DNA from: Candidatus Electrothrix sp. GW3-4
GTDB taxonomy: Bacteria; Desulfobacterota; Desulfobulbia; Desulfobulbales; Desulfobulbaceae
Assembly (NCBI RefSeq): GCF_037902255.1
Contig: NZ_CP147990.1
Span: 3,840,001 to 3,872,000, forward strand
Length of the DNA: 32,000 bases
Direction: 5' to 3'
Shown: piece by piece, positions 1 through 32,000 of the stretch
How positions within the stretch are numbered: the first letter of the stretch is position 1
How the letters are laid out: each line of letters opens with the position of its first letter
Program-made: the position numbers and the translations under genes
The notes under the pieces: model-generated
What the model saw: the letters and a program-made list of their open reading frames with translations, nothing else
Database searches by the model: none
What the model was told of the DNA's origin: nothing

Positions 1-164
<164 letters not shown>

Positions 165-304
165 TCAATCGTCCCTTGGGGACGAGGTATCCCTGCTGGA
201 CATTCGCTAACAGCCCGGTGCGTTATCATCGGGCAAGACTGCTCTACGTCGAACTCAGACATTTATAGGCTCTTCGGCTCCGGGGAGAGGAAGAACCTAG
301 GGTT

Positions 305-358
305 GGGTATGGTTGAACCTATCGCGGAACAGGAAAAAGGTATCCCGAGGTATGGTTC
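305..358 (+). repeat. Dispersed structured repeat, copy A (contains GGTATGGTT twice)
   Basis: An ungapped hand alignment to the reverse complement of 29989-30042 gives 44/54 identical positions. It lies in the intergenic space between the 165-aa gene and galE. Confidence 0.6.
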
Positions 359-404
359 GAGCTCTCCTGGGGGATGTTTTTTCCGTTCGCGGGAGAGGCT
401 CTTC

Positions 405-902
405 CTAACGTTTGAACGAGTTAATAACGTGATTCACCCAGTGGGCTTTTTCCTCGCAATCTTCCAGACTGGGACCGATCATACCAGAAAGCTTCTTCAT
501 GTCATCGACCTGTTCAGCACTGGATGTCGACATATTCAACTCCATGAACTGTTGCTCGAATGCCACTCGAAGCTCGGCAGCAGTCTTCACAGATTGTAGA
601 TACTCCTCATAGGCTGCCACATATGCTCGCGTCGGAACCGAGAGATAGTGCGCATTATCCGCACGAAAGCGGGCAAAATGCTCCACTGCGTCTCCCAGCT
701 TATTATCTACGCTACAAAAATTATCATACGCATCTGCATTGCGCTTTTTCCGAAGAAAACCAAAGAGTGAATAGGGCTCCTGGGGTGTTTTTTGGGTAAT
801 TCTCTGGAACTCCGCAATCAACGATTCGCTCTCCTGGACAATCTGATCCAGCTCAGAATGTATCTTGCTCAGCTGCGGCCTCCCCAACTGACTATCATTC
901 AT
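405..902 (-). CDS. hypothetical protein (165 aa, predicted helical, no family recognised)
   Basis: ORF track. Composition is protein-like, with balanced charge and no low complexity. The competing plus-strand ORFs (72-599, 560-799) look like noise. Confidence 0.55.
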   Translation of the reverse strand: MNDSQLGRPQLSKIHSELDQIVQESESLIAEFQRITQKTPQEPYSLFGFLRKKRNADAYDNFCSVDNKLGDAVEHFARFRADNAHYLSVPTRAYVAAYEEYLQSVKTAAELRVAFEQQFMELNMSTSSAEQVDDMKKLSGMIGPSLEDCEEKAHWVNHVINSFKR

Positions 903-1216
903 ATCTTCTCCTTAAGCTTCCTTGCTCCTTCCTCGTCCCCACAACCGCGCATAACGCATACAGATGTATAACAGAGATTTCCAGCGACTTCAAACGAAAC
1001 AACAACAGCGGGCATACGCCCTGGAACACAGCATCAGGCTGAACCACGGCCCTTTCTTTCCCCTGATCTGCTTTCCCTGCCTGCAATCCCCTTGCTATTT
1101 CCGAGGTCATACGATAACATCACGGCTTATATCAGCTCCGCCCTTGCAAACAGCGGCGGCCATGTTCCCATATAAACTGAAAATCAATATCAACACAAAG
1201 CATATCTGTTTTCTTC

Positions 1217-1498
1217 ATGAGCGAAAAGATACCACAGCAGACACTCGATGGCTGCAAACCAGAGATTCACTACCCCTGTGTCTGGCAGTACAAGGTTATT
1301 GGCATGGAACGCCAAGCAATACAGGCCGCCCTTTCCGAAGAACTGGGAGACGCCCCCTATTCCCTGTCCGAATCCCGCACCTCACGGAAGGGGAAGTATA
1401 TCAGCCTCAACCTGGAGCTGACCGTACATAATGAGGAACAAAGGCTCCACCTGTACAGTTCCCTGACCGCCCATCCCTCGATCAAGCTGGTCCTATGA
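1217..1498 (+). CDS. DUF493 / YbeD-like small protein
   Basis: YPCVWQYKVIG aligns with E. coli YbeD FPTPFTYKVMG. SRKGKYISLNLELTVHNEEQRLHLYSSLTAHPSIKLVL aligns with YbeD [38 protein letters not shown]. The length of 93 aa is typical. Confidence 0.8.
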   Translation: MSEKIPQQTLDGCKPEIHYPCVWQYKVIGMERQAIQAALSEELGDAPYSLSESRTSRKGKYISLNLELTVHNEEQRLHLYSSLTAHPSIKLVL

Positions 1499-2031
1499 AC
1501 CCGGCGGTCCACAATGCCCTTGAAGAGGCCTCGCCAGCCCTTGATGCCAAGATTATCCCGGTCATGCGGGAGGCCATTACCACGGTACAGATGGTCCTCT
1601 TTCAGCGCCTCAAGGAAAATATCTCCCAGCGCTCCGGGCAGTACTCGGAAGAAGAGACGATTCGCTTGGCTGGAGCCCTTGTCAATAATCTCTACGGCAG
1701 CGAGGCGACTGATTCCCAGGTCAACCGCTTTGCCCGCAGCCATCGGGAGCTCATTGAAAAGGAGTTGCGCGGACTCAGCTCCCGGCTCCCGGAATTGATC
1801 CCCCACATCACGGACAGCCTGCGCATGCAGACCCTCTGCGATAACCATGAAGGGATTCACTCCATCCCCTGCCTCTTGCTGGCCAGGGAGCTGGGCCTCT
1901 TGGACGAAGAACGGGAACTCCCCCTGCCCTCCACCTTTATGCTCTCGGTCCGCAAGCTCGGGGCAGCAACCGGCCTGGTCAAACCCATGCAAATGCGTCC
2001 GCCACAGACGGGACAAGAAACAGAGGAGTAA
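1495..2031 (+). CDS. hypothetical protein (178 aa)
   Basis: ATGA start/stop overlap with the DUF493 gene (1495-1498). It ends 4 nt before the ispH ATG, so it fits a three-gene plus-strand operon. No family recognised. Confidence 0.55.
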   Translation: MNPAVHNALEEASPALDAKIIPVMREAITTVQMVLFQRLKENISQRSGQYSEEETIRLAGALVNNLYGSEATDSQVNRFARSHRELIEKELRGLSSRLPELIPHITDSLRMQTLCDNHEGIHSIPCLLLARELGLLDEERELPLPSTFMLSVRKLGAATGLVKPMQMRPPQTGQETEE

Positions 2032-2035
2032 GCAG

Positions 2036-2953
2036 ATGGAGGTCATCCTTGCCCGACCGCGCGGCTTCTGCGCCGGTGTCAACAGGGCCATCAATGTGGT
2101 GAACAAGGCCCTGGAGGTCTACCAGCCCCCGGTCTATGTCCTGCATGAAATCGTCCATAATACCCATGTGATCAGGGAGCTGGAGGAAAAAGGGGCTGTT
2201 TTTGTTGAACAGCTTGAGGATATCCCCAAAGGTTCGATAGCTATTTTCAGTGCCCACGGGGTTTCCCAGGCCGTCAAAGAACGGGCGAACGAGCTGGGCC
2301 TTCGGACCATCAACGCCACCTGTCCCCTGGTCTCCAAGGTACACCGTCGCGTCAGCCTGTTAAATAAAATCAACTATGATGTGGTGGTGATCGGTCATAA
2401 GGGACATCCAGAGGTTGAGGGGACCTGCGGCCATGCCTCTGGTTCCGTGCATGTGGTTTCATCACCAGATGAGGTGCAATGTCTCCAGGTCAATACCCCC
2501 AGCCGCGTGGGTTATGTCACCCAAACCACCCTCAGCATTGATGACACCGCAGAAATGTTGAAGGCGCTACGCAGAAGGTTCCCGGAAATCAGCGCGCCTT
2601 CCCGCACAGATATCTGCTTTGCCACCAGCAACCGGCAAACAGCTGTTCGAGAGCTCAGTAAAGCAGTGGACCTCATCCTGGTTGTCGGTTCAAAGAACAG
2701 CTCGAACTCAAACCGACTCCGTGAGGTCGCCCAAAAGAATAATATCCCCGCACACCTTATTGATCATGCAGGAGAGATAGAGCGGGGATGGCTGGATAAG
2801 GCCCGGCGGATAGGCATAACAGCCGGGGCCTCGGCACCGGAGCACCTTGTCACCGAGTTGGTCGCCTGGTTACGCGAAAACTACAAGGTAAGAACGGTCC
2901 GGGAGATGGATGGGGTGGATGAAACGATCTGTTTTCAATTACCACCCATATAG
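2036..2953 (+). CDS. ispH: 4-hydroxy-3-methylbut-2-enyl diphosphate reductase
   Basis: MEVILARPRGFCAGVNRAINVV..., HEIVHN, GHKGHPEVEG and SSNSNRL are characteristic IspH/LytB motifs. The start is moved to the ATG at 2036, which is preceded by GAGGAG. The 63-codon upstream extension in the ORF track is C/P/S/R-rich junk. Confidence 0.95.
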   Translation: MEVILARPRGFCAGVNRAINVVNKALEVYQPPVYVLHEIVHNTHVIRELEEKGAVFVEQLEDIPKGSIAIFSAHGVSQAVKERANELGLRTINATCPLVSKVHRRVSLLNKINYDVVVIGHKGHPEVEGTCGHASGSVHVVSSPDEVQCLQVNTPSRVGYVTQTTLSIDDTAEMLKALRRRFPEISAPSRTDICFATSNRQTAVRELSKAVDLILVVGSKNSSNSNRLREVAQKNNIPAHLIDHAGEIERGWLDKARRIGITAGASAPEHLVTELVAWLRENYKVRTVREMDGVDETICFQLPPI

Positions 2954-2984
2954 GATCAAGAACAAGCTGAGATGGCGGATCAGA

Positions 2985-3965
2985 TTAAAAGGAATACCCC
3001 ATGGTTATATATACTGACCCCTGATCACTTTCAACTTCCTGATCAATCTGCCCCAACGGCTCCCCGGCAAGCACCTGGTACTGATCCCCGTCAACAGAGA
3101 TATCCGTCAACTGCACGCCCGCTTCCACAAACCACCACGGCGAGATCTGGAAGGTCCCGCTCACCTCAAACATATAGGCAGTGCCGTCCATATCGCCGGT
3201 AGACACCTTATTATAGTAAAGATGATGGAGTTCATCCTCGGAAGAGGCTAGAGGCGCCACAGAAAATTTTCCTGCGAGCTCAAACTGCGAGGTCAACTGC
3301 ACATCAGCAGCCAGCAGGAAATAGATCATGGAAAAGGTGTTCTCATAGGTAACGCCGGTAGAGCCGTTGCCGACATAGGTATAGCCTGAAATACCGGTGG
3401 GAGAGTACTGCATGATCAGGTTGCCCTCGTACTCAAAGTCCTGATACAGGTAACCGATACCGGCAGAGAGGCTCCACGGTCCCTGCTGGAGGTAAGTCCA
3501 CTCAAAATCCAGATCCAGGATGAATGCCTCAAACTCAGAGATACTGCTTTCCGAGTAGATATCCGCTGGTCCGCCCGAAGCAAACCAATCCCGGTCGATC
3601 ATGGTTTCGTCAGGATCATCAACAGCGGTCTTCAGGGTCCCATTGATGCGCCACATGGGGTTCAGGGTCAGCGAGCCATCAAAGCGGGCCAGCAGGATAT
3701 CCATGGGCCACTTCAGTTCACTGATCGGGAAGAAGGTATTCTCATTCTGTCCATTGGCATGGTTGATTTCGCCACCGATGGAAGAGGTCATATCGCCGCT
3801 CACCTCCTCCAGACCAAAGGAGAGGTCAATCATACTTGTTATGTACGGATCAACGTAGGCAGCAGCCTGGGCCTGGTTGAACAGCATACCGGTGCCCATC
3901 AATCCGAATGCCACTCCAAGTCCTCGTATTTTGCGTATCGCCTTTTTTTTTGCTGCTTGTTTCAT
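2985..3965 (-). CDS. omptin-like outer-membrane beta-barrel (putative OM protease), 326 aa
   Basis: Signal peptide ...FNQAQA/AA and a C-terminal aromatic ...MGYSF. Hand alignment to E. coli OmpT gives these correspondences: SELKWP~SQLDWK, TMIDRDWF~NMVDQDWM (Asp83/Asp85 pair), WSLSAGIGYLYQDFEY~YRLGLMAGYQESRYSF, and SSEDELHH~SSDNDEHY (Asp210/His212 region). The ATG overlaps the upstream stop by 1 nt. Confidence 0.6.
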   Translation of the reverse strand: MKQAAKKKAIRKIRGLGVAFGLMGTGMLFNQAQAAAYVDPYITSMIDLSFGLEEVSGDMTSSIGGEINHANGQNENTFFPISELKWPMDILLARFDGSLTLNPMWRINGTLKTAVDDPDETMIDRDWFASGGPADIYSESSISEFEAFILDLDFEWTYLQQGPWSLSAGIGYLYQDFEYEGNLIMQYSPTGISGYTYVGNGSTGVTYENTFSMIYFLLAADVQLTSQFELAGKFSVAPLASSEDELHHLYYNKVSTGDMDGTAYMFEVSGTFQISPWWFVEAGVQLTDISVDGDQYQVLAGEPLGQIDQEVESDQGSVYITMGYSF

Positions 3966-5146
3966 TATACTTTTCCTTCCTTTTTTCCTTTAAGAGACAC
4001 ATTTTTTAAAAGCGGTTTTTTTCCTTTTTCCTCTATGCTGCGTATTTGATCGAAATCAACACGATGGTATAATAAAATGAATAAATCTCCCAAATTATTT
4101 TCAGTATGAGGTATCAACAAGCCATTTTCCTCCTCGAAACAAGTAATCGCATCCTGAAGCTCAGCACTATAATCATAATTTATTTCACCAAAGTAATAAT
4201 TGAGCTTTCTGAGCATCAATTTTAAATATCTAATTCTGGTTAACTTATCAAGCTCCAACCATATCTGATATGCGGATACTGTTTCGTTTGGCGAAGGTCC
4301 ACTCTCCCCGAGGCAACCATTAAAATCTATTTTTTCCCCATACAATCCACGCAGTACCCACAAAGCGGCGGCCTCCACCAATGTTCTCTGGGCTCCGTGC
4401 ATGGCCTCGTTTAATTTTTCTTCTCTGGCAAAGCTCACCCCTCCTTCTCCGGCACCAAAACCAACAGAAAATTCATTTGATTTAGTATGCGTATTGAGCG
4501 TCAGAGTAGTCGCCGCCACAATAGTATTGTCCATCGCATTACCTACATGTACTGTTAGAGAGAGGCTTTTAGATGATTCAGCTTTTCCATATTCAATTTC
4601 CGCCGAACCATGCTTACCATCCACTTCAGCATTATTTCCAAACCCTTTGCTATGATAATCCTCGGAATCATTTTGTGTAAATACGCCTTTGATTCTAATT
4701 ATGCCGGTAACACCATAAATTTTTGCAAGCTCAAGCAAATATTTCTTATCCAATCTGCCGTACACATTTTCTCTTATCAGACCGTTCGGCAACGAATAGG
4801 GAATTACAATTTTTTTATTATAAACACTTCGTTTTATTATAGCTTCAAAATCATACTTACCAGCATCTGCCAACGGACCGTTATCCCTCATTGAACTGAT
4901 AATTAAAGCTTTAGAGTCGGTTATAATGGGCACTGTGCCGTCAAAAAAATCGTCCACCAAAAATAAAACAGGAGAACTCTCTGATTCCGAGAGTTTTTTC
5001 CCTACACACTTCACTGTCTCTGTAAGATTCGTAAGAGCGTCATGTGGTGTTTCCGTATTAATATTCGACATTGATGAATTAATATTAGAACAACCTGATG
5101 CTGCCAATAATAAATATATACAGAAAAAATATAATTTATCAGCCAT
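3965..5146 (-). CDS. lipoprotein, CsgG/HfaB-like N-terminal region fused to a PG_binding_1-like C-terminal domain (393 aa)
   Basis: Lipobox LLLAASG|C. PVLFLVDDFFDGT resembles the CsgG IAVxxFxDxTG motif. GIIRIKGVFTQND...SLSLTVHVGNAMDNTIVAATT...FSVGFGAG...AQRTLVEAAALWVLRGL follows the order of CsgG core elements. The C-terminal LKLMLRKLNYYFGEINYDYSAELQDAITCFEEENGLLIPHTENNLGDLFILL resembles LxxLGYYxGxIDGxFGxxTxxAVxxFQxxxGLxxTG. Recognised by eye only. Confidence 0.45.
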   Translation of the reverse strand: MADKLYFFCIYLLLAASGCSNINSSMSNINTETPHDALTNLTETVKCVGKKLSESESSPVLFLVDDFFDGTVPIITDSKALIISSMRDNGPLADAGKYDFEAIIKRSVYNKKIVIPYSLPNGLIRENVYGRLDKKYLLELAKIYGVTGIIRIKGVFTQNDSEDYHSKGFGNNAEVDGKHGSAEIEYGKAESSKSLSLTVHVGNAMDNTIVAATTLTLNTHTKSNEFSVGFGAGEGGVSFAREEKLNEAMHGAQRTLVEAAALWVLRGLYGEKIDFNGCLGESGPSPNETVSAYQIWLELDKLTRIRYLKLMLRKLNYYFGEINYDYSAELQDAITCFEEENGLLIPHTENNLGDLFILLYHRVDFDQIRSIEEKGKKPLLKNVSLKGKKEGKV

Positions 5147-5632
5147 GTTGATATATTACCCTGTCAATAAAAACAATCATAATTGATGAATTCGTAAAAA
5201 GTCGGTCGTGCCCTTCTTGACTGTTGTTAGGGTAAAAATCGCGAAATACTTATGGGGGGTTCCGGTTATGGAAATCTTGAGCAGTAAAATAAGTCGGTTC
5301 GTTGAATCGCGTCCGTTTTCTGGATTCAACAAAACTCAATAAGGCCACTTATCCACTATTAATCACGAAAATTTCCGTTTTTTACGAAACGGCAGAAAGA
5401 TAAAACAACAAAAAAGGGGTAAACGGCACATTTAAACCTGCCGATTAGAGGTGAGGAATTGATAAATCAAGTAGCACAACACATGATGTACCGTTATTAT
5501 ATTTGATTTAAAAATTACAAACGAACAGATATTCAAGGAACTTCATATAAGGTTCGGCCTGTTAAGCACGATAAAAAAAACCTACACACAGCGCAAAATT
5601 CTAAAGAGGATTTAAACTGCTCTCAAAAAAGA

Positions 5633-5968
5633 TCAATCACATTTAAACGTAAGGCTTTTAATCAAAAATTCCTGTGAAATATTATCACCGTCACTATCGT
5701 TGTAATTTCCATAGAACACACATTTTGGCTCTTCAATATTATCCACTGCTACAATATTCCCGTCCTCTTCCTTCACAATTTCTCCGTTTGTTTTGAGCGG
5801 AGTCGTTCCGACAAACACTTTCAGACTTTTATTCATAACGCTATTCAAGCTCGGATTGGCTTTCAAGCTTGGCACAGACGCCTTTTTTATTTCAGCGCCA
5901 CCTATCGCCGGCGCACTTACATATAAAAAAATCGCAACCAACAGAGCATACAGTGTCCTTGACAACAT
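5633..5968 (-). CDS. small secreted protein (111 aa), C-terminus ...FKCD
   Basis: The start is moved to the ATG at 5968, preceded by AAGGAG 7 nt upstream. Signal peptide MLSRTLYALLVAIFLYVSAPAIGGA. Two Cys residues in the mature part. No family recognised. Confidence 0.6.
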   Translation of the reverse strand: MLSRTLYALLVAIFLYVSAPAIGGAEIKKASVPSLKANPSLNSVMNKSLKVFVGTTPLKTNGEIVKEEDGNIVAVDNIEEPKCVFYGNYNDSDGDNISQEFLIKSLTFKCD

Positions 5969-6088
5969 AAACACTCTCCTTATAACAACATCATTCACCT
6001 TAAAATACAATATGTACCACACGCATACATCTTCTTTACATTCTAACTATACAACATTTTACCCATGAAGAATCGTATAAAACAATCC

Positions 6089-6110
6089 GGGACGTTTTTT
6101 TAAACGTCCC
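6089..6110 (-). terminator. candidate intrinsic terminator after the 137-aa repeat-protein gene
   Basis: GGGACGTTT (6089-6097), loop TTTT, AAACGTCCC (6102-6110): a perfect 9-bp stem. On the minus-strand transcript it is followed by GGAUUGUUUUAU, so the U-tract starts 5 nt after the stem and is imperfect. It lies 64 nt downstream of the stop at 6174. Confidence 0.4.
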
Positions 6111-6173
6111 GAAAAGAACCGCGATTCAATCACCAACAACAACGGCGACTGTGTCACTCAAAACAGCTGACGA

Positions 6174-6587
6174 TCAATCACATGTTTTACAGCTGCTCAC
6201 AACATTAACACCCTGAATGGATCTTTGATTGTTGCGTGCCTTCATTGTTAATTTCTTGAGTTCAGCATTTTGCTTGGAATCTTCCACTTCGCCGGTCATA
6301 ATATTCATACCCTGCACTGAATCAGTAGCTGAATTCTGATCCATAGAAACCGAACTTGAGGCCTCAACTTTCTGCGTGATGTTCTCAGACTTGCTGCTTT
6401 CGACAACGTTGATACCCTGTAAAGAATTTCGGTCGTCATCTGACTCCAGCTGAGTTTGACCGATCTCAGCATTTTGCGTGAGATCTTCCACGGGGTCACC
6501 GCCATGACCGCCCCAGCCATTAGCCATAGACACAGAAGGAACCATCAACATAGCCAATGCAATTGCGGTACAAATTTTTTTATTCAT
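6174..6587 (-). CDS. secreted Q/N/S-rich acidic repeat protein (137 aa), C-terminus ...KTCD
   Basis: The start is moved to the ATG at 6587, preceded by AAGGTGA. Signal peptide MNKKICTAIALAMLMVPSVSMA. There are three units of about 34 aa ending SLQGINVV (55-62), SVQGMNIM (90-97) and SIQGVNVV (123-130). QNAE[IL] occurs at 38 and 106. Confidence 0.7.
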   Translation of the reverse strand: MNKKICTAIALAMLMVPSVSMANGWGGHGGDPVEDLTQNAEIGQTQLESDDDRNSLQGINVVESSKSENITQKVEASSSVSMDQNSATDSVQGMNIMTGEVEDSKQNAELKKLTMKARNNQRSIQGVNVVSSCKTCD

Positions 6588-6640
6588 TTTTATCACCTTT
6601 CTTTTCTTGTTTCGGCCTAGCGTCATTGCCAGCCAGTACT

Positions 6641-6680
6641 ATTATAATGTCAATCTACGATACCATCACGCAGGTGTCAA
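6641..6680 (-). promoter_or_regulatory. sigma70-like promoter for the repeat-protein gene
   Basis: On the minus strand: TTGACA (6680-6675), a 17-nt spacer, then TAGATT (6657-6652). An overlapping TTGACA/TATAAT (TATAAT = 6646-6641) is also present. It sits about 55-60 nt upstream of the start codon. Confidence 0.35.
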
Positions 6681-6822
6681 TTGAAAATTAGTACTTTTCT
6701 GTAAAAAAATACAACTTTTTGTACTTTTCCGCTTGTGCCAGAATGAAAAAAAATAACTTCCCGATTTGCTCCACTGTTGCTGATCTGCTCAAATTGCATG
6801 GCTTCAAGAAGCGCAAAACAGC

Positions 6823-8565
6823 CTACAAACAAGGATTCAGCCCGCAAACTCCACAACGGCGACAGGAGCTCGTATCACAGGGCGGGGTGGTTTGGCCTGT
6901 TAAAGAGCGCTTCAGCTCCTTGGCGAGATACCCCGCCTGAATGCCATGATCAACCACCTGCCAGCAAAACAACTCATCATCCTCCCTGGGACGGACCGCA
7001 TACTGCCAGGAAGAGAGGCCATGTCGCTTCATAGCCTGTTTAAAGCTCGCCTTCCCCATACCTATATCAAGCAAAGCCGGGCCGATCCGCCGATCTACCC
7101 GGGAAAAAACGGCCTGAGCAAGGACCTTATCCGGTCGATCGACCTTGATATGGAGATTGTCCACTCTGGCAAAGGCCTTTTTCAGCTGTTTAATCTTCTT
7201 CTTCAAGTTGAGCACTGCCGCAGTGCAGTCCCTATCCTGTCTGGCCTGTTCCCTCTCCTGCCCACCAAAGGAAAGATACTGAAACGGCGTCCAGGGCTTA
7301 GGGACAAAGGAGTTCACCGAAAGGATCAGTTCGCAGAGACGTCCTTTTTTCTGGCCGATCGGCAGGATCTCCTGGCGGATTTTTCGCACAAGACCAACAA
7401 ATTCTTCCAGATCCTGTTCGGTTTCTGTGGGCAGGCCAACCATGACATAGAGCTTGAGGGTATAGATTCCTGCATCGACCAAGGCAACCGCTGCCGCGAT
7501 CAGGTCTTCCTCGCTCAGCCCCTTATTGATCACCCGGCGCAGGCGTTGGGAACAGCCATCCGGCGCAATGGCCACCGATTTCAGCCCGGAACGGGACAGC
7601 AGCTCCAGCAGCTGCGGAGAAATCCGGTCTGCCCGCAAAGAAGAAAAAGAGAGCGAGCAGCCGTTAGCCTGCAGGGAACCGGCAAGCTGATCCAGCAGCT
7701 CCGGGGCTGCCATCTCCATGCCCAGCAACCCCACCCGGTCAACCTCTGGAGGCCGCTGGGCAAGACTCTCCTGCACGGCCTCAGCTGACCAGAGTCGAGG
7801 GGGACGATAAATAAAACCAGCTGCGCAAAAACGGCAACCGCGACTGCATCCCCGCCCCAACTCCGTCATGTACATTCCCAGCTCCGCTTCAGGGGAAAGG
7901 AGTTCGGAATGGGCCGCTAACGAGGTCTTTTCCAGGGCCACCCGACGAACCTGTTGGGGCAGGCCATCCTGGACAGCAATTTCGCATACCCGCCCCTCGC
8001 TATCATAGCTCAAACTATAAGCAGAGGGCACATAGCAGCCAGGGATGGTCGCTCCAATATCCACCAGCCTGCGCCTATCAGTCAGCTCGGCCAGAGCAGG
8101 CAGGAGCTGGGGCAAGACCGCCTCTGCCTCCCCAATCACCATCAAATCGGCAAAGAGGGCCAAGGGCTCGGGATTCATAAAGACTGCAACCCCACCCAGC
8201 ACAACTAGGGGTGAGCCTGCTGCAATTTCCGTTGGCCTGTCCGCTGCATAGGGTGCCACACCACCGGCAGCCAGCATCGCAACCAGATGGACATAGTCGT
8301 GTTCAAAACTGATAGAACCCAAAACAAGGGGAAAATCCGCCAAAGGACGGCTGGATTCCAGGGAACGAAAGGGCTCCTGCCCTTGAGGATAGACAAAACG
8401 CTCACAGACGATCTCGTCCGAGGCATTCAGGAGGCGATAAAGAAGCTGAAAACCAAGATTAGAGACAGCAAGGGGATAGGTATTAGGATAGAGAAGGGCC
8501 ACTGGCAAGCGGCCCTTCCATTTTTTGCGGACTGTACCAGTCTCTGTTGCAAGCAGGGGATGCAC
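6823..8565 (-). CDS. B12-binding-domain-type radical SAM protein (580 aa)
   Basis: CSRGCRFC is a CxxxCxxC radical SAM cluster motif. It is preceded by an N-terminal Rossmann-like segment (VLGGVAVFMNPEP...MVIGEAE). The overall layout resembles the uncharacterised TIGR03960-type family, though the subfamily call is from memory only. Confidence 0.75.
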   Translation of the reverse strand: MHPLLATETGTVRKKWKGRLPVALLYPNTYPLAVSNLGFQLLYRLLNASDEIVCERFVYPQGQEPFRSLESSRPLADFPLVLGSISFEHDYVHLVAMLAAGGVAPYAADRPTEIAAGSPLVVLGGVAVFMNPEPLALFADLMVIGEAEAVLPQLLPALAELTDRRRLVDIGATIPGCYVPSAYSLSYDSEGRVCEIAVQDGLPQQVRRVALEKTSLAAHSELLSPEAELGMYMTELGRGCSRGCRFCAAGFIYRPPRLWSAEAVQESLAQRPPEVDRVGLLGMEMAAPELLDQLAGSLQANGCSLSFSSLRADRISPQLLELLSRSGLKSVAIAPDGCSQRLRRVINKGLSEEDLIAAAVALVDAGIYTLKLYVMVGLPTETEQDLEEFVGLVRKIRQEILPIGQKKGRLCELILSVNSFVPKPWTPFQYLSFGGQEREQARQDRDCTAAVLNLKKKIKQLKKAFARVDNLHIKVDRPDKVLAQAVFSRVDRRIGPALLDIGMGKASFKQAMKRHGLSSWQYAVRPREDDELFCWQVVDHGIQAGYLAKELKRSLTGQTTPPCDTSSCRRCGVCGLNPCL

Positions 8566-8642
8566 AACAAAAAAGATACTAACGGTAAATCATACGCAGC
8601 ACGGGAACACGCAAGACAACCCGCAAAAAGGGAAAAAAAATA

Positions 8643-9851
8643 TCAATTTGCCTTTTTCCGGATATAGGCAGGCTCATCCCATTCCGCCAGATCATTCTGC
8701 TCATCAAAGATCGGGGTGGGCATAGGACGCAAACCCTTGGGTACCGGATTAGGGCGGGCAAAGCTCGTCGGCTGGTTGGTCGGCGGACGTTCCAGGTCAA
8801 GCCCACCTTTGTCGCTGGCATTGAGCATCTTTACCTTCTTATTATTGGCGCGGCCCACCACGTCAAACTCAGAGATAGTCTCCGCAGAATCCTCAAAATT
8901 GGCAATACCCGTGGCGATCACGGTCACGCGCAACTCATCACCCATATTTTCATCAAACAGGGCGCCGATGATAATATTGGCGTCTTCATGGGCCTTCTCC
9001 TGAATCAGGGCAGAGGCCTCCATAAACTCGCCCATAGTCAACGAACTGGTGGCAGAGATATTGATCAGAATACCCAAGGCACCGTCAATCCCCACATCCT
9101 CCAGCAGCTGATTATCAATGGCTCGCTTAGCAGCCTCGCTGGCCCGATTTTCTCCAGAAGCGGAACCAGAGCCCATGATGGCCGGTCCGACCTCCTTCAT
9201 AACGGTCTTCAGGTCGGCAAAGTCCACATTAATATGGCCAGGCAGATTGATGAGATCGGTAATTCCCTTGACGGCCTGCAGCAGCACATCATCCACCATC
9301 TTCATCATATCAACCAAGGTGGAATTCTTTTGCATAAGGCCCAACAGGCGATCATTGGGGACCGTAATAATGGTATCGGAGTTCTTCTTCAGCTCCTCCC
9401 AACCGGCCTCTGCATTATGCATGCGTTTCTTGGCTTCAAAATAAAAGGGCTTGGTGACCACCGAAACGGTCAGGGCCCCCTGCTCCTTACTGAGCCGGGC
9501 AATAATAGGTGCAGCCCCTGTCCCGGTACCACCGCCAAGACCAGCGGTGACAAAGACCATATCTGCATCAGAGATGGCATTGGCCAGGTCATCCAGACTT
9601 TCCTGGGCCGCATCTCGTCCCATAGCCGGATCAGCCCCGGCCCCCATGCCCTTGGTAATGGTCGGCCCCAGCTGGATACGAATATCCGCTTTGGAGTTCT
9701 CCAGAGCCTGCATATCAGTATTCGCAGCAATAAACTGAACGCCGGTCAGCCGATTATCAACCATGGTGTTAATGGCATTTCCCCCACCGCCACCGACTCC
9801 GATCACCTTGATAGTCGCCACTGACTCTTCTTCTGCCATTCTATATGACAT
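8643..9851 (-). CDS. ftsZ: cell division GTPase FtsZ
   Basis: IKVIGVGGGGGNAINTM, FVTAGLGGGTGTGAAP, NVDFADL, and the C-terminal DEPAYIRKK peptide. The start is placed at the ATG at 9851 (MSYRMAEEE...), preceded by GAGGGGGA. Confidence 0.97.
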   Translation of the reverse strand: MSYRMAEEESVATIKVIGVGGGGGNAINTMVDNRLTGVQFIAANTDMQALENSKADIRIQLGPTITKGMGAGADPAMGRDAAQESLDDLANAISDADMVFVTAGLGGGTGTGAAPIIARLSKEQGALTVSVVTKPFYFEAKKRMHNAEAGWEELKKNSDTIITVPNDRLLGLMQKNSTLVDMMKMVDDVLLQAVKGITDLINLPGHINVDFADLKTVMKEVGPAIMGSGSASGENRASEAAKRAIDNQLLEDVGIDGALGILINISATSSLTMGEFMEASALIQEKAHEDANIIIGALFDENMGDELRVTVIATGIANFEDSAETISEFDVVGRANNKKVKMLNASDKGGLDLERPPTNQPTSFARPNPVPKGLRPMPTPIFDEQNDLAEWDEPAYIRKKAN

Positions 9852-9968
9852 GCTTTCCCCCTCAAGCATTTTGCTCCCGCAGCAAATCAAATAATTAACT
9901 TATGGTACAATACAATGATTCTTTTTTAACAGTTTTACTATAAAGCTGCCATAGAATCTTTTCCAGTA

Positions 9969-11267
9969 TTAAATCATGTTTTTCAGAAAAGTCCTCATCC
10001 TACTTATAAGACCCTCATGCTCAACCGCCACCATCTCTTTATTATTACAACCGTATAAAACAAGCCCAACAGCAGTGGTACAACGCGGTGATTCAACATC
10101 TTCCACCCTGCCCCCAACGCCCCGAGGAAAGCTGACCCGTACTGGCATATCAAAGACCTGCTCGGCCATTTCGACCACATTGGCCAAGAGGGCGGTGCCA
10201 CCAGTGATGACCATGCCCGCATTAATCCGGTTTCTATATCCAGAACCACAGATCTTCTTATTCACCACCTGAAGGATCTCTTCCATTCTGGCCTCCAGAA
10301 TTTCCACCATCACCCGCTGCGAGACCTTACGGGCCTTACGATCACCGACGGTGGGCACCTCGATAATATGATTATCTTTCACCAAAGAAGAGACCGCTCC
10401 ACCGTATCGATACTTGAGCATCTCTGCCTCCTGTAAGGGGGTCCGCAAGCCCACAGAAAGATCATTGGTCAGGTTATTGCCGCCCAGGGCCAGTTCCCAG
10501 GTGTACTTAATGGTGCCGTTACAGAAAACAGCCAGATCCGTGGTCCCCCCGCCAATATCCAGCAGGGCCACACCCAACTCCATTTCATCGGATGTCAAGA
10601 CGGCGCGAGAAGAGGCCACAGACTCCAGAACCACCTCGGCGACATTCAATCCGGCCCGGCTGCAACTGGTGACCAGGTTATGGAGCGAGGTGACATCAGC
10701 GGTCACGATATGGACGTTGGTTGCCAGCCGAACTCCGGTCATGCCCAGCGGGTTCTGAATCCCGGTGTGATCATCAACCATGTACTCCTGCGGCAGGACA
10801 TGAATAATCTGCTGATTATCTGAGATCTTGACGGTCTGAGCCGCGTGAATGACCGCCTGAATCTCTTTCTGCCGGATCTGCTGGTTATTGATGGCAATAA
10901 TTCCGGGAGAATTAAAGCCCTTGATATGGGTCCCGGCGATGCCGACATAGACCGTCTCAATATCACAGCCAGCCATATCCGAGGCACTGTCAATGGCCTG
11001 ACGAATCGCCTTGACCGTTGATTCAATATTGACCACCACACCTTTTTTCATCCCTGAAGATGCAGCTGTGCCCACCCCGATGATGTTCACACAGCCATCT
11101 TCAAAGACCTCGCCGATCACAGCGCATATCTTGGTGGTTCCGATATCAAGACCGGCAACCAGCTCTCCGGTTCCCCGGCTCGGCTCAACTCTATTGGTTT
11201 CTTGCGCTTGCTCTGTTTCTTCCGCCTCAGCAGCCACCTTTATATCCAGCTCTTCCATTGCGCACAT
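9969..11267 (-). CDS. ftsA: cell division protein FtsA
   Basis: Actin-fold motifs GLDIGTTKICAVIGE, LLDIGGGTTDLAVF and VITGGTALL. It begins 3 nt after the ftsQ stop. It carries an N-terminal acidic extension of about 38 aa (see findings). Confidence 0.95.
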   Translation of the reverse strand: MCAMEELDIKVAAEAEETEQAQETNRVEPSRGTGELVAGLDIGTTKICAVIGEVFEDGCVNIIGVGTAASSGMKKGVVVNIESTVKAIRQAIDSASDMAGCDIETVYVGIAGTHIKGFNSPGIIAINNQQIRQKEIQAVIHAAQTVKISDNQQIIHVLPQEYMVDDHTGIQNPLGMTGVRLATNVHIVTADVTSLHNLVTSCSRAGLNVAEVVLESVASSRAVLTSDEMELGVALLDIGGGTTDLAVFCNGTIKYTWELALGGNNLTNDLSVGLRTPLQEAEMLKYRYGGAVSSLVKDNHIIEVPTVGDRKARKVSQRVMVEILEARMEEILQVVNKKICGSGYRNRINAGMVITGGTALLANVVEMAEQVFDMPVRVSFPRGVGGRVEDVESPRCTTAVGLVLYGCNNKEMVAVEHEGLISRMRTFLKNMI

Positions 11268-11270
11268 AGC

Positions 11271-12206
11271 CTACGGCTCTGACCTGGCCACAAGAATACG
11301 GCCCTCATGATAATCCATTCGAATTTCCCTAATGCCCTCTATTTTCTTCTTCCGATAAAACCGCCCAAGCAATTTAACGAGCTGATAATATCTTTTTTCG
11401 ACATTACCATATCCTATATAAATAGGAAAGGGGTGTTCAACAAGATAGACAATAATTCCTCTTTCATGGCTCACATGTATCTCAGAGATAGACTGCAAGG
11501 GAAGAATCGGATTTCCCTGCGCAGCAACATGCAAGAATGCACGCGCATCCTCTGTCATGGCGTCTGCTCCCAGGTCGATCCCTGCTATTTCCTCCTCCCT
11601 ATCCTGAGGAGCAAAACCTGTTATAACGGGATAATCAATATCCTGCAAAGGTTCCACCCGAGCAAAAATGGTCCCGTCATGATCAAGGTAGTATAACCCC
11701 TGCTGTCCATCCTCAATACTGATCATGGCCAGGGGACGATACTCATGTACCCGTATGGTCAAGGTATCCGGCCAAACACGTTCGACCTCTGCCTGGTGAA
11801 CCCAGGGATGCTGACAAATACGCTCGGCAATCTCCTCTGGGGTAACAGAGAAAAGTTGTTCTCCCTGCCGCATATCAGCAAGGGTACGTATTTGCGCCTC
11901 ATTGCTCATCCGATTGCCCTGCACCGTCACCTGCCGCACCGAAAAAATCCCTGAGCGCTCCAAGGTACGCATGCCCCAACGAACAACAACGACCGTCAAT
12001 AGAACCAATCCCAGCAGAAAAAGGCTTTTTCTGATCAGCTGAACATTCAGCTCCGGCTTATGAACAGCAGAGGTCGGCTGCTGGTACCGCCCCATATTGA
12101 CCCGGATCCGCAACTGCGCAGGCCGGACATAATTGGAGCGAAATTGGCGAAGCATGGGAGAGCGCCCTGCCCTCTGCCGTCTATATCGTATTTTTTTTCG
12201 AGCCAC
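11271..12206 (-). CDS. ftsQ: cell division protein FtsQ (POTRA domain)
   Basis: Basic cytoplasmic tail, one TM segment (LFLLGLVLLTVVVV), then a POTRA-like FSVRQVTVQGNRMSNEAQI...HPWVHQAEVERVWPDTLTIRVHE. The start codon is GTG at 12206, preceded by AGGA. It sits in the canonical position between murB and ftsA. Confidence 0.85.
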   Translation of the reverse strand: MARKKIRYRRQRAGRSPMLRQFRSNYVRPAQLRIRVNMGRYQQPTSAVHKPELNVQLIRKSLFLLGLVLLTVVVVRWGMRTLERSGIFSVRQVTVQGNRMSNEAQIRTLADMRQGEQLFSVTPEEIAERICQHPWVHQAEVERVWPDTLTIRVHEYRPLAMISIEDGQQGLYYLDHDGTIFARVEPLQDIDYPVITGFAPQDREEEIAGIDLGADAMTEDARAFLHVAAQGNPILPLQSISEIHVSHERGIIVYLVEHPFPIYIGYGNVEKRYYQLVKLLGRFYRKKKIEGIREIRMDYHEGRILVARSEP

Positions 12207-12266
12207 GAATTCCTGCTCCTGCCCGCTTTTTTCACGGGCTCACGCCCAAGATCATTCAAAGAGTCT

Positions 12267-13217
12267 CTAGATAATCTCCACTTCCGGTTCCAAGCTAACG
12301 GCAAATTTTTGCAACACAGTTTCCTGCACCTGCTCCATTAAGGTCAGAATATCTGTTGCCGAACTTTTCCCGGTGTTGACAATGAAGTTGGCATGCACGG
12401 GAGACACCATGGCCCCTCCGCAGCGATGCCCTTTCAGACCAGCAGCCTCAATCAAGCGACCAGCAGCATCTCCCACAGGATTTTTAAAAAACGAGCCTGC
12501 CGAGGCCACTCCGGCGGGCTGTTTTCCTTTCCTTTGCGCGAGAAAGCCTGCACAACGGGAACGTATCTCTTCCTGCACGCCCGGCTGCATCCTGAAACAG
12601 GCCGAAGCGACAATCACCCCATCAAGCTCCTTCCCTGCCAGTTCTGCCTTGCGATAGGAGAGCCGGAGCTCCGCCCTTGGCACCCGGATAAGGCTGCCGC
12701 TGCCATCAACACATTCTACCGAATGGAGCCTGTCACCGATCTCTCCCCCCAGGGCTCCAGCATTCATCCGCACAGCCCCGCCAACAGAGCCGGGAATACC
12801 TGCCATGAATTCCAAACCAGACAACCCCTGCTTGGTACACCAGGACAGGAAACTGGCAAGTGAGCAACCACCTCCTGCGTTGATCAGCGCCCCGTCTTCC
12901 TCAGGCACTCGACGACCAGAACCTGCAACAGACGCAACCCTGGCAAGCTCACCCTTCAGCCGGATCATCACCCCGGGAAAGCCCTTATCTGTGACCAGAA
13001 TATTAGAGCCCCGCCCGATCACCCGAAAGACAAGCCCTTGTTCATGCAGCTGTCCAAGAAGCGCCTGCAACTCAGCCAGACCGTGAATATCAATAAAGGC
13101 GGCCGCTCTCCCCCCTGCCCGCAGGGTGGAATAGGAGGCCATGGGCACATCAAAGCACATGGCCGATGGCCAATTCTTGGTCAATGCTACCAGTTCCTCA
13201 CGCTGTTGCCTCTTCAT
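12267..13217 (-). CDS. murB: UDP-N-acetylenolpyruvoylglucosamine reductase
   Basis: YSTLRAGGRAAAFI, VIGRGSNILV, GIPGSVGGAVRMNAGA and AGSFFKNP are MurB motifs. The start is moved to the ATG at 13217 (MKRQQ...), 17 nt after the murC stop. The longer ORF would overlap murC. Confidence 0.9.
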   Translation of the reverse strand: MKRQQREELVALTKNWPSAMCFDVPMASYSTLRAGGRAAAFIDIHGLAELQALLGQLHEQGLVFRVIGRGSNILVTDKGFPGVMIRLKGELARVASVAGSGRRVPEEDGALINAGGGCSLASFLSWCTKQGLSGLEFMAGIPGSVGGAVRMNAGALGGEIGDRLHSVECVDGSGSLIRVPRAELRLSYRKAELAGKELDGVIVASACFRMQPGVQEEIRSRCAGFLAQRKGKQPAGVASAGSFFKNPVGDAAGRLIEAAGLKGHRCGGAMVSPVHANFIVNTGKSSATDILTLMEQVQETVLQKFAVSLEPEVEII

Positions 13218-13233
13218 TCCACGCCCATTCTTT

Positions 13234-14616
13234 TTAATCCAGCAGCTCCAGCAATGTTTCTCCGATATGGACGATACTGCCCGCCCCAAGGGTCAGCACC
13301 AAATCCCCCTTATGTATAAAATCAAGAAGATAAGGAGGAAGGGTAGAGAGGTTTGAATGATAATAGGCCTGCCGCTGGCCGTGCCGCTTTATGGCATCAA
13401 GCAGGGCCTCGCTATCCACCCCTTCAATAGGCTTTTCACCGGCTGGATAGATATCTGTCAGAATCAAAACATCGGCCCGATAAAAGGCGGTTGAAAATTC
13501 CTCAAACAATCCCTGGGTACGAGTGTAGCGGTGCGGTTGAAAAACCACAACAAGACGCCGATCCGGCCAACCGTCCCGGACAGCATCCAGGGTTGCCCGG
13601 ATTTCCGTGGGATGATGTCCATAATCATCAATTACCAAGACCCCCTGTTTTTCTCCCTTGACCTCAAGCCGTCTCTGAACCCCCTCAAAATACTCCACTG
13701 CATGGGCAATAAGAGGAAATTCTATCTCCAGCTCAAGGGCAACCGCAATGGCGGCCAGGGTGTTATAGACCGTGTGACGTCCCGGCGTGTTCCGCCTGAT
13801 TCGCCCCAGTTCTTTCCCCTGATATGAGACCGTAAACTCACTTACACGCCCGTTGACGACAATCTTAGTGGCCTGAAGATCGGCCTGTTCCGTCAGGCCA
13901 TAGGTGATCTTTCTCCGTTGGATCTGCGGGAGCAGGCTGGCAAGATTATGATCATCAAGACAGACAACCACAACCCCATAAAAAGGTATTTTGTTAATAA
14001 ACTCAAGAAAGGTTTCCTTGATATGGTCTAAATCCCGGTAATGATCCAGATGTTCCAGATCAATATTGGTGACTACCTCAATCACCGGGGAAAGCTTGAG
14101 AAAGGAGCCATCACTCTCGTCAGCTTCGGCCACCAAAAATTCACCTTCACCGAAATGGGCATTACTGCCTTCAAAACAATCAACCTTGCCCCCCACCACC
14201 ACTGTGGGATCCAACCCTGCCTCATCAAGGATAGACGCAACCAAAGAGGAAGTAGAGGTCTTGCCGTGACTACCAGCAATGGCAATACCAAATCTCTTCA
14301 GGCGCATGAGTTCGGCGAGCATCTCTGCCCGCTGAATCACCGGAATCTGTTCGTCCCGCGCCGCCATGACCTCGGGATTATCCTCAGCAACAGCGGTTGA
14401 TACCACCACCACATCTGCTCCAGACACCCTGCTCGCCTGATGTCCTTCATACACGGTTGCCCCGGCCAACTCCAGGCGCCGGGTAATATCTGTTGTGTTC
14501 AGGTCTGAGCCACTGACCTTATACCCCAAATGCAGCAGCAGTTCGGCAATGCCAGACATGCCAATGCCACCTATTCCGACAAAATGGATCTGCTTATGTT
14601 CTTTTCTCTTATACAT
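13234..14616 (-). CDS. murC: UDP-N-acetylmuramate--L-alanine ligase
   Basis: [28 protein letters not shown] and [15 protein letters not shown] (P-loop); Mur ligase layout; 460 aa. Confidence 0.95.
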
Positions 14617-14739
14617 CCAATCTTACTCAGCAGAGTGCAGTCTGCACAGTTCAGTCTCTTCTTCAAGGCAGGAAAAATCTGCCTGACGGGATTAAAAAAA
14701 CTCCATCGACAGACGCATCCCTGCTGCTTTCATTACCGT

Positions 14740-15837
14740 TTAATGAGCGATAAGGTCCATACAGCTGTCCAGTATACGCTGGGTTGCCTCAGGCTGCCCC
14801 ATATTGTTCATGGAGAGAGCCATTTGTTTCAGCTTATCCGTATCATCGAATAATTGCGAAAGAATTTTTCCGAGCCGTTCCGGATCCAGTTCGGCTTCCC
14901 GGAACATCTGAGCACCGCCCCCGACAACATAGTACTCGGCATTTTTTGCCTGATGATCATCCGCTGCATAGGGATAGGGGATCAACACCGCTGGCAGGCC
15001 CATCACAGAGAGCTCAGCCAGAGAGGTCGCCCCTGCCCGGGCCAGGACCAAATCAGCCTGACTGTACAGGGCGGCCATATCAGTGAAAAAGGCCCTGACC
15101 TCTGCCTTGACCCTGGCTGCTGCATAGCCGTCCCTGACCTTTTCTTCATCCGCTATGCCGGTTTGATGGATCAACCGGACCGCCTTTTTTTGCTCATCAT
15201 TAAGCTGAGCTGCCACATCAAGCATCAGCATATTAATACGATGAGCCCCGAGACTACCGCCCATGACCAGCAAGGTCAAGGGGCGCTCTTCCGCTCTCTC
15301 ATCATGGTCCTGTTGTCTACGCTCTGCTGCGGCCAGGATTTCCTGACGAACCGGATTTCCAGAGACCACCATTTTTCCCTCCGGGAAGGGATACTCGCCA
15401 GGAATAGAGACAAAGATCCTGCTGACAAAATGAGAGATCATCCTGTTGGCCAGCCCCGGAATGGAGTTCTGCTCATGGATACAAGTCGGTACAGAACGCA
15501 GTCGGGCAGCCAGCAACACCGGCCCGGTGACATAGCCGCCCACGCCAAAGACCAGATCCGGCTGAAAGCCTTTGATGATCTTCCACGCTTCCAGGACCGC
15601 TGGGGGCAGACTGAGCAGGCTCCTGATGCGGCGTTTGAGCCCCATGCCCTTCAGGCCCATACAGGTGATAGATTTCTGTTGAAAATCAAACCCGGCCAGC
15701 GCCTTTTTGTCAAGTTGCCGCTGCGTACCGATGAATAGTATTACGCAGCCAGGATATTTTTGCTGTAATGCGGTTGCCAAGGCAATACCGGGAAAAAGAT
15801 GGCCGCCAGTTCCACCGCCAGTGATGATTATGCGCAT
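14740..15837 (-). CDS. murG: undecaprenyldiphospho-muramoylpentapeptide beta-N-acetylglucosaminyltransferase
   Basis: MRIIITGGGTGGHLFPGIALA, GGSLGA and RAGATSLAELSVMGLPAVLIPYPYAADDHQ..NA are MurG hallmarks. Confidence 0.95.
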   Translation of the reverse strand: MRIIITGGGTGGHLFPGIALATALQQKYPGCVILFIGTQRQLDKKALAGFDFQQKSITCMGLKGMGLKRRIRSLLSLPPAVLEAWKIIKGFQPDLVFGVGGYVTGPVLLAARLRSVPTCIHEQNSIPGLANRMISHFVSRIFVSIPGEYPFPEGKMVVSGNPVRQEILAAAERRQQDHDERAEERPLTLLVMGGSLGAHRINMLMLDVAAQLNDEQKKAVRLIHQTGIADEEKVRDGYAAARVKAEVRAFFTDMAALYSQADLVLARAGATSLAELSVMGLPAVLIPYPYAADDHQAKNAEYYVVGGGAQMFREAELDPERLGKILSQLFDDTDKLKQMALSMNNMGQPEATQRILDSCMDLIAH

Positions 15838-15842
15838 ACAAT

Positions 15843-16043
15843 TTACACGTTAGAAATGGGTAAGATGATATCGCCGAGAACCTTTCCTTTTCCAGCAATA
15901 ACAGGGGACGGCTTTCTTCTCTTTTTACTTTTCTTTTCTGGCATGAGGAAGATAGCCTCCATTCGGACATTCGGTGGTAATTTGGGTTGATTCACCAGCC
16001 TTCCTTGTCGATCTGTTTCAAGGATCATTTTTTTTGCTTGCAT
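15843..16043 (-). CDS. small protein (66 aa), possibly AbrB/VapB-like antitoxin-type; family not firmly recognised
   Basis: Strong SD: GGGAGGA lies 5 nt upstream of the ATG at 16043. The stop is 5 nt before the murG ATG. It has a basic central KKSKKRRK and a C-terminal PSPVIAGKGKVLGDIILP. The antitoxin resemblance is from memory, and no toxin gene is adjacent. Confidence 0.5.
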   Translation of the reverse strand: MQAKKMILETDRQGRLVNQPKLPPNVRMEAIFLMPEKKSKKRRKPSPVIAGKGKVLGDIILPISNV

Positions 16044-16087
16044 GATATCCTCCCTATTTATACATAGAGCAAAAGAGTCAAATTATC

Positions 16088-17266
16088 TTACAAAAACAGA
16101 AGATAAATAGGAACAAGAGATATACTCGTTAAATGCTGCTTCAACACAGCCATTGCAGCACGATCCTTTCCTTGTGCGGGCGTTCCTAAATCCGTCGGCT
16201 CAAGTGTGAACTGATACTCCCCCCACCACGGGCCGCCTGCCCACCACGTCCAGCCAAGCCAGACATCGGAGTTTTCCTCCATGTAGTCGAGCATATTGTC
16301 TATGACCTCATCACCCACATCGTCTGCGGCATCGCCAATTCTGGAATTTGCAACAGCAAACTCACCAAGAAAACCCTTCAGGCCATGCGTTTTCAACCAG
16401 TCAGTAAAATTGGTCAAACGCGTCACACCGATCGTAAGATCGTTATTCGTAATATCGGATGAACCTCCAGAGTAATCATCATCCATATACTGATGCACTT
16501 CAAAGGCAAAATTATTTCCTGAGTCGACAATATTAAGCATATGCTCAGCATTGGCACCATTATACCAGGTTTCATTCCAAGCCCATGCGCCGGACCATTG
16601 ATTGCCTGATACGAGAATCAAATTGCTCGCTCCGGCTGCACGAATAGCGACAATGGCAGCATTCTCAGAAGTAACCAAGTCTGCTGTTTCCATCGTATTC
16701 GGCTCATTCATGAGGCCGAAGATAACCCGAGCATTCCCCTTATAATGGGCAGCAAGTTTACCCCAAAGGTCGGCAAATGCAGTATCCGGGACATCTGACC
16801 CAATTAATCCTTGCGTGGAGCTCTGATGATTATTGGAATCAGGAGAATACCTATGAAAATTATGCGGATCAATAATCACATAGGCTCCTTTTCCTGTGGC
16901 ATAATTGACAAAGGTATCCATACGATTCAATTCATCAGTATCGAAAGCAGCAAACAGAGCCTGTTGGAGCCGTTCCCAGCGAAAGGGCAGACGAAAGGTG
17001 TTCATGCCTTTGCTCATATAATAATCAACCTCCGCAGAGGTTGGGTAGAGGTAGTCGGTTCCGTAAATTCCAGGAAGGTTGACATTGCCATCCCAGACCC
17101 CGAACTCAGCACCGGCTAAATTCACCCCCATGTACTTGAGTCTGGCATGAAGAACTGATGAAGACGACAACAAAAATATGACAGCAATCAAGGACAAGAA
17201 CGATATATCATAACGGCCAGTTGCTTCCACTGATCTCCTCCTTCGCGTATTACATCGTATATCCAT
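16088..17266 (-). CDS. glycoside hydrolase family 5 (endo-beta-1,4-glucanase-like), secreted, 392 aa
   Basis: GVNLAGAEFG, FRLPFRWERLQ, IIDPHNFHRY, GLMNEPN (acid/base Glu), HQYMDDDYSG and GFLGEFAV (nucleophile Glu) occur in canonical GH5 order. The start is moved to the ATG at 17266, giving signal peptide ...ISFLSLIAVIFLLSSSSVLHA. The 77-codon extension in the ORF track overlaps murD. Confidence 0.85.
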   Translation of the reverse strand: MDIRCNTRRRRSVEATGRYDISFLSLIAVIFLLSSSSVLHARLKYMGVNLAGAEFGVWDGNVNLPGIYGTDYLYPTSAEVDYYMSKGMNTFRLPFRWERLQQALFAAFDTDELNRMDTFVNYATGKGAYVIIDPHNFHRYSPDSNNHQSSTQGLIGSDVPDTAFADLWGKLAAHYKGNARVIFGLMNEPNTMETADLVTSENAAIVAIRAAGASNLILVSGNQWSGAWAWNETWYNGANAEHMLNIVDSGNNFAFEVHQYMDDDYSGGSSDITNNDLTIGVTRLTNFTDWLKTHGLKGFLGEFAVANSRIGDAADDVGDEVIDNMLDYMEENSDVWLGWTWWAGGPWWGEYQFTLEPTDLGTPAQGKDRAAMAVLKQHLTSISLVPIYLLFL

Positions 17267-17282
17267 TATACCGCTTGCTGGC

Positions 17283-18665
17283 TCAAGCAAGCAACTGCAC
17301 ACACCGCCCAAACTCCTCCCCCCGCTGCTCATAACTCCTGAACATATCAAAACTGGCGCAGGCCGGGGCCAACAGCGCGGTATTACCTGGAGATGCGGCG
17401 GCAAAGGCCATTGCAACCGCCTCTTCCATATCAGAGGCGAACTGATACCCGACACCAGCTTGCTCGGCAACCGCAGCCAGATCCGAAGCAGATTCACCGA
17501 TCAACACAACATGCTTGACATACTGCCGGAATGCCGGAACCAAGGCTGCAAAATCGCCCCCCTTATTCCTCCCACCAGCAATCAGGACAACCTCCTTGTC
17601 AGCACCCATCCCAAAGCCTGCCAAGGCCGCAACCACGGCCCCCACATTGGTGGCCTTAGAATCGTTGACAAAGCGAACTCCGCTTATCTCACCCACTGGA
17701 GTCATACGATGCTGGGGCGGTTGAAAATCGGTCAGTCCGGCCTTAATATCCTGCTCGTTGCAGCCAAAGGCCCGGACTGCAAGGATAGCCGCAGCGGCAT
17801 TGTACAGATTCACCCTGGAATGCAGCCGGGTCCCTGCAAGCTCGTACAGCTCGCCCGTACCTTCCGGGCCGAAGTCGGGTTCCAAGCGCACAGCCTCTCC
17901 TTCCACCCTGGCACGACAACCGGGCTGGGTACCGAAGCTATACAGTTTTTCGCCAGCAGTGGGCGGTGCAGCCGCAAGCAGAACATCATCCGTCCCGATA
18001 ATCGCGGTATCCCCCCTGCCCTGCCAAACAAACAGCTGCATTTTGGCTGCGGCATATTCCTCAAAACTGCCGTGCCGGTCGATATGATCCGGGGAGAGGT
18101 TGAGGAGCAGGCCGATATCGGGACGAAAATCCCCAGCAGCTTCCAGCTGAAAACTGGACAACTCCAGCACCACGACCTCAGTATTGCCCGGATTCAAAAG
18201 ATATTCCAGAATCGGGGTGCCGATATTGCCACCCACAAAGACCTTCTTGCCGCAACTCCGCAGGAGATGACCGATCAGGCTGGTCACGGTGGTTTTGCCG
18301 TTGGAGCCGGTTACAGCAATCACCGGGACCTGAATACGTCCGGCAGCCAAGGCCAGCTCCCCGCCCACCGGCACACCTCGCGTTCGGGCTGCTGTCAACA
18401 CCGGTAAATCCGCAGGCACACCAGGACTGGGCACGATCAGATCTGCATCGGCAAAAAAAGCAGCCGTATGGCCGCCTGTCTCCAGCCCTACATCGAGATC
18501 TATGCCGTATTGCTCCAGCACAGCCAGCTCTTCCTTTGGGATCTGTTCCCGGAACTCAGAAACCGCGACATCCAATCCCTGTTGGTGCAGATACCGCACT
18601 GCTGCCAGCCCGGATTTTCCCAGGCCAACAACCACAGCCTTCATGCCTGCCTTTAATTCAATCAT
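17283..18665 (-). CDS. murD: UDP-N-acetylmuramoylalanine--D-glutamate ligase
   Basis: VVVGLGKSGLAAVRYL, IAVTGSNGKTTVTSLIGHLL and DSKATN are MurD motifs; 460 aa. Confidence 0.95.
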   Translation of the reverse strand: MIELKAGMKAVVVGLGKSGLAAVRYLHQQGLDVAVSEFREQIPKEELAVLEQYGIDLDVGLETGGHTAAFFADADLIVPSPGVPADLPVLTAARTRGVPVGGELALAAGRIQVPVIAVTGSNGKTTVTSLIGHLLRSCGKKVFVGGNIGTPILEYLLNPGNTEVVVLELSSFQLEAAGDFRPDIGLLLNLSPDHIDRHGSFEEYAAAKMQLFVWQGRGDTAIIGTDDVLLAAAPPTAGEKLYSFGTQPGCRARVEGEAVRLEPDFGPEGTGELYELAGTRLHSRVNLYNAAAAILAVRAFGCNEQDIKAGLTDFQPPQHRMTPVGEISGVRFVNDSKATNVGAVVAALAGFGMGADKEVVLIAGGRNKGGDFAALVPAFRQYVKHVVLIGESASDLAAVAEQAGVGYQFASDMEEAVAMAFAAASPGNTALLAPACASFDMFRSYEQRGEEFGRCVQLLA

Positions 18666-18696
18666 AATTGAGCAACCAAAATAATATTCTCTGGAT

Positions 18697-20553
18697 TCAC
18701 GAGAAAACCTGCTTTTTCTCCAAACTTAATGTCTGCGTTGGCACTAAACCTTGCTGCGGCTGCTGAATAATGCTGATCAGCACGTCCCCGGCCACGGGAT
18801 CTGCCGGACTATCAACAGTGCAGACCTCAATGGAACGATTCGGTTTGAGAACAAACAACACAATTGCGGTTTCACCGTACTCGGCCCTGAAGGCCTGATA
18901 ATCAAACTCCTTGCTCAACTCAGTCAGTTTGATTTTCGGATCACTGCCCAAGACATCGTTGAGCCGAAAATAATCCAGTCCCTTGCCAAAAAGCAGACGG
19001 CCATGCTGCTCCTGCGGAATCGCTTCATGGCGGCTATCCTGCTTCACAGGAGGGAAGGACAACTGGTAGACTTCTTGCCGACCAAAATCTTCCAGAAAAT
19101 GCGAGCAGGTCAAGGCATTGACCGCATCATTGGCTGTCATCGCGAGCATACGGCCCAAGCCGCCGTAATCAATTTCCTCGCGCGTTTTTTTCGCCAAAGC
19201 ACTTCCATAGAGAGCAGGCATACCCGCCATCCGGGAAAGGGTAACATTCTCCCGATCCGTGTCGATCAGCACAACAGAAAAACCTTCATTCATGATCGCC
19301 TGGGCCATGGCCCTTGCCCCTTTATGGGCACCGACAAAAAGAATCCCCTGGGGATTGGCCCGGGACAGACCAAACTTCCGTGACAGCGGAACAGCAGAAA
19401 GGCCATAAATCAACACGGTGGCAAAAACCATCAGGAAGGTGACAGGAACAAGTTCAAGTGCCTGTGGATATCCTTTGGCAGCAAGCTCCAGGGCAAACAC
19501 GGAAGCAACAGCTGCAGCCACGATACCGCGTGGTGCCATCCAGGCCATAAACAGCCGTTCCCGGCAAGGCAATGATGAACCAATTGTGCCCGCCAAAATA
19601 GAGATCGGGCGCACCAGCAAAATCATGAACGCGACAAAGAGAAAGCTGTCCCAACCGAGGCCTCTAATATCTTCCGGCTGAAGACGGGCCGCCAAGATCA
19701 CAAAAAGGCAGGAAATCAGCAGAGTGGTCAAGGTCTCCTTGAATTCAATCACGTGGCGGATGGAAACCCATTGTTGGTTAGCAAGCGTGATCCCCATAAC
19801 CGTCACCGCCAGCAAGCCAGCCTCATCCTGCACCACATTGGCTGCTGCAAAGGAGGCAAACATCAGCATCAGCGATACAGGATTATGCAAGGCATCAGGC
19901 AGCCAAAATTTTCGCAGCACCACGATCAACACCGCAGCGGCAATAAAGCCGAATAACACCCCAACGGCAAAGGTCACGCCGAAATCAATGAGCGCCTCTG
20001 TAAGACCATCACGAAGATCGCTGTGACGCACCACCGTGAAGACCAAGACTGCCAGGGTTGCGCCCAAGGGATCGACAACAATACCTTCCCATTTCAGCAG
20101 CGAACTGACTCGACCGCGCAACCGAAGATGCCGCAACATCGGACCAATAACCGTCGGCCCGGTCACGACAAGAATTGCTGCCAACAAGGCAGAGACCGGC
20201 CAGGGAAAACCAATAATATAGTGAGCGCCAGCCGTGCCGAGTACTAAGGAAAACAGCACGGCAAGGGTCAATATCTGGAATAATACGCCCTGGATTTTTT
20301 GTTTACGCAGTTCCCGAAAACGCAGATTCATACCGCCTTCGTAGAGAATCACCGCAACAGCAAGCGAGACCATAGGGAACAGCAGGTCGCCGAAGAGTTG
20401 GTCAGGATGTAACAGGCCAAGACCAGGCCCGACAACCAGGCCAGCGATCAGCAGGAACAGGATAGAGGGCAGGTGCAGCCTCCATGCTGTCCATTGCGCA
20501 ATAATGCCCAGAATAAAAATTCCGGTAAGTTGCAGTAAGATATCGTGCGACAA
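18697..20553 (-). CDS. CPA1-family cation/proton antiporter with C-terminal TrkA/RCK-like domains (618 aa)
   Basis: The N-terminal region of about 400 aa is multi-TM with NhaP-like segments (LPSILFLLIAGLVVGP, ILYEGGMNL, VVTGPTVIGP). The C-terminal soluble part is a Rossmann-like ILFVGAHKGARAMAQAIMNEGFSVVLID plus a TrkA-C-like tail. Confidence 0.8.
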   Translation of the reverse strand: MSHDILLQLTGIFILGIIAQWTAWRLHLPSILFLLIAGLVVGPGLGLLHPDQLFGDLLFPMVSLAVAVILYEGGMNLRFRELRKQKIQGVLFQILTLAVLFSLVLGTAGAHYIIGFPWPVSALLAAILVVTGPTVIGPMLRHLRLRGRVSSLLKWEGIVVDPLGATLAVLVFTVVRHSDLRDGLTEALIDFGVTFAVGVLFGFIAAAVLIVVLRKFWLPDALHNPVSLMLMFASFAAANVVQDEAGLLAVTVMGITLANQQWVSIRHVIEFKETLTTLLISCLFVILAARLQPEDIRGLGWDSFLFVAFMILLVRPISILAGTIGSSLPCRERLFMAWMAPRGIVAAAVASVFALELAAKGYPQALELVPVTFLMVFATVLIYGLSAVPLSRKFGLSRANPQGILFVGAHKGARAMAQAIMNEGFSVVLIDTDRENVTLSRMAGMPALYGSALAKKTREEIDYGGLGRMLAMTANDAVNALTCSHFLEDFGRQEVYQLSFPPVKQDSRHEAIPQEQHGRLLFGKGLDYFRLNDVLGSDPKIKLTELSKEFDYQAFRAEYGETAIVLFVLKPNRSIEVCTVDSPADPVAGDVLISIIQQPQQGLVPTQTLSLEKKQVFS

Positions 20554-20642
20554 GGTAGACCTCAGATGACCAAATTATTCCTACAGGGTATCCACTGGAG
20601 CATCAGCAAAAAAGGAATGTAGGCCGCCTGGCTCTAGCTTCT

Positions 20643-21458
20643 TCACCCCAGGGCCACATCAAGAATCATCATGACCGTAAAGCCAAGCATTGTCATCATA
20701 GTGACCAGATCGATATTCTCATCTACCCGCTGCGATTCAGGGATGAGCTCCTCAACAACAACAAAGATCATTGAGCCTGCGGCAAAGCAGAGGGCATAGG
20801 GCAAGATATGCTGCATCTTAAGGACAAAGTAGGCCCCGATAACGCCAGCAATAGGTTCCACTATCCCTGAGGCCTGTCCCAGCATAAAACTTTTGCCACG
20901 ACTCATACCCTCACGCCGTAGGGGCATGGAAACTGCGGTTCCTTCTGGAATATTTTGAATCCCTATACCAAGGGCCAGGGCCAGTGCCCCACCAATGGTC
21001 GCGGAGGGCAAATCCGCTGCAACAGCACCAAAGGCAACACCAACAGCAAGGCCTTCAGGGAAGTTATGAAAGGTTATGGCCAGCACCAAGAGGGTACTCC
21101 GTTGCCACGACGTTTTGACCCCTTCCCTTTTATCCATGCTGAGACCGGGATGGAGATGGGGAAGAAACTTATCAATCACGCGCATAAAAATGCCGCCGCC
21201 CAAAAAGCCGATGGTGGCGGTTAACCAGGAAATCTGCCCCATCTGCTCTGCCATATCAATTCCAGGTGCAAGCAGAGACCAAAAACTCGCAGCAATCATA
21301 ACTCCAGCGGCAAAACCAAGCAGAGAATCCAACAATTTATGATTCACTTTCTTGGTGAAAAAAACAAGGGCTGCACCGAGGGCCGTCATTGCCCAGGTAA
21401 AAAGCGTTGCAAGCAACGCCTGGGTTACAGGGCTATATTGCTGAAGAAATTCAATCAT
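20643..21458 (-). CDS. ZIP-family divalent metal transporter (ZupT/GufA-like)
   Basis: [47 protein letters not shown] and [17 protein letters not shown] align with E. coli ZupT motifs. Confidence 0.85.
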
Positions 21459-21520
21459 GACCGTCTTATCCTTTCATACGATTTGATGCAAGTAGGTGGT
21501 GAAAGATATTCAGCCAAGGA

Positions 21521-22147
21521 CTATTCACCAGCAGCAGGTCCTTCGGGCTCTGCTTCATCAATCTCCTCTGGCGTCTCAGTAGCTTCTTCCTCCTCTACAG
21601 CCTCTTGCTCCGCACTCACGTCTTCATTCCCAACAGACTCCTCCTGATCTACAGCCTCTTGTTCCGCAGTAGTTTCTTCATTCACAGCAGGAGCATTCTC
21701 ATCTATAATCCCTTGATCCGCACCAACGTTTTCATTTCCAGCAGGATCGTTCTGATCTATGGACTCTTGTGTCGCACTAACTTCTTGATGCGTTACTGGC
21801 TTGTTCTGCTCTGGGTCTCTTTCTTTAGCTCTTTTCATTTTGCGATACAGGCTAAACCGACCATAAGCAAAGTCATAGAGCTCTGATTTATCCTCAAGAG
21901 AGTTAAATCCTTTTTCAGCGATCTCCCCACTTTTCTTCCACTCACCCTGAGCATAGTAAAAATCACTCGCAATAAGATATCTATGAAAGTAGGCATCAAC
22001 GGATGCATAACAAATAGCTATAAGCGCTACAGCCAGGAATACCTTCTTATTTTTGCTCCCCTTAGGAGCTTTTATAAAAAGACAGAAAAAGAGTGGGACA
22101 AAAAGAAAAAATTGTAACAGGAAGACAATCAAATGAATTATGGACAT
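21521..22147 (-). CDS. membrane protein with acidic tandem-repeat C-terminal tail (208 aa)
   Basis: Two N-terminal hydrophobic segments, then a C-terminal tail of four 18-aa acidic repeats. No family recognised. Confidence 0.55.
   Translation of the reverse strand: MSIIHLIVFLLQFFLFVPLFFCLFIKAPKGSKNKKVFLAVALIAICYASVDAYFHRYLIASDFYYAQGEWKKSGEIAEKGFNSLEDKSELYDFAYGRFSLYRKMKRAKERDPEQNKPVTHQEVSATQESIDQNDPAGNENVGADQGIIDENAPAVNEETTAEQEAVDQEESVGNEDVSAEQEAVEEEEATETPEEIDEAEPEGPAAGE
21560..21775 (-). repeat. 4 x 54-bp in-frame tandem repeat inside the 208-aa CDS
   Basis: The DNA units 21560-21613, 21614-21667, 21668-21721 and 21722-21775 each end in ...c(t/c)cttg(n)(n)(n)cgc. They encode ATQESIDQNDPAGNENVG / ADQGIIDENAPAVNEETT / AEQEAVDQEESVGNEDVS / AEQEAVEEEEATETPEEI. 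Confidence 0.7.
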
Positions 22148-22256
22148 TTCTTCTTACCTTGAAATATTAAAATGTTATCTAACCAGGCCACTTACAGCAT
22201 TATCCATCAACACCTCGAAATTATTCACATCCAGTTCAGCTGATGATTACATCCAT

Positions 22257-22598
22257 TCACGCCTTCTTGACAAACTCTGACTTGAGCTTCATCGCGCCGA
22301 TCCCTTTAATTTTGCAATCAATATTATGATCGCCGTCGACCAGACGAATATTCTTGACCTTGGTCCCAACCTTCACAACAGAGGATGAGCCTTTCACTTT
22401 GAGGTCTTTTATCACCACAATGGCATCACCATCGCTCAGAGGGGTGCCATTGGCATCTTTTACAGCTGCTTCGTTTTCTTCTCCGCTTTGGTCGGAGTTG
22501 AGCACCCATTCGTGAGCGCATTCCGGGCATACCAACATTACGCCATCTTCATAGGTATATTCGGAGTTGCACTTTGGGCAAGGAGGGAGTTGACTCAT
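22257..22598 (-). CDS. yjdM: zinc-ribbon protein YjdM/PhnA family
   Basis: [25 protein letters not shown] zinc ribbon, plus the C-terminal [43 protein letters not shown] typical of YjdM/PhnA; 113 aa. Confidence 0.9.
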
Positions 22599-22694
22599 AG
22601 GTATATCTCTTTTTATTGTTTAGCAGTATTGCTAAATGGAACTTTTCTATATCGTTAACGTTGACAAATTGCTGTGGAAAAGATTTCGTTTTAC

Positions 22695-23075
22695 TCAAGA
22701 AGCTCCGCAGTCCTTCAGTAGCTTGCAAATATCAGAAATGATTCTCTCGCGTCTTTTGCTTGATAATGATTTTGTTGAGTATTTATCTTCATCACTTACC
22801 AAGTCACAAGAGTTATACAATTCGACAATCTTCTTCTTGCTCCACCTTTTACGTGTAAATCCAGGTGAAATAAAATTACGCTTTGGTGAGTACCAAAATT
22901 CTTCAGCTGAGAAATCAATGGCCTTAACGATTTCAGAATCTTCTTCTGGTACCGATGTCATACAGCATTTTGCTAATTCTTCGATGTTGAACGCGGCCCT
23001 GAGCTGATCCTTTGAAATCACAATCACAGGGTATACAGGCTCTCTAACACAGATAACAAATTTCTTTTCTTCCAT
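22695..23075 (-). CDS. hypothetical protein (126 aa), AT-rich orphan
   Basis: ORF track. More protein-like than the overlapping plus-strand ORF 22636-23007, and co-directional with its neighbours. No convincing SD and no family recognised. Confidence 0.4.
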   Translation of the reverse strand: MEEKKFVICVREPVYPVIVISKDQLRAAFNIEELAKCCMTSVPEEDSEIVKAIDFSAEEFWYSPKRNFISPGFTRKRWSKKKIVELYNSCDLVSDEDKYSTKSLSSKRRERIISDICKLLKDCGAS

Positions 23076-23269
23076 TTTTTCTGACTGTTACGGATTTAGG
23101 GGAGGGGGGCTCTGATTCGCGGCCCGGCGTTCGGGAAACGCAGCTCAACCCTTCTTTTTCTGATGTTTATTCTTTCTCGTAGTTAATTTGCCGTCTACAT
23201 GGACTGCTCTACAGACATCAACTTGATATTCTAGATTTTTATCACATAAATTCATTTTTCAATCATCAC

Positions 23270-23500
23270 GATTAAAATTGAAATCAGCATATTTTACGCT
23301 TCAATCGGCCTGATGTACATTTAAATCACTCTGATTCACATTTAAATCGCCTTGATTGAAGTGTAACTTGGCTTGATGCAAGTTTAAAATGGATCAATTC
23401 AAATTGGAATCGTCTTAATTCCAATCGAAATCGGGGTGATTCAAATTGACATCGGGTCAATTCCAATTGACTTTGGAACGATGCAAACGGCAAATCCTTG
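23270..23500. repeat. 11 x 21-bp perfectly phased degenerate tandem array, consensus about GATTCAAATTnAAATCGnnnT
   Basis: Hand-parsed units, each exactly 21 bp: gattaaaattgaaatcagcat / attttacgcttcaatcggcct / gatgtacatttaaatcactct / gattcacatttaaatcgcctt / gattgaagtgtaacttggctt / gatgcaagtttaaaatggatc / aattcaaattggaatcgtctt / aattccaatcgaaatcggggt / gattcaaattgacatcgggtc / aattccaattgactttggaac / gatgcaaacggcaaatccttg. Stop codons occur in all the frames I checked, and no ORF of 60 aa or more is present. Confidence 0.85.
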
Positions 23501-23523
23501 CCGTCAAGGAGGCAACCATCCGG

Positions 23524-23688
23524 TCACTCCAACTTTTGGAGATTTTCCCGCTGGACATATCGTATACCAATATCGCCATCATCGTCCGCTTCAATCTTTA
23601 CCCTTTTTTCTGTGAATCCTAAAACCTTCCCCGATACAGGATACACATAATCACCACCGGGTATGCGCTTGGTTCTAACTTCGGCCAA
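23524..23688 (-). CDS. possible small ORF (54 aa, TTG start)
   Basis: The minus-strand frame continuing after the TAG of the transposase-like ORF reads LAEVRTKRIPGGDYVYPVSGKVLGFTEKRVKIEADDDGDIGIRYVQRENLQKLE*. It looks protein-like, but it has a non-ATG start and no SD, is below the ORF-track cut-off, and overlaps the left inverted repeat. Confidence 0.2.
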   Translation of the reverse strand: MAEVRTKRIPGGDYVYPVSGKVLGFTEKRVKIEADDDGDIGIRYVQRENLQKLE

Positions 23689-24967
23689 TTCCCTCTAAGC
23701 GGCCATCGCCAAACGATTTCTTGGACGTGGCGGATAATCCATATTATTCAAGAGGTGCTCAAGAAGATTTCCATGTTCGGCCTCGAAAAACCTCAAAGCA
23801 GGGGTGGTATTATCCTCTCGTTTGATATGAACATTATGGATTACCGTCTGTGCCTGTAAATGTGAATCGCTCAGCCTATGTATTCCGTGATGTCGAAGTG
23901 ACAACTGAGCGTTTCTTCCCTTGACACAGGAACTTGACCTCTGGAAAAATTGAGCGCACTCTTTAGCGCTTTGTATCAGGGATGCCGTTTTTTCTGGATT
24001 GATCCCTGATATCAATCCGTCGTGTTGACCGATAATTGAAAGTAGTTCGGCTGATTGCTGTTGAATCAGCTCCTTTCTGACCTTATCCTTTTCTTTTTCC
24101 GCAACGAAAGAAAGATAGAAACCGGGAATCAGTCGATCCTTCAGCAGTATTTTTTCTTCACCGGAAAAATCTTTATTTTCGAGATGTTGATCCACCATTG
24201 TCCAAAAGAAGGCTATGGTGGAAACTAAATTGGCCACAACCTTATACGCTTTTTTTACATGATCGCGACATTTCCCGGAAAGACCGGCTGCCGCTTTATT
24301 TATTTCGGAAAAGCAGGAGTCCAGGAGGCTCTCTACCGTAGAAGGGTCCTGCCTTTCTCCTGTTATGGGATCATAAGGGTGATAAATATGCCCGATCCTC
24401 TTTCTCGCCGCACAGATGGTTTCCTGGTTTTCACGAGCTTTCAGCAGTTCCGCCTCCGCACTTTTTCTTTGTTTTTCAGCAAGGTTAACCTTTTTTGCAA
24501 AACCCGGTCTCCTGCCTCTCGGGCGACGCTCCCGTGAATCGTAACAATGCATTTCTTCTTTTATTTTATCTGCTTATTTCTCTGCTTATTTCTCTGCCGA
24601 TTGAAAAGCTTTTTCCGCTCTTCTGATCTTCGAAGCAAGCGGCCCGGAAGTTCCTTTGCCTATATCGTGAGATACATGAAAAATATCCGACGAATGATGA
24701 ACCCCTTTATCGAGGAATGAAGCCGGTTGTGATTATTTCCTCTTACTTTATCTGGAGAAATTTGATATTGCGTGGCCATAGCTGCTTGTTTTTGTTGGTT
24801 TGTTCTTTGGTTGGGAAAAACCTAATACAAAATCAAGCAGCTTTCATCTATCTTATTCTTCTAAAAAAATATTTTTTTCACAGGCCACTTTCTCCAAAAA
24901 ATAGAAAGCTCCAAGAGGATTGAGCTGTACTTTGGCAGTACAATATTGGCCGAACTTAGAACCAAGC
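23667..24967 (-). mobile_element. IS-like element remnant (1301 bp) bounded by 23-bp imperfect inverted repeats
   Basis: Left gcttggttctaacttcggccaat (23667-23689) versus the reverse complement of 24945-24967, gcttggttctaagttcggccaat: 22/23 identical. Both read inward. The element encloses the transposase-like ORF. I saw no flanking direct repeat. Confidence 0.45.
23695..24552 (-). pseudogene. transposase-like protein, apparently the C-terminal portion only (285 aa)
   Basis: FQRSSSCVKGRNAQLSLRHHGIHRLSDSHLQAQTVIHNVHIKREDNTTPALRFF resembles the C-terminal SSxxEGxNxxL...HN...R.DG.T.A.RFF signature of some DDE-transposase-associated families. I recall DUF6399-type annotations but cannot verify that. 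The about 390 bp between its start and the right IR holds only short broken frames on the same strand (e.g. MATQYQISPDKVRGNNHNRL..., ...GKGTSGPLASKIRRAEKAFQSAEK*). Confidence 0.45.
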
Positions 24968-25059
24968 CCTTAATTTTATCAGCTTGTTTTTCATCAAGCT
25001 GATACTCTATTCGCAATTACAGCATGTTGAAAGGGAAATTTTATAATTTCCTATACAGT

Positions 25060-25097
25060 AAAAAAAGAGGAACCAGCGGGTTGAATGCTGGTCCCTC
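25060..25097 (-). terminator. rho-independent terminator of the RND efflux operon
   Basis: The minus-strand transcript reads GAGGGACCAGC-auucaaccc-GCUGGUUCCUC followed by UUUUUUU. That is an 11-bp stem with one G-U pair. It lies 24 nt after the OMF stop, and a smaller GGAGAC/GUCUCC hairpin precedes it. Confidence 0.7.
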
Positions 25098-25120
25098 CTC
25101 AGGAGACGGAGGAGGTCTCC

Positions 25121-26536
25121 TTATTTCTTGTCGTCCTTCTTGCTCTCCTGCCCACCCCCTAACACCGTGTACAGGCTAACCTGATTGGCCAACCGGGCCA
25201 GACGAAGGGAGATCACGGCCTGCTGCTGGCCATAGAGGGAGCGGTGGGCATCCAGCACACTGAGGTAGCTGTCCAGCCCCATGGTATAGCGTTTATCCGA
25301 GAGCTCATAGGTGGCCTGGGCTGATTCCACCAGGGCCTCCTGGGCAGCCAGCTGCTCGCTGATCGTGCCCTGCACGGCCAAGGCATCTGCCACCTCCTGA
25401 AAGGCGGTCTGCACGGTCTTTTCATACTGGGCTAACAGGATCTTCTGATCTATCTTACTGATCTTCAACGCCGACCAGACCCGGCTGTCAAAGATGGGGA
25501 TCTGGACCTCCGGGACAAAGCTCCAGATCCCGGTACCAGAGCTGAACAACCTGCCCAAATCATCACTGGCCGTACCTGCGGAGGCGGTCAGCGAGATCCG
25601 GGGAAAGACCGCAGCCCGGGCTGCGCCAATAGAGGCATAGGCCCCCTTAAGCTTATGCTCTGCTGCCACAATATCCGGCCGATTGAGCAGCACCACTGAA
25701 GGCAGGCCAGGATCGATCTCCTTGAGCGCAGCCACAGAGTTCAATTGATCGGGAAGGAATTTTCCCGGCACCGGCGCACCGACCAGCAGGTTCAGGGCAT
25801 TCCGATCCTGGGCCACCATCTGAGTGAAGCGGGGCACATCCCGCCGGGCCGCCTCCACCTCGGTCCGGGCCCGACGCAGATCAAGCTCAGTGGCCAAGCC
25901 GTTTTCATAGCTCTTACCGATCAGGTCATACGAGTCCTGCTGACTCTTGAGCGTCGCCTGGGCCAGTTTGAGGTTTTCCTGGTCTGCAGCCAGAGTGAGA
26001 TAGGCCGTGGCCACTTGGCTGATCAGGACCAGCTCCGCGCTGCGGTGGGCCTCCTCAGTGGCCAGATATTCCTCCAGGGCCTGATCGGTCAGGCTACGGA
26101 TGCGACCAAAGAAGTCCAGCTCCCAGGAGGGAATCTCCGCCTTGAGGCTATACTTCTCGCTGGAGCGTGGCTGGCCTTGTTCGACCAGGTCAGCAGAGAA
26201 GCGTTGTTTATCCAGGCTGCCGCTCCCATCAACAGCGGGAAAGATACCGGTGCGGTGCACGCCGTACATGGCCTGGGCCCGTTCCACATTCAGGGCCGCC
26301 ACCCGCAGATCGCGGTTATTGGCCAAGGCCAGCTTGATGACCTTACGCAGCTTGGCATCGCTAAAAAACTCCTGCCAGGAAATACCTCTGATCTGTTCCC
26401 CTTGCTGCTCCTTATAGGCATCGCCCTGGGGCCATTCTGCCGGAACCGGGTCTTTCGGTCGCTCATATTGGGGGGCCATGGTGCAGCCACCAGACAAAAG
26501 CAGGGTGGCCAGGGCCAGAATCTGTAGCTTGTTCAT
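25121..26536 (-). CDS. RND efflux outer-membrane factor lipoprotein (NodT family)
   Basis: Lipobox LLLSGG|C, and two TolC-like repeats with typical NNRDLRVA and LDLRRARTEVEAAR helices; 471 aa. Its start overlaps the RND pump stop by 4 nt (ATGA). Confidence 0.9.
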   Translation of the reverse strand: MNKLQILALATLLLSGGCTMAPQYERPKDPVPAEWPQGDAYKEQQGEQIRGISWQEFFSDAKLRKVIKLALANNRDLRVAALNVERAQAMYGVHRTGIFPAVDGSGSLDKQRFSADLVEQGQPRSSEKYSLKAEIPSWELDFFGRIRSLTDQALEEYLATEEAHRSAELVLISQVATAYLTLAADQENLKLAQATLKSQQDSYDLIGKSYENGLATELDLRRARTEVEAARRDVPRFTQMVAQDRNALNLLVGAPVPGKFLPDQLNSVAALKEIDPGLPSVVLLNRPDIVAAEHKLKGAYASIGAARAAVFPRISLTASAGTASDDLGRLFSSGTGIWSFVPEVQIPIFDSRVWSALKISKIDQKILLAQYEKTVQTAFQEVADALAVQGTISEQLAAQEALVESAQATYELSDKRYTMGLDSYLSVLDAHRSLYGQQQAVISLRLARLANQVSLYTVLGGGQESKKDDKK

Positions 26537-29500
26537 GCGGACTGTACCTCCGGTTTGTTGGGAGCATCAAGTTTCTTTGCAGGCTGCTGCTTATCCTTTT
26601 TTCCGCCAAAGAGCTGGGAGACCAGGACAAAGAAGAGCGGGATAAAGATCAGATCGATAAAGGTGGCCGAGAGCATCCCACCGCAGACCGCTGTGCCCAG
26701 GGCATTCATCGCCCCTGCGCCTGCGCCCCCGGCAACGGCCAGGGGCAGGACGCCAAAGAAGAAGGCCAGGGAGGTCATCATGACTGGCCGAAACCGGGTC
26801 TTGACCGCATCCAGGGTGGCCTCGGTCAGGCCCTGGCCCACGGCCAGCCGTTCCTTGATGAACTGGATGATCAGAATGGCGTTCTTGGTGGACAGCCCCA
26901 TAGTCGTCAAAAAGCCGATCTGGAAATAGACATCATTGGGCATACCGCGCAGCGAAGAGGCAACAATGGCCCCGAACACCCCCAGCGGCAACATCAACAG
27001 GTTGGCAAAAGGGATGGTCCAGCTCTCGTACAGGGCGGCCACGCAGAGGAAGATGACAAAGATAGAAAAGGCGTAGAGGATCGGCCCCTGCTTGGTGGCC
27101 ATTTTCTCCTGATAAGAGAGACCGCTCCAGTCAAAGCTGATGCCCTGCGGCAACCTGCTCACCAGCTCCTCCATGGCTGCCATGGCCTCACCGGTACTGT
27201 GACCAGGTGCAGGCTGTCCCTGGATATTCATGGACGGAAAGGCATTATAGCGTTGCAGCGATGGTGACCCGAGGCTCCAACGGCCTGTGGCAAAGGCGGA
27301 AAAGGGCACCATCTTACCTTCCGTATTACGGACATAGAGCCGTTCCATGTCCTGAGGCAGGCGACGATAGGAGGCATCGGCCTGGACATAGACCTTTTTG
27401 ACCCGGCCTGCCTGGATGAAGTCGTTGACGTAGCTGCTGCCAAAGGCGGTGGCCAGGGTGCTGTGGATGGAACTGAGCGGCACACCCAAGGCACCGGCCC
27501 GGTCCCAATTCACGTCCACCCGGTATTCCGGGGTGTCCATCATCCCGTTGGGCCGAACCCCCATCAGACGTGGATCCTGGGCCGCCATCCCCAACAGCTG
27601 GTTACGGGCTGCGGCCAACTTCTCATGGCCCAGACCGCCCCGGTCCTGAAGCTGAAAATCAAAACCATTCGCCATACCCAATTCGATTACCGGCGGCGGC
27701 GGAAAGGCAAAGACCATGGCCTCCTTGATCTGGGACAGGGCCCCCATGGCCCGGCCAGCAATGGGCTTGACCTTGAGGTCCGGTCGCTGCCGTTCCTCCC
27801 AGTCCTTGAGTTTGATAAAGCACATGGCCAGATTCTGGCCCTGGCCGCTGAAGTTACGGCCGGAGATGGTCATGGCGTTCTTGACCGCCTCTGCTTCGTG
27901 CTCCAGGAAGTAGTTGCGCACCTTGGTCACCACCGCCTCGGTCTGCTCCAGGGTGGAACCGGGAGGCAGCATGATCTGGACCAACACCATACCTTGGTCC
28001 TCGTCCGGGATATAGGAGGTGGGCATCCGCTGCAGGAGAAATCCGGCCAAAGCCAGAATCAACAGGTAACAGACCAGGAAGAGGGCCTTGGTACGCAGGG
28101 AAAAGGCGACAAAGCGCACGTAGAGGCTGCGGATGCCGCCGAAGAAGAACTCGAACACGGCAAAGAAGGGGCGCATAAAGAAGATGGCGTTTTCCGACGG
28201 CGCATGTCCGGCCTTGACCGGTTTCAGGAAGGAGGCGCAGAGGACCGGAGTGAGGATCAGAGCCACCAGCACGGAGAGGAGCATAGCCGTAATCAGGGTG
28301 ACAGAGAACTGGCGGTAGAGGACCCCCGTAGAGCCGGGGAAAAAGGCCATGGGCCCGAAGACGGCGGACAGGACCAGGCCGATCCCGATCAGGGCACTGG
28401 TGATCTCGTCCATGGACTTAGCTGTGGCCTCCTTGGGCGGCAGGCCCTCCTCACTCATGATCCGCTCCACGTTCTCCACCACCACAATGGCATCGTCCAC
28501 CAAGAGACCGATAGCCAGGACCATGGCAAACATGGTCAGCATGTTGACCGAATACCCCGCAAAACCGAGCACGGCAAAGGTGCCCAACAGGACCACAGGC
28601 ACGGCAATGGTGGGAATAATCGTCGCCCGAATATTACCCATGAACACGTACATGATGATGAAGACCAGGATAATGGCCTCGAACAGGGTCTTGATCACCT
28701 CATCAATGGAGACCTTGGTAAAGGGGGTGGTGTCGTAGGGATAGATCACCTTCATGCCCGGCGGAAAGAACCGGCTCATCTCCTCCAGCTTCTCCTTGAT
28801 CGCCGTGGCCGTTTCCAGGGCATTGGCTCCGGCAGCCTGGCGCACCGCCATCCCAGCGGCAGGCCTGCCATTGCTCTTGACGATGGAGTCGCTGCGCTCA
28901 ATGGCCAGCTCAGCCCGACCGATATCCTTAATTCGCACGGCAGAGCCGTCCTGATTGATGCGGATGGGCACCTCGGTAAATTCTTCCGGTGTTTCGAGAA
29001 GGTGCTGGACCACAATGGGCGCGTTGAGCCGCTGCCCCTCTGCGGCTGGCGTACCACCCAGCTGGCCAGCAGAGACCTCTACGTTATAGGAGCGCAGGGC
29101 CGCCATTACATCGGCAAAGGTGAGGCTGTAGCTGGTCAGTTTGTCCGGGTTGATCCAGATCCGCATGGCATACTGGGAACCAAAGGGCTGCACCTCACCG
29201 ACCCCGGGAATCCGGGCCAGGACTTTTTCCAGATTGGATTGGGCATAGTCCTGGAGGTCGTTGCTGTCCATGCTGCCGTTTTCCGAGATCAGGGCCGGGA
29301 TGAGCAACCAGTTACGGGTGGACTTGCTCACCTGCACCCCGGAGCGCTGGACCACATCCGGCAGGCTGGCCAGGGCCAGCTGGAGCTTGTTCTGCACCTT
29401 GGCCCAGGCCAGATCCGGATCAGTGCCAGCGGCAAAGGTCAGCTCCACCCGAGAGGAACCCGAGGACGAGCTGCTGCCGGAGAGGTAGATCATATCGTCC

Positions 29501-29718
29501 AGCCCGGTCATCTTCTGTTCCACGATCTGGGTGACCGTATTCTCCACGGTCTCCGCAGATGCGCCGGGAAAGAAGGCATCAATGGCAATGGCGGGTGGGG
29601 CAATAGGTGGATACTGGGCAATGGGCATCTGGTGGATAGCCAGTGCGCCCAGCGTCATGATAATAATGGCAATAACCCAGGCAAAGACGGGTCGGTCAAG
29701 AAAAAATTTCGAGAGCAT
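26533..29718 (-). CDS. RND multidrug efflux permease (HAE1, AcrB/MexB-like), 1061 aa
   Basis: MLSKFFLDRPVFAWVIAIIIMTLGALAI..LPIAQYP, GLLVDDAIVVVENVERIM and KNAILIIQF are classic AcrB-family segments. Expected 12-TM architecture and length. Confidence 0.97.
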   Translation of the reverse strand: MLSKFFLDRPVFAWVIAIIIMTLGALAIHQMPIAQYPPIAPPAIAIDAFFPGASAETVENTVTQIVEQKMTGLDDMIYLSGSSSSSGSSRVELTFAAGTDPDLAWAKVQNKLQLALASLPDVVQRSGVQVSKSTRNWLLIPALISENGSMDSNDLQDYAQSNLEKVLARIPGVGEVQPFGSQYAMRIWINPDKLTSYSLTFADVMAALRSYNVEVSAGQLGGTPAAEGQRLNAPIVVQHLLETPEEFTEVPIRINQDGSAVRIKDIGRAELAIERSDSIVKSNGRPAAGMAVRQAAGANALETATAIKEKLEEMSRFFPPGMKVIYPYDTTPFTKVSIDEVIKTLFEAIILVFIIMYVFMGNIRATIIPTIAVPVVLLGTFAVLGFAGYSVNMLTMFAMVLAIGLLVDDAIVVVENVERIMSEEGLPPKEATAKSMDEITSALIGIGLVLSAVFGPMAFFPGSTGVLYRQFSVTLITAMLLSVLVALILTPVLCASFLKPVKAGHAPSENAIFFMRPFFAVFEFFFGGIRSLYVRFVAFSLRTKALFLVCYLLILALAGFLLQRMPTSYIPDEDQGMVLVQIMLPPGSTLEQTEAVVTKVRNYFLEHEAEAVKNAMTISGRNFSGQGQNLAMCFIKLKDWEERQRPDLKVKPIAGRAMGALSQIKEAMVFAFPPPPVIELGMANGFDFQLQDRGGLGHEKLAAARNQLLGMAAQDPRLMGVRPNGMMDTPEYRVDVNWDRAGALGVPLSSIHSTLATAFGSSYVNDFIQAGRVKKVYVQADASYRRLPQDMERLYVRNTEGKMVPFSAFATGRWSLGSPSLQRYNAFPSMNIQGQPAPGHSTGEAMAAMEELVSRLPQGISFDWSGLSYQEKMATKQGPILYAFSIFVIFLCVAALYESWTIPFANLLMLPLGVFGAIVASSLRGMPNDVYFQIGFLTTMGLSTKNAILIIQFIKERLAVGQGLTEATLDAVKTRFRPVMMTSLAFFFGVLPLAVAGGAGAGAMNALGTAVCGGMLSATFIDLIFIPLFFVLVSQLFGGKKDKQQPAKKLDAPNKPEVQSA

Positions 29719-29752
29719 CAGGAGCTCCTTTCAGTGCTTGTCTGGAATGGGA

Positions 29753-29771
29753 ATGAACCTCTGAGGTTCAT
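29753..29771. promoter_or_regulatory. 19-bp perfect palindrome ATGAACCTC-T-GAGGTTCAT upstream of the RND pump RBS
   Basis: Arms 29753-29761 / 29763-29771 were checked by eye. It lies 35 nt upstream of the pump ATG (29718), whose SD AAGGAG is at about 29724-29729. Confidence 0.3.
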
Positions 29772-29872
29772 CCTGTTTTTTATTGGGCAGACACGCAGGT
29801 CTGCCCCTTGTATTATAAAATTGCTCCGATGTGCTGCGTTCTTCCTGCCGTCAAAGGCGAAAAACAGCAACC

Positions 29873-30100
29873 AAGGATGGTTTTATCGATGTTGAGGGCC
29901 GAAGAACGGCCCCGCAGGGCGGTTCAACGGCTCTCGGGTGCCGTTGAAGCATACCAGAGGTATGGTTTTATCTATCGGCGGATAGGCTGAACCATACCCA
30001 GGGATACCTTTTACCTCTCGCCGGATAGGTCGAACCATACCCGAGGTATGGTTTTTCCTCTCAGCGGAGAGCTTGAAGGTATCCGGTGAGAGGTTCTTGA
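29873..30100 (-). repeat. Dispersed structured repeat, composite copy B (core 29989-30042)
   Basis: GGTATGGTT lies at 29959-29967 and 30045-30053, and AACCATACC at 29990-29998 and 30033-30041. This includes a perfect hairpin AACCATACC-CGA-GGTATGGTT (30033-30053). An internal direct repeat tcg(g/c)cggatagg(ctg/tcg)aaccataccc is 22/25 identical, at 29975-29999 and 30018-30042. The core is 44/54 identical to 305-358 in inverted orientation. Confidence 0.6.
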
Positions 30101-30134
30101 GAATCTTGTATAGGGGTAATCACTCAACTCTTTC

Positions 30135-31493
30135 TCAATGCCCTGCCCCATCCTTCTTTGGTGGAGCACCACCACCCTGCGGTTTCGCACCAAAAGGCGT
30201 GGCATTGACCACCGTGCCGGGACGGAGCATCAGCAGGCCCTCGACAATCACCTTGTCGCCTGGCGCAAGTCCTTTCGTAACCAGCCATTTATCCTCAATG
30301 GCCCGCTCCAGGACCAAGGGCCGATATTCGGCCTTGCTCTCCCCACTGACCACCAGGGCAAAGGGATCACCCTTGGAGTTACGGGACACGCCCTGCTGTG
30401 GCACCATAAGGGCCTGCTCCCGGACCCCCTCCTGGATCACGGTACGGACAAACATACCCGGCAGGAGTATCCGATCCGGATTAGGAAAAACCGCCCGCAG
30501 GGTGACAGAGCCCGTAGTCGGATCAACAGTCACATCACTGAACTGGAGGGTACCGTCCTGCGGATAAGCAGTGCCGTCTTCCAGCAGGAGTTTCACTGTA
30601 TTTTGCTCCTCACCCCCCTCTTGCAGACCCTCATTTCGCAAAGAAAGCATCTTGGTTGCTGCCTGGGGCACATCGGCATAGATGGGATCCAGTTGTTGGA
30701 TAATGGACAGTGGCCTCGCCTGATAGGCCGTGACCACGGCCCCTTCGGTCACGTTAGAGATGCCGATCCGACCCGAGATCGGGGCGGTGACCTTGGTGTA
30801 GCCAAGATTGATCCGGGCGGTCTTCACTGCCGCCTCTGCCTGCTGGACTGCGGCCTGGGCAGCGGCAATTGCACTGCGGCTGCTCTCCACCTGGGCTTGG
30901 GCGGATGCCAAGTCAGCCTCGGCCACAACAGCCCCGGTTGCGGCTTGATCGCGCTGGGCCGCAGAGACGATCTTTTGCTTAAAGGACTGCTCATAGCGTT
31001 TACTGTCAGATTGGGCCAGGGAAAGCTTGGCCTTGATCCGACCGATATCTGCCTGACTCGCTCTCAGTGCAGCTTTGGCTCGGTCCACCGCCTTTTTTGA
31101 GGCCAAAAGATTAGCTTCGGCATTATCCAGGGCGGCCTGAAAGGAAGACGGATCAAGCCGGTAGAGGATATCACCTGCCTTGACATCAGATCCCTCTGTA
31201 AAAAGGCGTTCCAGGATAATACCACTGACCTGGGGACGAATCTCTGCGGTGCGGAAGGCCGAGGTACGGCCTGGCAACTCGTTGGTCAACACGACCTGCT
31301 GCGGCTGCATGGTAATAAAAGACACGGCCGGGGCTGGCCGCTGGTGCCCTGCACCCTGCTGTTCCTTCTTTCCTGCAAACAGACCGGTCAGCTTGTGCAG
31401 CCAACCAGCCTGCTGCCCTTGCTCACAGCCGGACAGGAAAAGGCCAGCGAACAGGGCCAGGAACAAGAGGCTCCATGTACGTACAGTCTTCAT
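30135..31493 (-). CDS. RND efflux periplasmic adaptor (membrane fusion protein), lipoprotein, 452 aa
   Basis: Lipobox FLSG|C. It has the coiled-coil hairpin (AALDNAEANL...AQAQVESSRSAIAAAQAAVQQAEAAVKTARINLGYTKVTAPISGRIG) and beta-barrel segments typical of AcrA/MexA-type MFPs. Confidence 0.9.
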   Translation of the reverse strand: MKTVRTWSLLFLALFAGLFLSGCEQGQQAGWLHKLTGLFAGKKEQQGAGHQRPAPAVSFITMQPQQVVLTNELPGRTSAFRTAEIRPQVSGIILERLFTEGSDVKAGDILYRLDPSSFQAALDNAEANLLASKKAVDRAKAALRASQADIGRIKAKLSLAQSDSKRYEQSFKQKIVSAAQRDQAATGAVVAEADLASAQAQVESSRSAIAAAQAAVQQAEAAVKTARINLGYTKVTAPISGRIGISNVTEGAVVTAYQARPLSIIQQLDPIYADVPQAATKMLSLRNEGLQEGGEEQNTVKLLLEDGTAYPQDGTLQFSDVTVDPTTGSVTLRAVFPNPDRILLPGMFVRTVIQEGVREQALMVPQQGVSRNSKGDPFALVVSGESKAEYRPLVLERAIEDKWLVTKGLAPGDKVIVEGLLMLRPGTVVNATPFGAKPQGGGAPPKKDGAGH

Positions 31494-31514
31494 AGTTACT
31501 CCAGGTAATATTCT

Positions 31515-32000
31515 TTATATATCAGAAGTGGTAGAGGCTTCAGGTGCCAAGAGCCCCTGAAAGAAAATATCCAAAATAGTATCCGGGGAGGTGGGATAGG
31601 AATCCCTCCTTTCCAGCCAATTAGAGAGAAAGGCATTACAGAGGCTATCCATTGCCAGGGCCAGGTGACAGGGCGTGGCAATCTGCTGAAAGCGCCCCTT
31701 CTCCATCCCCTGGGCAAAAACAGCAGCAACACGTTGGATCATCTGATGATGCCGCTCCCGCAACTCTTTGTCCAGGCCCGCCTTAATATTAAAGCTTGCC
31801 CCCCGTGTTTCAGCAAAATAGAGGCGGATAAAGGTGTCGTTACTCATAAAGACCTCTCCCTTGACCCGGATGTACGTGCGCAACTGCTCAATCTCGTCTT
31901 CTGATGAACCCAGGGCTGCGCTCAGGGCCTGATGGAACCGCTCTGCCTGTTCGGTAATCAGGGCCTTGTACATATCTTCCTTGTTTTTGAAAAACTTGTA
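31515..32000 (-). CDS. TetR/AcrR-family regulator, C-terminal part; continues off the right edge
   Basis: The frame stays open to the window edge. The reverse complement of the last bases reads YKFFKNKEDMYKALI..., the end of a TetR HTH (FxxKEDLY). It is followed by a helical ligand-binding-type domain. The stop is 21 nt before the MFP start. Confidence 0.8.
   Translation of the reverse strand, partial: YKFFKNKEDMYKALITEQAERFHQALSAALGSSEDEIEQLRTYIRVKGEVFMSNDTFIRLYFAETRGASFNIKAGLDKELRERHHQMIQRVAAVFAQGMEKGRFQQIATPCHLALAMDSLCNAFLSNWLERRDSYPTSPDTILDIFFQGLLAPEASTTSDI

Follow-up and report, generated by a model that had tools for sequence, protein, structure and literature searches.

Here we analyzed a stretch of 32,000 nucleotides (the window) from the genome of a cable bacterium, Candidatus Electrothrix sp. 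GW3-4, in which an earlier note had pointed to four consecutive genes as one candidate export system of the cell envelope. The ORF list of the window does contain four successive open reading frames, all on the minus strand: gene A (6174-6587), a putative fibre subunit made as a secreted repeat protein of 137 amino acids; gene B (5633-5968), a secreted protein of 111 amino acids that is a conserved accessory component; gene C (3965-5146), a predicted outer-membrane lipoprotein of 393 amino acids; and gene D (2985-3965), an omptin-family outer-membrane beta-barrel of 326 amino acids. A consensus scan returned the sigma-70-like promoter candidate described before, TTGACA-17-TAGATT, on the minus strand 5' of A (6680-6652; 10 of 12 matches, a pattern match only). 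Between A and B lies a terminator-like sequence pattern on the same strand (6086-6113), with a 12-bp stem followed by a T-run, and this hairpin may be an attenuator that keeps the expression of B and C below that of A. The minus-strand spacer between B and C (5147-5632; 486 nt, 36% GC, against 12-85 nt in the Electronema loci) has no recognisable content; neither an Rfam family nor a remnant of A, B or C was detected in it. The stop codon of C and the start codon of D share one base (TAATG at 3965), as had been noted. None of A, B and C matched any Pfam or NCBIfam family, nor by sequence any E. coli curli protein, and a literature search found no published mention of the A-B-C module or of any of its proteins, in keeping with the original impression of an undescribed combination. 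The A-B-C module is unannotated, and its features suggest a new system related to fibre export of the curli type.

Examination of base composition set D apart from the other three genes. GC content is 44% in A, 40% in B and 38% in C, compared with 52.5% in the rest of the window, whereas D (51.6%) is like the flanks, and the low-GC stretch, which the earlier note had drawn around four genes, consists of three genes only. In two close relatives (L026 and L027, with FtsZ 95% identical) the radical-SAM gene is followed after about 220 nt by D, the gene order being rSAM-D-ispH, and A-B-C is absent. Because D stands directly after the radical-SAM gene in these relatives, the comparison indicates that the low-GC A-B-C segment, lying between these two genes in the window, is an insertion of approximate extent 4005-6780. 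Likeness to the native leader of D resumes at about 4005, and the end of the C reading frame (its last ~45 nt, ~15 codons) aligns to that leader; the left edge is poorly defined, between 6700 and 6822. Such an insertion makes the four-gene grouping and the one-base overlap of C and D incidental.

The assignment of D to the omptins was borne out by its match to Pfam Omptin PF01278 (E = 1.1e-10, 41.6 bits, gathering cutoff 22.6 bits). Its motif D124-x-D126-W aligns with D83-x-D85-W of OmpT and one of its histidines aligns with His212, while the position of OmpT Asp210 is taken in the pairwise alignment by Leu246, Glu245/His247 being a possible alternative register. It could be argued, from the overlap with C, the shared strand and the retention of the omptin D-x-D-W motif, that D is translationally coupled to C and is its dedicated partner in processing or anchoring the subunit that is exported. 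We regard this as very improbable given that the other A-B-C loci tested contain no D homologue within 6-7 kb of C, that the close relatives keep D between rSAM and ispH without the module, that the GC content of D is that of the flanks, and that the end of C derives from the ancestral leader of D. These comparisons indicate that D was resident at the site and does not belong to the conserved module; the functional unit is three genes (A, B and C), not four.

The expected co-occurrence of four genes thus held for three of them. The arrangement A-B-C, with one to eight copies of A and in the same order, is found in 14 cable-bacterial loci; all 12 GTDB loci belong to Electrothrix, Electronema or unclassified Desulfobulbaceae MAGs, and every one of the 40 C orthologues that carries an organism name comes from a cable bacterium or from 'Desulfobulbus sp.' TB/F1/F4. 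Distant versions of A, B and C, arranged in this same layout, occur in Neisseria montereyensis (129, 119 and 297 amino acids, respectively) and at loci L024 (130, 98 and 297) and L022 (160, 135 and 384), and at L006 a fragment of B is followed by C, so that the module is also present in non-conductive bacteria. Electronema has an L,D-transpeptidase gene (YkuD) immediately downstream.

The reading frame of A stays open to 6626, and 137 amino acids is its length from the start that is compatible with a signal peptide (cleavage ..SVSMA/NG). The three repeats recognised earlier in this secreted protein were recovered, each of them of ~34-35 amino acids and containing a Q-x-A and a Q-G-x-N-[VI] motif (QGxN[VI] at residues 57, 92 and 125; Q[NK][AV]E at 38, 72 and 106), and the family alignment showed a periodicity at a lag of 35 columns (0.386; the maximum after shuffling was -0.455 +/- 0.08, which puts the observed value more than 10 SD higher). 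In family alignments A3 and A4 the residues N60, N95, N128, Q72 and Q125 are invariant and Q38, Q92 and Q106 near-invariant. AF2 predicts an all-beta structure for A, with pLDDT of 71-92 per 10-residue block of the mature part and mostly above 80. This model had no significant fold match in the PDB, and the A profile had no sequence match to any PDB chain, those of CsgA and FapC included; likewise none of the 48 members of the A family matched Pfam, and the curlin repeat profile (Curlin_rpt) put forward earlier as a check failed to match the family. A ends in C-x-x-C-D (..KTCD) and B in ..FKCD, and the Cys-Asp ends reported before are therefore present, but the conserved terminal feature is the penultimate Cys and not Cys-Asp as such. 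Most cable-bacterial A proteins carry a terminal C-x2-4-C, which is absent in the versions of Neisseria, L024 and L022.

Taking periodicity, invariant Gln and Asn residues, the all-beta model and tandem copies together, A resembles an amyloid subunit by analogy. The repeats in the window are nonetheless very polar, unusually so for an amyloid core, and the non-significant fold list holds various beta-helix proteins, among them ice-binding proteins, SufD and a putative cell-adhesion protein. Both observations would fit A being a monomeric or oligomeric surface beta-solenoid (an adhesin, or a coat of mineral- or ice-binding type) delivered by C and B, with no amyloid-like fibre being formed. The repeat design of CsgA is that of a polymerising amyloid subunit, and the three short, open-ended rungs of A with their conserved Gln/Asn ladders resemble CsgA and FapC in this respect; moreover, strain YB6 has eight tandem A genes, an amplification that suits a bulk polymer and is expected of a bulk structural subunit. 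We consequently find the non-fibrous solenoid distinctly unlikely.

B, to which the earlier note had given too little weight, is a conserved partner. Alignment A6, made of 17 B orthologues including those of Neisseria and of one distant metagenomic source, has G62, C83, F85, G87 and C110 invariant, the Cys pair being Cys83 (motif EPKCVFYGNY) and the penultimate Cys110. B stands directly upstream of C in the 14 cable-bacterial loci and in L006, L019, L022 and L024, while at L023 the ORF in this position is without the Cys motif. No match to B was found in Pfam or, by sequence, in the PDB.

C has a lipobox (..AASG/C19), a predicted CsgG-fold domain (residues ~27-280) with two amphipathic hairpins (~164-188 and ~224-241), and a helical domain of peptidoglycan-binding type (~286-360). 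The proposal that C is CsgG-like held for the predicted fold, the best 13 Foldseek matches of the AF2 model against the PDB all being CsgG (4uv2, 4uv3 and 6l7c; E down to 1e-5, probability 1.0, with TM-scores of only 0.4-0.5), but not for the sequence profile, as PF03783 (CsgG) matched neither C nor any of 46 relatives. The hhalign comparison with E. coli CsgG paired only the stretch just before and through the first hairpin (probability 2.5%, not significant), while the motif F-x-D-G-T after strand 1, invariant in C, resembles I-Q-D-E-T-G of CsgG. The PG_binding_1-like end fared similarly: PF01471 was not significant on C of the window (E = 0.11), but relatives carry PG_binding_1 (13 of 46), SPOR (2 of 46) or PG_binding_3 (1 of 46), so that this domain is exchangeable or absent within a family that counts about 45 full-length distant relatives. 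The likeness of C to CsgG and to PG_binding_1 is visible, then, only in the predicted fold and the wider family.

The same data bear on whether C forms a pore at all. After CsgG, Foldseek returned weaker matches to lipoproteins that are not CsgG-type pores (HpaA, FlgT, LptE, PelC and GNA1162), the first four of which match the same core fold. The model of C is of moderate quality (pLDDT 64), and its hairpins were modelled with low confidence (below 50 at the tips). Together with the peptidoglycan-binding-type domain and the L,D-transpeptidase gene of Electronema, this could mean that C is an outer-membrane lipoprotein that has a CsgG-like core fold but forms no pore and links the outer membrane to peptidoglycan, with A and B as its partners in the periplasm, building or decorating a structure there. 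We consider such an envelope-tethering module unlikely, though it deserves serious weight. CsgG outranks all other lipoproteins in the fold search; both long hairpins keep hydrophobic residues alternating with Gly or polar columns across the 46 relatives (20-63% identity), which is a feature of CsgG, and we know of no such hairpins in LptE, PelC or HpaA; and C of Neisseria and of L024 is without a peptidoglycan-binding domain, yet A and B are kept.

Placing fold, motifs and synteny together, we give about an even chance to the segment at ~4005-6780 being a horizontally mobile low-GC module that encodes a curli-like (type VIII-like) pathway for surface fibres and that came to lie upstream of an omptin-family gene already resident there and unrelated to it. 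In such a pathway, A, B and C would be exported by Sec, and C would be lipidated, sorted to the outer membrane and oligomerised in the fashion of CsgG, its two amphipathic hairpins per protomer forming a beta-barrel pore and its C-terminal domain tying the complex to peptidoglycan. A, a beta-solenoid-type subunit of three rungs with a Gln/Asn ladder, would cross the pore unfolded and polymerise outside the cell by stacking of its repeats, its terminal CxxC perhaps cross-linking subunits, a role also proposed for CXXC in FapC. B, with one stabilising disulfide, could stand where CsgE/CsgF/CsgB would be expected, as an accessory factor (adaptor, plug or nucleator) in the periplasm or at the pore, and the strong hairpin 3' of A would leave the subunit gene expressed in excess.

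It is speculation to link the module to the sheath or the conductive fibres of cable bacteria. A could be the scaffold of a lineage-specific envelope structure, either the extracellular sheath of nanofibres or, in the periplasm, the conductive fibres and ridges, with CxxC thiols that cross-link subunits or anchor a Ni/S cofactor. The distribution of the named C orthologues and GTDB loci and that of the terminal cysteines, both described above, agree with this. YB6, with its eight A genes, is reported to produce nanofibre sheaths in abundance and to have ridges 2-3 times the usual width (PMC12093952), and there are models in which Ni-dithiolene oligomers are cross-linked to cysteine (PMC13534509). 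However, the module occurs in non-conductive bacteria too, a CsgG-type channel implies export past the outer membrane rather than a periplasmic location, and the YB6 correlation is that of one strain, and we accord this scaffold only a slight probability.

D shares with the omptins OmpT, Pla and PgtE the PF01278 match, the aligned D-x-D-W motif and the His212 match, but it is only ~25% identical to OmpT, has Leu aligned to the Asp210 position and is unlinked to A-B-C in evolution. As in curli (type VIII), a lipoprotein with predicted CsgG fold and two amphipathic hairpins is encoded alongside a small accessory protein and a small, presumably Sec-exported subunit with imperfect repeats and conserved Gln, Asn and Gly positions. 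The module differs in having no Pfam CsgG or Curlin_rpt match, and hhalign of its proteins against CsgA, CsgB, CsgC, CsgE, CsgF and CsgG gave nothing significant, in line with the earlier statement that no CsgE/F/B/D is recognisable. It also differs in the repeats of A (three of ~35 amino acids vs five of about 20 in CsgA), in its single accessory protein with a conserved disulfide, in the C-terminal peptidoglycan-binding domain of C, in the CxxC ending of many A proteins, and in the genes lying all on one strand without a CsgD-type regulator. The holdfast anchor HfaA/HfaB/HfaD of Caulobacter is likewise compact, and its lipoprotein HfaB, which is related to CsgG, serves small, amyloid-like proteins that are secreted and come to lie in the envelope or at the cell surface; A-B-C resembles it in being a compact set of a lipoprotein with predicted CsgG fold and small, putatively secreted partners, although HfaB is recognisable by sequence as a member of the CsgG family and C is not. 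The Fap system of Pseudomonas (FapC/FapB) is served by the FapF barrel and the FapD protease, whereas A is adjoined only by B and by C, a CsgG-fold lipoprotein; the repeat motifs of A also differ from those of FapC, and A is without long linkers. In FapC a signal peptide precedes three imperfect repeats, each about 35 residues long, and a conserved CXXC close to the C-terminus may make intermolecular disulfides (bioRxiv 10.1101/2020.03.09.983882); A is built in the same way, with signal peptide, three imperfect ~35-residue repeats and C-terminal CxxC.

The four minus-strand open reading frames that an earlier note, made from the sequence alone, had put together as one export or surface-fibre system were recovered as described there: A (6174-6587, 137 aa), a secreted repeat protein and putative fibre subunit; B (5633-5968, 111 aa), a small secreted protein with a cysteine pair; C (3965-5146, 393 aa), a lipoprotein with a predicted CsgG fold; and D (2985-3965, 326 aa), an omptin-like gene. 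A promoter-like site (TTGACA-17-TAGATT) lies upstream of A, a terminator-like hairpin with a 12-bp stem stands between A and B (6086-6113), and base 3965 is common to the TAA of C and the ATG of D, so that the two genes overlap by 1 nt. The GC content is 44% in A, 40% in B, 38% in C and 36% in the spacer between B and C; it is 51.6% in D and 52.5% in the remaining window, where the four genes are flanked by ispH/LytB, a DUF493 gene, a radical-SAM gene, ftsZ and ftsA. The spacer between B and C (5147-5632) is 486 nt long, against only 12-85 nt in the Electronema loci, and holds one promoter-like and one terminator-like match but no ORF, Rfam match or relic of A, B or C; relics of additional copies of these genes were found neither there nor elsewhere in the window, which also gave no match when scanned for Rfam families and tRNA genes. 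Also in the window, the GC content drops sharply, down to 0.39, and the GC skew is strongly negative at the ftsA-ftsZ junction (9751-10050), within a cell-division cluster otherwise at about 52% GC, and two ORFs are without a Pfam match, one of 165 aa (405-902, minus strand) and one of 178 aa (1495-2031, plus strand), the latter being kept at 77-81% identity beside the DUF493 gene and ispH in two metagenomic contigs of close relatives (L026 and L027).

Comparison with other genomes separated D from the remaining three genes. The C protein is 100% identical to a hypothetical protein of Candidatus Electrothrix sp. GW3-4, which assigns the window to a cable bacterium. Searches with C yielded 40 close homologues (54-71% identity, at least 55% over the best local segment), and all those carrying an organism name belong to Electrothrix, Electronema or the cable-bacterial 'Desulfobulbus sp.' TB, F1 and F4. 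When the loci around C homologues were gathered and the four window proteins compared by BLAST with all ORFs there, at least one A-type gene followed by B and then by C was found in this fixed order at every cable-bacterial locus (16 records, representing 14 distinct loci); the gene surroundings beyond A-B-C vary between genomes. The co-occurrence that the earlier note had proposed as a check holds for A, B and C and fails for D, which has no homologue within 6-7 kb in any of those 14 loci. Most species carry two paralogues of A, the window and E. gigas one, and strain YB6 carries eight A genes in tandem, six of them identical; this array (L004:938-5214, the same locus as L012; Ca. Electrothrix sp. 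YB6, CP178758.1) stands ahead of B and C, and its six identical copies encode 141 aa each at a pitch of 537 nt. In Electronema a gene for a YkuD-type L,D-transpeptidase lies directly 3' of C (L001:7177-9181, L002:7457-8266), and in the first of these loci a rhodanese-lactamase_B fusion gene is likewise downstream of C.

The naming of D as omptin-like was borne out, since D matches the Omptin family (PF01278) above its gathering score (E = 1.1e-10, 41.6 bits against a cutoff of 22.6, residues 74-264); a phmmer search of PDB with D did not reach OmpT. In a pairwise alignment with E. coli OmpT at 25% identity, MIDRDW of D pairs with MVDQDW, both Asp being kept, and H248 pairs with His212, while the column of Asp210 holds L246 (E245/H247 in an alternative register), which leaves the second Asp ambiguous; the catalytic residues of OmpT are Asp83/Asp85 and Asp210/His212. 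Its place in the system is another matter. In L026 and L027, whose FtsZ is 95%, radical-SAM protein 87-88% and D 81-84% identical to those of the window, the order is ftsA-ftsZ-radical-SAM gene, a spacer of about 220 nt, D and a convergent ispH, with no A-B-C between the radical-SAM gene and D. Furthermore, the approximately 45 nt upstream of the D start codon in the window, which are the last stretch of the C reading frame, align to the native leader and ribosome-binding site of D in those contigs. We therefore conclude that an insertion gave rise to the low-GC stretch of about 4005-6780, the tail of C (..LKNVSLKGKKEGKV) and the 1-nt overlap between C and D being its by-products. On these grounds of synteny, namely the lack of D in other A-B-C loci and the adjacency of the radical-SAM gene and D without A-B-C in relatives, D was rejected as a member of the system; it is a bystander, and the omptin partner suggested for the module was wrong. 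The insertion displaced the native upstream region of D (window:3965-4010; L026:5950-6003), and the transcription of D in GW3-4 may rely on read-through from C. For the reading of genomes this is a caution, as four genes that look like a neat operon, the last two overlapping by 1 nt, turned out to be the product of insertion into the leader of another gene.

In 15 of 16 loci the module is poorer in GC than the sequence on either side. A distant module, made of an A-like gene, an ORF in the position of B without the cysteine motif and a C-like gene, lies between genes for TraG/TrwB-type coupling proteins and a serine recombinase gene in a 3.7-Mb genome (L023:1-13125, ERZ21862645), a setting that points to an integrative conjugative element as its carrier. 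Taken together, the low GC and this setting fit a mobile module. A tblastn search of plasmids with C gave no match.

A genome scan with a family alignment (A1) reached the close cable-bacterial clade only; the wider A family came from an alignment query, a single-sequence query having returned A alone owing to the word prefilter. Searched exhaustively with the profile of C, 1.84 billion representatives yielded about 45 full-length relatives at 20-40% identity and an additional group matching only the hairpin region; profile positions of about 300-345 alone match many unrelated proteins in 4-10 stretches each, which we read as repeated peptidoglycan-binding domains. Wherever context was readable among the distant relatives the three-gene layout was repeated: 129, 119 and 297 aa in Neisseria montereyensis, 130, 98 and 297 aa in L024, 160, 135 and 384 aa in L022, and 144, 103 and 369 aa in one further contig, with a fragment of B followed by C in L006. 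The two C proteins of 297 aa are without a peptidoglycan-binding domain. A-B-C is therefore rare, yet it extends beyond cable bacteria. A short contig putatively binned to Electrothrix sp. AX5 carries a second C-type gene, about 25% identical to the C of the window, with two small Q-rich ORFs upstream (L028:41-2602), and some cable bacteria may accordingly hold a divergent second module.

The orthologues of protein C keep an N-terminal signal peptide followed by a lipobox (..SG|C) in which position +2 is never Asp, so that C is predicted to be an outer-membrane lipoprotein; C47, D69, Q253 and C278 are invariant in the distant family. At the level of sequence, membership of C in PF03783 (CsgG), the Pfam family put forward for it, could not be demonstrated: the window protein has no match at E <= 1, nor do any of the 46 full-length relatives at E <= 0.01; hhalign of the C profile against E. 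coli CsgG gave a non-significant probability of 2.5%, the sole stretch paired, itself not significant, running from the strand ahead of the first hairpin through that hairpin; and a sequence-profile search of PDB returned noise only and no CsgG chain. When the proteins and their family alignments were scanned against Pfam, NCBIfam and PHROGs, neither the N-domain of C nor A or B could be assigned to a family.

The predicted structure gave a different picture. The AlphaFold2 model of C (mean pLDDT 64) has an alpha/beta N-domain, three very long strands (148-162, 182-203 and 208-230) whose hairpin tips have a pLDDT under 50, and a helical C-domain. In a Foldseek search against PDB, ranks 1 to 13 were all CsgG (4uv2, 4uv3, 6l7c), with E values from 1e-5 to 4e-5, a probability of 1.0 and TM scores of 0.34-0.44 when normalised to the target, followed by HpaA, FlgT, GNA1162, LptE and PelC; the model, of moderate confidence, thus places the CsgG alpha/beta core fold in C. 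Column-wise hydropathy of the 46-member alignment located two putative hairpins (about 164-188 and 224-241) in which hydrophobic or aromatic columns strictly alternate with glycine or polar columns, the same alternation as in the transmembrane hairpins of the E. coli CsgG sequence. Each CsgG protomer contributes two amphipathic beta-hairpins to the transmembrane barrel of an oligomeric (nonameric) pore. Because of the fold ranking and the hairpin pattern we treat C as having the CsgG fold and as probably working like CsgG.

The peptidoglycan anchor proposed for C is below threshold in the window protein itself (PF01471, PG_binding_1, 13.2 bits, E = 0.11, cutoff 23 bits), although this putative region is the best-modelled part of the protein (pLDDT 84-93), and becomes visible among the 46 full-length relatives, 13 of which carry PG_binding_1, two SPOR and one PG_binding_3 at the C-terminus (matches counted at E <= 0.01, the best PG_binding_1 match being 8.7e-7). 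The earlier view of C, a lipoprotein resembling CsgG with a putative peptidoglycan anchor, was right at the level of the predicted fold and of the domains in its relatives. In E. gigas (L003:7100-7560), YB6 (L004:7100-7539) and the orthologues P0002 and P0005, a Lys/Pro/Gln-rich tandem-repeat tail of 120-170 aa (for example AEQRGRVHSPKPKKQEKTLPGKTTKKFD repeated) follows the peptidoglycan-binding-type domain, and the C of the window is without it. The main rival to a pore is that C has a non-pore role in tethering or in the periplasm; a peptidoglycan-binding-type domain would suit such a role, and it is the two putative hairpins with their alternating columns, together with the rank of CsgG ahead of the other lipoproteins in the fold search, that argue for the pore.

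Protein A has no match in Pfam, NCBIfam or PHROGs, and a repeat subunit is what the family alignments (25 and 48 sequences) show, a signal peptide being followed by three repeats, with N60, N95 and N128 (motif Q-G-x-N-[VI]), Q72 and Q125 invariant and Q38, Q92 and Q106 near-invariant. Autocorrelation of the profile peaks at lags 35 (0.386) and 70 (0.237), the maximum for shuffled columns being -0.455 +/- 0.08. The AlphaFold2 model of A is all-beta with seven strands (block-mean pLDDT 71-92 over the mature part) and has no significant match among PDB folds; the weak, non-significant list holds mainly beta-helix and solenoid proteins, with the CsgA fibril among them. C-x2-4-C-x is the C-terminal pattern of most A proteins from cable bacteria and is missing from those of Neisseria, L024 and L022. 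Protein B is without match in Pfam, NCBIfam, PHROGs, PDB (sequence profile, noise only) or the Csg proteins; its 17 orthologues share invariant G62, C83, F85, G87 and C110 and a motif EPKCVFYGNY followed by the penultimate Cys, and the invariant cysteine pair probably marks one disulfide. A Cys-Asp end as a sorting signal was rejected, because different residues (D, Q, N, K, E, L, F, Y) follow the Cys in the A and B families.

Taking all these results into account, a curli-like secretion and assembly pathway is the best-supported reading of A-B-C: C would be an outer-membrane pore tied to peptidoglycan through which A would be exported, A the polymerising subunit and B an accessory factor. Gene content, synteny, repeat periodicity, conserved residues, predicted fold and insertion are results of the analysis; the formation of a pore, export, polymerisation and the role of B are inferred. 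The earlier interpretation of an undescribed system with a CsgG-like lipoprotein, a peptidoglycan anchor and a repeat subunit survives in this form, stripped of its omptin partner, and none of the papers searched, among them the main ones on cable-bacteria genomics and fibres, mentions the module.

Strain YB6 is described as forming extracellular sheaths in abundance, composed of 'undefined nanofibers', and ridges that exceed those of other species in width by a factor of 2-3 (PMC12093952). The papers on cable bacteria that were consulted describe the sheath as 'undefined nanofibers' and do not give the protein composition of the conductive fibre (PMC12093952, PMC11976967, PMC13534509), and Ni-dithiolene oligomers have been modelled as cross-linked to cysteine (PMC13534509). 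With the eight A genes of YB6, its sheaths and ridges and this cysteine model, A qualifies as a candidate protein of the sheath or of a fibre scaffold. Pressed further, A-B-C would make an envelope polymer specific to cable bacteria, with A the scaffold of the nanofibre sheath or of the ridge/conductive-fibre compartment, its terminal CxxC cross-linking subunits or anchoring the Ni-bis(dithiolene) cofactor, and the copy number of A (1, 2 or 8) setting the amount per species. We regard the scaffold reading, in its plain as in its extended form, as highly improbable; a correlation in a single strain speaks for the scaffold reading, and the occurrence of the module also in non-conductive bacteria speaks against it. 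Given the cable-bacterial orthologues, the amplification in YB6 and the undefined sheath and fibre proteins, the module is a concrete candidate set for proteomics, and its presence in a named species, N. montereyensis, may provide a host for genetic tests.

The curlin repeats of CsgA and CsgB, CsgE and CsgF, all encoded by the curli operon (csgBAC-csgDEFG), have no match in A or B: the suggested check against PF07012 came out negative, with no curlin repeat in any of the 48 A-family members, and no hhalign comparison of the A, B and C profiles with E. coli CsgA, B, C, E, F and G reached significance. The layout of A is like that of the published FapC, a protein with a signal peptide, three imperfect repeats (about 105 residues in all) and a conserved CXXC at the C-terminus, through which disulfides may link one molecule to another (bioRxiv 10.1101/2020.03.09.983882). 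A shares this design, its imperfect repeats being of about 35 aa, as an architectural likeness only: no sequence relationship of A to FapC or CsgA was detectable by hhalign, Pfam or PDB profile searches, the last returning noise only and no FapC chain at E <= 10, and the genes neighbouring A are B and C rather than the FapF and FapD partners of the Fap system. If our reading is true, CsgG-type (type VIII) secretion extends past the curli and holdfast lineages recognisable by sequence to a rare, mobile and sequence-divergent branch, with a single accessory protein of its own and its own subunit design of three Gln/Asn-ladder repeats of about 35 aa, often with a CxxC end.

What the first reader, a model, noticed from the sequence alone, without database searches (positions are those of the whole stretch)
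6174..6587. Secreted 137-aa protein with three curlin-flavoured repeats, a GWGGHGG motif and its own promoter and terminator
Seen in the sequence:
- The mature protein begins NGWGGHGGDP.
- It contains three units of about 34 aa ending SLQGINVV, SVQGMNIM and SIQGVNVV, at residues 55, 90 and 123. Upstream of these lie QNAE[IL] / QNSAT segments.
- It is acidic and S/N/Q-rich. W25 is the only aromatic residue in the mature chain.
- It ends SSCKTCD.
- The gene has a strong SD, a near-consensus promoter and a hairpin terminator. That layout suits an abundantly made structural subunit.

Inference:
- NS..[VIL]QG.N recalls the N-S-x-x-V-x-Q-x-G-x-x-N ladders of curlin repeats, but the spacing differs (QGxN rather than QxGxxN). 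This is a resemblance, not a family assignment.
- GWGGHGG has the same composition as metal-binding His/Gly/Trp peptides. That point is purely speculative.
Basis: partly seen in the sequence, partly recalled or inferred. Interest (0 to 1): 0.75.

Follow-up and report, generated by a model that had tools for sequence, protein, structure and literature searches.

The report
Curli-like fibre cassette in cable bacteria
This small secreted three-repeat protein from a cable bacterium belongs to a rare, unannotated family that always sits beside a small partner protein and a curli-channel-like outer-membrane lipoprotein, so it is probably the building block of an undescribed amyloid-like fibre system found in the cable bacteria sampled here.

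Summary
Window 6174-6587 (minus strand) encodes a 137-aa Sec-secreted protein of Ca. Electrothrix (antwerpensis) GW3-4.

What I found:
- **Family:** it is a real but rare family, 61 distinct sequences with no Pfam, NCBIfam or PDB sequence match. Each member has three 34-35-aa repeats built on conserved Q...Q-G/A-x-N ladders. 41 of 61 carry a C-terminal CxxC-type motif.
- **Fold:** AlphaFold2 gives nine strands, three per repeat (pLDDT above 90 for most of residues 35-130), which I read as a three-rung beta-solenoid. The only PDB leads are weak ones, to FapC and CsgA fibrils.
- **Cassette:** the gene always heads a three-gene cassette of repeat protein(s), a roughly 110-aa two-cysteine protein, and a lipoprotein.
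- **Lipoprotein:** its model matches CsgG, FlgT and HpaA (E about 1e-5). It has two conserved amphipathic hairpins where CsgG has its membrane hairpins. In cable bacteria it also carries a peptidoglycan-binding domain.
- **Distribution:** the cassette is in every Electrothrix and Electronema locus retrieved and in a few Neisseria. Strain YB6 carries seven tandem subunit genes.
- **GWGGHGG:** this motif is not conserved.

Best reading: the subunit of a new curli/Fap-like secretion-assembly system. It is not a curlin family member. Fibre formation and any link to the conductive fibres remain untested.

The parts
6652..6680 (-). Sigma-70-like promoter, TTGACA-17-TAGATT, upstream of the repeat-protein gene
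   Evidence: 10 of 12 matches. This is a consensus match only; function is not shown.
6174..6587 (-). Repeat-protein gene: 137 aa plus stop, the putative fibre subunit of the cassette (NCBI WGN25_16995)
   Evidence: Family membership. AlphaFold2 model.
6522..6587 (-). Sec signal peptide, residues 1-22 (MNKKICTAIALAMLMVPSVSMA). The cleavage site is inferred, not predicted with a tool.
   Evidence: Read from the sequence. An N-terminal K-rich, hydrophobic, small-x-small pattern is shared by all homologues. pLDDT is below 50.
6489..6521 (-). Disordered N-terminal tail of the mature protein, residues 23-33 (NGWGGHGGDPV)
   Evidence: Residues 23-27 have pLDDT below 50, and the block mean for residues 21-30 is 52. 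The motif is not conserved in the family.
6402..6488 (-). Repeat 1, residues 34-62 (EDLTQNAEIGQTQLESDDDRNSLQGINVV)
   Evidence: Strands E36-42, E45-50 and E60-68 in the model. Q38, Q57, G58 and N60 are invariant or nearly so.
6297..6386 (-). Repeat 2, residues 68-97 (ENITQKVEASSSVSMDQNSATDSVQGMNIM)
   Evidence: Strands E70-76, E79-85 and E91-102. Q92 and N95 are invariant.
6198..6284 (-). Repeat 3, residues 102-130 (EDSKQNAELKKLTMKARNNQRSIQGVNVV)
   Evidence: Strands E105-109, E112-118 and E124-131. Q106, Q125 and N128 are invariant or nearly so.
6177..6197 (-). C-terminal tail SSCKTCD carrying the CxxC motif
   Evidence: C-x(2-4)-C occurs in the C-terminal tail of 41 of 61 family sequences, and at least one Cys in 48 of 61.
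6086..6113 (-). Intrinsic-terminator-like hairpin 61 nt after the stop codon
   Evidence: 12-bp stem with 6 GC pairs and a T-rich tail; dG -18.3 kcal/mol, z -3.4.
5633..5968 (-). Second cassette gene: a secreted 111-aa protein with two invariant cysteines (PKCvFYGNY...C-terminal C). The start is taken at ATG 5968, preceded by AAGGAG.
   Evidence: Present in 23 of the 24 cassette loci examined, in YB6 where the motif scan missed it, and in a divergent metagenome locus. No Pfam or PDB match.
3965..5146 (-). Third cassette gene: a 393-aa lipoprotein (lipobox ASGC) with a CsgG/FlgT/HpaA-fold domain and a C-terminal PG_binding_1-like domain
   Evidence: - Homologues at 54-71% identity; every one that carries an organism name is from a cable bacterium.
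- AlphaFold2 model with Foldseek hits to FlgT, CsgG and HpaA at E 2e-5 to 1e-3.
- Conserved amphipathic hairpins at residues 164-188 and 225-241.
- PG_binding_1 in 8 of 9 members, best E 2.4e-5.

Best explanation
The ORF encodes the subunit of a previously undescribed three-gene secretion-assembly cassette that works like curli or Fap but is built from unrelated sequence families.

**Shown**
- The protein has a Sec-type signal peptide and three conserved 34-35-aa repeats with Q / Q-G-x-N ladders.
- It belongs to a rare family that is always followed by a small two-cysteine secreted protein and a lipoprotein.
- The lipoprotein's predicted fold matches CsgG, FlgT and HpaA.

**Inferred**
- After Sec export, the 12-kDa protein is passed, with help from the small protein, through an oligomeric CsgG-like outer-membrane channel formed by the lipoprotein. 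In cable bacteria that channel is tethered to peptidoglycan.
- Each monomer folds as a three-rung beta-solenoid. Monomers stack head to tail through their open edge strands into a thin amyloid-like fibre.
- The terminal cysteines, and the Cys/His N-terminal tails in some lineages, add covalent or metal-mediated cross-links.
- The fibre is most likely extracellular or surface-attached, as matrix, sheath or adhesive material.
- The gene's own promoter, plus the terminator hairpin before the accessory genes, would give a high subunit-to-machinery ratio.
For: **Family and repeats**
- An exhaustive HMMER scan finds about 13 small relatives at 28-37% identity. A profile search adds more, including Ca. 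Electrothrix AW1 and AW5 and Desulfobulbus sp. TB.
- The repeat consensus holds over 173 units.
- The three-repeat core is 97-105 aa in all 53 members measured.

**Predicted fold**
- The AlphaFold2 model has mean pLDDT 81, above 90 for most of residues 35-130, with 3 x 3 strands.
- Foldseek against PDB gives no significant hit. The two best leads are the FapC and CsgA fibrils, followed by other beta-solenoids.

**Cassette**
- The gene order is conserved in 19 cable-bacterial loci, 3 Neisseria loci and 2 divergent metagenome contigs.
- Many loci carry two tandem paralogues, A-type and B-type, which recalls CsgA/CsgB and FapC/FapB.
- Strain YB6 has seven A-type copies, six of them identical. YB6 makes abundant extracellular sheaths of undefined nanofibres and has unusually wide ridges.

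**Lipoprotein**
- Foldseek gives 26 PDB hits at E <= 1e-3, mostly CsgG entries, plus FlgT and HpaA.
- Two conserved, strictly alternating hydrophobic/polar hairpins fall in the low-confidence segments. These sit at the positions topologically equivalent to CsgG TM1 and TM2.
- It has a lipobox with Ser at +2.
- PG_binding_1 is found in 8 of 9 members.

**Comparison with FapC**
- FapC has three 37-aa repeats and a conserved CxxC outside the fibre core (PMC6173800).
- Its repeat motif G-V-N-V-A-A-G resembles the family's Q-G-x-N-V-I-x-G.
Against: - There is no experimental evidence for polymerisation, secretion or expression.
- No sequence-level homology to CsgA, FapC or CsgG was found.
- Foldseek TM-scores for the subunit are only 0.1-0.2, so the solenoid geometry rests on AlphaFold2 with 36 sequences.
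- The CsgG-type alpha/beta fold is shared with non-channel lipoproteins (FlgT, HpaA, LptE). The lipoprotein model is only moderate, mean pLDDT 68.
- The window protein is the most hydrophilic member of its family: GRAVY -0.83 and no aromatic residue in the repeat core. That is atypical for an amyloid core.
- The terminator after the subunit gene was not detected in the E. gigas locus.
- The link between YB6 gene copy number and its morphology rests on a single strain.
Confidence: 0.5

Rival explanations
1. The repeat protein is a non-polymerising beta-solenoid, for example a periplasmic or surface binding, capping or adhesin protein. In this reading the lipoprotein is a non-channel envelope scaffold, like FlgT, HpaA, LptE or the TolB N-domain, that tethers it to the outer membrane and peptidoglycan.
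For: - The top Foldseek hits of the lipoprotein include FlgT and the LPHT ring, HpaA and LptE, none of which is a channel.
- A PG_binding_1 domain suits a periplasmic tether.
- The window protein is very hydrophilic and acidic, like a soluble protein.
- AlphaFold2 folds it confidently as a monomer.
Against: - The two conserved amphipathic hairpins sit at the CsgG TM1 and TM2 positions, and by my recollection FlgT, HpaA and LptE lack such hairpins.
- A three-rung solenoid with no obvious capping elements, Q/N ladders, tandem paralogues and a seven-fold gene amplification is more typical of a polymer subunit.
Confidence: 0.27
2. The cassette builds a periplasmic structure specific to cable bacteria. 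This could be the roughly 3-nm protein strands of the periplasmic conductive fibres, or the cartwheel or ridge scaffold. The PG-binding lipoprotein would anchor it, and the terminal Cys and His residues would bind or cap the nickel bis(dithiolene) units.
For: - The cassette is present in every Electrothrix and Electronema locus retrieved. All named lipoprotein homologues at 54% identity or more are from cable bacteria.
- The fibre proteins are still unidentified, and the fibres contain 3.1-nm strand components (PMC11976967). Cysteine capping of Ni(ett) oligomers has been modelled (bioRxiv 10.1101/2025.10.10.681601).
- CxxC tails occur in 41 of 61 members. N-terminal CMDC or His/Gly tails occur in several Electrothrix lineages, including this protein.
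- YB6, whose ridges are 2-3 times wider, has seven subunit genes.
Against: - The same cassette occurs in Neisseria species, which are not known to make conductive fibres (own knowledge).
- A CsgG-like channel argues for export beyond the outer membrane.
- Thirteen of 61 members, including cable-bacterial B-types, have no C-terminal cysteine.
- The subunit is poorly conserved (27-37% identity) compared with the lipoprotein, which is not expected for a precisely templated conductor.
- YB6 also overproduces non-conductive extracellular sheaths, which explains the amplification at least as well.
- No proteomic link is known.
Confidence: 0.08
3. The protein is a highly diverged true homologue of FapB/FapC or of curlin, and should simply be filed in one of those families.
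For: - Like FapC, it has three repeats of similar length, a CxxC motif and a G-phi-N-V-phi-x-G core motif.
- The FapC and CsgA fibrils are the two best, though weak, Foldseek hits.
Against: - The family profile does not hit FapC (9u4u, 9nqd) or CsgA (8enq) sequences in the PDB even at E <= 10.
- No Pfam or NCBIfam family matches more than 2 of the 36 members, and none of those families is a curlin or Fap family.
- hhalign against CsgA gives probability 1%.
- The partner genes are not FapA, D, E or F, and they do not match CsgE, F or G at the sequence level.
Confidence: 0.1

Closest known systems
Curli system (CsgA/CsgB subunits, CsgE/CsgF accessories, CsgG lipoprotein channel; type VIII secretion)
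   Same: - The subunit is small, Sec-exported and rich in Q, N, G and S, with imperfect repeats predicted to form a beta-solenoid with Q/N ladders.
- Subunit genes often come in pairs.
- The outer-membrane lipoprotein matches the CsgG fold and has two amphipathic hairpins at the TM1 and TM2 positions.
- Small secreted accessory protein.
- The subunit has a Gly/His-rich N-terminal tail; compare the CsgA N-terminus GGGGNHGGGG.
   Different: - No sequence similarity to CsgA or CsgG.
- Repeats are 34-35 aa with three strands each, and there are three of them, against five two-strand repeats of 19-23 aa.
- The motif is Q-G-x-N, not Q-x-G-x-G-N-x-A.
- A C-terminal CxxC is present, whereas CsgA has none.
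- There is one accessory gene instead of CsgC, E and F.
- The lipoprotein carries a PG-binding domain.
Fap functional amyloid of Pseudomonas (FapC major subunit, FapB nucleator)
   Same: - Three imperfect repeats of similar length (37 aa in FapC).
- Conserved Q/N positions.
- A conserved CxxC motif outside the repeat core (PMC6173800).
- A shared short motif, G-[VIL]-N-V-x-x-G.
- The FapC fibril is the best, though weak, structural lead.
   Different: - No profile-level similarity.
- No long linkers between repeats.
- The partners are a CsgG-fold lipoprotein and a small Cys protein, not the FapF trimeric barrel, the FapD peptidase, FapA or FapE.
Holdfast anchor system HfaA-HfaB-HfaD of Caulobacter (recalled from the literature, not tested here)
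   Same: A three-gene unit in which a small curlin-like secreted protein depends on a CsgG-family lipoprotein (HfaB) for export and forms heat- and SDS-resistant multimers at the cell surface.
   Different: HfaB is a sequence-level CsgG family member and HfaA has no three-repeat QGxN architecture. No comparison could be run here.
CsgG-fold envelope lipoproteins that are not channels (FlgT of the Vibrio H-ring, HpaA, LptE)
   Same: They are top or high Foldseek matches of the cassette lipoprotein, and they are lipoproteins or periplasmic envelope scaffolds.
   Different: By my recollection they lack the two long amphipathic hairpin insertions that are conserved in the cassette lipoprotein. They are not linked to repeat-protein genes.

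Membership tests
Curlin (CsgA/CsgB, Pfam PF07012 Curlin_rpt) | Match to the curlin repeat HMM | tested here: not met
   - hmmscan of the target at E <= 1 gives 0 families.
- None of the 36 family members hits PF07012 at E <= 5.
- hhalign of the family profile against E. coli CsgA gives probability 1.2%.
Curlin (CsgA/CsgB, Pfam PF07012 Curlin_rpt) | Repeats of 19-23 aa with S-x5-Q-x-G-x-G-N-x-A-x3-Q spacing, five per subunit | tested here: not met
   There are three repeats of 34-35 aa. The conserved pattern is Q-x18/19-Q-[GA]-x-N-V-[IV]-x-G.
Curlin (CsgA/CsgB, Pfam PF07012 Curlin_rpt) | Beta-solenoid (stacked strand-turn-strand) fold with Q/N ladders that polymerises into amyloid | tested here: inconclusive
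   - The AlphaFold2 model shows 9 strands in 3 repeats with pLDDT above 90.
- The CsgA fibril 8enq is the second-best Foldseek hit, but at E 0.025 and TM 0.12.
- Polymerisation cannot be tested in silico here.
FapB/FapC functional amyloid subunits | Three imperfect repeats of about 37 aa plus a conserved CxxC motif | tested here: met
   - Three repeats of 34-35 aa.
- A C-terminal C-x(2-4)-C in 41 of 61 members, including the target's CKTC.
- The FapC features are taken from PMC6173800.
FapB/FapC functional amyloid subunits | Sequence homology to FapC | tested here: not met
   - The family profile searched against all PDB chain sequences, which include FapC 9u4u and 9nqd, gave no FapC hit at E <= 10.
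- Only a 7-residue motif is shared.
FapB/FapC functional amyloid subunits | Encoded in a fapABCDEF operon (FapF barrel, FapD C39-like peptidase) | tested here: not met
   The neighbours are a small Cys protein and a CsgG-fold lipoprotein, with no Pfam match other than PG_binding_1. The flanking genes are a radical SAM enzyme and ftsZ on one side and an omptin-like OMP on the other.
CsgG curli secretion channel (Pfam PF03783), tested for the cassette lipoprotein | Match to the CsgG HMM or profile | tested here: not met
   - No CsgG hit in Pfam at E <= 10 for any of 9 members.
- hhalign against E. coli CsgG gives probability 0.6%.
- The profile search against PDB sequences finds no CsgG.
CsgG curli secretion channel (Pfam PF03783), tested for the cassette lipoprotein | Lipoprotein with the CsgG alpha/beta fold | tested here: met
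   - The lipobox is L-A-A-S-G-C.
- Foldseek hits 4uv2, 4uv3, 6l7a, 6si7 and 4q79 at E 5e-5 to 5e-3, probability 0.98-1.00, TM 0.37-0.49 by target length.
- The fold is shared with FlgT, HpaA and LptE, so on its own this does not prove a channel.
CsgG curli secretion channel (Pfam PF03783), tested for the cassette lipoprotein | Two amphipathic beta-hairpins (TM1, TM2) inserted between core strands, which form the 36-stranded barrel | tested here: inconclusive
   - Conserved alternating hydrophobic/polar hairpins at residues 164-188 and 225-241 fall in the low-pLDDT segments.
- They follow the same beta-hairpin-beta-beta-hairpin-helix order as the E. coli CsgG sequence.
- Membrane insertion and nonamer formation could not be modelled.

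The most novel reading that the evidence does not exclude
The cassette, present in every cable-bacterial locus retrieved, encodes the long-sought protein scaffold of the periplasmic conductive fibres or ridge and cartwheel structures. Three-rung beta-solenoid subunits would stack into roughly 3-nm strands anchored to peptidoglycan by the lipoprotein. Their terminal CxxC motifs and Cys/His tails, including the GWGGHGG tail of this protein, would ligate or cap the nickel bis(dithiolene) chains.
Probability: 0.08. Interest if true: 0.97.

Novelty: new variant of a known kind. Interest (0 to 1): 0.78.

Why it matters
**For amyloid biology.** Only a few bacterial functional-amyloid secretion systems are known, chiefly curli and Fap. 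This would be a third. It is built from three protein families with no annotation and has a compact three-gene layout, which makes it easy to transplant and test.

**For cable bacteria.** The cassette was found in every cable-bacterial locus retrieved. The protein components of these organisms' conductive fibres, ridges and extracellular sheaths are still unidentified. The finding therefore gives concrete candidate genes for an envelope or extracellular fibre, in an organism that has no genetic system. The protein should be detectable by targeted proteomics or antibodies. Amyloid-like polymers usually resist SDS and trypsin unless pre-treated with formic acid, which could explain why such a component has escaped standard proteomics.

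**If it is only a matrix fibre.** It would still be a new, very small (12 kDa, three-rung) beta-solenoid building block, of interest for engineered protein materials.

Tried and rejected
**Searches that failed or were unavailable**
- The word-index homology search with the single protein found only itself. The exhaustive HMMER scan was needed to find relatives.
- The search for related loci with the family alignment failed because no stretch was conserved enough. I used the better-conserved lipoprotein instead. That scan did not recover the Neisseria loci, so its taxonomic picture is a lower bound.
- The Kjeldsen et al. 2019 PNAS paper on the cable-bacteria genome and proteome is not held.

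**Hits I rejected**
- P0007 (882 aa) and P0014 (2873 aa). P0007 is a long repeat protein with a zinc-finger-like repeat unit, matched only over a short stretch. P0014 is a 2873-aa protein matched only over short stretches; its sequence was not examined.

**Interpretations I rejected**
- RiPP precursor for the adjacent radical SAM gene. The protein has a classical Sec signal. The radical SAM gene is a TIGR03960-type gene outside the low-GC cassette and is not linked to the cassette in other genomes.

**Tests that came back negative**
- Sequence-level tests against CsgA, CsgG and FapC, plus Pfam and PDB searches for the middle protein.
- Rfam on window 3500-7200 found nothing.
- Literature searches linking cable bacteria with CsgG, amyloid or this cassette found nothing.
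Full report
**1. Observation**

The finding lies on the minus strand. Window 6587->6174 encodes a 137-aa protein, MNKKICTAIALAMLMVPSVSMA|NGWGGHGGDP...SSCKTCD.
- The three units end SLQGINVV, SVQGMNIM and SIQGVNVV, starting at S55, S90 and S123.
- W25 is the only F/W/Y residue in the mature chain.
- The mature chain is acidic and rich in S, N and Q: 115 aa, pI 4.5, with S+N+Q+T making up 43 of 115 residues.
- The C-terminus is SSCKTCD.

The repeats resemble each other far more than shuffled sequence does. Repeat 1 against repeat 3 gives z = 11.7, repeat 1 against repeat 2 gives z = 5.2, and repeat 2 against repeat 3 gives a weak z = 2.5.

The expression signals are also there. A TTGACA-17-TAGATT promoter-like site lies at 6680->6652. 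A 12-bp hairpin with a T-rich tail lies at 6113->6086, with dG -18.3 kcal/mol and z -3.4. These are consensus matches, not proof of function.

**2. Source and setting**

The protein is identical to hypothetical protein WGN25_16995 of Candidatus Electrothrix sp. GW3-4. This cable bacterium was named Ca. E. antwerpensis in PMC11247825.

The gene sits in a low-GC stretch: window 3965-6700 is 38.5% GC against 52-53% in the flanks. On one side are a TIGR03960-type radical SAM gene and ftsZ. On the other is an omptin-like outer-membrane protein gene.

**3. A real but rare family**

Neither Pfam nor NCBIfam matches the protein. A word-index search of 5.8 billion proteins found only the protein itself.

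An exhaustive HMMER scan of 1.84 billion cluster representatives found about 13 small proteins (100-147 aa) at 28-37% identity. A profile search then added more. These include proteins from Ca. Electrothrix AW1 and AW5, Desulfobulbus sp. TB, and a 123-aa Neisseria protein. Together with ORFs from the fetched loci, I collected 61 distinct sequences.

All have a signal peptide and a three-repeat core of 97-105 aa. Over 173 repeat units the consensus is Q(72%)-x6-D-L-x-L-x-S-x7-V-Q(99%)-[GA](100%)-x-N(100%)-V-[IV]-x-G. In the target the ladders are:
- Q38, Q72, Q106
- Q57, Q92, Q125
- N60, N95, N128

A C-terminal C-x(2-4)-C occurs in 41 of 61 members, and at least one cysteine in 48 of 61. GWGGHGG is unique to this protein. 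Other lineages carry different Cys- or His-rich N-terminal tails:
- CMDC in the E. gigas type.
- GGRHHQFGG in YB6.
- NHGNGQFQHHQFGG in a metagenomic member.

The target is the most hydrophilic member of the family. Its GRAVY is -0.83 against a range of -0.6 to +0.34, and it has no aromatic residue in the repeat core.

**4. Predicted fold**

AlphaFold2 with the 36-sequence alignment gives mean pLDDT 81. Confidence is above 90 for most of residues 35-130. The model has nine strands, three per repeat. The signal peptide and the GWGGHGG tail are disordered. I read this as a three-rung beta-solenoid.

Foldseek against the PDB finds nothing at E <= 1e-3. The two best leads are the FapC fibril (9u4u, E 0.014) and the CsgA fibril (8enq, E 0.025). 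Other beta-solenoids follow, such as SV2 luminal domains and ice-binding proteins. All have TM-scores of only 0.1-0.2. The fold class is therefore supported, but no specific structural relative was identified.

**5. The gene belongs to a conserved three-gene cassette**

In every locus I could examine, the repeat-protein gene or genes are followed by two further genes:
- **A small secreted protein** of about 110-124 aa. It has a conserved mature N-terminus (AEIKKaSIP..PSL.SV), a variable linker, and a C-terminal domain TNG...VD...PKC.FYGNY...C with two invariant cysteines.
- **A lipoprotein** of 295-547 aa.

In the window these are 5968->5633 and 5146->3965.

The cassette was found in these places:
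- 19 cable-bacterial loci. They cover Ca. Electrothrix gigas HY10-6, YB6 and others, and Ca. Electronema aureum, nielsenii, halotolerans, KV, TJ, PJ, JM and JC.
- Three Neisseria loci from three assemblies, two of them complete genomes, where a fourth gene follows.
- Two divergent metagenome contigs.

The flanking genes differ between genomes, so the cassette is the conserved unit.

The lipoprotein is much better conserved than the subunit: 54-71% against 27-37% identity to the window proteins. Every named lipoprotein homologue at that level comes from a cable bacterium.

Most Electronema loci and some Electrothrix loci carry two tandem paralogues:
- The A-type has an FDPF.GI..GIAQG N-terminus and a C...C[EDQ] C-terminus.
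- The B-type has an FDQF.DA..GLFQG N-terminus and an SCDSCN C-terminus.

The window and the E. gigas type carry a single gene. The target's signal peptide and its SCKTCD end look A-type.

Ca. E. yaqonensis YB6 carries one 137-aa variant, six identical 141-aa A-type copies and one B-type copy. [quoted passage not shown] It also reports abundant non-conductive extracellular sheaths made of undefined nanofibres (PMC12093952).

**6. The lipoprotein is CsgG-like in fold**

Its AlphaFold2 model is moderate, with mean pLDDT 68. It gives 26 PDB matches at E <= 1e-3. These are FlgT and the Vibrio LPHT ring, many CsgG entries (4uv2, 4uv3, 6l7a, 6si7, 4q79), HpaA, and then LptE. Probabilities are about 1.0, and TM is 0.37-0.5 by target length.

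That alpha/beta fold is not exclusive to channels. However, the two low-confidence segments of the model (residues 161-187 and 223-243) contain strictly conserved alternating hydrophobic/polar hairpins:
- F169..A173-E-V175-DGKHG-E-A182-E-I184-E185-Y186-G-V188
- K-F226-S-I228-G-F230-G-Y232-GEGS-M237-S-F239-A

They sit in the same beta-hairpin-beta-beta-hairpin-helix order as the TM1 and TM2 hairpins in the E. coli CsgG sequence. The assignment of TM1 and TM2 in CsgG comes from my knowledge of the published structure.

At the sequence level there is no similarity to CsgG. Cable-bacterial versions add a C-terminal PG_binding_1 domain, found in 8 of 9 members with best E 2.4e-5. Neisseria lacks it. 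The middle protein matches nothing in Pfam or the PDB.

**7. Most likely mechanism**

What is shown:
- A Sec-type secreted three-repeat protein family with Q/N ladders.
- Obligatory linkage to a small two-cysteine protein and a CsgG-fold lipoprotein.
- Paralogue pairs and gene amplification.

What is inferred: the system works like curli (type VIII secretion) or Fap.
- The subunit crosses the outer membrane through an oligomeric channel made by the lipoprotein.
- The small protein acts as adaptor, cap or nucleation factor. Its conserved N-terminal peptide plus C-terminal domain echoes the layout of CsgF, but this is analogy only.
- The three-rung solenoids stack into a thin amyloid-like fibre.
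- Terminal cysteines cross-link subunits or fibres, as was proposed for the CxxC of FapC (PMC6173800).
- A promoter before the subunit gene and a hairpin after it would give excess subunit over machinery. That hairpin was not detected in the E. gigas locus.

I put this at about 0.5.

The main rival, at about 0.27, is a non-polymerising solenoid protein held by a non-channel, FlgT/HpaA-like scaffold lipoprotein.

**8. Comparison with known systems**

*Curlin.* The HMM, the repeat length and the motif spacing were all tested and not met. The protein is not a curlin.

*FapB/FapC.* In architecture this is closer, and FapC has these features:
- Three 37-aa repeats and a conserved CxxC outside the core.
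- A repeat motif S.GN[LVI]G[AV]N[IV]AAG, which I verified in the PDB FapC sequences. It shares G-phi-N-V-phi-x-G with the family's QGxNV[IV]xG.

Against membership: the family profile does not detect FapC even at E <= 10, and the partner genes are different.

*Hfa.* The HfaA/HfaB/HfaD holdfast-anchor system is a further functional analogue. I cite it from memory and did not test it.

I therefore classify the system as a new variant of a known kind: a functional-amyloid-type fibre secretion system. All three of its components are new families at the sequence level.

**9. Novel reading not excluded**

Three observations keep a periplasmic role open:
- The cassette is present in every cable-bacterial locus retrieved.
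- The lipoprotein binds peptidoglycan.
- The fibre proteins of cable bacteria are unknown. Strands of 3.1 nm have been reported, and cysteine capping of nickel bis(dithiolene) oligomers has been modelled.

On this basis the subunit could be the scaffold of the conductive fibres or ridges.

Four points argue against it:
- The cassette occurs in Neisseria.
- The lipoprotein has channel-like hairpins.
- The subunit is poorly conserved.
- Thirteen of 61 members lack any C-terminal cysteine.

I give it about 0.08. No paper in the searchable library mentions this cassette or links cable bacteria to CsgG or amyloid.

**10. Limits**

- Nothing here shows expression, secretion, polymerisation or metal binding.
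- Solenoid stacking and channel formation could not be modelled.
- The genome scan was pattern-based and missed Neisseria. The cassette's apparent restriction to cable bacteria and a few Neisseria is therefore a lower bound on its distribution.

Noticed in passing
window 3965-6700: The whole three-gene cassette is a low-GC island: 38.5% against 52-53% in the flanks. The dip is larger than in other cable-bacterial genomes, where it ranges from roughly none to 12 points. The cassette also sits in a different genomic neighbourhood than in E. gigas, YB6 or Electronema. This may mean relocation or lateral acquisition within cable bacteria.
   Followed up: partly
window 2985-3965 (minus strand): An omptin-like outer-membrane beta-barrel gene (326 aa; PF01278 E 1e-10; C-terminal ...GYSF). 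Its ATG overlaps the lipoprotein stop codon (TAATG), which suggests translational coupling, yet its GC is 51.6% against 37.6% for the lipoprotein. No homologue lies next to the cassette in any other locus fetched.
   Followed up: partly
L026 4938-8573 (CP178758.1, Ca. Electrothrix yaqonensis YB6): A tandem array of seven A-type subunit genes, six of them identical 141-aa copies at a 537-bp period, followed by one B-type gene, the small gene and the lipoprotein. The strain is reported to have unusually wide ridges and abundant extracellular nanofibre sheaths.
   Followed up: partly
L001 8001-8408 and L005 6048-6464 (E. gigas-type loci); also P0029 and P0032: These orthologues carry a second CxxC (CMDC) at the mature N-terminus, in addition to the C-terminal CxxC. 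It sits at the position of the target's GWGGHGG. Head-to-tail disulfide or metal bridges between stacked subunits would be possible.
   Followed up: no
L010-L012 6001-8462 (Neisseria sp. Dent CA1/247 CP091522.1; LT906434.1): The same cassette occurs in a few Neisseria genomes: a 123-aa repeat protein without cysteines, a 124-aa small protein, and a 295-aa lipoprotein without the PG-binding domain. A fourth gene of 176-189 aa with no Pfam match follows.
   Followed up: partly
L001 6321-7856; L005 4351-5889: In the E. gigas-type loci, a secreted 511-aa VWA-domain protein gene lies about 145 bp upstream of the subunit gene on the same strand, preceded by ParA-like and CHAD genes. It is absent from the window.
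   Followed up: no
window 5147-5632: There is an unusually long gap of 486 bp between the small gene and the lipoprotein gene. It contains a promoter-like site (5626->5598, TTGAGA-17-TAGAAT) and a weak terminator-like hairpin (5392->5375). There is no Rfam match.
   Followed up: no
window 21500-25000: A second low-GC stretch (39-45%) holds a PhnA/YjdM gene, a DUF6399 gene and two ORFs with no Pfam match. It appears unrelated to the cassette.
   Followed up: partly
window 6174-6587: The target is the polar outlier of its family: the lowest GRAVY (-0.83), no aromatic residue in the repeat core, and 24 charged residues in 97. AlphaFold2 still folds it with pLDDT above 90. No explanation so far.
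   Followed up: no

Follow-up and report, generated by a model that had tools for sequence, protein, structure and literature searches.

In the 32-kb stretch of Candidatus Electrothrix sp. GW3-4 DNA analysed here (hereafter the window), ORF calls and Pfam matches bear out the minus-strand order given in the initial annotation, antiporter-murD-GH5-orf66-murG-murC-murB-ftsQ-ftsA-ftsZ (Table 1). The dcw cluster is among the most conserved bacterial gene arrangements, and its canonical form, that of E. coli and of the 13 outgroup loci compared here, runs mraZ-rsmH-ftsL-ftsI-murE-murF-mraY-murD-ftsW-murG-murC-(ddl/murB)-ftsQ-ftsA-ftsZ. GW3-4 keeps the order and orientation of murG-murC-murB-ftsQ-ftsA-ftsZ, which form a contiguous, co-oriented block in the window, and also keeps the block from mraZ to mraY. 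It departs from the canonical cluster in that ftsW is lacking, murE and murF are fused, mraY is not next to murD and accessory genes lie on both sides of murD. The antiporter stop (18697) is separated from the first ATG of murD (18665) by 31 nt, as previously noted, or by 52 nt with the 453-aa murD start of another gene caller. MurD itself shares 84-91% amino acid identity with its Electrothrix relatives.

Table 1 Features of the window in the order of their coordinates
Feature	Coordinates	Strand	Basis
ftsZ, distal end of the kept dcw half	8643..9851	-	Translation; identical to WYD83651 'cell division protein FtsZ'
ftsA	9969-11267	-	Pfam FtsA/SHS2_FTSA on identical L036 gene
ftsQ	11271-12206	-	Pfam POTRA_1/FtsQ on identical L036 gene
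murB	12267-13220/13289	-	Pfam MurB_C + FAD_binding_4
murC	13234-14616	-	Pfam Mur_ligase + Mur_ligase_M + Mur_ligase_C
murG	14740-15837	-	Pfam Glyco_transf_28 + Glyco_tran_28_C; WYD83656
orf66 (66 aa), conserved small ORF, putative orphan antitoxin-like gene	15843-16043	-	Cross-species conservation
GH5, 380 aa	16088-17230	-	PF00150 E=2.9e-53; 100% = WYD83658
Window-specific linker	17164-17298	-	Without DNA homology to other Electrothrix loci
murD	17283-18665	-	Pfam MurD-like_N + Mur_ligase_M + Mur_ligase_C
CPA1 cation/H+ antiporter, Na_H_Exchanger + TrkA_N	18697-20553	-	Pfam
ZIP transporter	20643-21458	-	Pfam/synteny
orf208	21521-22147	-	Synteny
YjdM/PhnA zinc ribbon	22257-22598	-	Pfam/synteny
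Putative rearrangement breakpoint interval	22629..25054	-	Synteny limits versus E. scaldis
orf126	22695-23075	-	Inside breakpoint interval
21-nt tandem repeat array	about 23261-23480		Inside breakpoint interval
DUF6399 ORF	23695-24552	-	Profile match; inside breakpoint interval
TetR-HlyD-AcrB-TolC efflux operon	25121..32000	-	Pfam

That this arrangement reflects chimeric assembly joins, at about 15838, at 17282 or between the antiporter and murD, has a negligible probability, and no point in its support was found. A different pipeline produced the Logan assembly of SRR28154588 (L036), which matches window positions 6088-23104 (17,017 nt) at 100% identity with all junctions included, and so spans both ends of the murD-murG insert, where the initial annotation had suggested a check of long-read support. 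The murD-GH5-murG order is identical on the complete E. scaldis chromosome, and this chromosome together with L002, L003 and L033 independently links GH5 to murD and/or murG.

No ORF resembling the multi-TM FtsW/RodA proteins had been seen between 15838 and 17282, and a six-frame analysis agrees: no ORF has more than one hydrophobic segment, against nine in an FtsW control and 12 in the antiporter. Searches of the 32-kb window by tblastn, with three queries each for FtsW and MraY, gave no match to either protein, GH5 is the only Pfam match in the murD-murG interval and there is no SEDS gene in or near either dcw half of GW3-4. Among the loci compared with ±10 kb of context, 13 from the outgroup (L012-L015, L017-L024 and L026) have ftsW between murD and murG, and L029 has a frameshifted copy. 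The gene is absent from this position in L001-L011, L032, L033, L036 and L038-L040, and in every Desulfobulbales locus examined. In some Desulfobulbales loci murD and murG abut, or only a 62-74-aa Cys-rich ORF lies between them; since ftsW is missing even from these insert-free loci, its loss is older than the insert and independent of it. The ancestral Desulfobulbales junction was murD-murG, either abutting or with the small Cys-rich ORF only. The insert entered a junction already devoid of ftsW, and the earlier proposal that foreign DNA had replaced the gene does not hold; synteny with relatives instead reveals an old lineage trait, the outcome that the initial annotation had named as contradicting its own view. 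Linked to the landing-pad proposal below, and likewise quite unlikely, is the idea that in Desulfobulbales other than cable bacteria the small Cys-rich protein in the ftsW slot acts in division as a factor not yet described.

The ftsW-less dcw is an old trait of the order that was already published in 2021. Geerlings et al. 2021 (Front Microbiol 12:620807, PMC7873302) did not find ftsW in any of four genomes, two of Electrothrix and two of Desulfobulbus, which is the state seen in the window, and reported that rodA is present in the mre cluster. For whole genomes, the absence of ftsW rests on that study together with the ±10 kb around each locus compared here. The inserted genes were not identified in that study, species were not compared and E. 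marina was not assessable; the present analysis adds which genes make up the cargo, how the hotspots behave from species to species, that the cargo is strictly co-oriented and that the cluster of GW3-4 is split.

The larger gene of the insert matches the GH5 profile PF00150 with 181.6 bits (cutoff 23.5) over profile positions 16-271 of 272. It starts at a GTG (17230) preceded by AGGAGG, and its N-terminus is signal-peptide-like, ending ...LHA/R. Full-length alignments to solved structures, in which the NEP and GEF motifs are kept, range from E=3e-82 to 6e-33 and comprise PDB entries 5hnn, 5hpc and 4w7u ('Cellulase'; about 1e-82 for 5hnn/4w7u), 9p41 ('Endoglucanase Cel5A'), 1gzj ('EGI') and 3qr3 ('Endoglucanase EG-II'). 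The 'GLMNEPN' and 'FLGEFA' of the GW3-4 protein lie on the same motifs in 5hnn. In the GH5 family the glutamate of NEP is the acid/base and that of GEF the nucleophile. The protein is therefore predicted from its sequence to be a secreted, catalytically intact endo-beta-1,4-glucanase. It differs from the solved GH5s in its short hydrophobic C-terminal tail and in the position of its gene between murD and murG and, unlike many Planctomycete homologs, has no carbohydrate-binding or dockerin domain.

The initial annotation had also contrasted an insert of 40% GC with flanks of 65%. The insert is indeed lower than its flanks, but the difference is smaller than claimed, with measured values of 45.3% for the insert, 57.6% for murD and 54.1% for murG. 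In 300-nt windows the insert ranges from 41 to 49%. The whole 32-kb window has a GC content of 51.2% (sd 6.0), so that the insert falls within 1 sd of the mean; 18% of equal-length windows do not exceed the insert in GC content, and several of the remaining accessory genes lie below it. The GC contrast appears unremarkable for the GW3-4 window.

A recent horizontal transfer in which low-GC foreign DNA took the place of ftsW in GW3-4 would account for the 9-12 GC points between insert and flanks, for the missing ftsW and for the finding that, among the matches listed, the closest named GH5 homologs outside cable bacteria and Desulfobacterales belong to Planctomycetes (about 60% identity). It is nevertheless very improbable, and synteny effectively refutes it. 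Not only is the slot free of ftsW throughout the Desulfobulbales examined and the insert GC normal for the window, but GH5 occupies the identical site in four other Electrothrix assemblies (E. scaldis, L032; L033, L002 and L003). Its amino acid identity there is 77-84%, compared with 82-91% for MurD and MurG, a divergence like that of the flanking genes. The gene is therefore no recent arrival as had been supposed, and reached GW3-4 by descent or by exchange inside the genus rather than through a recent acquisition from outside. Nor must it be foreign, since Ca. Electronema carries a 65%-identical GH5 copy elsewhere in its genome, in an unrelated context, which makes relocation within the lineage as plausible as a foreign origin. 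The murD-murG junction lacks GH5 in E. marina, E. laxa, E. gigas and E. aarhusensis.

The second gene of the insert, orf66, ends 5 nt ahead of the murG ATG and is conserved at 80-94% amino acid identity in four species. Searches of PADLOC, Pfam (E<=5) and NCBIfam (E<=0.1) gave it no match. A PIN-domain gene (PF01850, E=3e-15) follows and overlaps the orf66 homolog of L007, in the antitoxin-then-toxin order usual for VapBC type II toxin-antitoxin systems. Unlike such systems, the window, L002 and L006 are missing the PIN gene, and orf66 has no antitoxin-family match; in the window no cognate toxin adjoins it and murG comes next. We read orf66 as a putative orphan antitoxin-like gene, on the strength of its sequence and neighbours.

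The edges of the insert are sharp. Homology of murD with all relatives stops at 17299, 16 nt short of the stop codon, and Electrothrix murG homology begins at 15845, 8 nt upstream of the ATG, both boundaries being common to all species. Between them, one module shared by L002, L003 and L032 carries GH5 (window 16080-17163) and another, shared by L002, L006 and L007, carries orf66 (15865-16058). The linker spans the last five murD codons, the RBS and the signal-peptide coding region of GH5, and a 7-bp hairpin covers the stop codon of murD. It also contains a promoter-like consensus match below the promoter-scan threshold, in which the TATAAT (17270-17265) is perfect and the -35, TTGCTT at an 18-nt spacing, is weak; given the perfect TATAAT, GH5 may have its own promoter. 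A prediction scan found no terminator-like sites in the intergenic spacers of the insert. Judging from this, the packing and the shared orientation, the insert is probably read through from murD into murG.

These features might also be taken to mean that GH5 is a recruited, division-coupled periplasmic glycanase, co-expressed with murD and murG, which remodels a beta-glucan of the shared cable-bacterial envelope. The intact catalytic motifs and signal-peptide-like N-terminus are consistent with such a role, as are the tight packing (the GH5 stop is 8-9 nt from the murG ATG in L032 and L003), the lack of predicted terminators and the retention of the gene at this site in five genomes despite turnover of neighbouring cargo. 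However, the gene is absent from the site in the four species named above and so is not required there for division, and the Ca. Electronema copy lies in an unrelated context. We found no paper linking a cellulase to cable-bacterial division, and consider this role unlikely.

Across Electrothrix the murD-murG gap ranges from 1.2 to 5.4 kb and holds different cargo in each species. Nine loci contain at least six different cargo sets at this junction and as many between mraY and murD, and all called cargo genes at both junctions are co-oriented with the dcw genes. The cargo in relatives consists mostly of anti-phage defence and toxin-antitoxin genes. Between murD and murG, PADLOC identified GajA (9e-212) and GajB (1e-176) of Gabija in L006, HEC-01A (4e-141), HEC-01B (4e-72) and PDC-S15 (2e-61) in L007, and PDC-M34B in L004. 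Between mraY and murD it identified SduA (1e-103; Shedu) in L007, Hhe (E=0) in L005 and a type IIG R-M system (6e-72) in L006, with a retron XI RT-protease (1e-181) on the mraY side in the GW3-4 contig L041. HigBA is present in the cargo of L002 and L005; L004 and L032 contain IS elements, and L041 has an rve fragment. Subsets of the murD-proximal cargo of the window (18697..22598, the former mraY-murD interval) recur in most Electrothrix species, the antiporter at 90-95% amino acid identity. The mraY-murD and murD-murG junctions are thus integration and replacement hotspots in Electrothrix.

PADLOC found no defence genes inside the two intervals of the window, and the murD-murG insert has no mobility gene and no att-like or flanking repeat, only repeats at chance level; the hotspot reading therefore rests wholly on the relatives. 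In E. coli and other pangenomes, conserved core genes are known to flank defence islands and integration hotspots. The Electrothrix dcw shares with these hotspots the conserved flanks, species-specific cargo and occasional IS, and its Gabija, HEC-01, Shedu, Hhe, R-M, retron and toxin-antitoxin genes are likewise those of defence islands. It differs in that the sites lie inside an essential, normally invariant operon, that the cargo is all co-oriented and that the cargo within the GW3-4 window is not defence-related.

Cargo would turn over through homologous recombination within the conserved flanks, the 3' part of murD and the 5' part of murG, with occasional single crossovers giving rise to murG 5' duplications and IS elements contributing too. 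Cassettes in L007 and L002 are bordered by murG 5' duplications that measure 83-260 nt. As murG is essential and ancestrally translationally coupled to its upstream gene, only co-oriented, terminator-free and tightly packed inserts would be expected to survive.

A site-specific integrating element that targets roughly the first 75-83 nt of murG and restores the gene is a rather improbable alternative to recombination in the flanks. Extra copies of murG nt 1-83 do occur in L007 and L002, with an identical conserved stretch of 45 nt and the beginning of HEC-01A coming after each of them, orf66-PIN of L007 is enclosed by a 260-nt direct repeat, and the homology boundaries fall at identical nucleotides in all species. 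Fixed boundaries may, however, merely mark the end of purifying selection on murD and murG, and the repeats take in part of a cargo gene, for which a Campbell-type single crossover is a better fit than att sites. No integrase or recombinase is present in any murD-murG cargo, the sole mobility gene being a DDE IS that is a secondary insertion in L004, and the window has neither a second murG 5' copy nor flanking repeats. Recombination in the conserved flanks thus remains our preferred reading. A more ambitious proposal, which we regard as quite unlikely, is that the dcw, in a lineage dividing without FtsW, serves as a protected landing pad in which accessory and defence genes enter solely in the co-directional sense, to either side of murD, and ride dcw transcription, with GH5 a domesticated division-coupled remodeller of a beta-glucan in the shared filament envelope.

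The initial annotation had correctly anticipated that the genome carries the upstream half of the cluster at another place. The mraZ-rsmH-ftsL-ftsI-murEF-mraY block lies on another contig (L041) of the same sample, and in a further departure from the canonical cluster about 619 genes separate the two halves (MraY WYD84278 versus WYD83651-83668 on the murD side), a distance taken from GenBank accessions that holds only if these run sequentially along the genome. Most other Electrothrix species still have mraY on the strand of murD, 1-8 kb upstream of it. Synteny to E. scaldis starts at 22628 for its dcw region and stops at about 25055 for its RND region, which places a synteny break at 22.6-25.1 kb of the window, within the mraY-murD hotspot. 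By the same accession arithmetic, 655-727 genes separate the efflux operon from murD in E. scaldis and E. aestuarii; L030 extends the TetR-HlyD-AcrB-TolC operon to glnA. A rearrangement of about 620 genes, either an inversion or a translocation, would have moved mraZ-mraY away and brought the RND efflux operon next to this dcw half in GW3-4. The reciprocal junction was not recovered.

Together, these data are best explained by three events of different ages, namely an ancient loss of ftsW, the cargo hotspots of Electrothrix and the rearrangement in GW3-4, a reading to which we assign a probability of roughly 0.78. The finding is real and mostly ordinary; as the core facts were published for a sister species, the GW3-4 window adds detail rather than a discovery. 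The weightier question, how septum formation proceeds in Desulfobulbales if FtsW is lacking, is made no more testable by the window. An ftsW-less, cargo-tolerant and once-split dcw is nonetheless a natural experiment on how much operon integrity is needed for division.

Gene calls and Pfam searches confirmed the minus-strand order antiporter-murD-GH5-orf66-murG-murC-murB-ftsQ-ftsA-ftsZ in the window, orf66 being a 66-aa ORF, and all the dcw and cargo genes listed between 8.6 and 22.6 kb lie on that strand. The antiporter stop and the first murD ATG are 31 nt apart, as stated in the initial annotation; this ATG gives a MurD of 460 aa, for which an exact-protein look-up had no match, and another caller gives 453 aa. 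Ten proteins encoded in the window are identical over every residue to GenBank entries from Candidatus Electrothrix sp. GW3-4. The reported lack of an FtsW-like ORF at 15838-17282 also held, with at most one hydrophobic segment in any frame (controls in the same scan: FtsW 9, antiporter 12), and tblastn with FtsW and MraY queries from three canonical outgroup clusters gave zero matches in the 32-kb window. An Rfam scan of 14.5-25.2 kb gave zero matches. The insert between murD and murG is indeed lower in GC than its neighbours (45.3%, against 57.6% for murD and 54.1% for murG), but the size of this contrast had been overstated; the window mean is 51.2% (sd 6.0), and 18% of equal-length windows are at or below the GC of the insert. 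The lowest GC in the window (37.6%, GC3 32.5%) belongs to a 393-aa ORF at 3965-5146 without a Pfam match, which adjoins an omptin-family gene downstream of ftsZ and a radical SAM gene. Window 6088-23104, which includes both insert junctions and the antiporter-murD junction, recurs at 100% identity in L036, a Logan assembly made from run SRR28154588, so an assembly error at any of these junctions is very unlikely.

Coordinates of genes in the window and of two gene families in other loci (L numbers)
Feature	Coordinates	Strand	Remark
YjdM/PhnA zinc ribbon	22257-22598	-	first in order of transcription
208-aa ORF		-	no family assignment; between YjdM/PhnA and ZIP transporter genes
ZIP transporter	20643-21458	-	
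CPA1 cation/H+ antiporter	18697-20553	-	with TrkA_N domain
murD	17283-18665	-	
GH5 protein		-	PF00150, E=2.9e-53
orf66	15843-16043	-	66 aa
murG	14740-15837	-	then murC, murB, ftsQ, ftsA, ftsZ
Cys-rich ORF	L038:10494-10715; L039:10513-10737; L008:2840-3025; L009:11420-11605; L010:1385-1570		
murEF fusion	L037:6907-9996; L038:4804-7905; L039:4959-7994; L040:6966-9998; L041:6898-9996		

The insert had been read as a replacement for ftsW, which canonically lies between murD and murG. A MurD scan with one genome per species returned 29 loci. FtsW, 46-55% identical, is encoded between murD and murG in 13 interval-spanning loci from other orders (Desulfobacterales, Syntrophales, Desulfuromonadales and unclassified 'Deltaproteobacteria'); in a fourteenth outgroup locus (L029) the ftsW copy is split over two frames, and an Oscillospiraceae locus (L025) is the exception to the outgroup pattern. 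Within ±10 kb, ftsW is missing from 7/7 Electrothrix loci and from four further loci (L008-L011, two of them labelled Desulfurivibrionaceae). Three more Desulfobulbales loci, from Desulfolithobacter dissulfuricans, Desulfogranum mediterraneum and a relative with an 82% identical MraY, read mraY-murD-murG without ftsW, and their murD and murG overlap or are only ~200-320 nt apart. The slot lacks ftsW even where murD and murG overlap or nearly abut. The replacement reading does not hold, and the comparison indicates that the insert entered a junction from which ftsW had gone long before. What is central to the finding, no ftsW and genes inserted around murD, is already published for a sister species and is not new: Geerlings et al. 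2021 (PMC7873302) reported that ftsW, zipA and ftsN are lacking in two genomes each of Electrothrix and Desulfobulbus. Table 2 of that paper (PMC7873302) also marks fused genes; murE and murF are one fused gene of 1010-1033 aa in every Desulfobulbales locus covering both.

Where a murD-murG spacer exists in non-cable Desulfobulbales, it encodes a Cys-rich protein of 62-74 aa that is not hydrophobic and carries the motif CCxC-x17-19-HGYCPxCF. At its 5' side the ORF overlaps murD at the stop codon, and at its 3' side it directly adjoins the start of murG. Its family comprises 56 clusters, all 'hypothetical' and without a Pfam domain, with named members in Desulfogranum, Desulfolithobacter, Desulfurivibrio and Thiovibrio; it was not found in any Electrothrix locus, the window included. 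An origin as a remnant of FtsW was ruled out, as the protein is soluble and has no similarity to FtsW.

The content of the murD-murG junction is species-specific across the Electrothrix loci. The mraY-murD junction is likewise variable, carrying HigBA, Shedu SduA (1e-103), Hhe (E=0), a type IIG restriction-modification enzyme, YjdM, ZIP, the antiporter, a transglutaminase and IS. All cargo genes called at both junctions, in all loci, point in the dcw direction (100%). By sequence comparison over at least nine genomes, each of the two junctions next to murD is a hotspot for cargo in Electrothrix.

Size and content of the murD-murG interval in Electrothrix
Locus	Interval	Content
L001 E. marina	1.2 kb	single unassigned 331-aa gene
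L032 E. scaldis	1.2 kb	GH5 alone
Window, GW3-4	1.4 kb	GH5 + orf66
L007 E. aarhusensis	3.9 kb	PDC-S15/FRG protein, orf66 + PIN toxin, fused HEC-01A/B
L006 E. gigas	4.3 kb	complete Gabija pair (GajA 9e-212, GajB 1e-176) + orf66
L003	4.9 kb	331-aa gene, 161-aa gene, HEC-01A-like ATPase, GH5
L004 E. laxa	5.4 kb	PDC-M34B HEPN protein, DDE IS, disrupted HEC-01

A DDE_5 IS splits the 5' end of the HEC-01A gene in E. laxa (L004:12697-12728 and 14393-14514), and its flanks share ~9 nt of uninterrupted sequence, which looks like a target-site duplication. In the E. marina MAG a 10-A run lets the murD ORF (L001:1104-3491) continue through the next gene downstream (331 aa) to a total of 795 aa; the probable cause is an error in homopolymer length or a frameshift, not a true fusion.

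DNA homology among all Electrothrix species ends at window 17299, 16 nt before the murD stop, so that the last five murD codons are cargo-specific, and picks up again at 15845, 8 nt before the murG ATG. Between these points the insert is a mosaic of two modules joined by short window-specific linkers. The GH5 module lies at 16080-17163 and shares 77-79% of its nucleotides with L002 and L003 and ~84% with E. scaldis; the module with orf66 lies at 15865-16058 and shares 84-86% with L002, L006 and L007. Intact orf66 is 80-94% identical in four species and gave no match in family-model searches. A PIN-domain gene follows it only in L007, and we consider with moderate confidence that orf66 is an orphaned antitoxin. 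Flanking repeats, a recombinase and a second murG 5' copy were all searched for in the window insert and none was found; att-like or transposon-end repeats around it gave chance-level matches only, a 12-nt inverted repeat flanking GH5 being close to chance expectation. No terminator-like sites were found in the intergenic spacers of the insert, the terminator scan performing no better than on shuffled sequence. A perfect TATAAT at 17270-17265, in a window-specific linker, has a weak -35 and falls below the promoter-scan threshold; it may provide GH5 with its own promoter.

The GH5 gene starts at GTG 17230, preceded by AGGAGG, which gives the 380-aa protein annotated by NCBI; a start at an upstream ATG was rejected, and an exact-protein look-up of that longer form had no match. 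As read from the sequence, the N-terminus resembles a signal peptide ending ...LHA, before R. Over its whole length the protein aligns with GH5 endoglucanases of solved structure (5hnn and 4w7u at ~1e-82; also 1gzj and 3qr3), and both catalytic-glutamate motifs are kept in the alignment to these structures. In some of the more remote homologs the C-terminal end is formed by a PEP-CTERM domain (PF07589) or a dockerin (PF00404). The C-terminus in the window (16088-16130) is a short hydrophobic tail, ...SLVPIYLLFL (...SLAPLFLLLL in L003), which may be a degenerate sorting signal.

A recent horizontal acquisition, as initially proposed, is not supported for GH5. The gene occupies the murD-murG junction in GW3-4, E. 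scaldis and three further loci (L033, L002 and L003), and in the four loci other than the window it is 77-84% identical to the window at the amino acid level, against 88-91% for MurD and 82-86% for MurG. E. marina, E. laxa, E. gigas and E. aarhusensis lack it at this junction. A copy with 65% identity in Ca. Electronema halotolerans lies in an unrelated neighbourhood. Among the matches listed, the nearest non-cable homologs are 72-74% identical and include a partial 'Desulfobacterales bacterium' entry (P0025, 73%); Planctomycetes come next at ~60%. Because GH5 is shared at the site with identities near those of MurD and MurG, and given this spread of homologs, recent foreign acquisition by this genome is unsupported; the identities fit inheritance or transfer inside the genus.

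The murG 5' end (73-83 nt) is present three times in L007 and at least twice in L002, and each extra copy runs on into a shared, conserved 45 nt and then the 5' end of the HEC-01A gene. In E. aarhusensis a ~260-nt direct repeat (L007:12375-12634 and 13326-13585, 84% identity between copies) brackets orf66-PIN, and L002:14411-14670 is the same unit (murG nt 1-83, the 45 nt and the HEC-01A 5' end). We considered these copies as att sites of one element family and rejected this, as the repeats are really ~260 nt and include the HEC-01A 5' end. There is no recombinase next to them in L007 or L002. Homology-driven duplication fits the repeats better, and they are probably the trace left when DNA integrated by homology through a single crossover (Campbell-type). 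Cargo would turn over mainly as alleles are replaced through double crossovers in the conserved murD and murG on either side, and IS elements would add to this (L004, L032 and L041). Ancestrally, murG overlaps or adjoins its upstream gene; this, together with the strict co-orientation, tight spacing and absence of terminators, suggests that selection favours inserts which leave the essential murG transcribed and translationally coupled.

The upstream half of the cluster, with mraY, had been predicted to lie elsewhere in the genome, and it does. Upstream of YjdM are a 126-aa ORF, ~10 degenerate 21-nt repeats, a DUF6399 ORF and then a TetR-HlyD-AcrB-TolC operon. A position of mraY, murF and murE at 22.6-32 kb was ruled out, as the RND efflux operon and the DUF6399 ORF lie there, and the same-sample contig L030 carries the RND region onward to glnA, not mraY. 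The mraZ-rsmH-ftsL-ftsI-murEF-mraY block of GW3-4 is on another contig, L041. With GenBank accession numbers used as a gene ruler, MraY of GW3-4 (WYD84278) is ~619 genes from murD and AcrB (WYD83667) is adjacent, the local run extending from FtsZ WYD83651 to HlyD WYD83668. MraY is 8 accession numbers from MurD in E. scaldis (WPD23217 and WPD23209) and in E. aestuarii (XCN74185 and XCN74177), with the AcrB homolog 655 (WPD23864) and 727 (XCN74904) genes from murD, respectively. The window is syntenic with the E. scaldis RND region from its end to ~25055, and E. scaldis dcw synteny starts at ~22628. This comparison indicates that a large rearrangement with a breakpoint in the mraY-murD hotspot caused the split. 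It may be an inversion or a translocation: the reciprocal junction was looked for and not recovered, and the homology that a simple inversion predicts between E. scaldis beyond TolC and the DNA after mraY in GW3-4 was not found.

In GW3-4 the gene that directly follows mraY (L041:11277-12923) encodes the RT-protease fusion of a type XI retron (PADLOC 1.4e-181), with an rve transposase fragment and then an SpvB/TcdB-type toxin gene of >1171 aa downstream. The 21-nt tandem repeats (...GATT-CAAT...) span window 23261-23480 (TRF rows 23303-23357 and 23387-23470), have no Rfam match and are kept in the mraY-murD interval of other Electrothrix (L003:732-1041 and L006:6904-7117). A second copy of window 23372-23670, 85% identical, is found at L041:12995-13293, placing one copy on each side of the dcw split. 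The array could be a protein-binding array or a recombination substrate for the rearrangement. An Electrothrix-like Logan contig (L037, SRR34468995), whose MraY is 93% identical to that of E. scaldis, has opposite-strand ribF, carboxylase subunit genes and a Na/Pi cotransporter gene after mraY. It is a second, apparently independent dcw break at this point, and such splits may recur.

The initial observation is real, bar the exaggerated GC contrast, and its headline reading has both the cause and the timing wrong. New here are the nature of the cargo and the hotspot behaviour, with strict co-orientation, in at least nine genomes, as well as the duplications of the murG 5' end, the small Cys-rich ORF found in the slot ancestrally and the physical split of the cluster in GW3-4.

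What the first reader, a model, noticed from the sequence alone, without database searches (positions are those of the whole stretch)
23270..23500. Perfectly phased array of eleven 21-bp degenerate direct repeats in non-coding DNA
Seen in the sequence:
- Eleven contiguous units of exactly 21 bp have the consensus about GATTCAAATTnAAATCGnnnT.
- Many units contain an internal GATT...AATC dyad and A/T tracts.
- There are no spacers and no long ORF.
- The array sits between an orphan 126-aa gene and an IS-like remnant.

Established knowledge:
- Tandem arrays of about 20-bp protein-binding repeats are typical of three things: plasmid and phage replication iterons, type Ib/II partition centromeres, and multi-site transposase-binding ends such as those of Tn7 or Mu.
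- A 21-bp period equals two helical turns. Bound proteins or A-tracts would therefore lie on one face, giving a curved or wrapped nucleoprotein.

Inference:
- This may be a relic or an active cis-site of a mobile or replicating element.
- One of the adjacent small proteins could be its binder.
Basis: partly seen in the sequence, partly recalled or inferred. Interest (0 to 1): 0.7.

Follow-up and report, generated by a model that had tools for sequence, protein, structure and literature searches.

The report
Phased 21-bp array, orphaned fn3-gene module
The 21-bp repeat array is real, conserved and non-coding; it belongs to an apparently undescribed family of phased repeat arrays that sit upstream of a small fibronectin-type-III gene in several bacterial phyla and have multiplied in cable bacteria, and in this window the original gene has been replaced by an unrelated orphan gene.

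Summary
Observation confirmed: 12 contiguous 21-bp units (23249-23500, minus strand), z=19 above shuffles, unique in the 32 kb. The window is Ca. Electrothrix sp. GW3-4, a cable bacterium. The array is non-coding and shows no hairpin covariation. Each unit is an 18-bp mirror-symmetric motif (YRATTYMMR|YKKRAATYR) plus a 3-bp free spacer. Orthologous arrays are as conserved as the neighbouring coding sequence (90-92%), far above the adjacent spacer, and differ by whole-unit indels. At least 17 such arrays occur in 5 or more cable-bacteria genomes. All are polar: a start-variant unit, 7-16 units in two opposed orientation blocks, then an end-variant unit. The array is the conserved upstream partner of a ~200-aa helical+fn3 protein family (at least 1,493 members), including in a Methylococcaceae-binned MAG, an unidentified GC-richer organism and Sumerlaeota, where the unit sequence differs but the 21-bp period holds. 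The window keeps the fn3 leader and about 14 relic codons; a 126-aa orphan gene replaced the rest. Best reading: a helically phased lattice of oriented protein-binding sites controlling the downstream gene; the binder is unidentified. The plasmid/phage iteron, centromere and transposon-end readings, intrinsic curvature, and the neighbouring proteins as binders are not supported.

The parts
23249..23500 (-). Array of 12 contiguous 21-bp units, read on the minus strand, which is the strand of the downstream gene. Internal unit: RnnnY-RATTYMMR|YKKRAATY. Unit-type pattern: LnnnnnLRRRnn.
   Evidence: Register, consensus and autocorrelation; z=19 against shuffles; PWM run of 12 units; orthologous arrays in L006 and L010; L/R typing.
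23480..23500 (-). Gene-distal 'start-variant' unit CAAGGATTTGCCGTTTGCATC. The motif TTTGCCGTTTrmAwC is shared by the first unit of nearly all arrays of the family.
   Evidence: Register print-outs of 17 arrays, L135 and L146.
23249..23269 (-). Gene-proximal terminal unit GTGATGATTGAAAAATGAATT. It corresponds to the family's 'end-variant' unit GATTyAAACGTG (intact in L006 and L010) and is followed by an A-rich block.
   Evidence: A sigma70-like match, TTGAAA-16-AAAAAT at 23262-23235 on the minus strand, lies here; this is a consensus match only.
23108..23245 (-). Relic of the conserved leader that separates array and fn3 start codon in cable bacteria, including the SD-like AAGAAGGG at 23149-23156.
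   Evidence: An nhmmer profile of four fn3 leaders hits window 23245-23108 (-), E=5.2e-6; alignment A5.
23108..23143 (-). Stub of about 12-14 relic codons of the fn3 gene. The start ATG is mutated to CTG at 23141-23143: CTGCGTTTCCCGAACGCC... against ATGCGTTTTCCAAACACT... Homology to fn3 ends here.
   Evidence: Alignment A5. In L010 the ATG survives and is the annotated start of the 145-aa form P0123. No other fn3 homology in the 32 kb.
22695..23075 (-). 126-aa orphan gene (WGN25_17070) now sitting behind the array and leader. It is the replacement cargo, not the array's original partner and not a credible binder.
   Evidence: No Pfam, NCBIfam or PADLOC hit, and only one weak partial PHROGs match (E=6e-4) to a family of unknown function. 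Ten homologues, all Electrothrix-like. Found without an array in L005, L007, L008 and L003. AF2 pLDDT 86, pTM 0.82, no significant PDB match. The CDS shows a coding signature, with diffs by codon position of 11:6:24.

Best explanation
The array is a cis-acting lattice of oriented, near-palindromic protein-binding sites on duplex DNA. There is one half-site (GATTyA / TrAATC) per helical turn and one 18-bp dyad per 21 bp, so all sites face the same side of the helix. The lattice is organised as two opposed blocks: 'L' units distal and their reverse complement 'R' units proximal, capped by special first and last units. An unidentified sequence-specific protein, probably a dimer that oligomerises along the lattice, is inferred to assemble on it and control the promoter or leader of the gene immediately downstream. 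Ancestrally that gene encodes a ~200-aa helical+fn3 protein, and array, leader and gene form a module found in several phyla and multiplied in cable bacteria. In this window the module survives as array + leader + about 14 relic fn3 codons, and a 126-aa orphan gene has taken the place of the fn3 body. Shown: the anatomy, the selection at DNA-motif level, the family, the fn3 linkage and the gene replacement. Inferred: that a protein binds, that binding is cooperative, and that the output is transcriptional control.
For: Anatomy. 167 distinct internal units carry about 22 bits, and the per-column preferences are mirror images over 18 bp with a 3-bp free spacer. L and R unit types are reverse complements, about equally frequent (61 vs 72). 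They occupy opposite halves of the arrays (mean relative position 0.25 vs 0.71, p=2e-15; L precedes R in 16 of 17 arrays).
Not base pairing. The palindrome arms do not covary (pairs 6-21 p=0.40, 10-17 p=0.13). Mirrored linkers and mirrored unit cores are no more complementary than permuted ones (combined p=0.29).
Selection. Orthologous units are 90-92% identical, like the CDS (89-93%) and unlike the adjacent spacer (56-73%). Substitutions fall 2:1 in linker versus core columns and show no codon periodicity (14:15:13). Length changes are whole 21-bp units.
Phase. The 21-bp period and the position upstream of the gene are kept in Sumerlaeota although the unit sequence is different.
Linkage to a downstream gene. 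A full fn3 gene lies downstream of arrays on the same strand in L034, L048, L084 and L146 (cable bacteria), L121 and L141 (44% identity), L136 and L144 (24-29%) and L140 (56-61%), and decayed fn3 fragments follow arrays in L065, L037 and L023. Homology between Electronema PJ and TJ starts exactly at the array's upstream edge. The window retains the leader (E=5e-6) and the start-codon stub.
Against: No binder is identified. The two obvious candidates fail. The 126-aa protein has no DNA-binding fold and is not linked to the array. The fn3 protein's N-terminus is a helical hairpin with no match, and unit type does not follow fn3 protein similarity. No convincing promoter was found between array and gene, while two loci have sigma70-like matches just upstream of the array, so the array may be transcribed. 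About half of the cable-bacteria arrays have neither fn3 nor its leader downstream, and their flanking genes share no function, which looks more like a dispersed repeat than a regulon. Units are not independent samples because many arrays are orthologues or paralogues, so p-values are inflated. In Sumerlaeota the units are plain direct repeats, with no obvious opposed blocks on visual inspection (not quantified).
Confidence: 0.45

Rival explanations
1. The array works as RNA. It is transcribed from a promoter upstream of it as a long repeat-containing leader or separate small RNA. [quoted passage not shown]
For: The architecture 'tandem repeats, then a ~200-aa gene on the same strand' is that of type III TA loci (PMC3401426). 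The module is self-contained, multi-copy and often decayed, and it sits near defence or TA genes (GmrSD, STAND NTPase, PemK, DndD). Sigma70-like matches lie just upstream of the array in L048 and L140, and none lies between array and gene. Both strands fold better than shuffles (z -2.8 to -4.2).
Against: L and R units are reverse complements of each other. On duplex DNA they are one site in two orientations, but as RNA they are two unrelated sequences. There is no arm covariation and no register-specific pairing. Predicted folds are irregular inter-unit pairings and the antisense strand folds better. No terminator lies between repeats and gene in 5 loci. Units are about 70% alike, not near-identical, and 21 nt rather than the 36 nt of the ToxI repeat. 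The protein has no ToxN/Kid/MazF-like fold and no PADLOC hit at E<=0.001. There is no Rfam match.
Confidence: 0.2
2. It is a dispersed composite intergenic repeat of the BOX/BIME kind: a modular A-(B)n-C element that spreads or is copied within cable-bacteria genomes with little or no host function. The array in the window is one more copy.
For: There are variant first and last units with 7-16 internal tandem modules, as in boxA-(boxB)n-boxC (PMC3049150). The ends are partly inverted repeats of each other (GCCGTTTAAATC ... GATTTAAACGTGC). Flanking genes are unrelated. Paralogous copies lie in one genome (L037 and L065), and one orthologous array sits in rearranged surroundings (L100 and L107). 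The arrays are AT-rich relative to their flanks.
Against: Arrays are kept at orthologous positions across genera and are conserved like coding sequence, with motif-patterned substitutions. The association with one gene family persists down to 24-29% protein identity and across phyla. In the boundary-motif orientation nearly all arrays have a co-oriented gene directly downstream, which is not the downstream-of-CDS or convergent bias reported for mobile pneumococcal repeats. No mobilising transposase is linked to the arrays, target-site duplications were not looked for, and the predicted structure is not tight or covarying.
Confidence: 0.15
3. One reading: iterons of a replication origin, a partition centromere, or a multi-site transposon end. 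On this view the array is a relic or active cis-site of a plasmid, phage or transposon integrated here.
For: About 20-bp repeats at about 21-22-bp spacing upstream of a small gene, followed by an A-rich block, is the classical layout of iteron replicons (own knowledge). The array lies in a low-GC patch (0.40-0.42, against 0.52-0.59 further out) next to an IS remnant.
Against: No Rep, ParA/ParB/ParR, integrase or Tn7/Mu-type transposase lies next to any of about 25 arrays. The IS has its own terminal repeats and ends 167 bp away. No DnaA box lies in the intergenic region. Array DNA and the fn3 protein are absent from plasmid and phage collections, and the pattern is absent from viral contigs. 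Several arrays occur per chromosome, at conserved chromosomal loci. Units are in two opposed blocks, not one direct series, and the blocks are contiguous with no cargo between them.
Confidence: 0.06
4. The array is a decayed protein-coding heptad repeat (21 bp = 7 codons).
For: One frame is open across the whole array in L006 (90 codons) and L010 (98 codons) and reads xRFxFxS heptads. A frame of the Sumerlaeota array, translated by hand from the sequence, reads NxAFPVx heptads.
Against: With the observed column preferences that frame stays open over 12 units 70% of the time by chance. Orthologous substitutions are 14:15:13 over codon positions, against 11:6:24 in the neighbouring real gene. 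Mirror-symmetric base preferences have no coding rationale. There is a stop in the window copy and no start codon or RBS. Gene callers did not call a gene across the array in the loci inspected (L010/L011).
Confidence: 0.03

Closest known systems
Iteron arrays of theta-replicating plasmids and phage origins (pSC101, pPS10, R6K, F, P1, lambda ori) - own knowledge
   Same: Tandem ~20-bp protein-binding repeats phased at about two helical turns, lying just upstream of a small gene, followed by an A/T-rich stretch. Copy number changes by whole units.
   Different: There is no Rep initiator, DnaA boxes or plasmid/phage context. Several arrays occur per chromosome at conserved loci. Units are dyad-symmetric and arranged in two opposed blocks rather than one direct series. 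The partner gene encodes a helical+fn3 protein.
Plasmid partition centromeres built of tandem repeats (R1 parC, pSK41 parC 20-bp repeats, F sopC, omega-binding heptad arrays of pSM19035) - own knowledge
   Same: Contiguous short repeats are bound cooperatively by small dimeric proteins into a one-faced or superhelical nucleoprotein filament. Mixed direct and inverted unit orientations (omega heptads) and a double role as operator of the adjacent promoter are also features of these systems. This is the best analogy for how the array probably works.
   Different: There is no ParA/ParM motor and no RHH or ParB gene nearby. The arrays are chromosomal and multi-locus. The unit is an 18-bp dyad with a 3-bp spacer. 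The binder is unknown.
Type III toxin-antitoxin loci (toxIN, cptIN, tenpIN; PMC3401426)
   Same: A tandem nucleotide-repeat array lies immediately upstream of a ~200-aa protein gene on the same strand. The two-part module is self-contained, is often found truncated, and lies in defence-rich neighbourhoods.
   Different: No terminator lies between repeats and gene. The repeats are 21 nt and about 70% alike, against the 36-nt ToxI repeat. The units come in both orientations. The protein is not a ToxN/Kid/MazF-like endoribonuclease.
Composite interspersed repeats: pneumococcal BOX elements (boxA-(boxB)n-boxC; PMC3049150) and enterobacterial BIMEs
   Same: Modular build with special end modules and a variable number of internal tandem modules. 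The copies are intergenic, multi-copy and AT-rich, and BOX elements can influence expression of downstream genes.
   Different: The units here are shorter (21 bp against the larger box modules) and strictly phased. They are conserved at orthologous loci like coding sequence. They are tied to one gene family across phyla. No tightly folded RNA is predicted, and there is no sign of MITE-type mobilisation.
Opposed arrays of DnaA boxes in oriC (left and right DnaA-oligomerisation regions) - own knowledge
   Same: Two blocks of oriented, helically phased low-information sites point in opposite directions and are capped by special sites at the outer ends. This suggests two protein filaments growing towards or away from the centre.
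   Different: The motif is different, there are no DnaA boxes, there is no origin context, and there are many loci per genome.

Membership tests
Iteron-type replication origin | Tandem 17-22-bp repeats at about 21-22-bp spacing | tested here: met
   12 units at exactly 21 bp.
Iteron-type replication origin | Cognate Rep initiator gene adjacent to the iterons | tested here: not met
   No Rep family in the window's neighbours or next to any other array. The fn3 protein model has no winged-helix domain.
Iteron-type replication origin | DnaA box(es) and an unwinding element beside the repeats | tested here: not met
   No TTATCCACA-like site (up to 1 mismatch) lies between 23076 and 23666. The window total is 10, against 6.8 expected by chance. 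An A-rich block is present.
Iteron-type replication origin | Located on a plasmid, phage or integrated element | tested here: not met
   No match in the plasmid or phage collections, and none in viral contigs. Orthologous chromosomal positions across genera.
Partition centromere (type Ib/II) | Adjacent parA/parM NTPase and a centromere-binding protein gene | tested here: not met
   None in the 32 kb around the array or in about 25 related loci.
Partition centromere (type Ib/II) | Cooperative binding of a small dimeric protein to the repeats | not testable with these tools
   Needs EMSA or footprinting. The anatomy is compatible.
Multi-site transposon end (Tn7, Mu) | Transposase-binding repeats at two ends in inverted orientation flanking cargo, with a cognate transposase | tested here: not met
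   The opposed blocks are contiguous. The only transposase-like gene is a DUF6399 IS remnant with its own terminal repeats at 23667-23687 and 24947-24967.
Type III toxin-antitoxin locus | Tandem repeat array upstream of the protein gene on the same strand | tested here: met
   The criteria are taken from PMC3401426.
Type III toxin-antitoxin locus | Palindromic terminator between repeats and toxin gene | tested here: not met
   No sense-strand terminator-like site in the window, L048, L141, L140 or L034.
Type III toxin-antitoxin locus | Toxin of the ToxN/CptN/TenpN endoribonuclease kind | tested here: not met
   Pfam finds only fn3. PADLOC gives nothing at E<=0.001 (three weak hits at E about 0.003-0.006 for P0216 only). 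Fold search matches only the fn3 domain.
Type III toxin-antitoxin locus | Toxicity of the protein and neutralisation by the repeat RNA | not testable with these tools
   Requires expression experiments.
BOX/BIME-like composite interspersed repeat or MITE | Modular element with end modules and a variable number of internal tandem modules | tested here: met
   Start and end variant units with 7-16 internal units.
BOX/BIME-like composite interspersed repeat or MITE | Many dispersed copies per genome | tested here: inconclusive
There is only one in this 32-kb window.
BOX/BIME-like composite interspersed repeat or MITE | Target-site duplications or insertion polymorphism showing mobility | not tested
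   L005 against L006 (same protein, array absent or present) hints at polymorphism, but the flanks differ too much to define an insertion.
BOX/BIME-like composite interspersed repeat or MITE | Tightly base-paired predicted RNA structure | tested here: not met
   No arm covariation and no register-specific pairing. The folds are irregular.
Known RNA family (Rfam) | Match at gathering threshold | tested here: not met
   No hit on the window or on the arrays of 8 related loci.

The most novel reading that the evidence does not exclude
The phased 21-bp lattice plus the ~200-aa helical+fn3 protein is a self-contained two-component system of a kind not yet described. In it the repeat array (as DNA or as RNA) and the fn3 protein form a repetitive nucleoprotein assembly with its own biology, for example a new addiction or defence module, or a chromosome-anchored scaffold. 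It has been exchanged between phyla and expanded and partly domesticated in cable bacteria, where orphan arrays such as the one in this window now drive unrelated genes.
Probability: 0.25. Interest if true: 0.85.

Novelty: new variant of a known kind. Interest (0 to 1): 0.72.

Why it matters
Cable bacteria cannot be grown in pure culture, and almost nothing is known about how they regulate genes. A conserved, high-information cis-element present at several loci per genome is a direct handle on an unknown DNA-binding factor and on the genes it controls. More generally, the work links an uncharacterised protein family of about 200 aa (at least 1,493 members, several phyla) to an obligatory-looking upstream repeat lattice whose period (two helical turns) is conserved even where its sequence is not. 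That is a testable architecture: pull-down of the binder, reporter assays with unit-number or half-turn phase mutants, and RNA-seq. It resembles iterons, centromeres, type III TA loci and BOX elements but fails the defining tests of each. The arrays also sit at or near contig ends in several short-read assemblies (L006, L023, L034, L069), so they may contribute to assembly breaks in cable-bacteria genomes.

Tried and rejected
1. IS subterminal repeats: rejected. The DUF6399 IS ends at its own inverted repeat 167 bp from the array, and intact copies elsewhere (L001, L002) have no such array.
2. Coding heptad repeat: rejected by the codon-position and open-frame null tests.
3. Per-unit RNA or ssDNA hairpins and a long array-wide hairpin or cruciform: no covariation and no register-specific pairing. 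RNAfold z-scores do not discriminate.
4. Intrinsic curvature from phased A/T tracts: the wedge model gives end-to-end/contour 0.93, against 0.89 +/- 0.06 for shuffles. The parameters were recalled from Bolshoy et al. 1991, so this is approximate.
5. The 126-aa protein as binder: no DNA-binding fold, and it is not linked to the array.
6. The fn3 protein as specificity determinant: unit type does not follow protein similarity, and the N-terminal domain has no fold match.
7. A regulon defined by the flanking genes: the functions are heterogeneous.
8. Orientation as a mere GC-skew artefact: array skew on the chosen strand ranges from -0.31 to +0.20.
9. Matches by eye to sigma54 promoters, IHF, CRP/FNR, Rex, ParB/Noc, PurR and GANTC methylation sites: spacing or conservation is wrong in each case. 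These were comparisons from memory only and are not reported as findings.
10. Plasmid, phage and viral searches: all empty.
11. Literature: no paper in the library holds 'cable bacteria' together with 'tandem repeat' and 'intergenic', and cable-bacteria genome papers discuss only IS-type repeats longer than 250 bp.
Full report
OBSERVATION. The array is real. Laid out from 23270, eleven consecutive 21-bp units share the + strand consensus GATTCAAATTGAAATCGGCTT (11-18 of 21 matches each). Same-base autocorrelation is 0.62, 0.59 and 0.58 at lags 21, 42 and 63, against about 0.25-0.3 at other lags. The lag-21 value lies 19 sd above the best lag of 500 dinucleotide-preserving shuffles, and the locus is the only such place in the 32 kb. 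Tandem Repeats Finder reports only two fragments because the units are degenerate. Comparison with relatives adds a twelfth unit, so the array spans 23249-23500.

SURROUNDINGS. Protein matches identify the window as Ca. Electrothrix sp. GW3-4, a cable bacterium with a 4.64-Mb contig. Almost all genes in this part of the window are on the minus strand. Around the array lie a ZIP transporter, a 208-aa protein, YjdM/PhnA, the 126-aa orphan gene (22695-23075), the array, a decayed DUF6399 gene, and then a TolC-like gene followed by a 1061-aa ORF that was not scanned. The DUF6399 gene is an IS remnant. Intact relatives of about 430-490 aa are flanked by 21-bp inverted repeats (L001), and the same repeats bound 23667-24967 in the window. 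The IS therefore ends 167 bp from the array, and the array is not part of it. The 22-25 kb stretch is low in GC (0.40-0.42). Rfam and tRNA scans are empty.

NOT CODING, NOT A HAIRPIN. Because 21 bp is 7 codons, I tested coding. One frame is open across the arrays of two relatives. However, the unit's column preferences alone keep that frame open over 12 units 70% of the time. Orthologous substitutions fall 14:15:13 over codon positions, whereas the neighbouring real gene gives 11:6:24. Across 167 distinct internal units from 17 arrays the motif carries about 22 bits. Its column preferences are mirror images over 18 bp (YRATTYMMR|YKKRAATYR), separated by 3 free bases. Yet the two arms do not covary (pair 6-21 p=0.40, pair 10-17 p=0.13), and A-C, C-A and T-C combinations are frequent. 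RNA folding gives z = -2.8 (sense) and -4.2 (antisense), with irregular inter-unit pairings, as any array of palindromic units would. A wedge model predicts no unusual curvature.

SELECTION. Two other Electrothrix lineages, L006 and L010/L011 (sp. AUS4), have the same array upstream of 88% and 83% identical orthologues of the 126-aa gene. They carry 14 units each by the same count that gives 12 in the window, all in exact phase. The end units are orthologous, and the middle differs by whole-unit insertions or deletions. Orthologous units are 90-92% identical. That equals the coding sequence (89-93%) and far exceeds the spacer between array and start codon (56-73%). Substitutions are twice as dense in the linker columns as in the core. 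Orthologous units were paired by best match, which biases the identity upward somewhat.

A FAMILY. A position-weight scan of those loci found high-scoring phased arrays of 7-16 units only in cable bacteria: Electronema sp. TJ and PJ, E. gigas, and Desulfobulbaceae S24.Bin023 and S01.Bin068, with 2-4 loci each. A stricter pattern found a few more in metagenomes and none in viral contigs. All arrays have the same polar build:
- two or three GC-richer 21-bp leader units
- a first unit of the form TTTGCCGTTTrmAwC
- the canonical units
- a last unit of the form GATTyAAACGTG
- an A-rich block

In this orientation nearly every array has a gene on the same strand 30-400 bp downstream. Each unit also carries an asymmetric extension in one of two orientations. 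L units read GATTCACACTT, and R units read AAATGTGAATC, the reverse complement. L units fill the distal half and R units the proximal half (mean relative positions 0.25 and 0.71; L precedes R in 16 of 17 arrays). The halves are opposed blocks of oriented sites, not a base-paired stem. Mirrored linkers and mirrored cores are no more complementary than permuted ones.

THE PARTNER GENE. Flanking genes have no common function, with one exception: a ~200-aa protein with a helical N-terminus and a C-terminal fibronectin type III domain. The evidence for this link is as follows.
- Full-length copies follow arrays in E. gigas, Electronema PJ and TJ, and E. scaldis.
- Decayed fragments follow arrays in L065, L037 and L023.
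- A Methylococcaceae-binned genome (44% identity; L121, L141) and an unidentified organism with GC-richer units (24-29% identity; L136, L144) have the same gene behind an array with the same core.
- In a Sumerlaeota genome (56-61% identity; L140) the gene is preceded by about 11-13 units of exactly 21 bp but of different sequence (rAAyrTGGCATTyCCwrTTsr).
- The family has at least 1,493 members at E<=1e-5.

In cable bacteria a ~110-nt leader is conserved between array and ATG and ends in AAGGAGG-N6-9-ATGCGTTTTCC. A profile of that leader hits the window directly after the array (23245-23108, E=5e-6). The alignment shows the SD-like AAGAAGGG, the start codon mutated to CTG (23141-23143), and about 12-14 recognisable fn3 codons. 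Homology then stops, and the 126-aa ORF begins about 30 bp further on. In L010 the old ATG survives and is the annotated start of a 145-aa form of the protein. The window's array is therefore an fn3-type module whose gene body was replaced. Other cable-bacteria arrays (L024, L053, L059, L069, L074, L100, L107, L123) have neither fn3 nor its leader, so the array type has also spread to, or been stranded at, other loci.

WHO BINDS? Neither candidate holds up. The 126-aa protein gives a confident model (pLDDT 86, pTM 0.82) with no significant structural neighbour and no DNA-binding motif. The gene also occurs without an array between hsdM and hsdS, after a trypsin-like gene, after a glyoxalase gene, and in L005. 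The fn3 protein model (pLDDT 86) has helices 7-21 and 34-86 followed by the fn3 sandwich. Only the sandwich finds matches in PDB, BFVD, Pfam or PHROGs, and PADLOC gives only three weak hits (E about 0.003-0.006) for one member. The array's unit type also does not follow the protein. The Sumerlaeota protein is 61% identical to the Electrothrix one but has a different unit, while the 24-25% identical proteins have the cable-like unit. The binder, if there is one, is encoded elsewhere.

MECHANISM. The best-supported reading is a lattice of oriented binding sites on duplex DNA. Its features are these:
- Half-sites GATTyA and TrAATC alternate every 10 or 11 bp, so there is one per helical turn, all on one face.
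- The 18-bp dyads suit a dimer.
- The two opposed blocks and the special end units suggest two filaments nucleated at, or stopped by, the ends.
- The position just upstream of a conserved leader suggests control of that gene.

The steps from 'sites' to 'a protein binds cooperatively and regulates transcription' are inference. The main rival is an RNA function. The layout recalls type III toxin-antitoxin loci (PMC3401426). Promoter-like matches lie upstream rather than downstream of two arrays. Against it are the reverse-complement unit types, the absent terminator, the degenerate 21-nt units, and a protein that is not ToxN-like. A BOX/BIME-like selfish repeat (PMC3049150) fits the modular build and the multi-copy, rearrangement-associated distribution. 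It does not fit the coding-level conservation at orthologous loci or the cross-phylum tie to one gene. The iteron, centromere and transposon-end readings fail their defining tests: no Rep, Par or transposase, no DnaA boxes, and no plasmid, phage or viral relatives.

NOVELTY AND LIMITS. Nothing like this is in Rfam. The searchable literature on cable-bacteria genomes mentions only IS-type repeats. I rate it a new variant of a known kind (phased arrays of protein-binding repeats). There is a fair chance that array plus fn3 protein is a system of its own. The limits are these:
- No expression or binding data are available.
- The genome scan was truncated and needed an exact match to a 45-bp degenerate pattern.
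- Many arrays are related by descent, so unit-level statistics overstate independence.
- The taxonomic labels of MAG contigs (Methylococcaceae, Sumerlaeota) are as deposited.
- The promoter position is unresolved.

Noticed in passing
window 23667-24967 (minus strand gene 23695-24552): Internally deleted, stop-ridden IS remnant (about 1.3 kb, against about 1.86 kb intact in L001) bounded by 21-bp inverted repeats GCTTGGTTCTAAsTTCGGCCA. Its protein is DUF6399 (PF19936). Full-length homologues are about 430-490 aa, mostly on 1-2-kb contigs, and one also carries DUF772. DUF6399 therefore behaves as the transposase of an IS family.
   Followed up: partly
window 21588-21781, inside ORF 21521-22147 (-): 2.8 copies of a 54-bp (18-codon) tandem repeat inside a 208-aa ORF with no Pfam or NCBIfam match. 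It is probably a coding repeat in an uncharacterised protein.
   Followed up: no
window 29946-30062: 2.7 copies of a 43-bp repeat (GAACCATACCCGAGGTATGGTTTTACC...) containing an internal palindrome. It lies between the end of the 1061-aa ORF (26533-29718) and the next gene and looks REP-like.
   Followed up: no
window 4001-6000: A second low-GC patch (0.37-0.39, against about 0.5-0.57 around it).
   Followed up: no
L010 928-1365 / L011 907-1344 (P0123): The 145-aa annotation of the 126-aa orthologue in Electrothrix sp. AUS4 starts at the relic start codon of the lost fn3 gene, giving a 19-aa N-terminal extension (MFPERQNANQSLGAANPEK).
   Followed up: yes
L005 vs L006: Two contigs from sister samples encode the identical 126-aa protein (P0122). 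One has the array upstream, and the other has unrelated DNA (a 77-aa ORF) with the YjdM/ZIP synteny of the window. This may be a presence/absence polymorphism of the array module.
   Followed up: partly
L100 2758-3051 vs L107 4382-4675: Orthologous arrays (80% identity) lie near hemC in two genomes but in inverted orientation and with different downstream genes (a pentapeptide-repeat protein against a 562-aa protein). The array sits at a rearrangement junction. L024 and L107 are adjacent pieces of one contig with two arrays 4.6 kb apart.
   Followed up: partly
L016 1333-1605; L133 1207-1395; L020 5362-5487; L134 about 720-920: Other, unrelated tandem arrays that also have a 21-bp period (a Prevotellaceae MAG: GTACAGATGTACTTTTCAATT x13, nearly perfect; L133: CCGATTRCAACTTGCAYC x11; an Ignavibacteriota MAG: GACGTAATTCCCGYGTACATT x6). 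21-bp tandem arrays may be a more general phenomenon.
   Followed up: no
L013, L015, L017, L028, L050, L070, L075, L077 and others (Prevotella sp. RGIG5030 and relatives): The scan pattern matched on both strands, offset by 11 bp, at many loci of one Prevotella MAG. This indicates a dispersed palindromic repeat family unrelated to the cable-bacteria arrays.
   Followed up: no
L117 5619-5828: A Bacteroidetes MAG has about 10 phased 21-bp units with the same core (AGATTCAAACTTGAATC) upstream of a peptidase M20 gene and without an fn3 gene. This is either convergence or a further orphan array in another phylum.
   Followed up: partly
L140 6700-7074; L146 4262-4696: A 23S_rRNA_IVP/bAvd-like four-helix-bundle gene directly follows the Sumerlaeota fn3 gene. 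A Ros/MucR-family zinc-finger regulator lies 5 kb upstream of the E. scaldis module. Each was seen only once and both are probably coincidental.
   Followed up: no
L048 1959-2035: A c-di-GMP-I-GGC riboswitch (RF03167, 60.5 bits) lies about 2 kb upstream of the array in Electronema sp. PJ.
   Followed up: no
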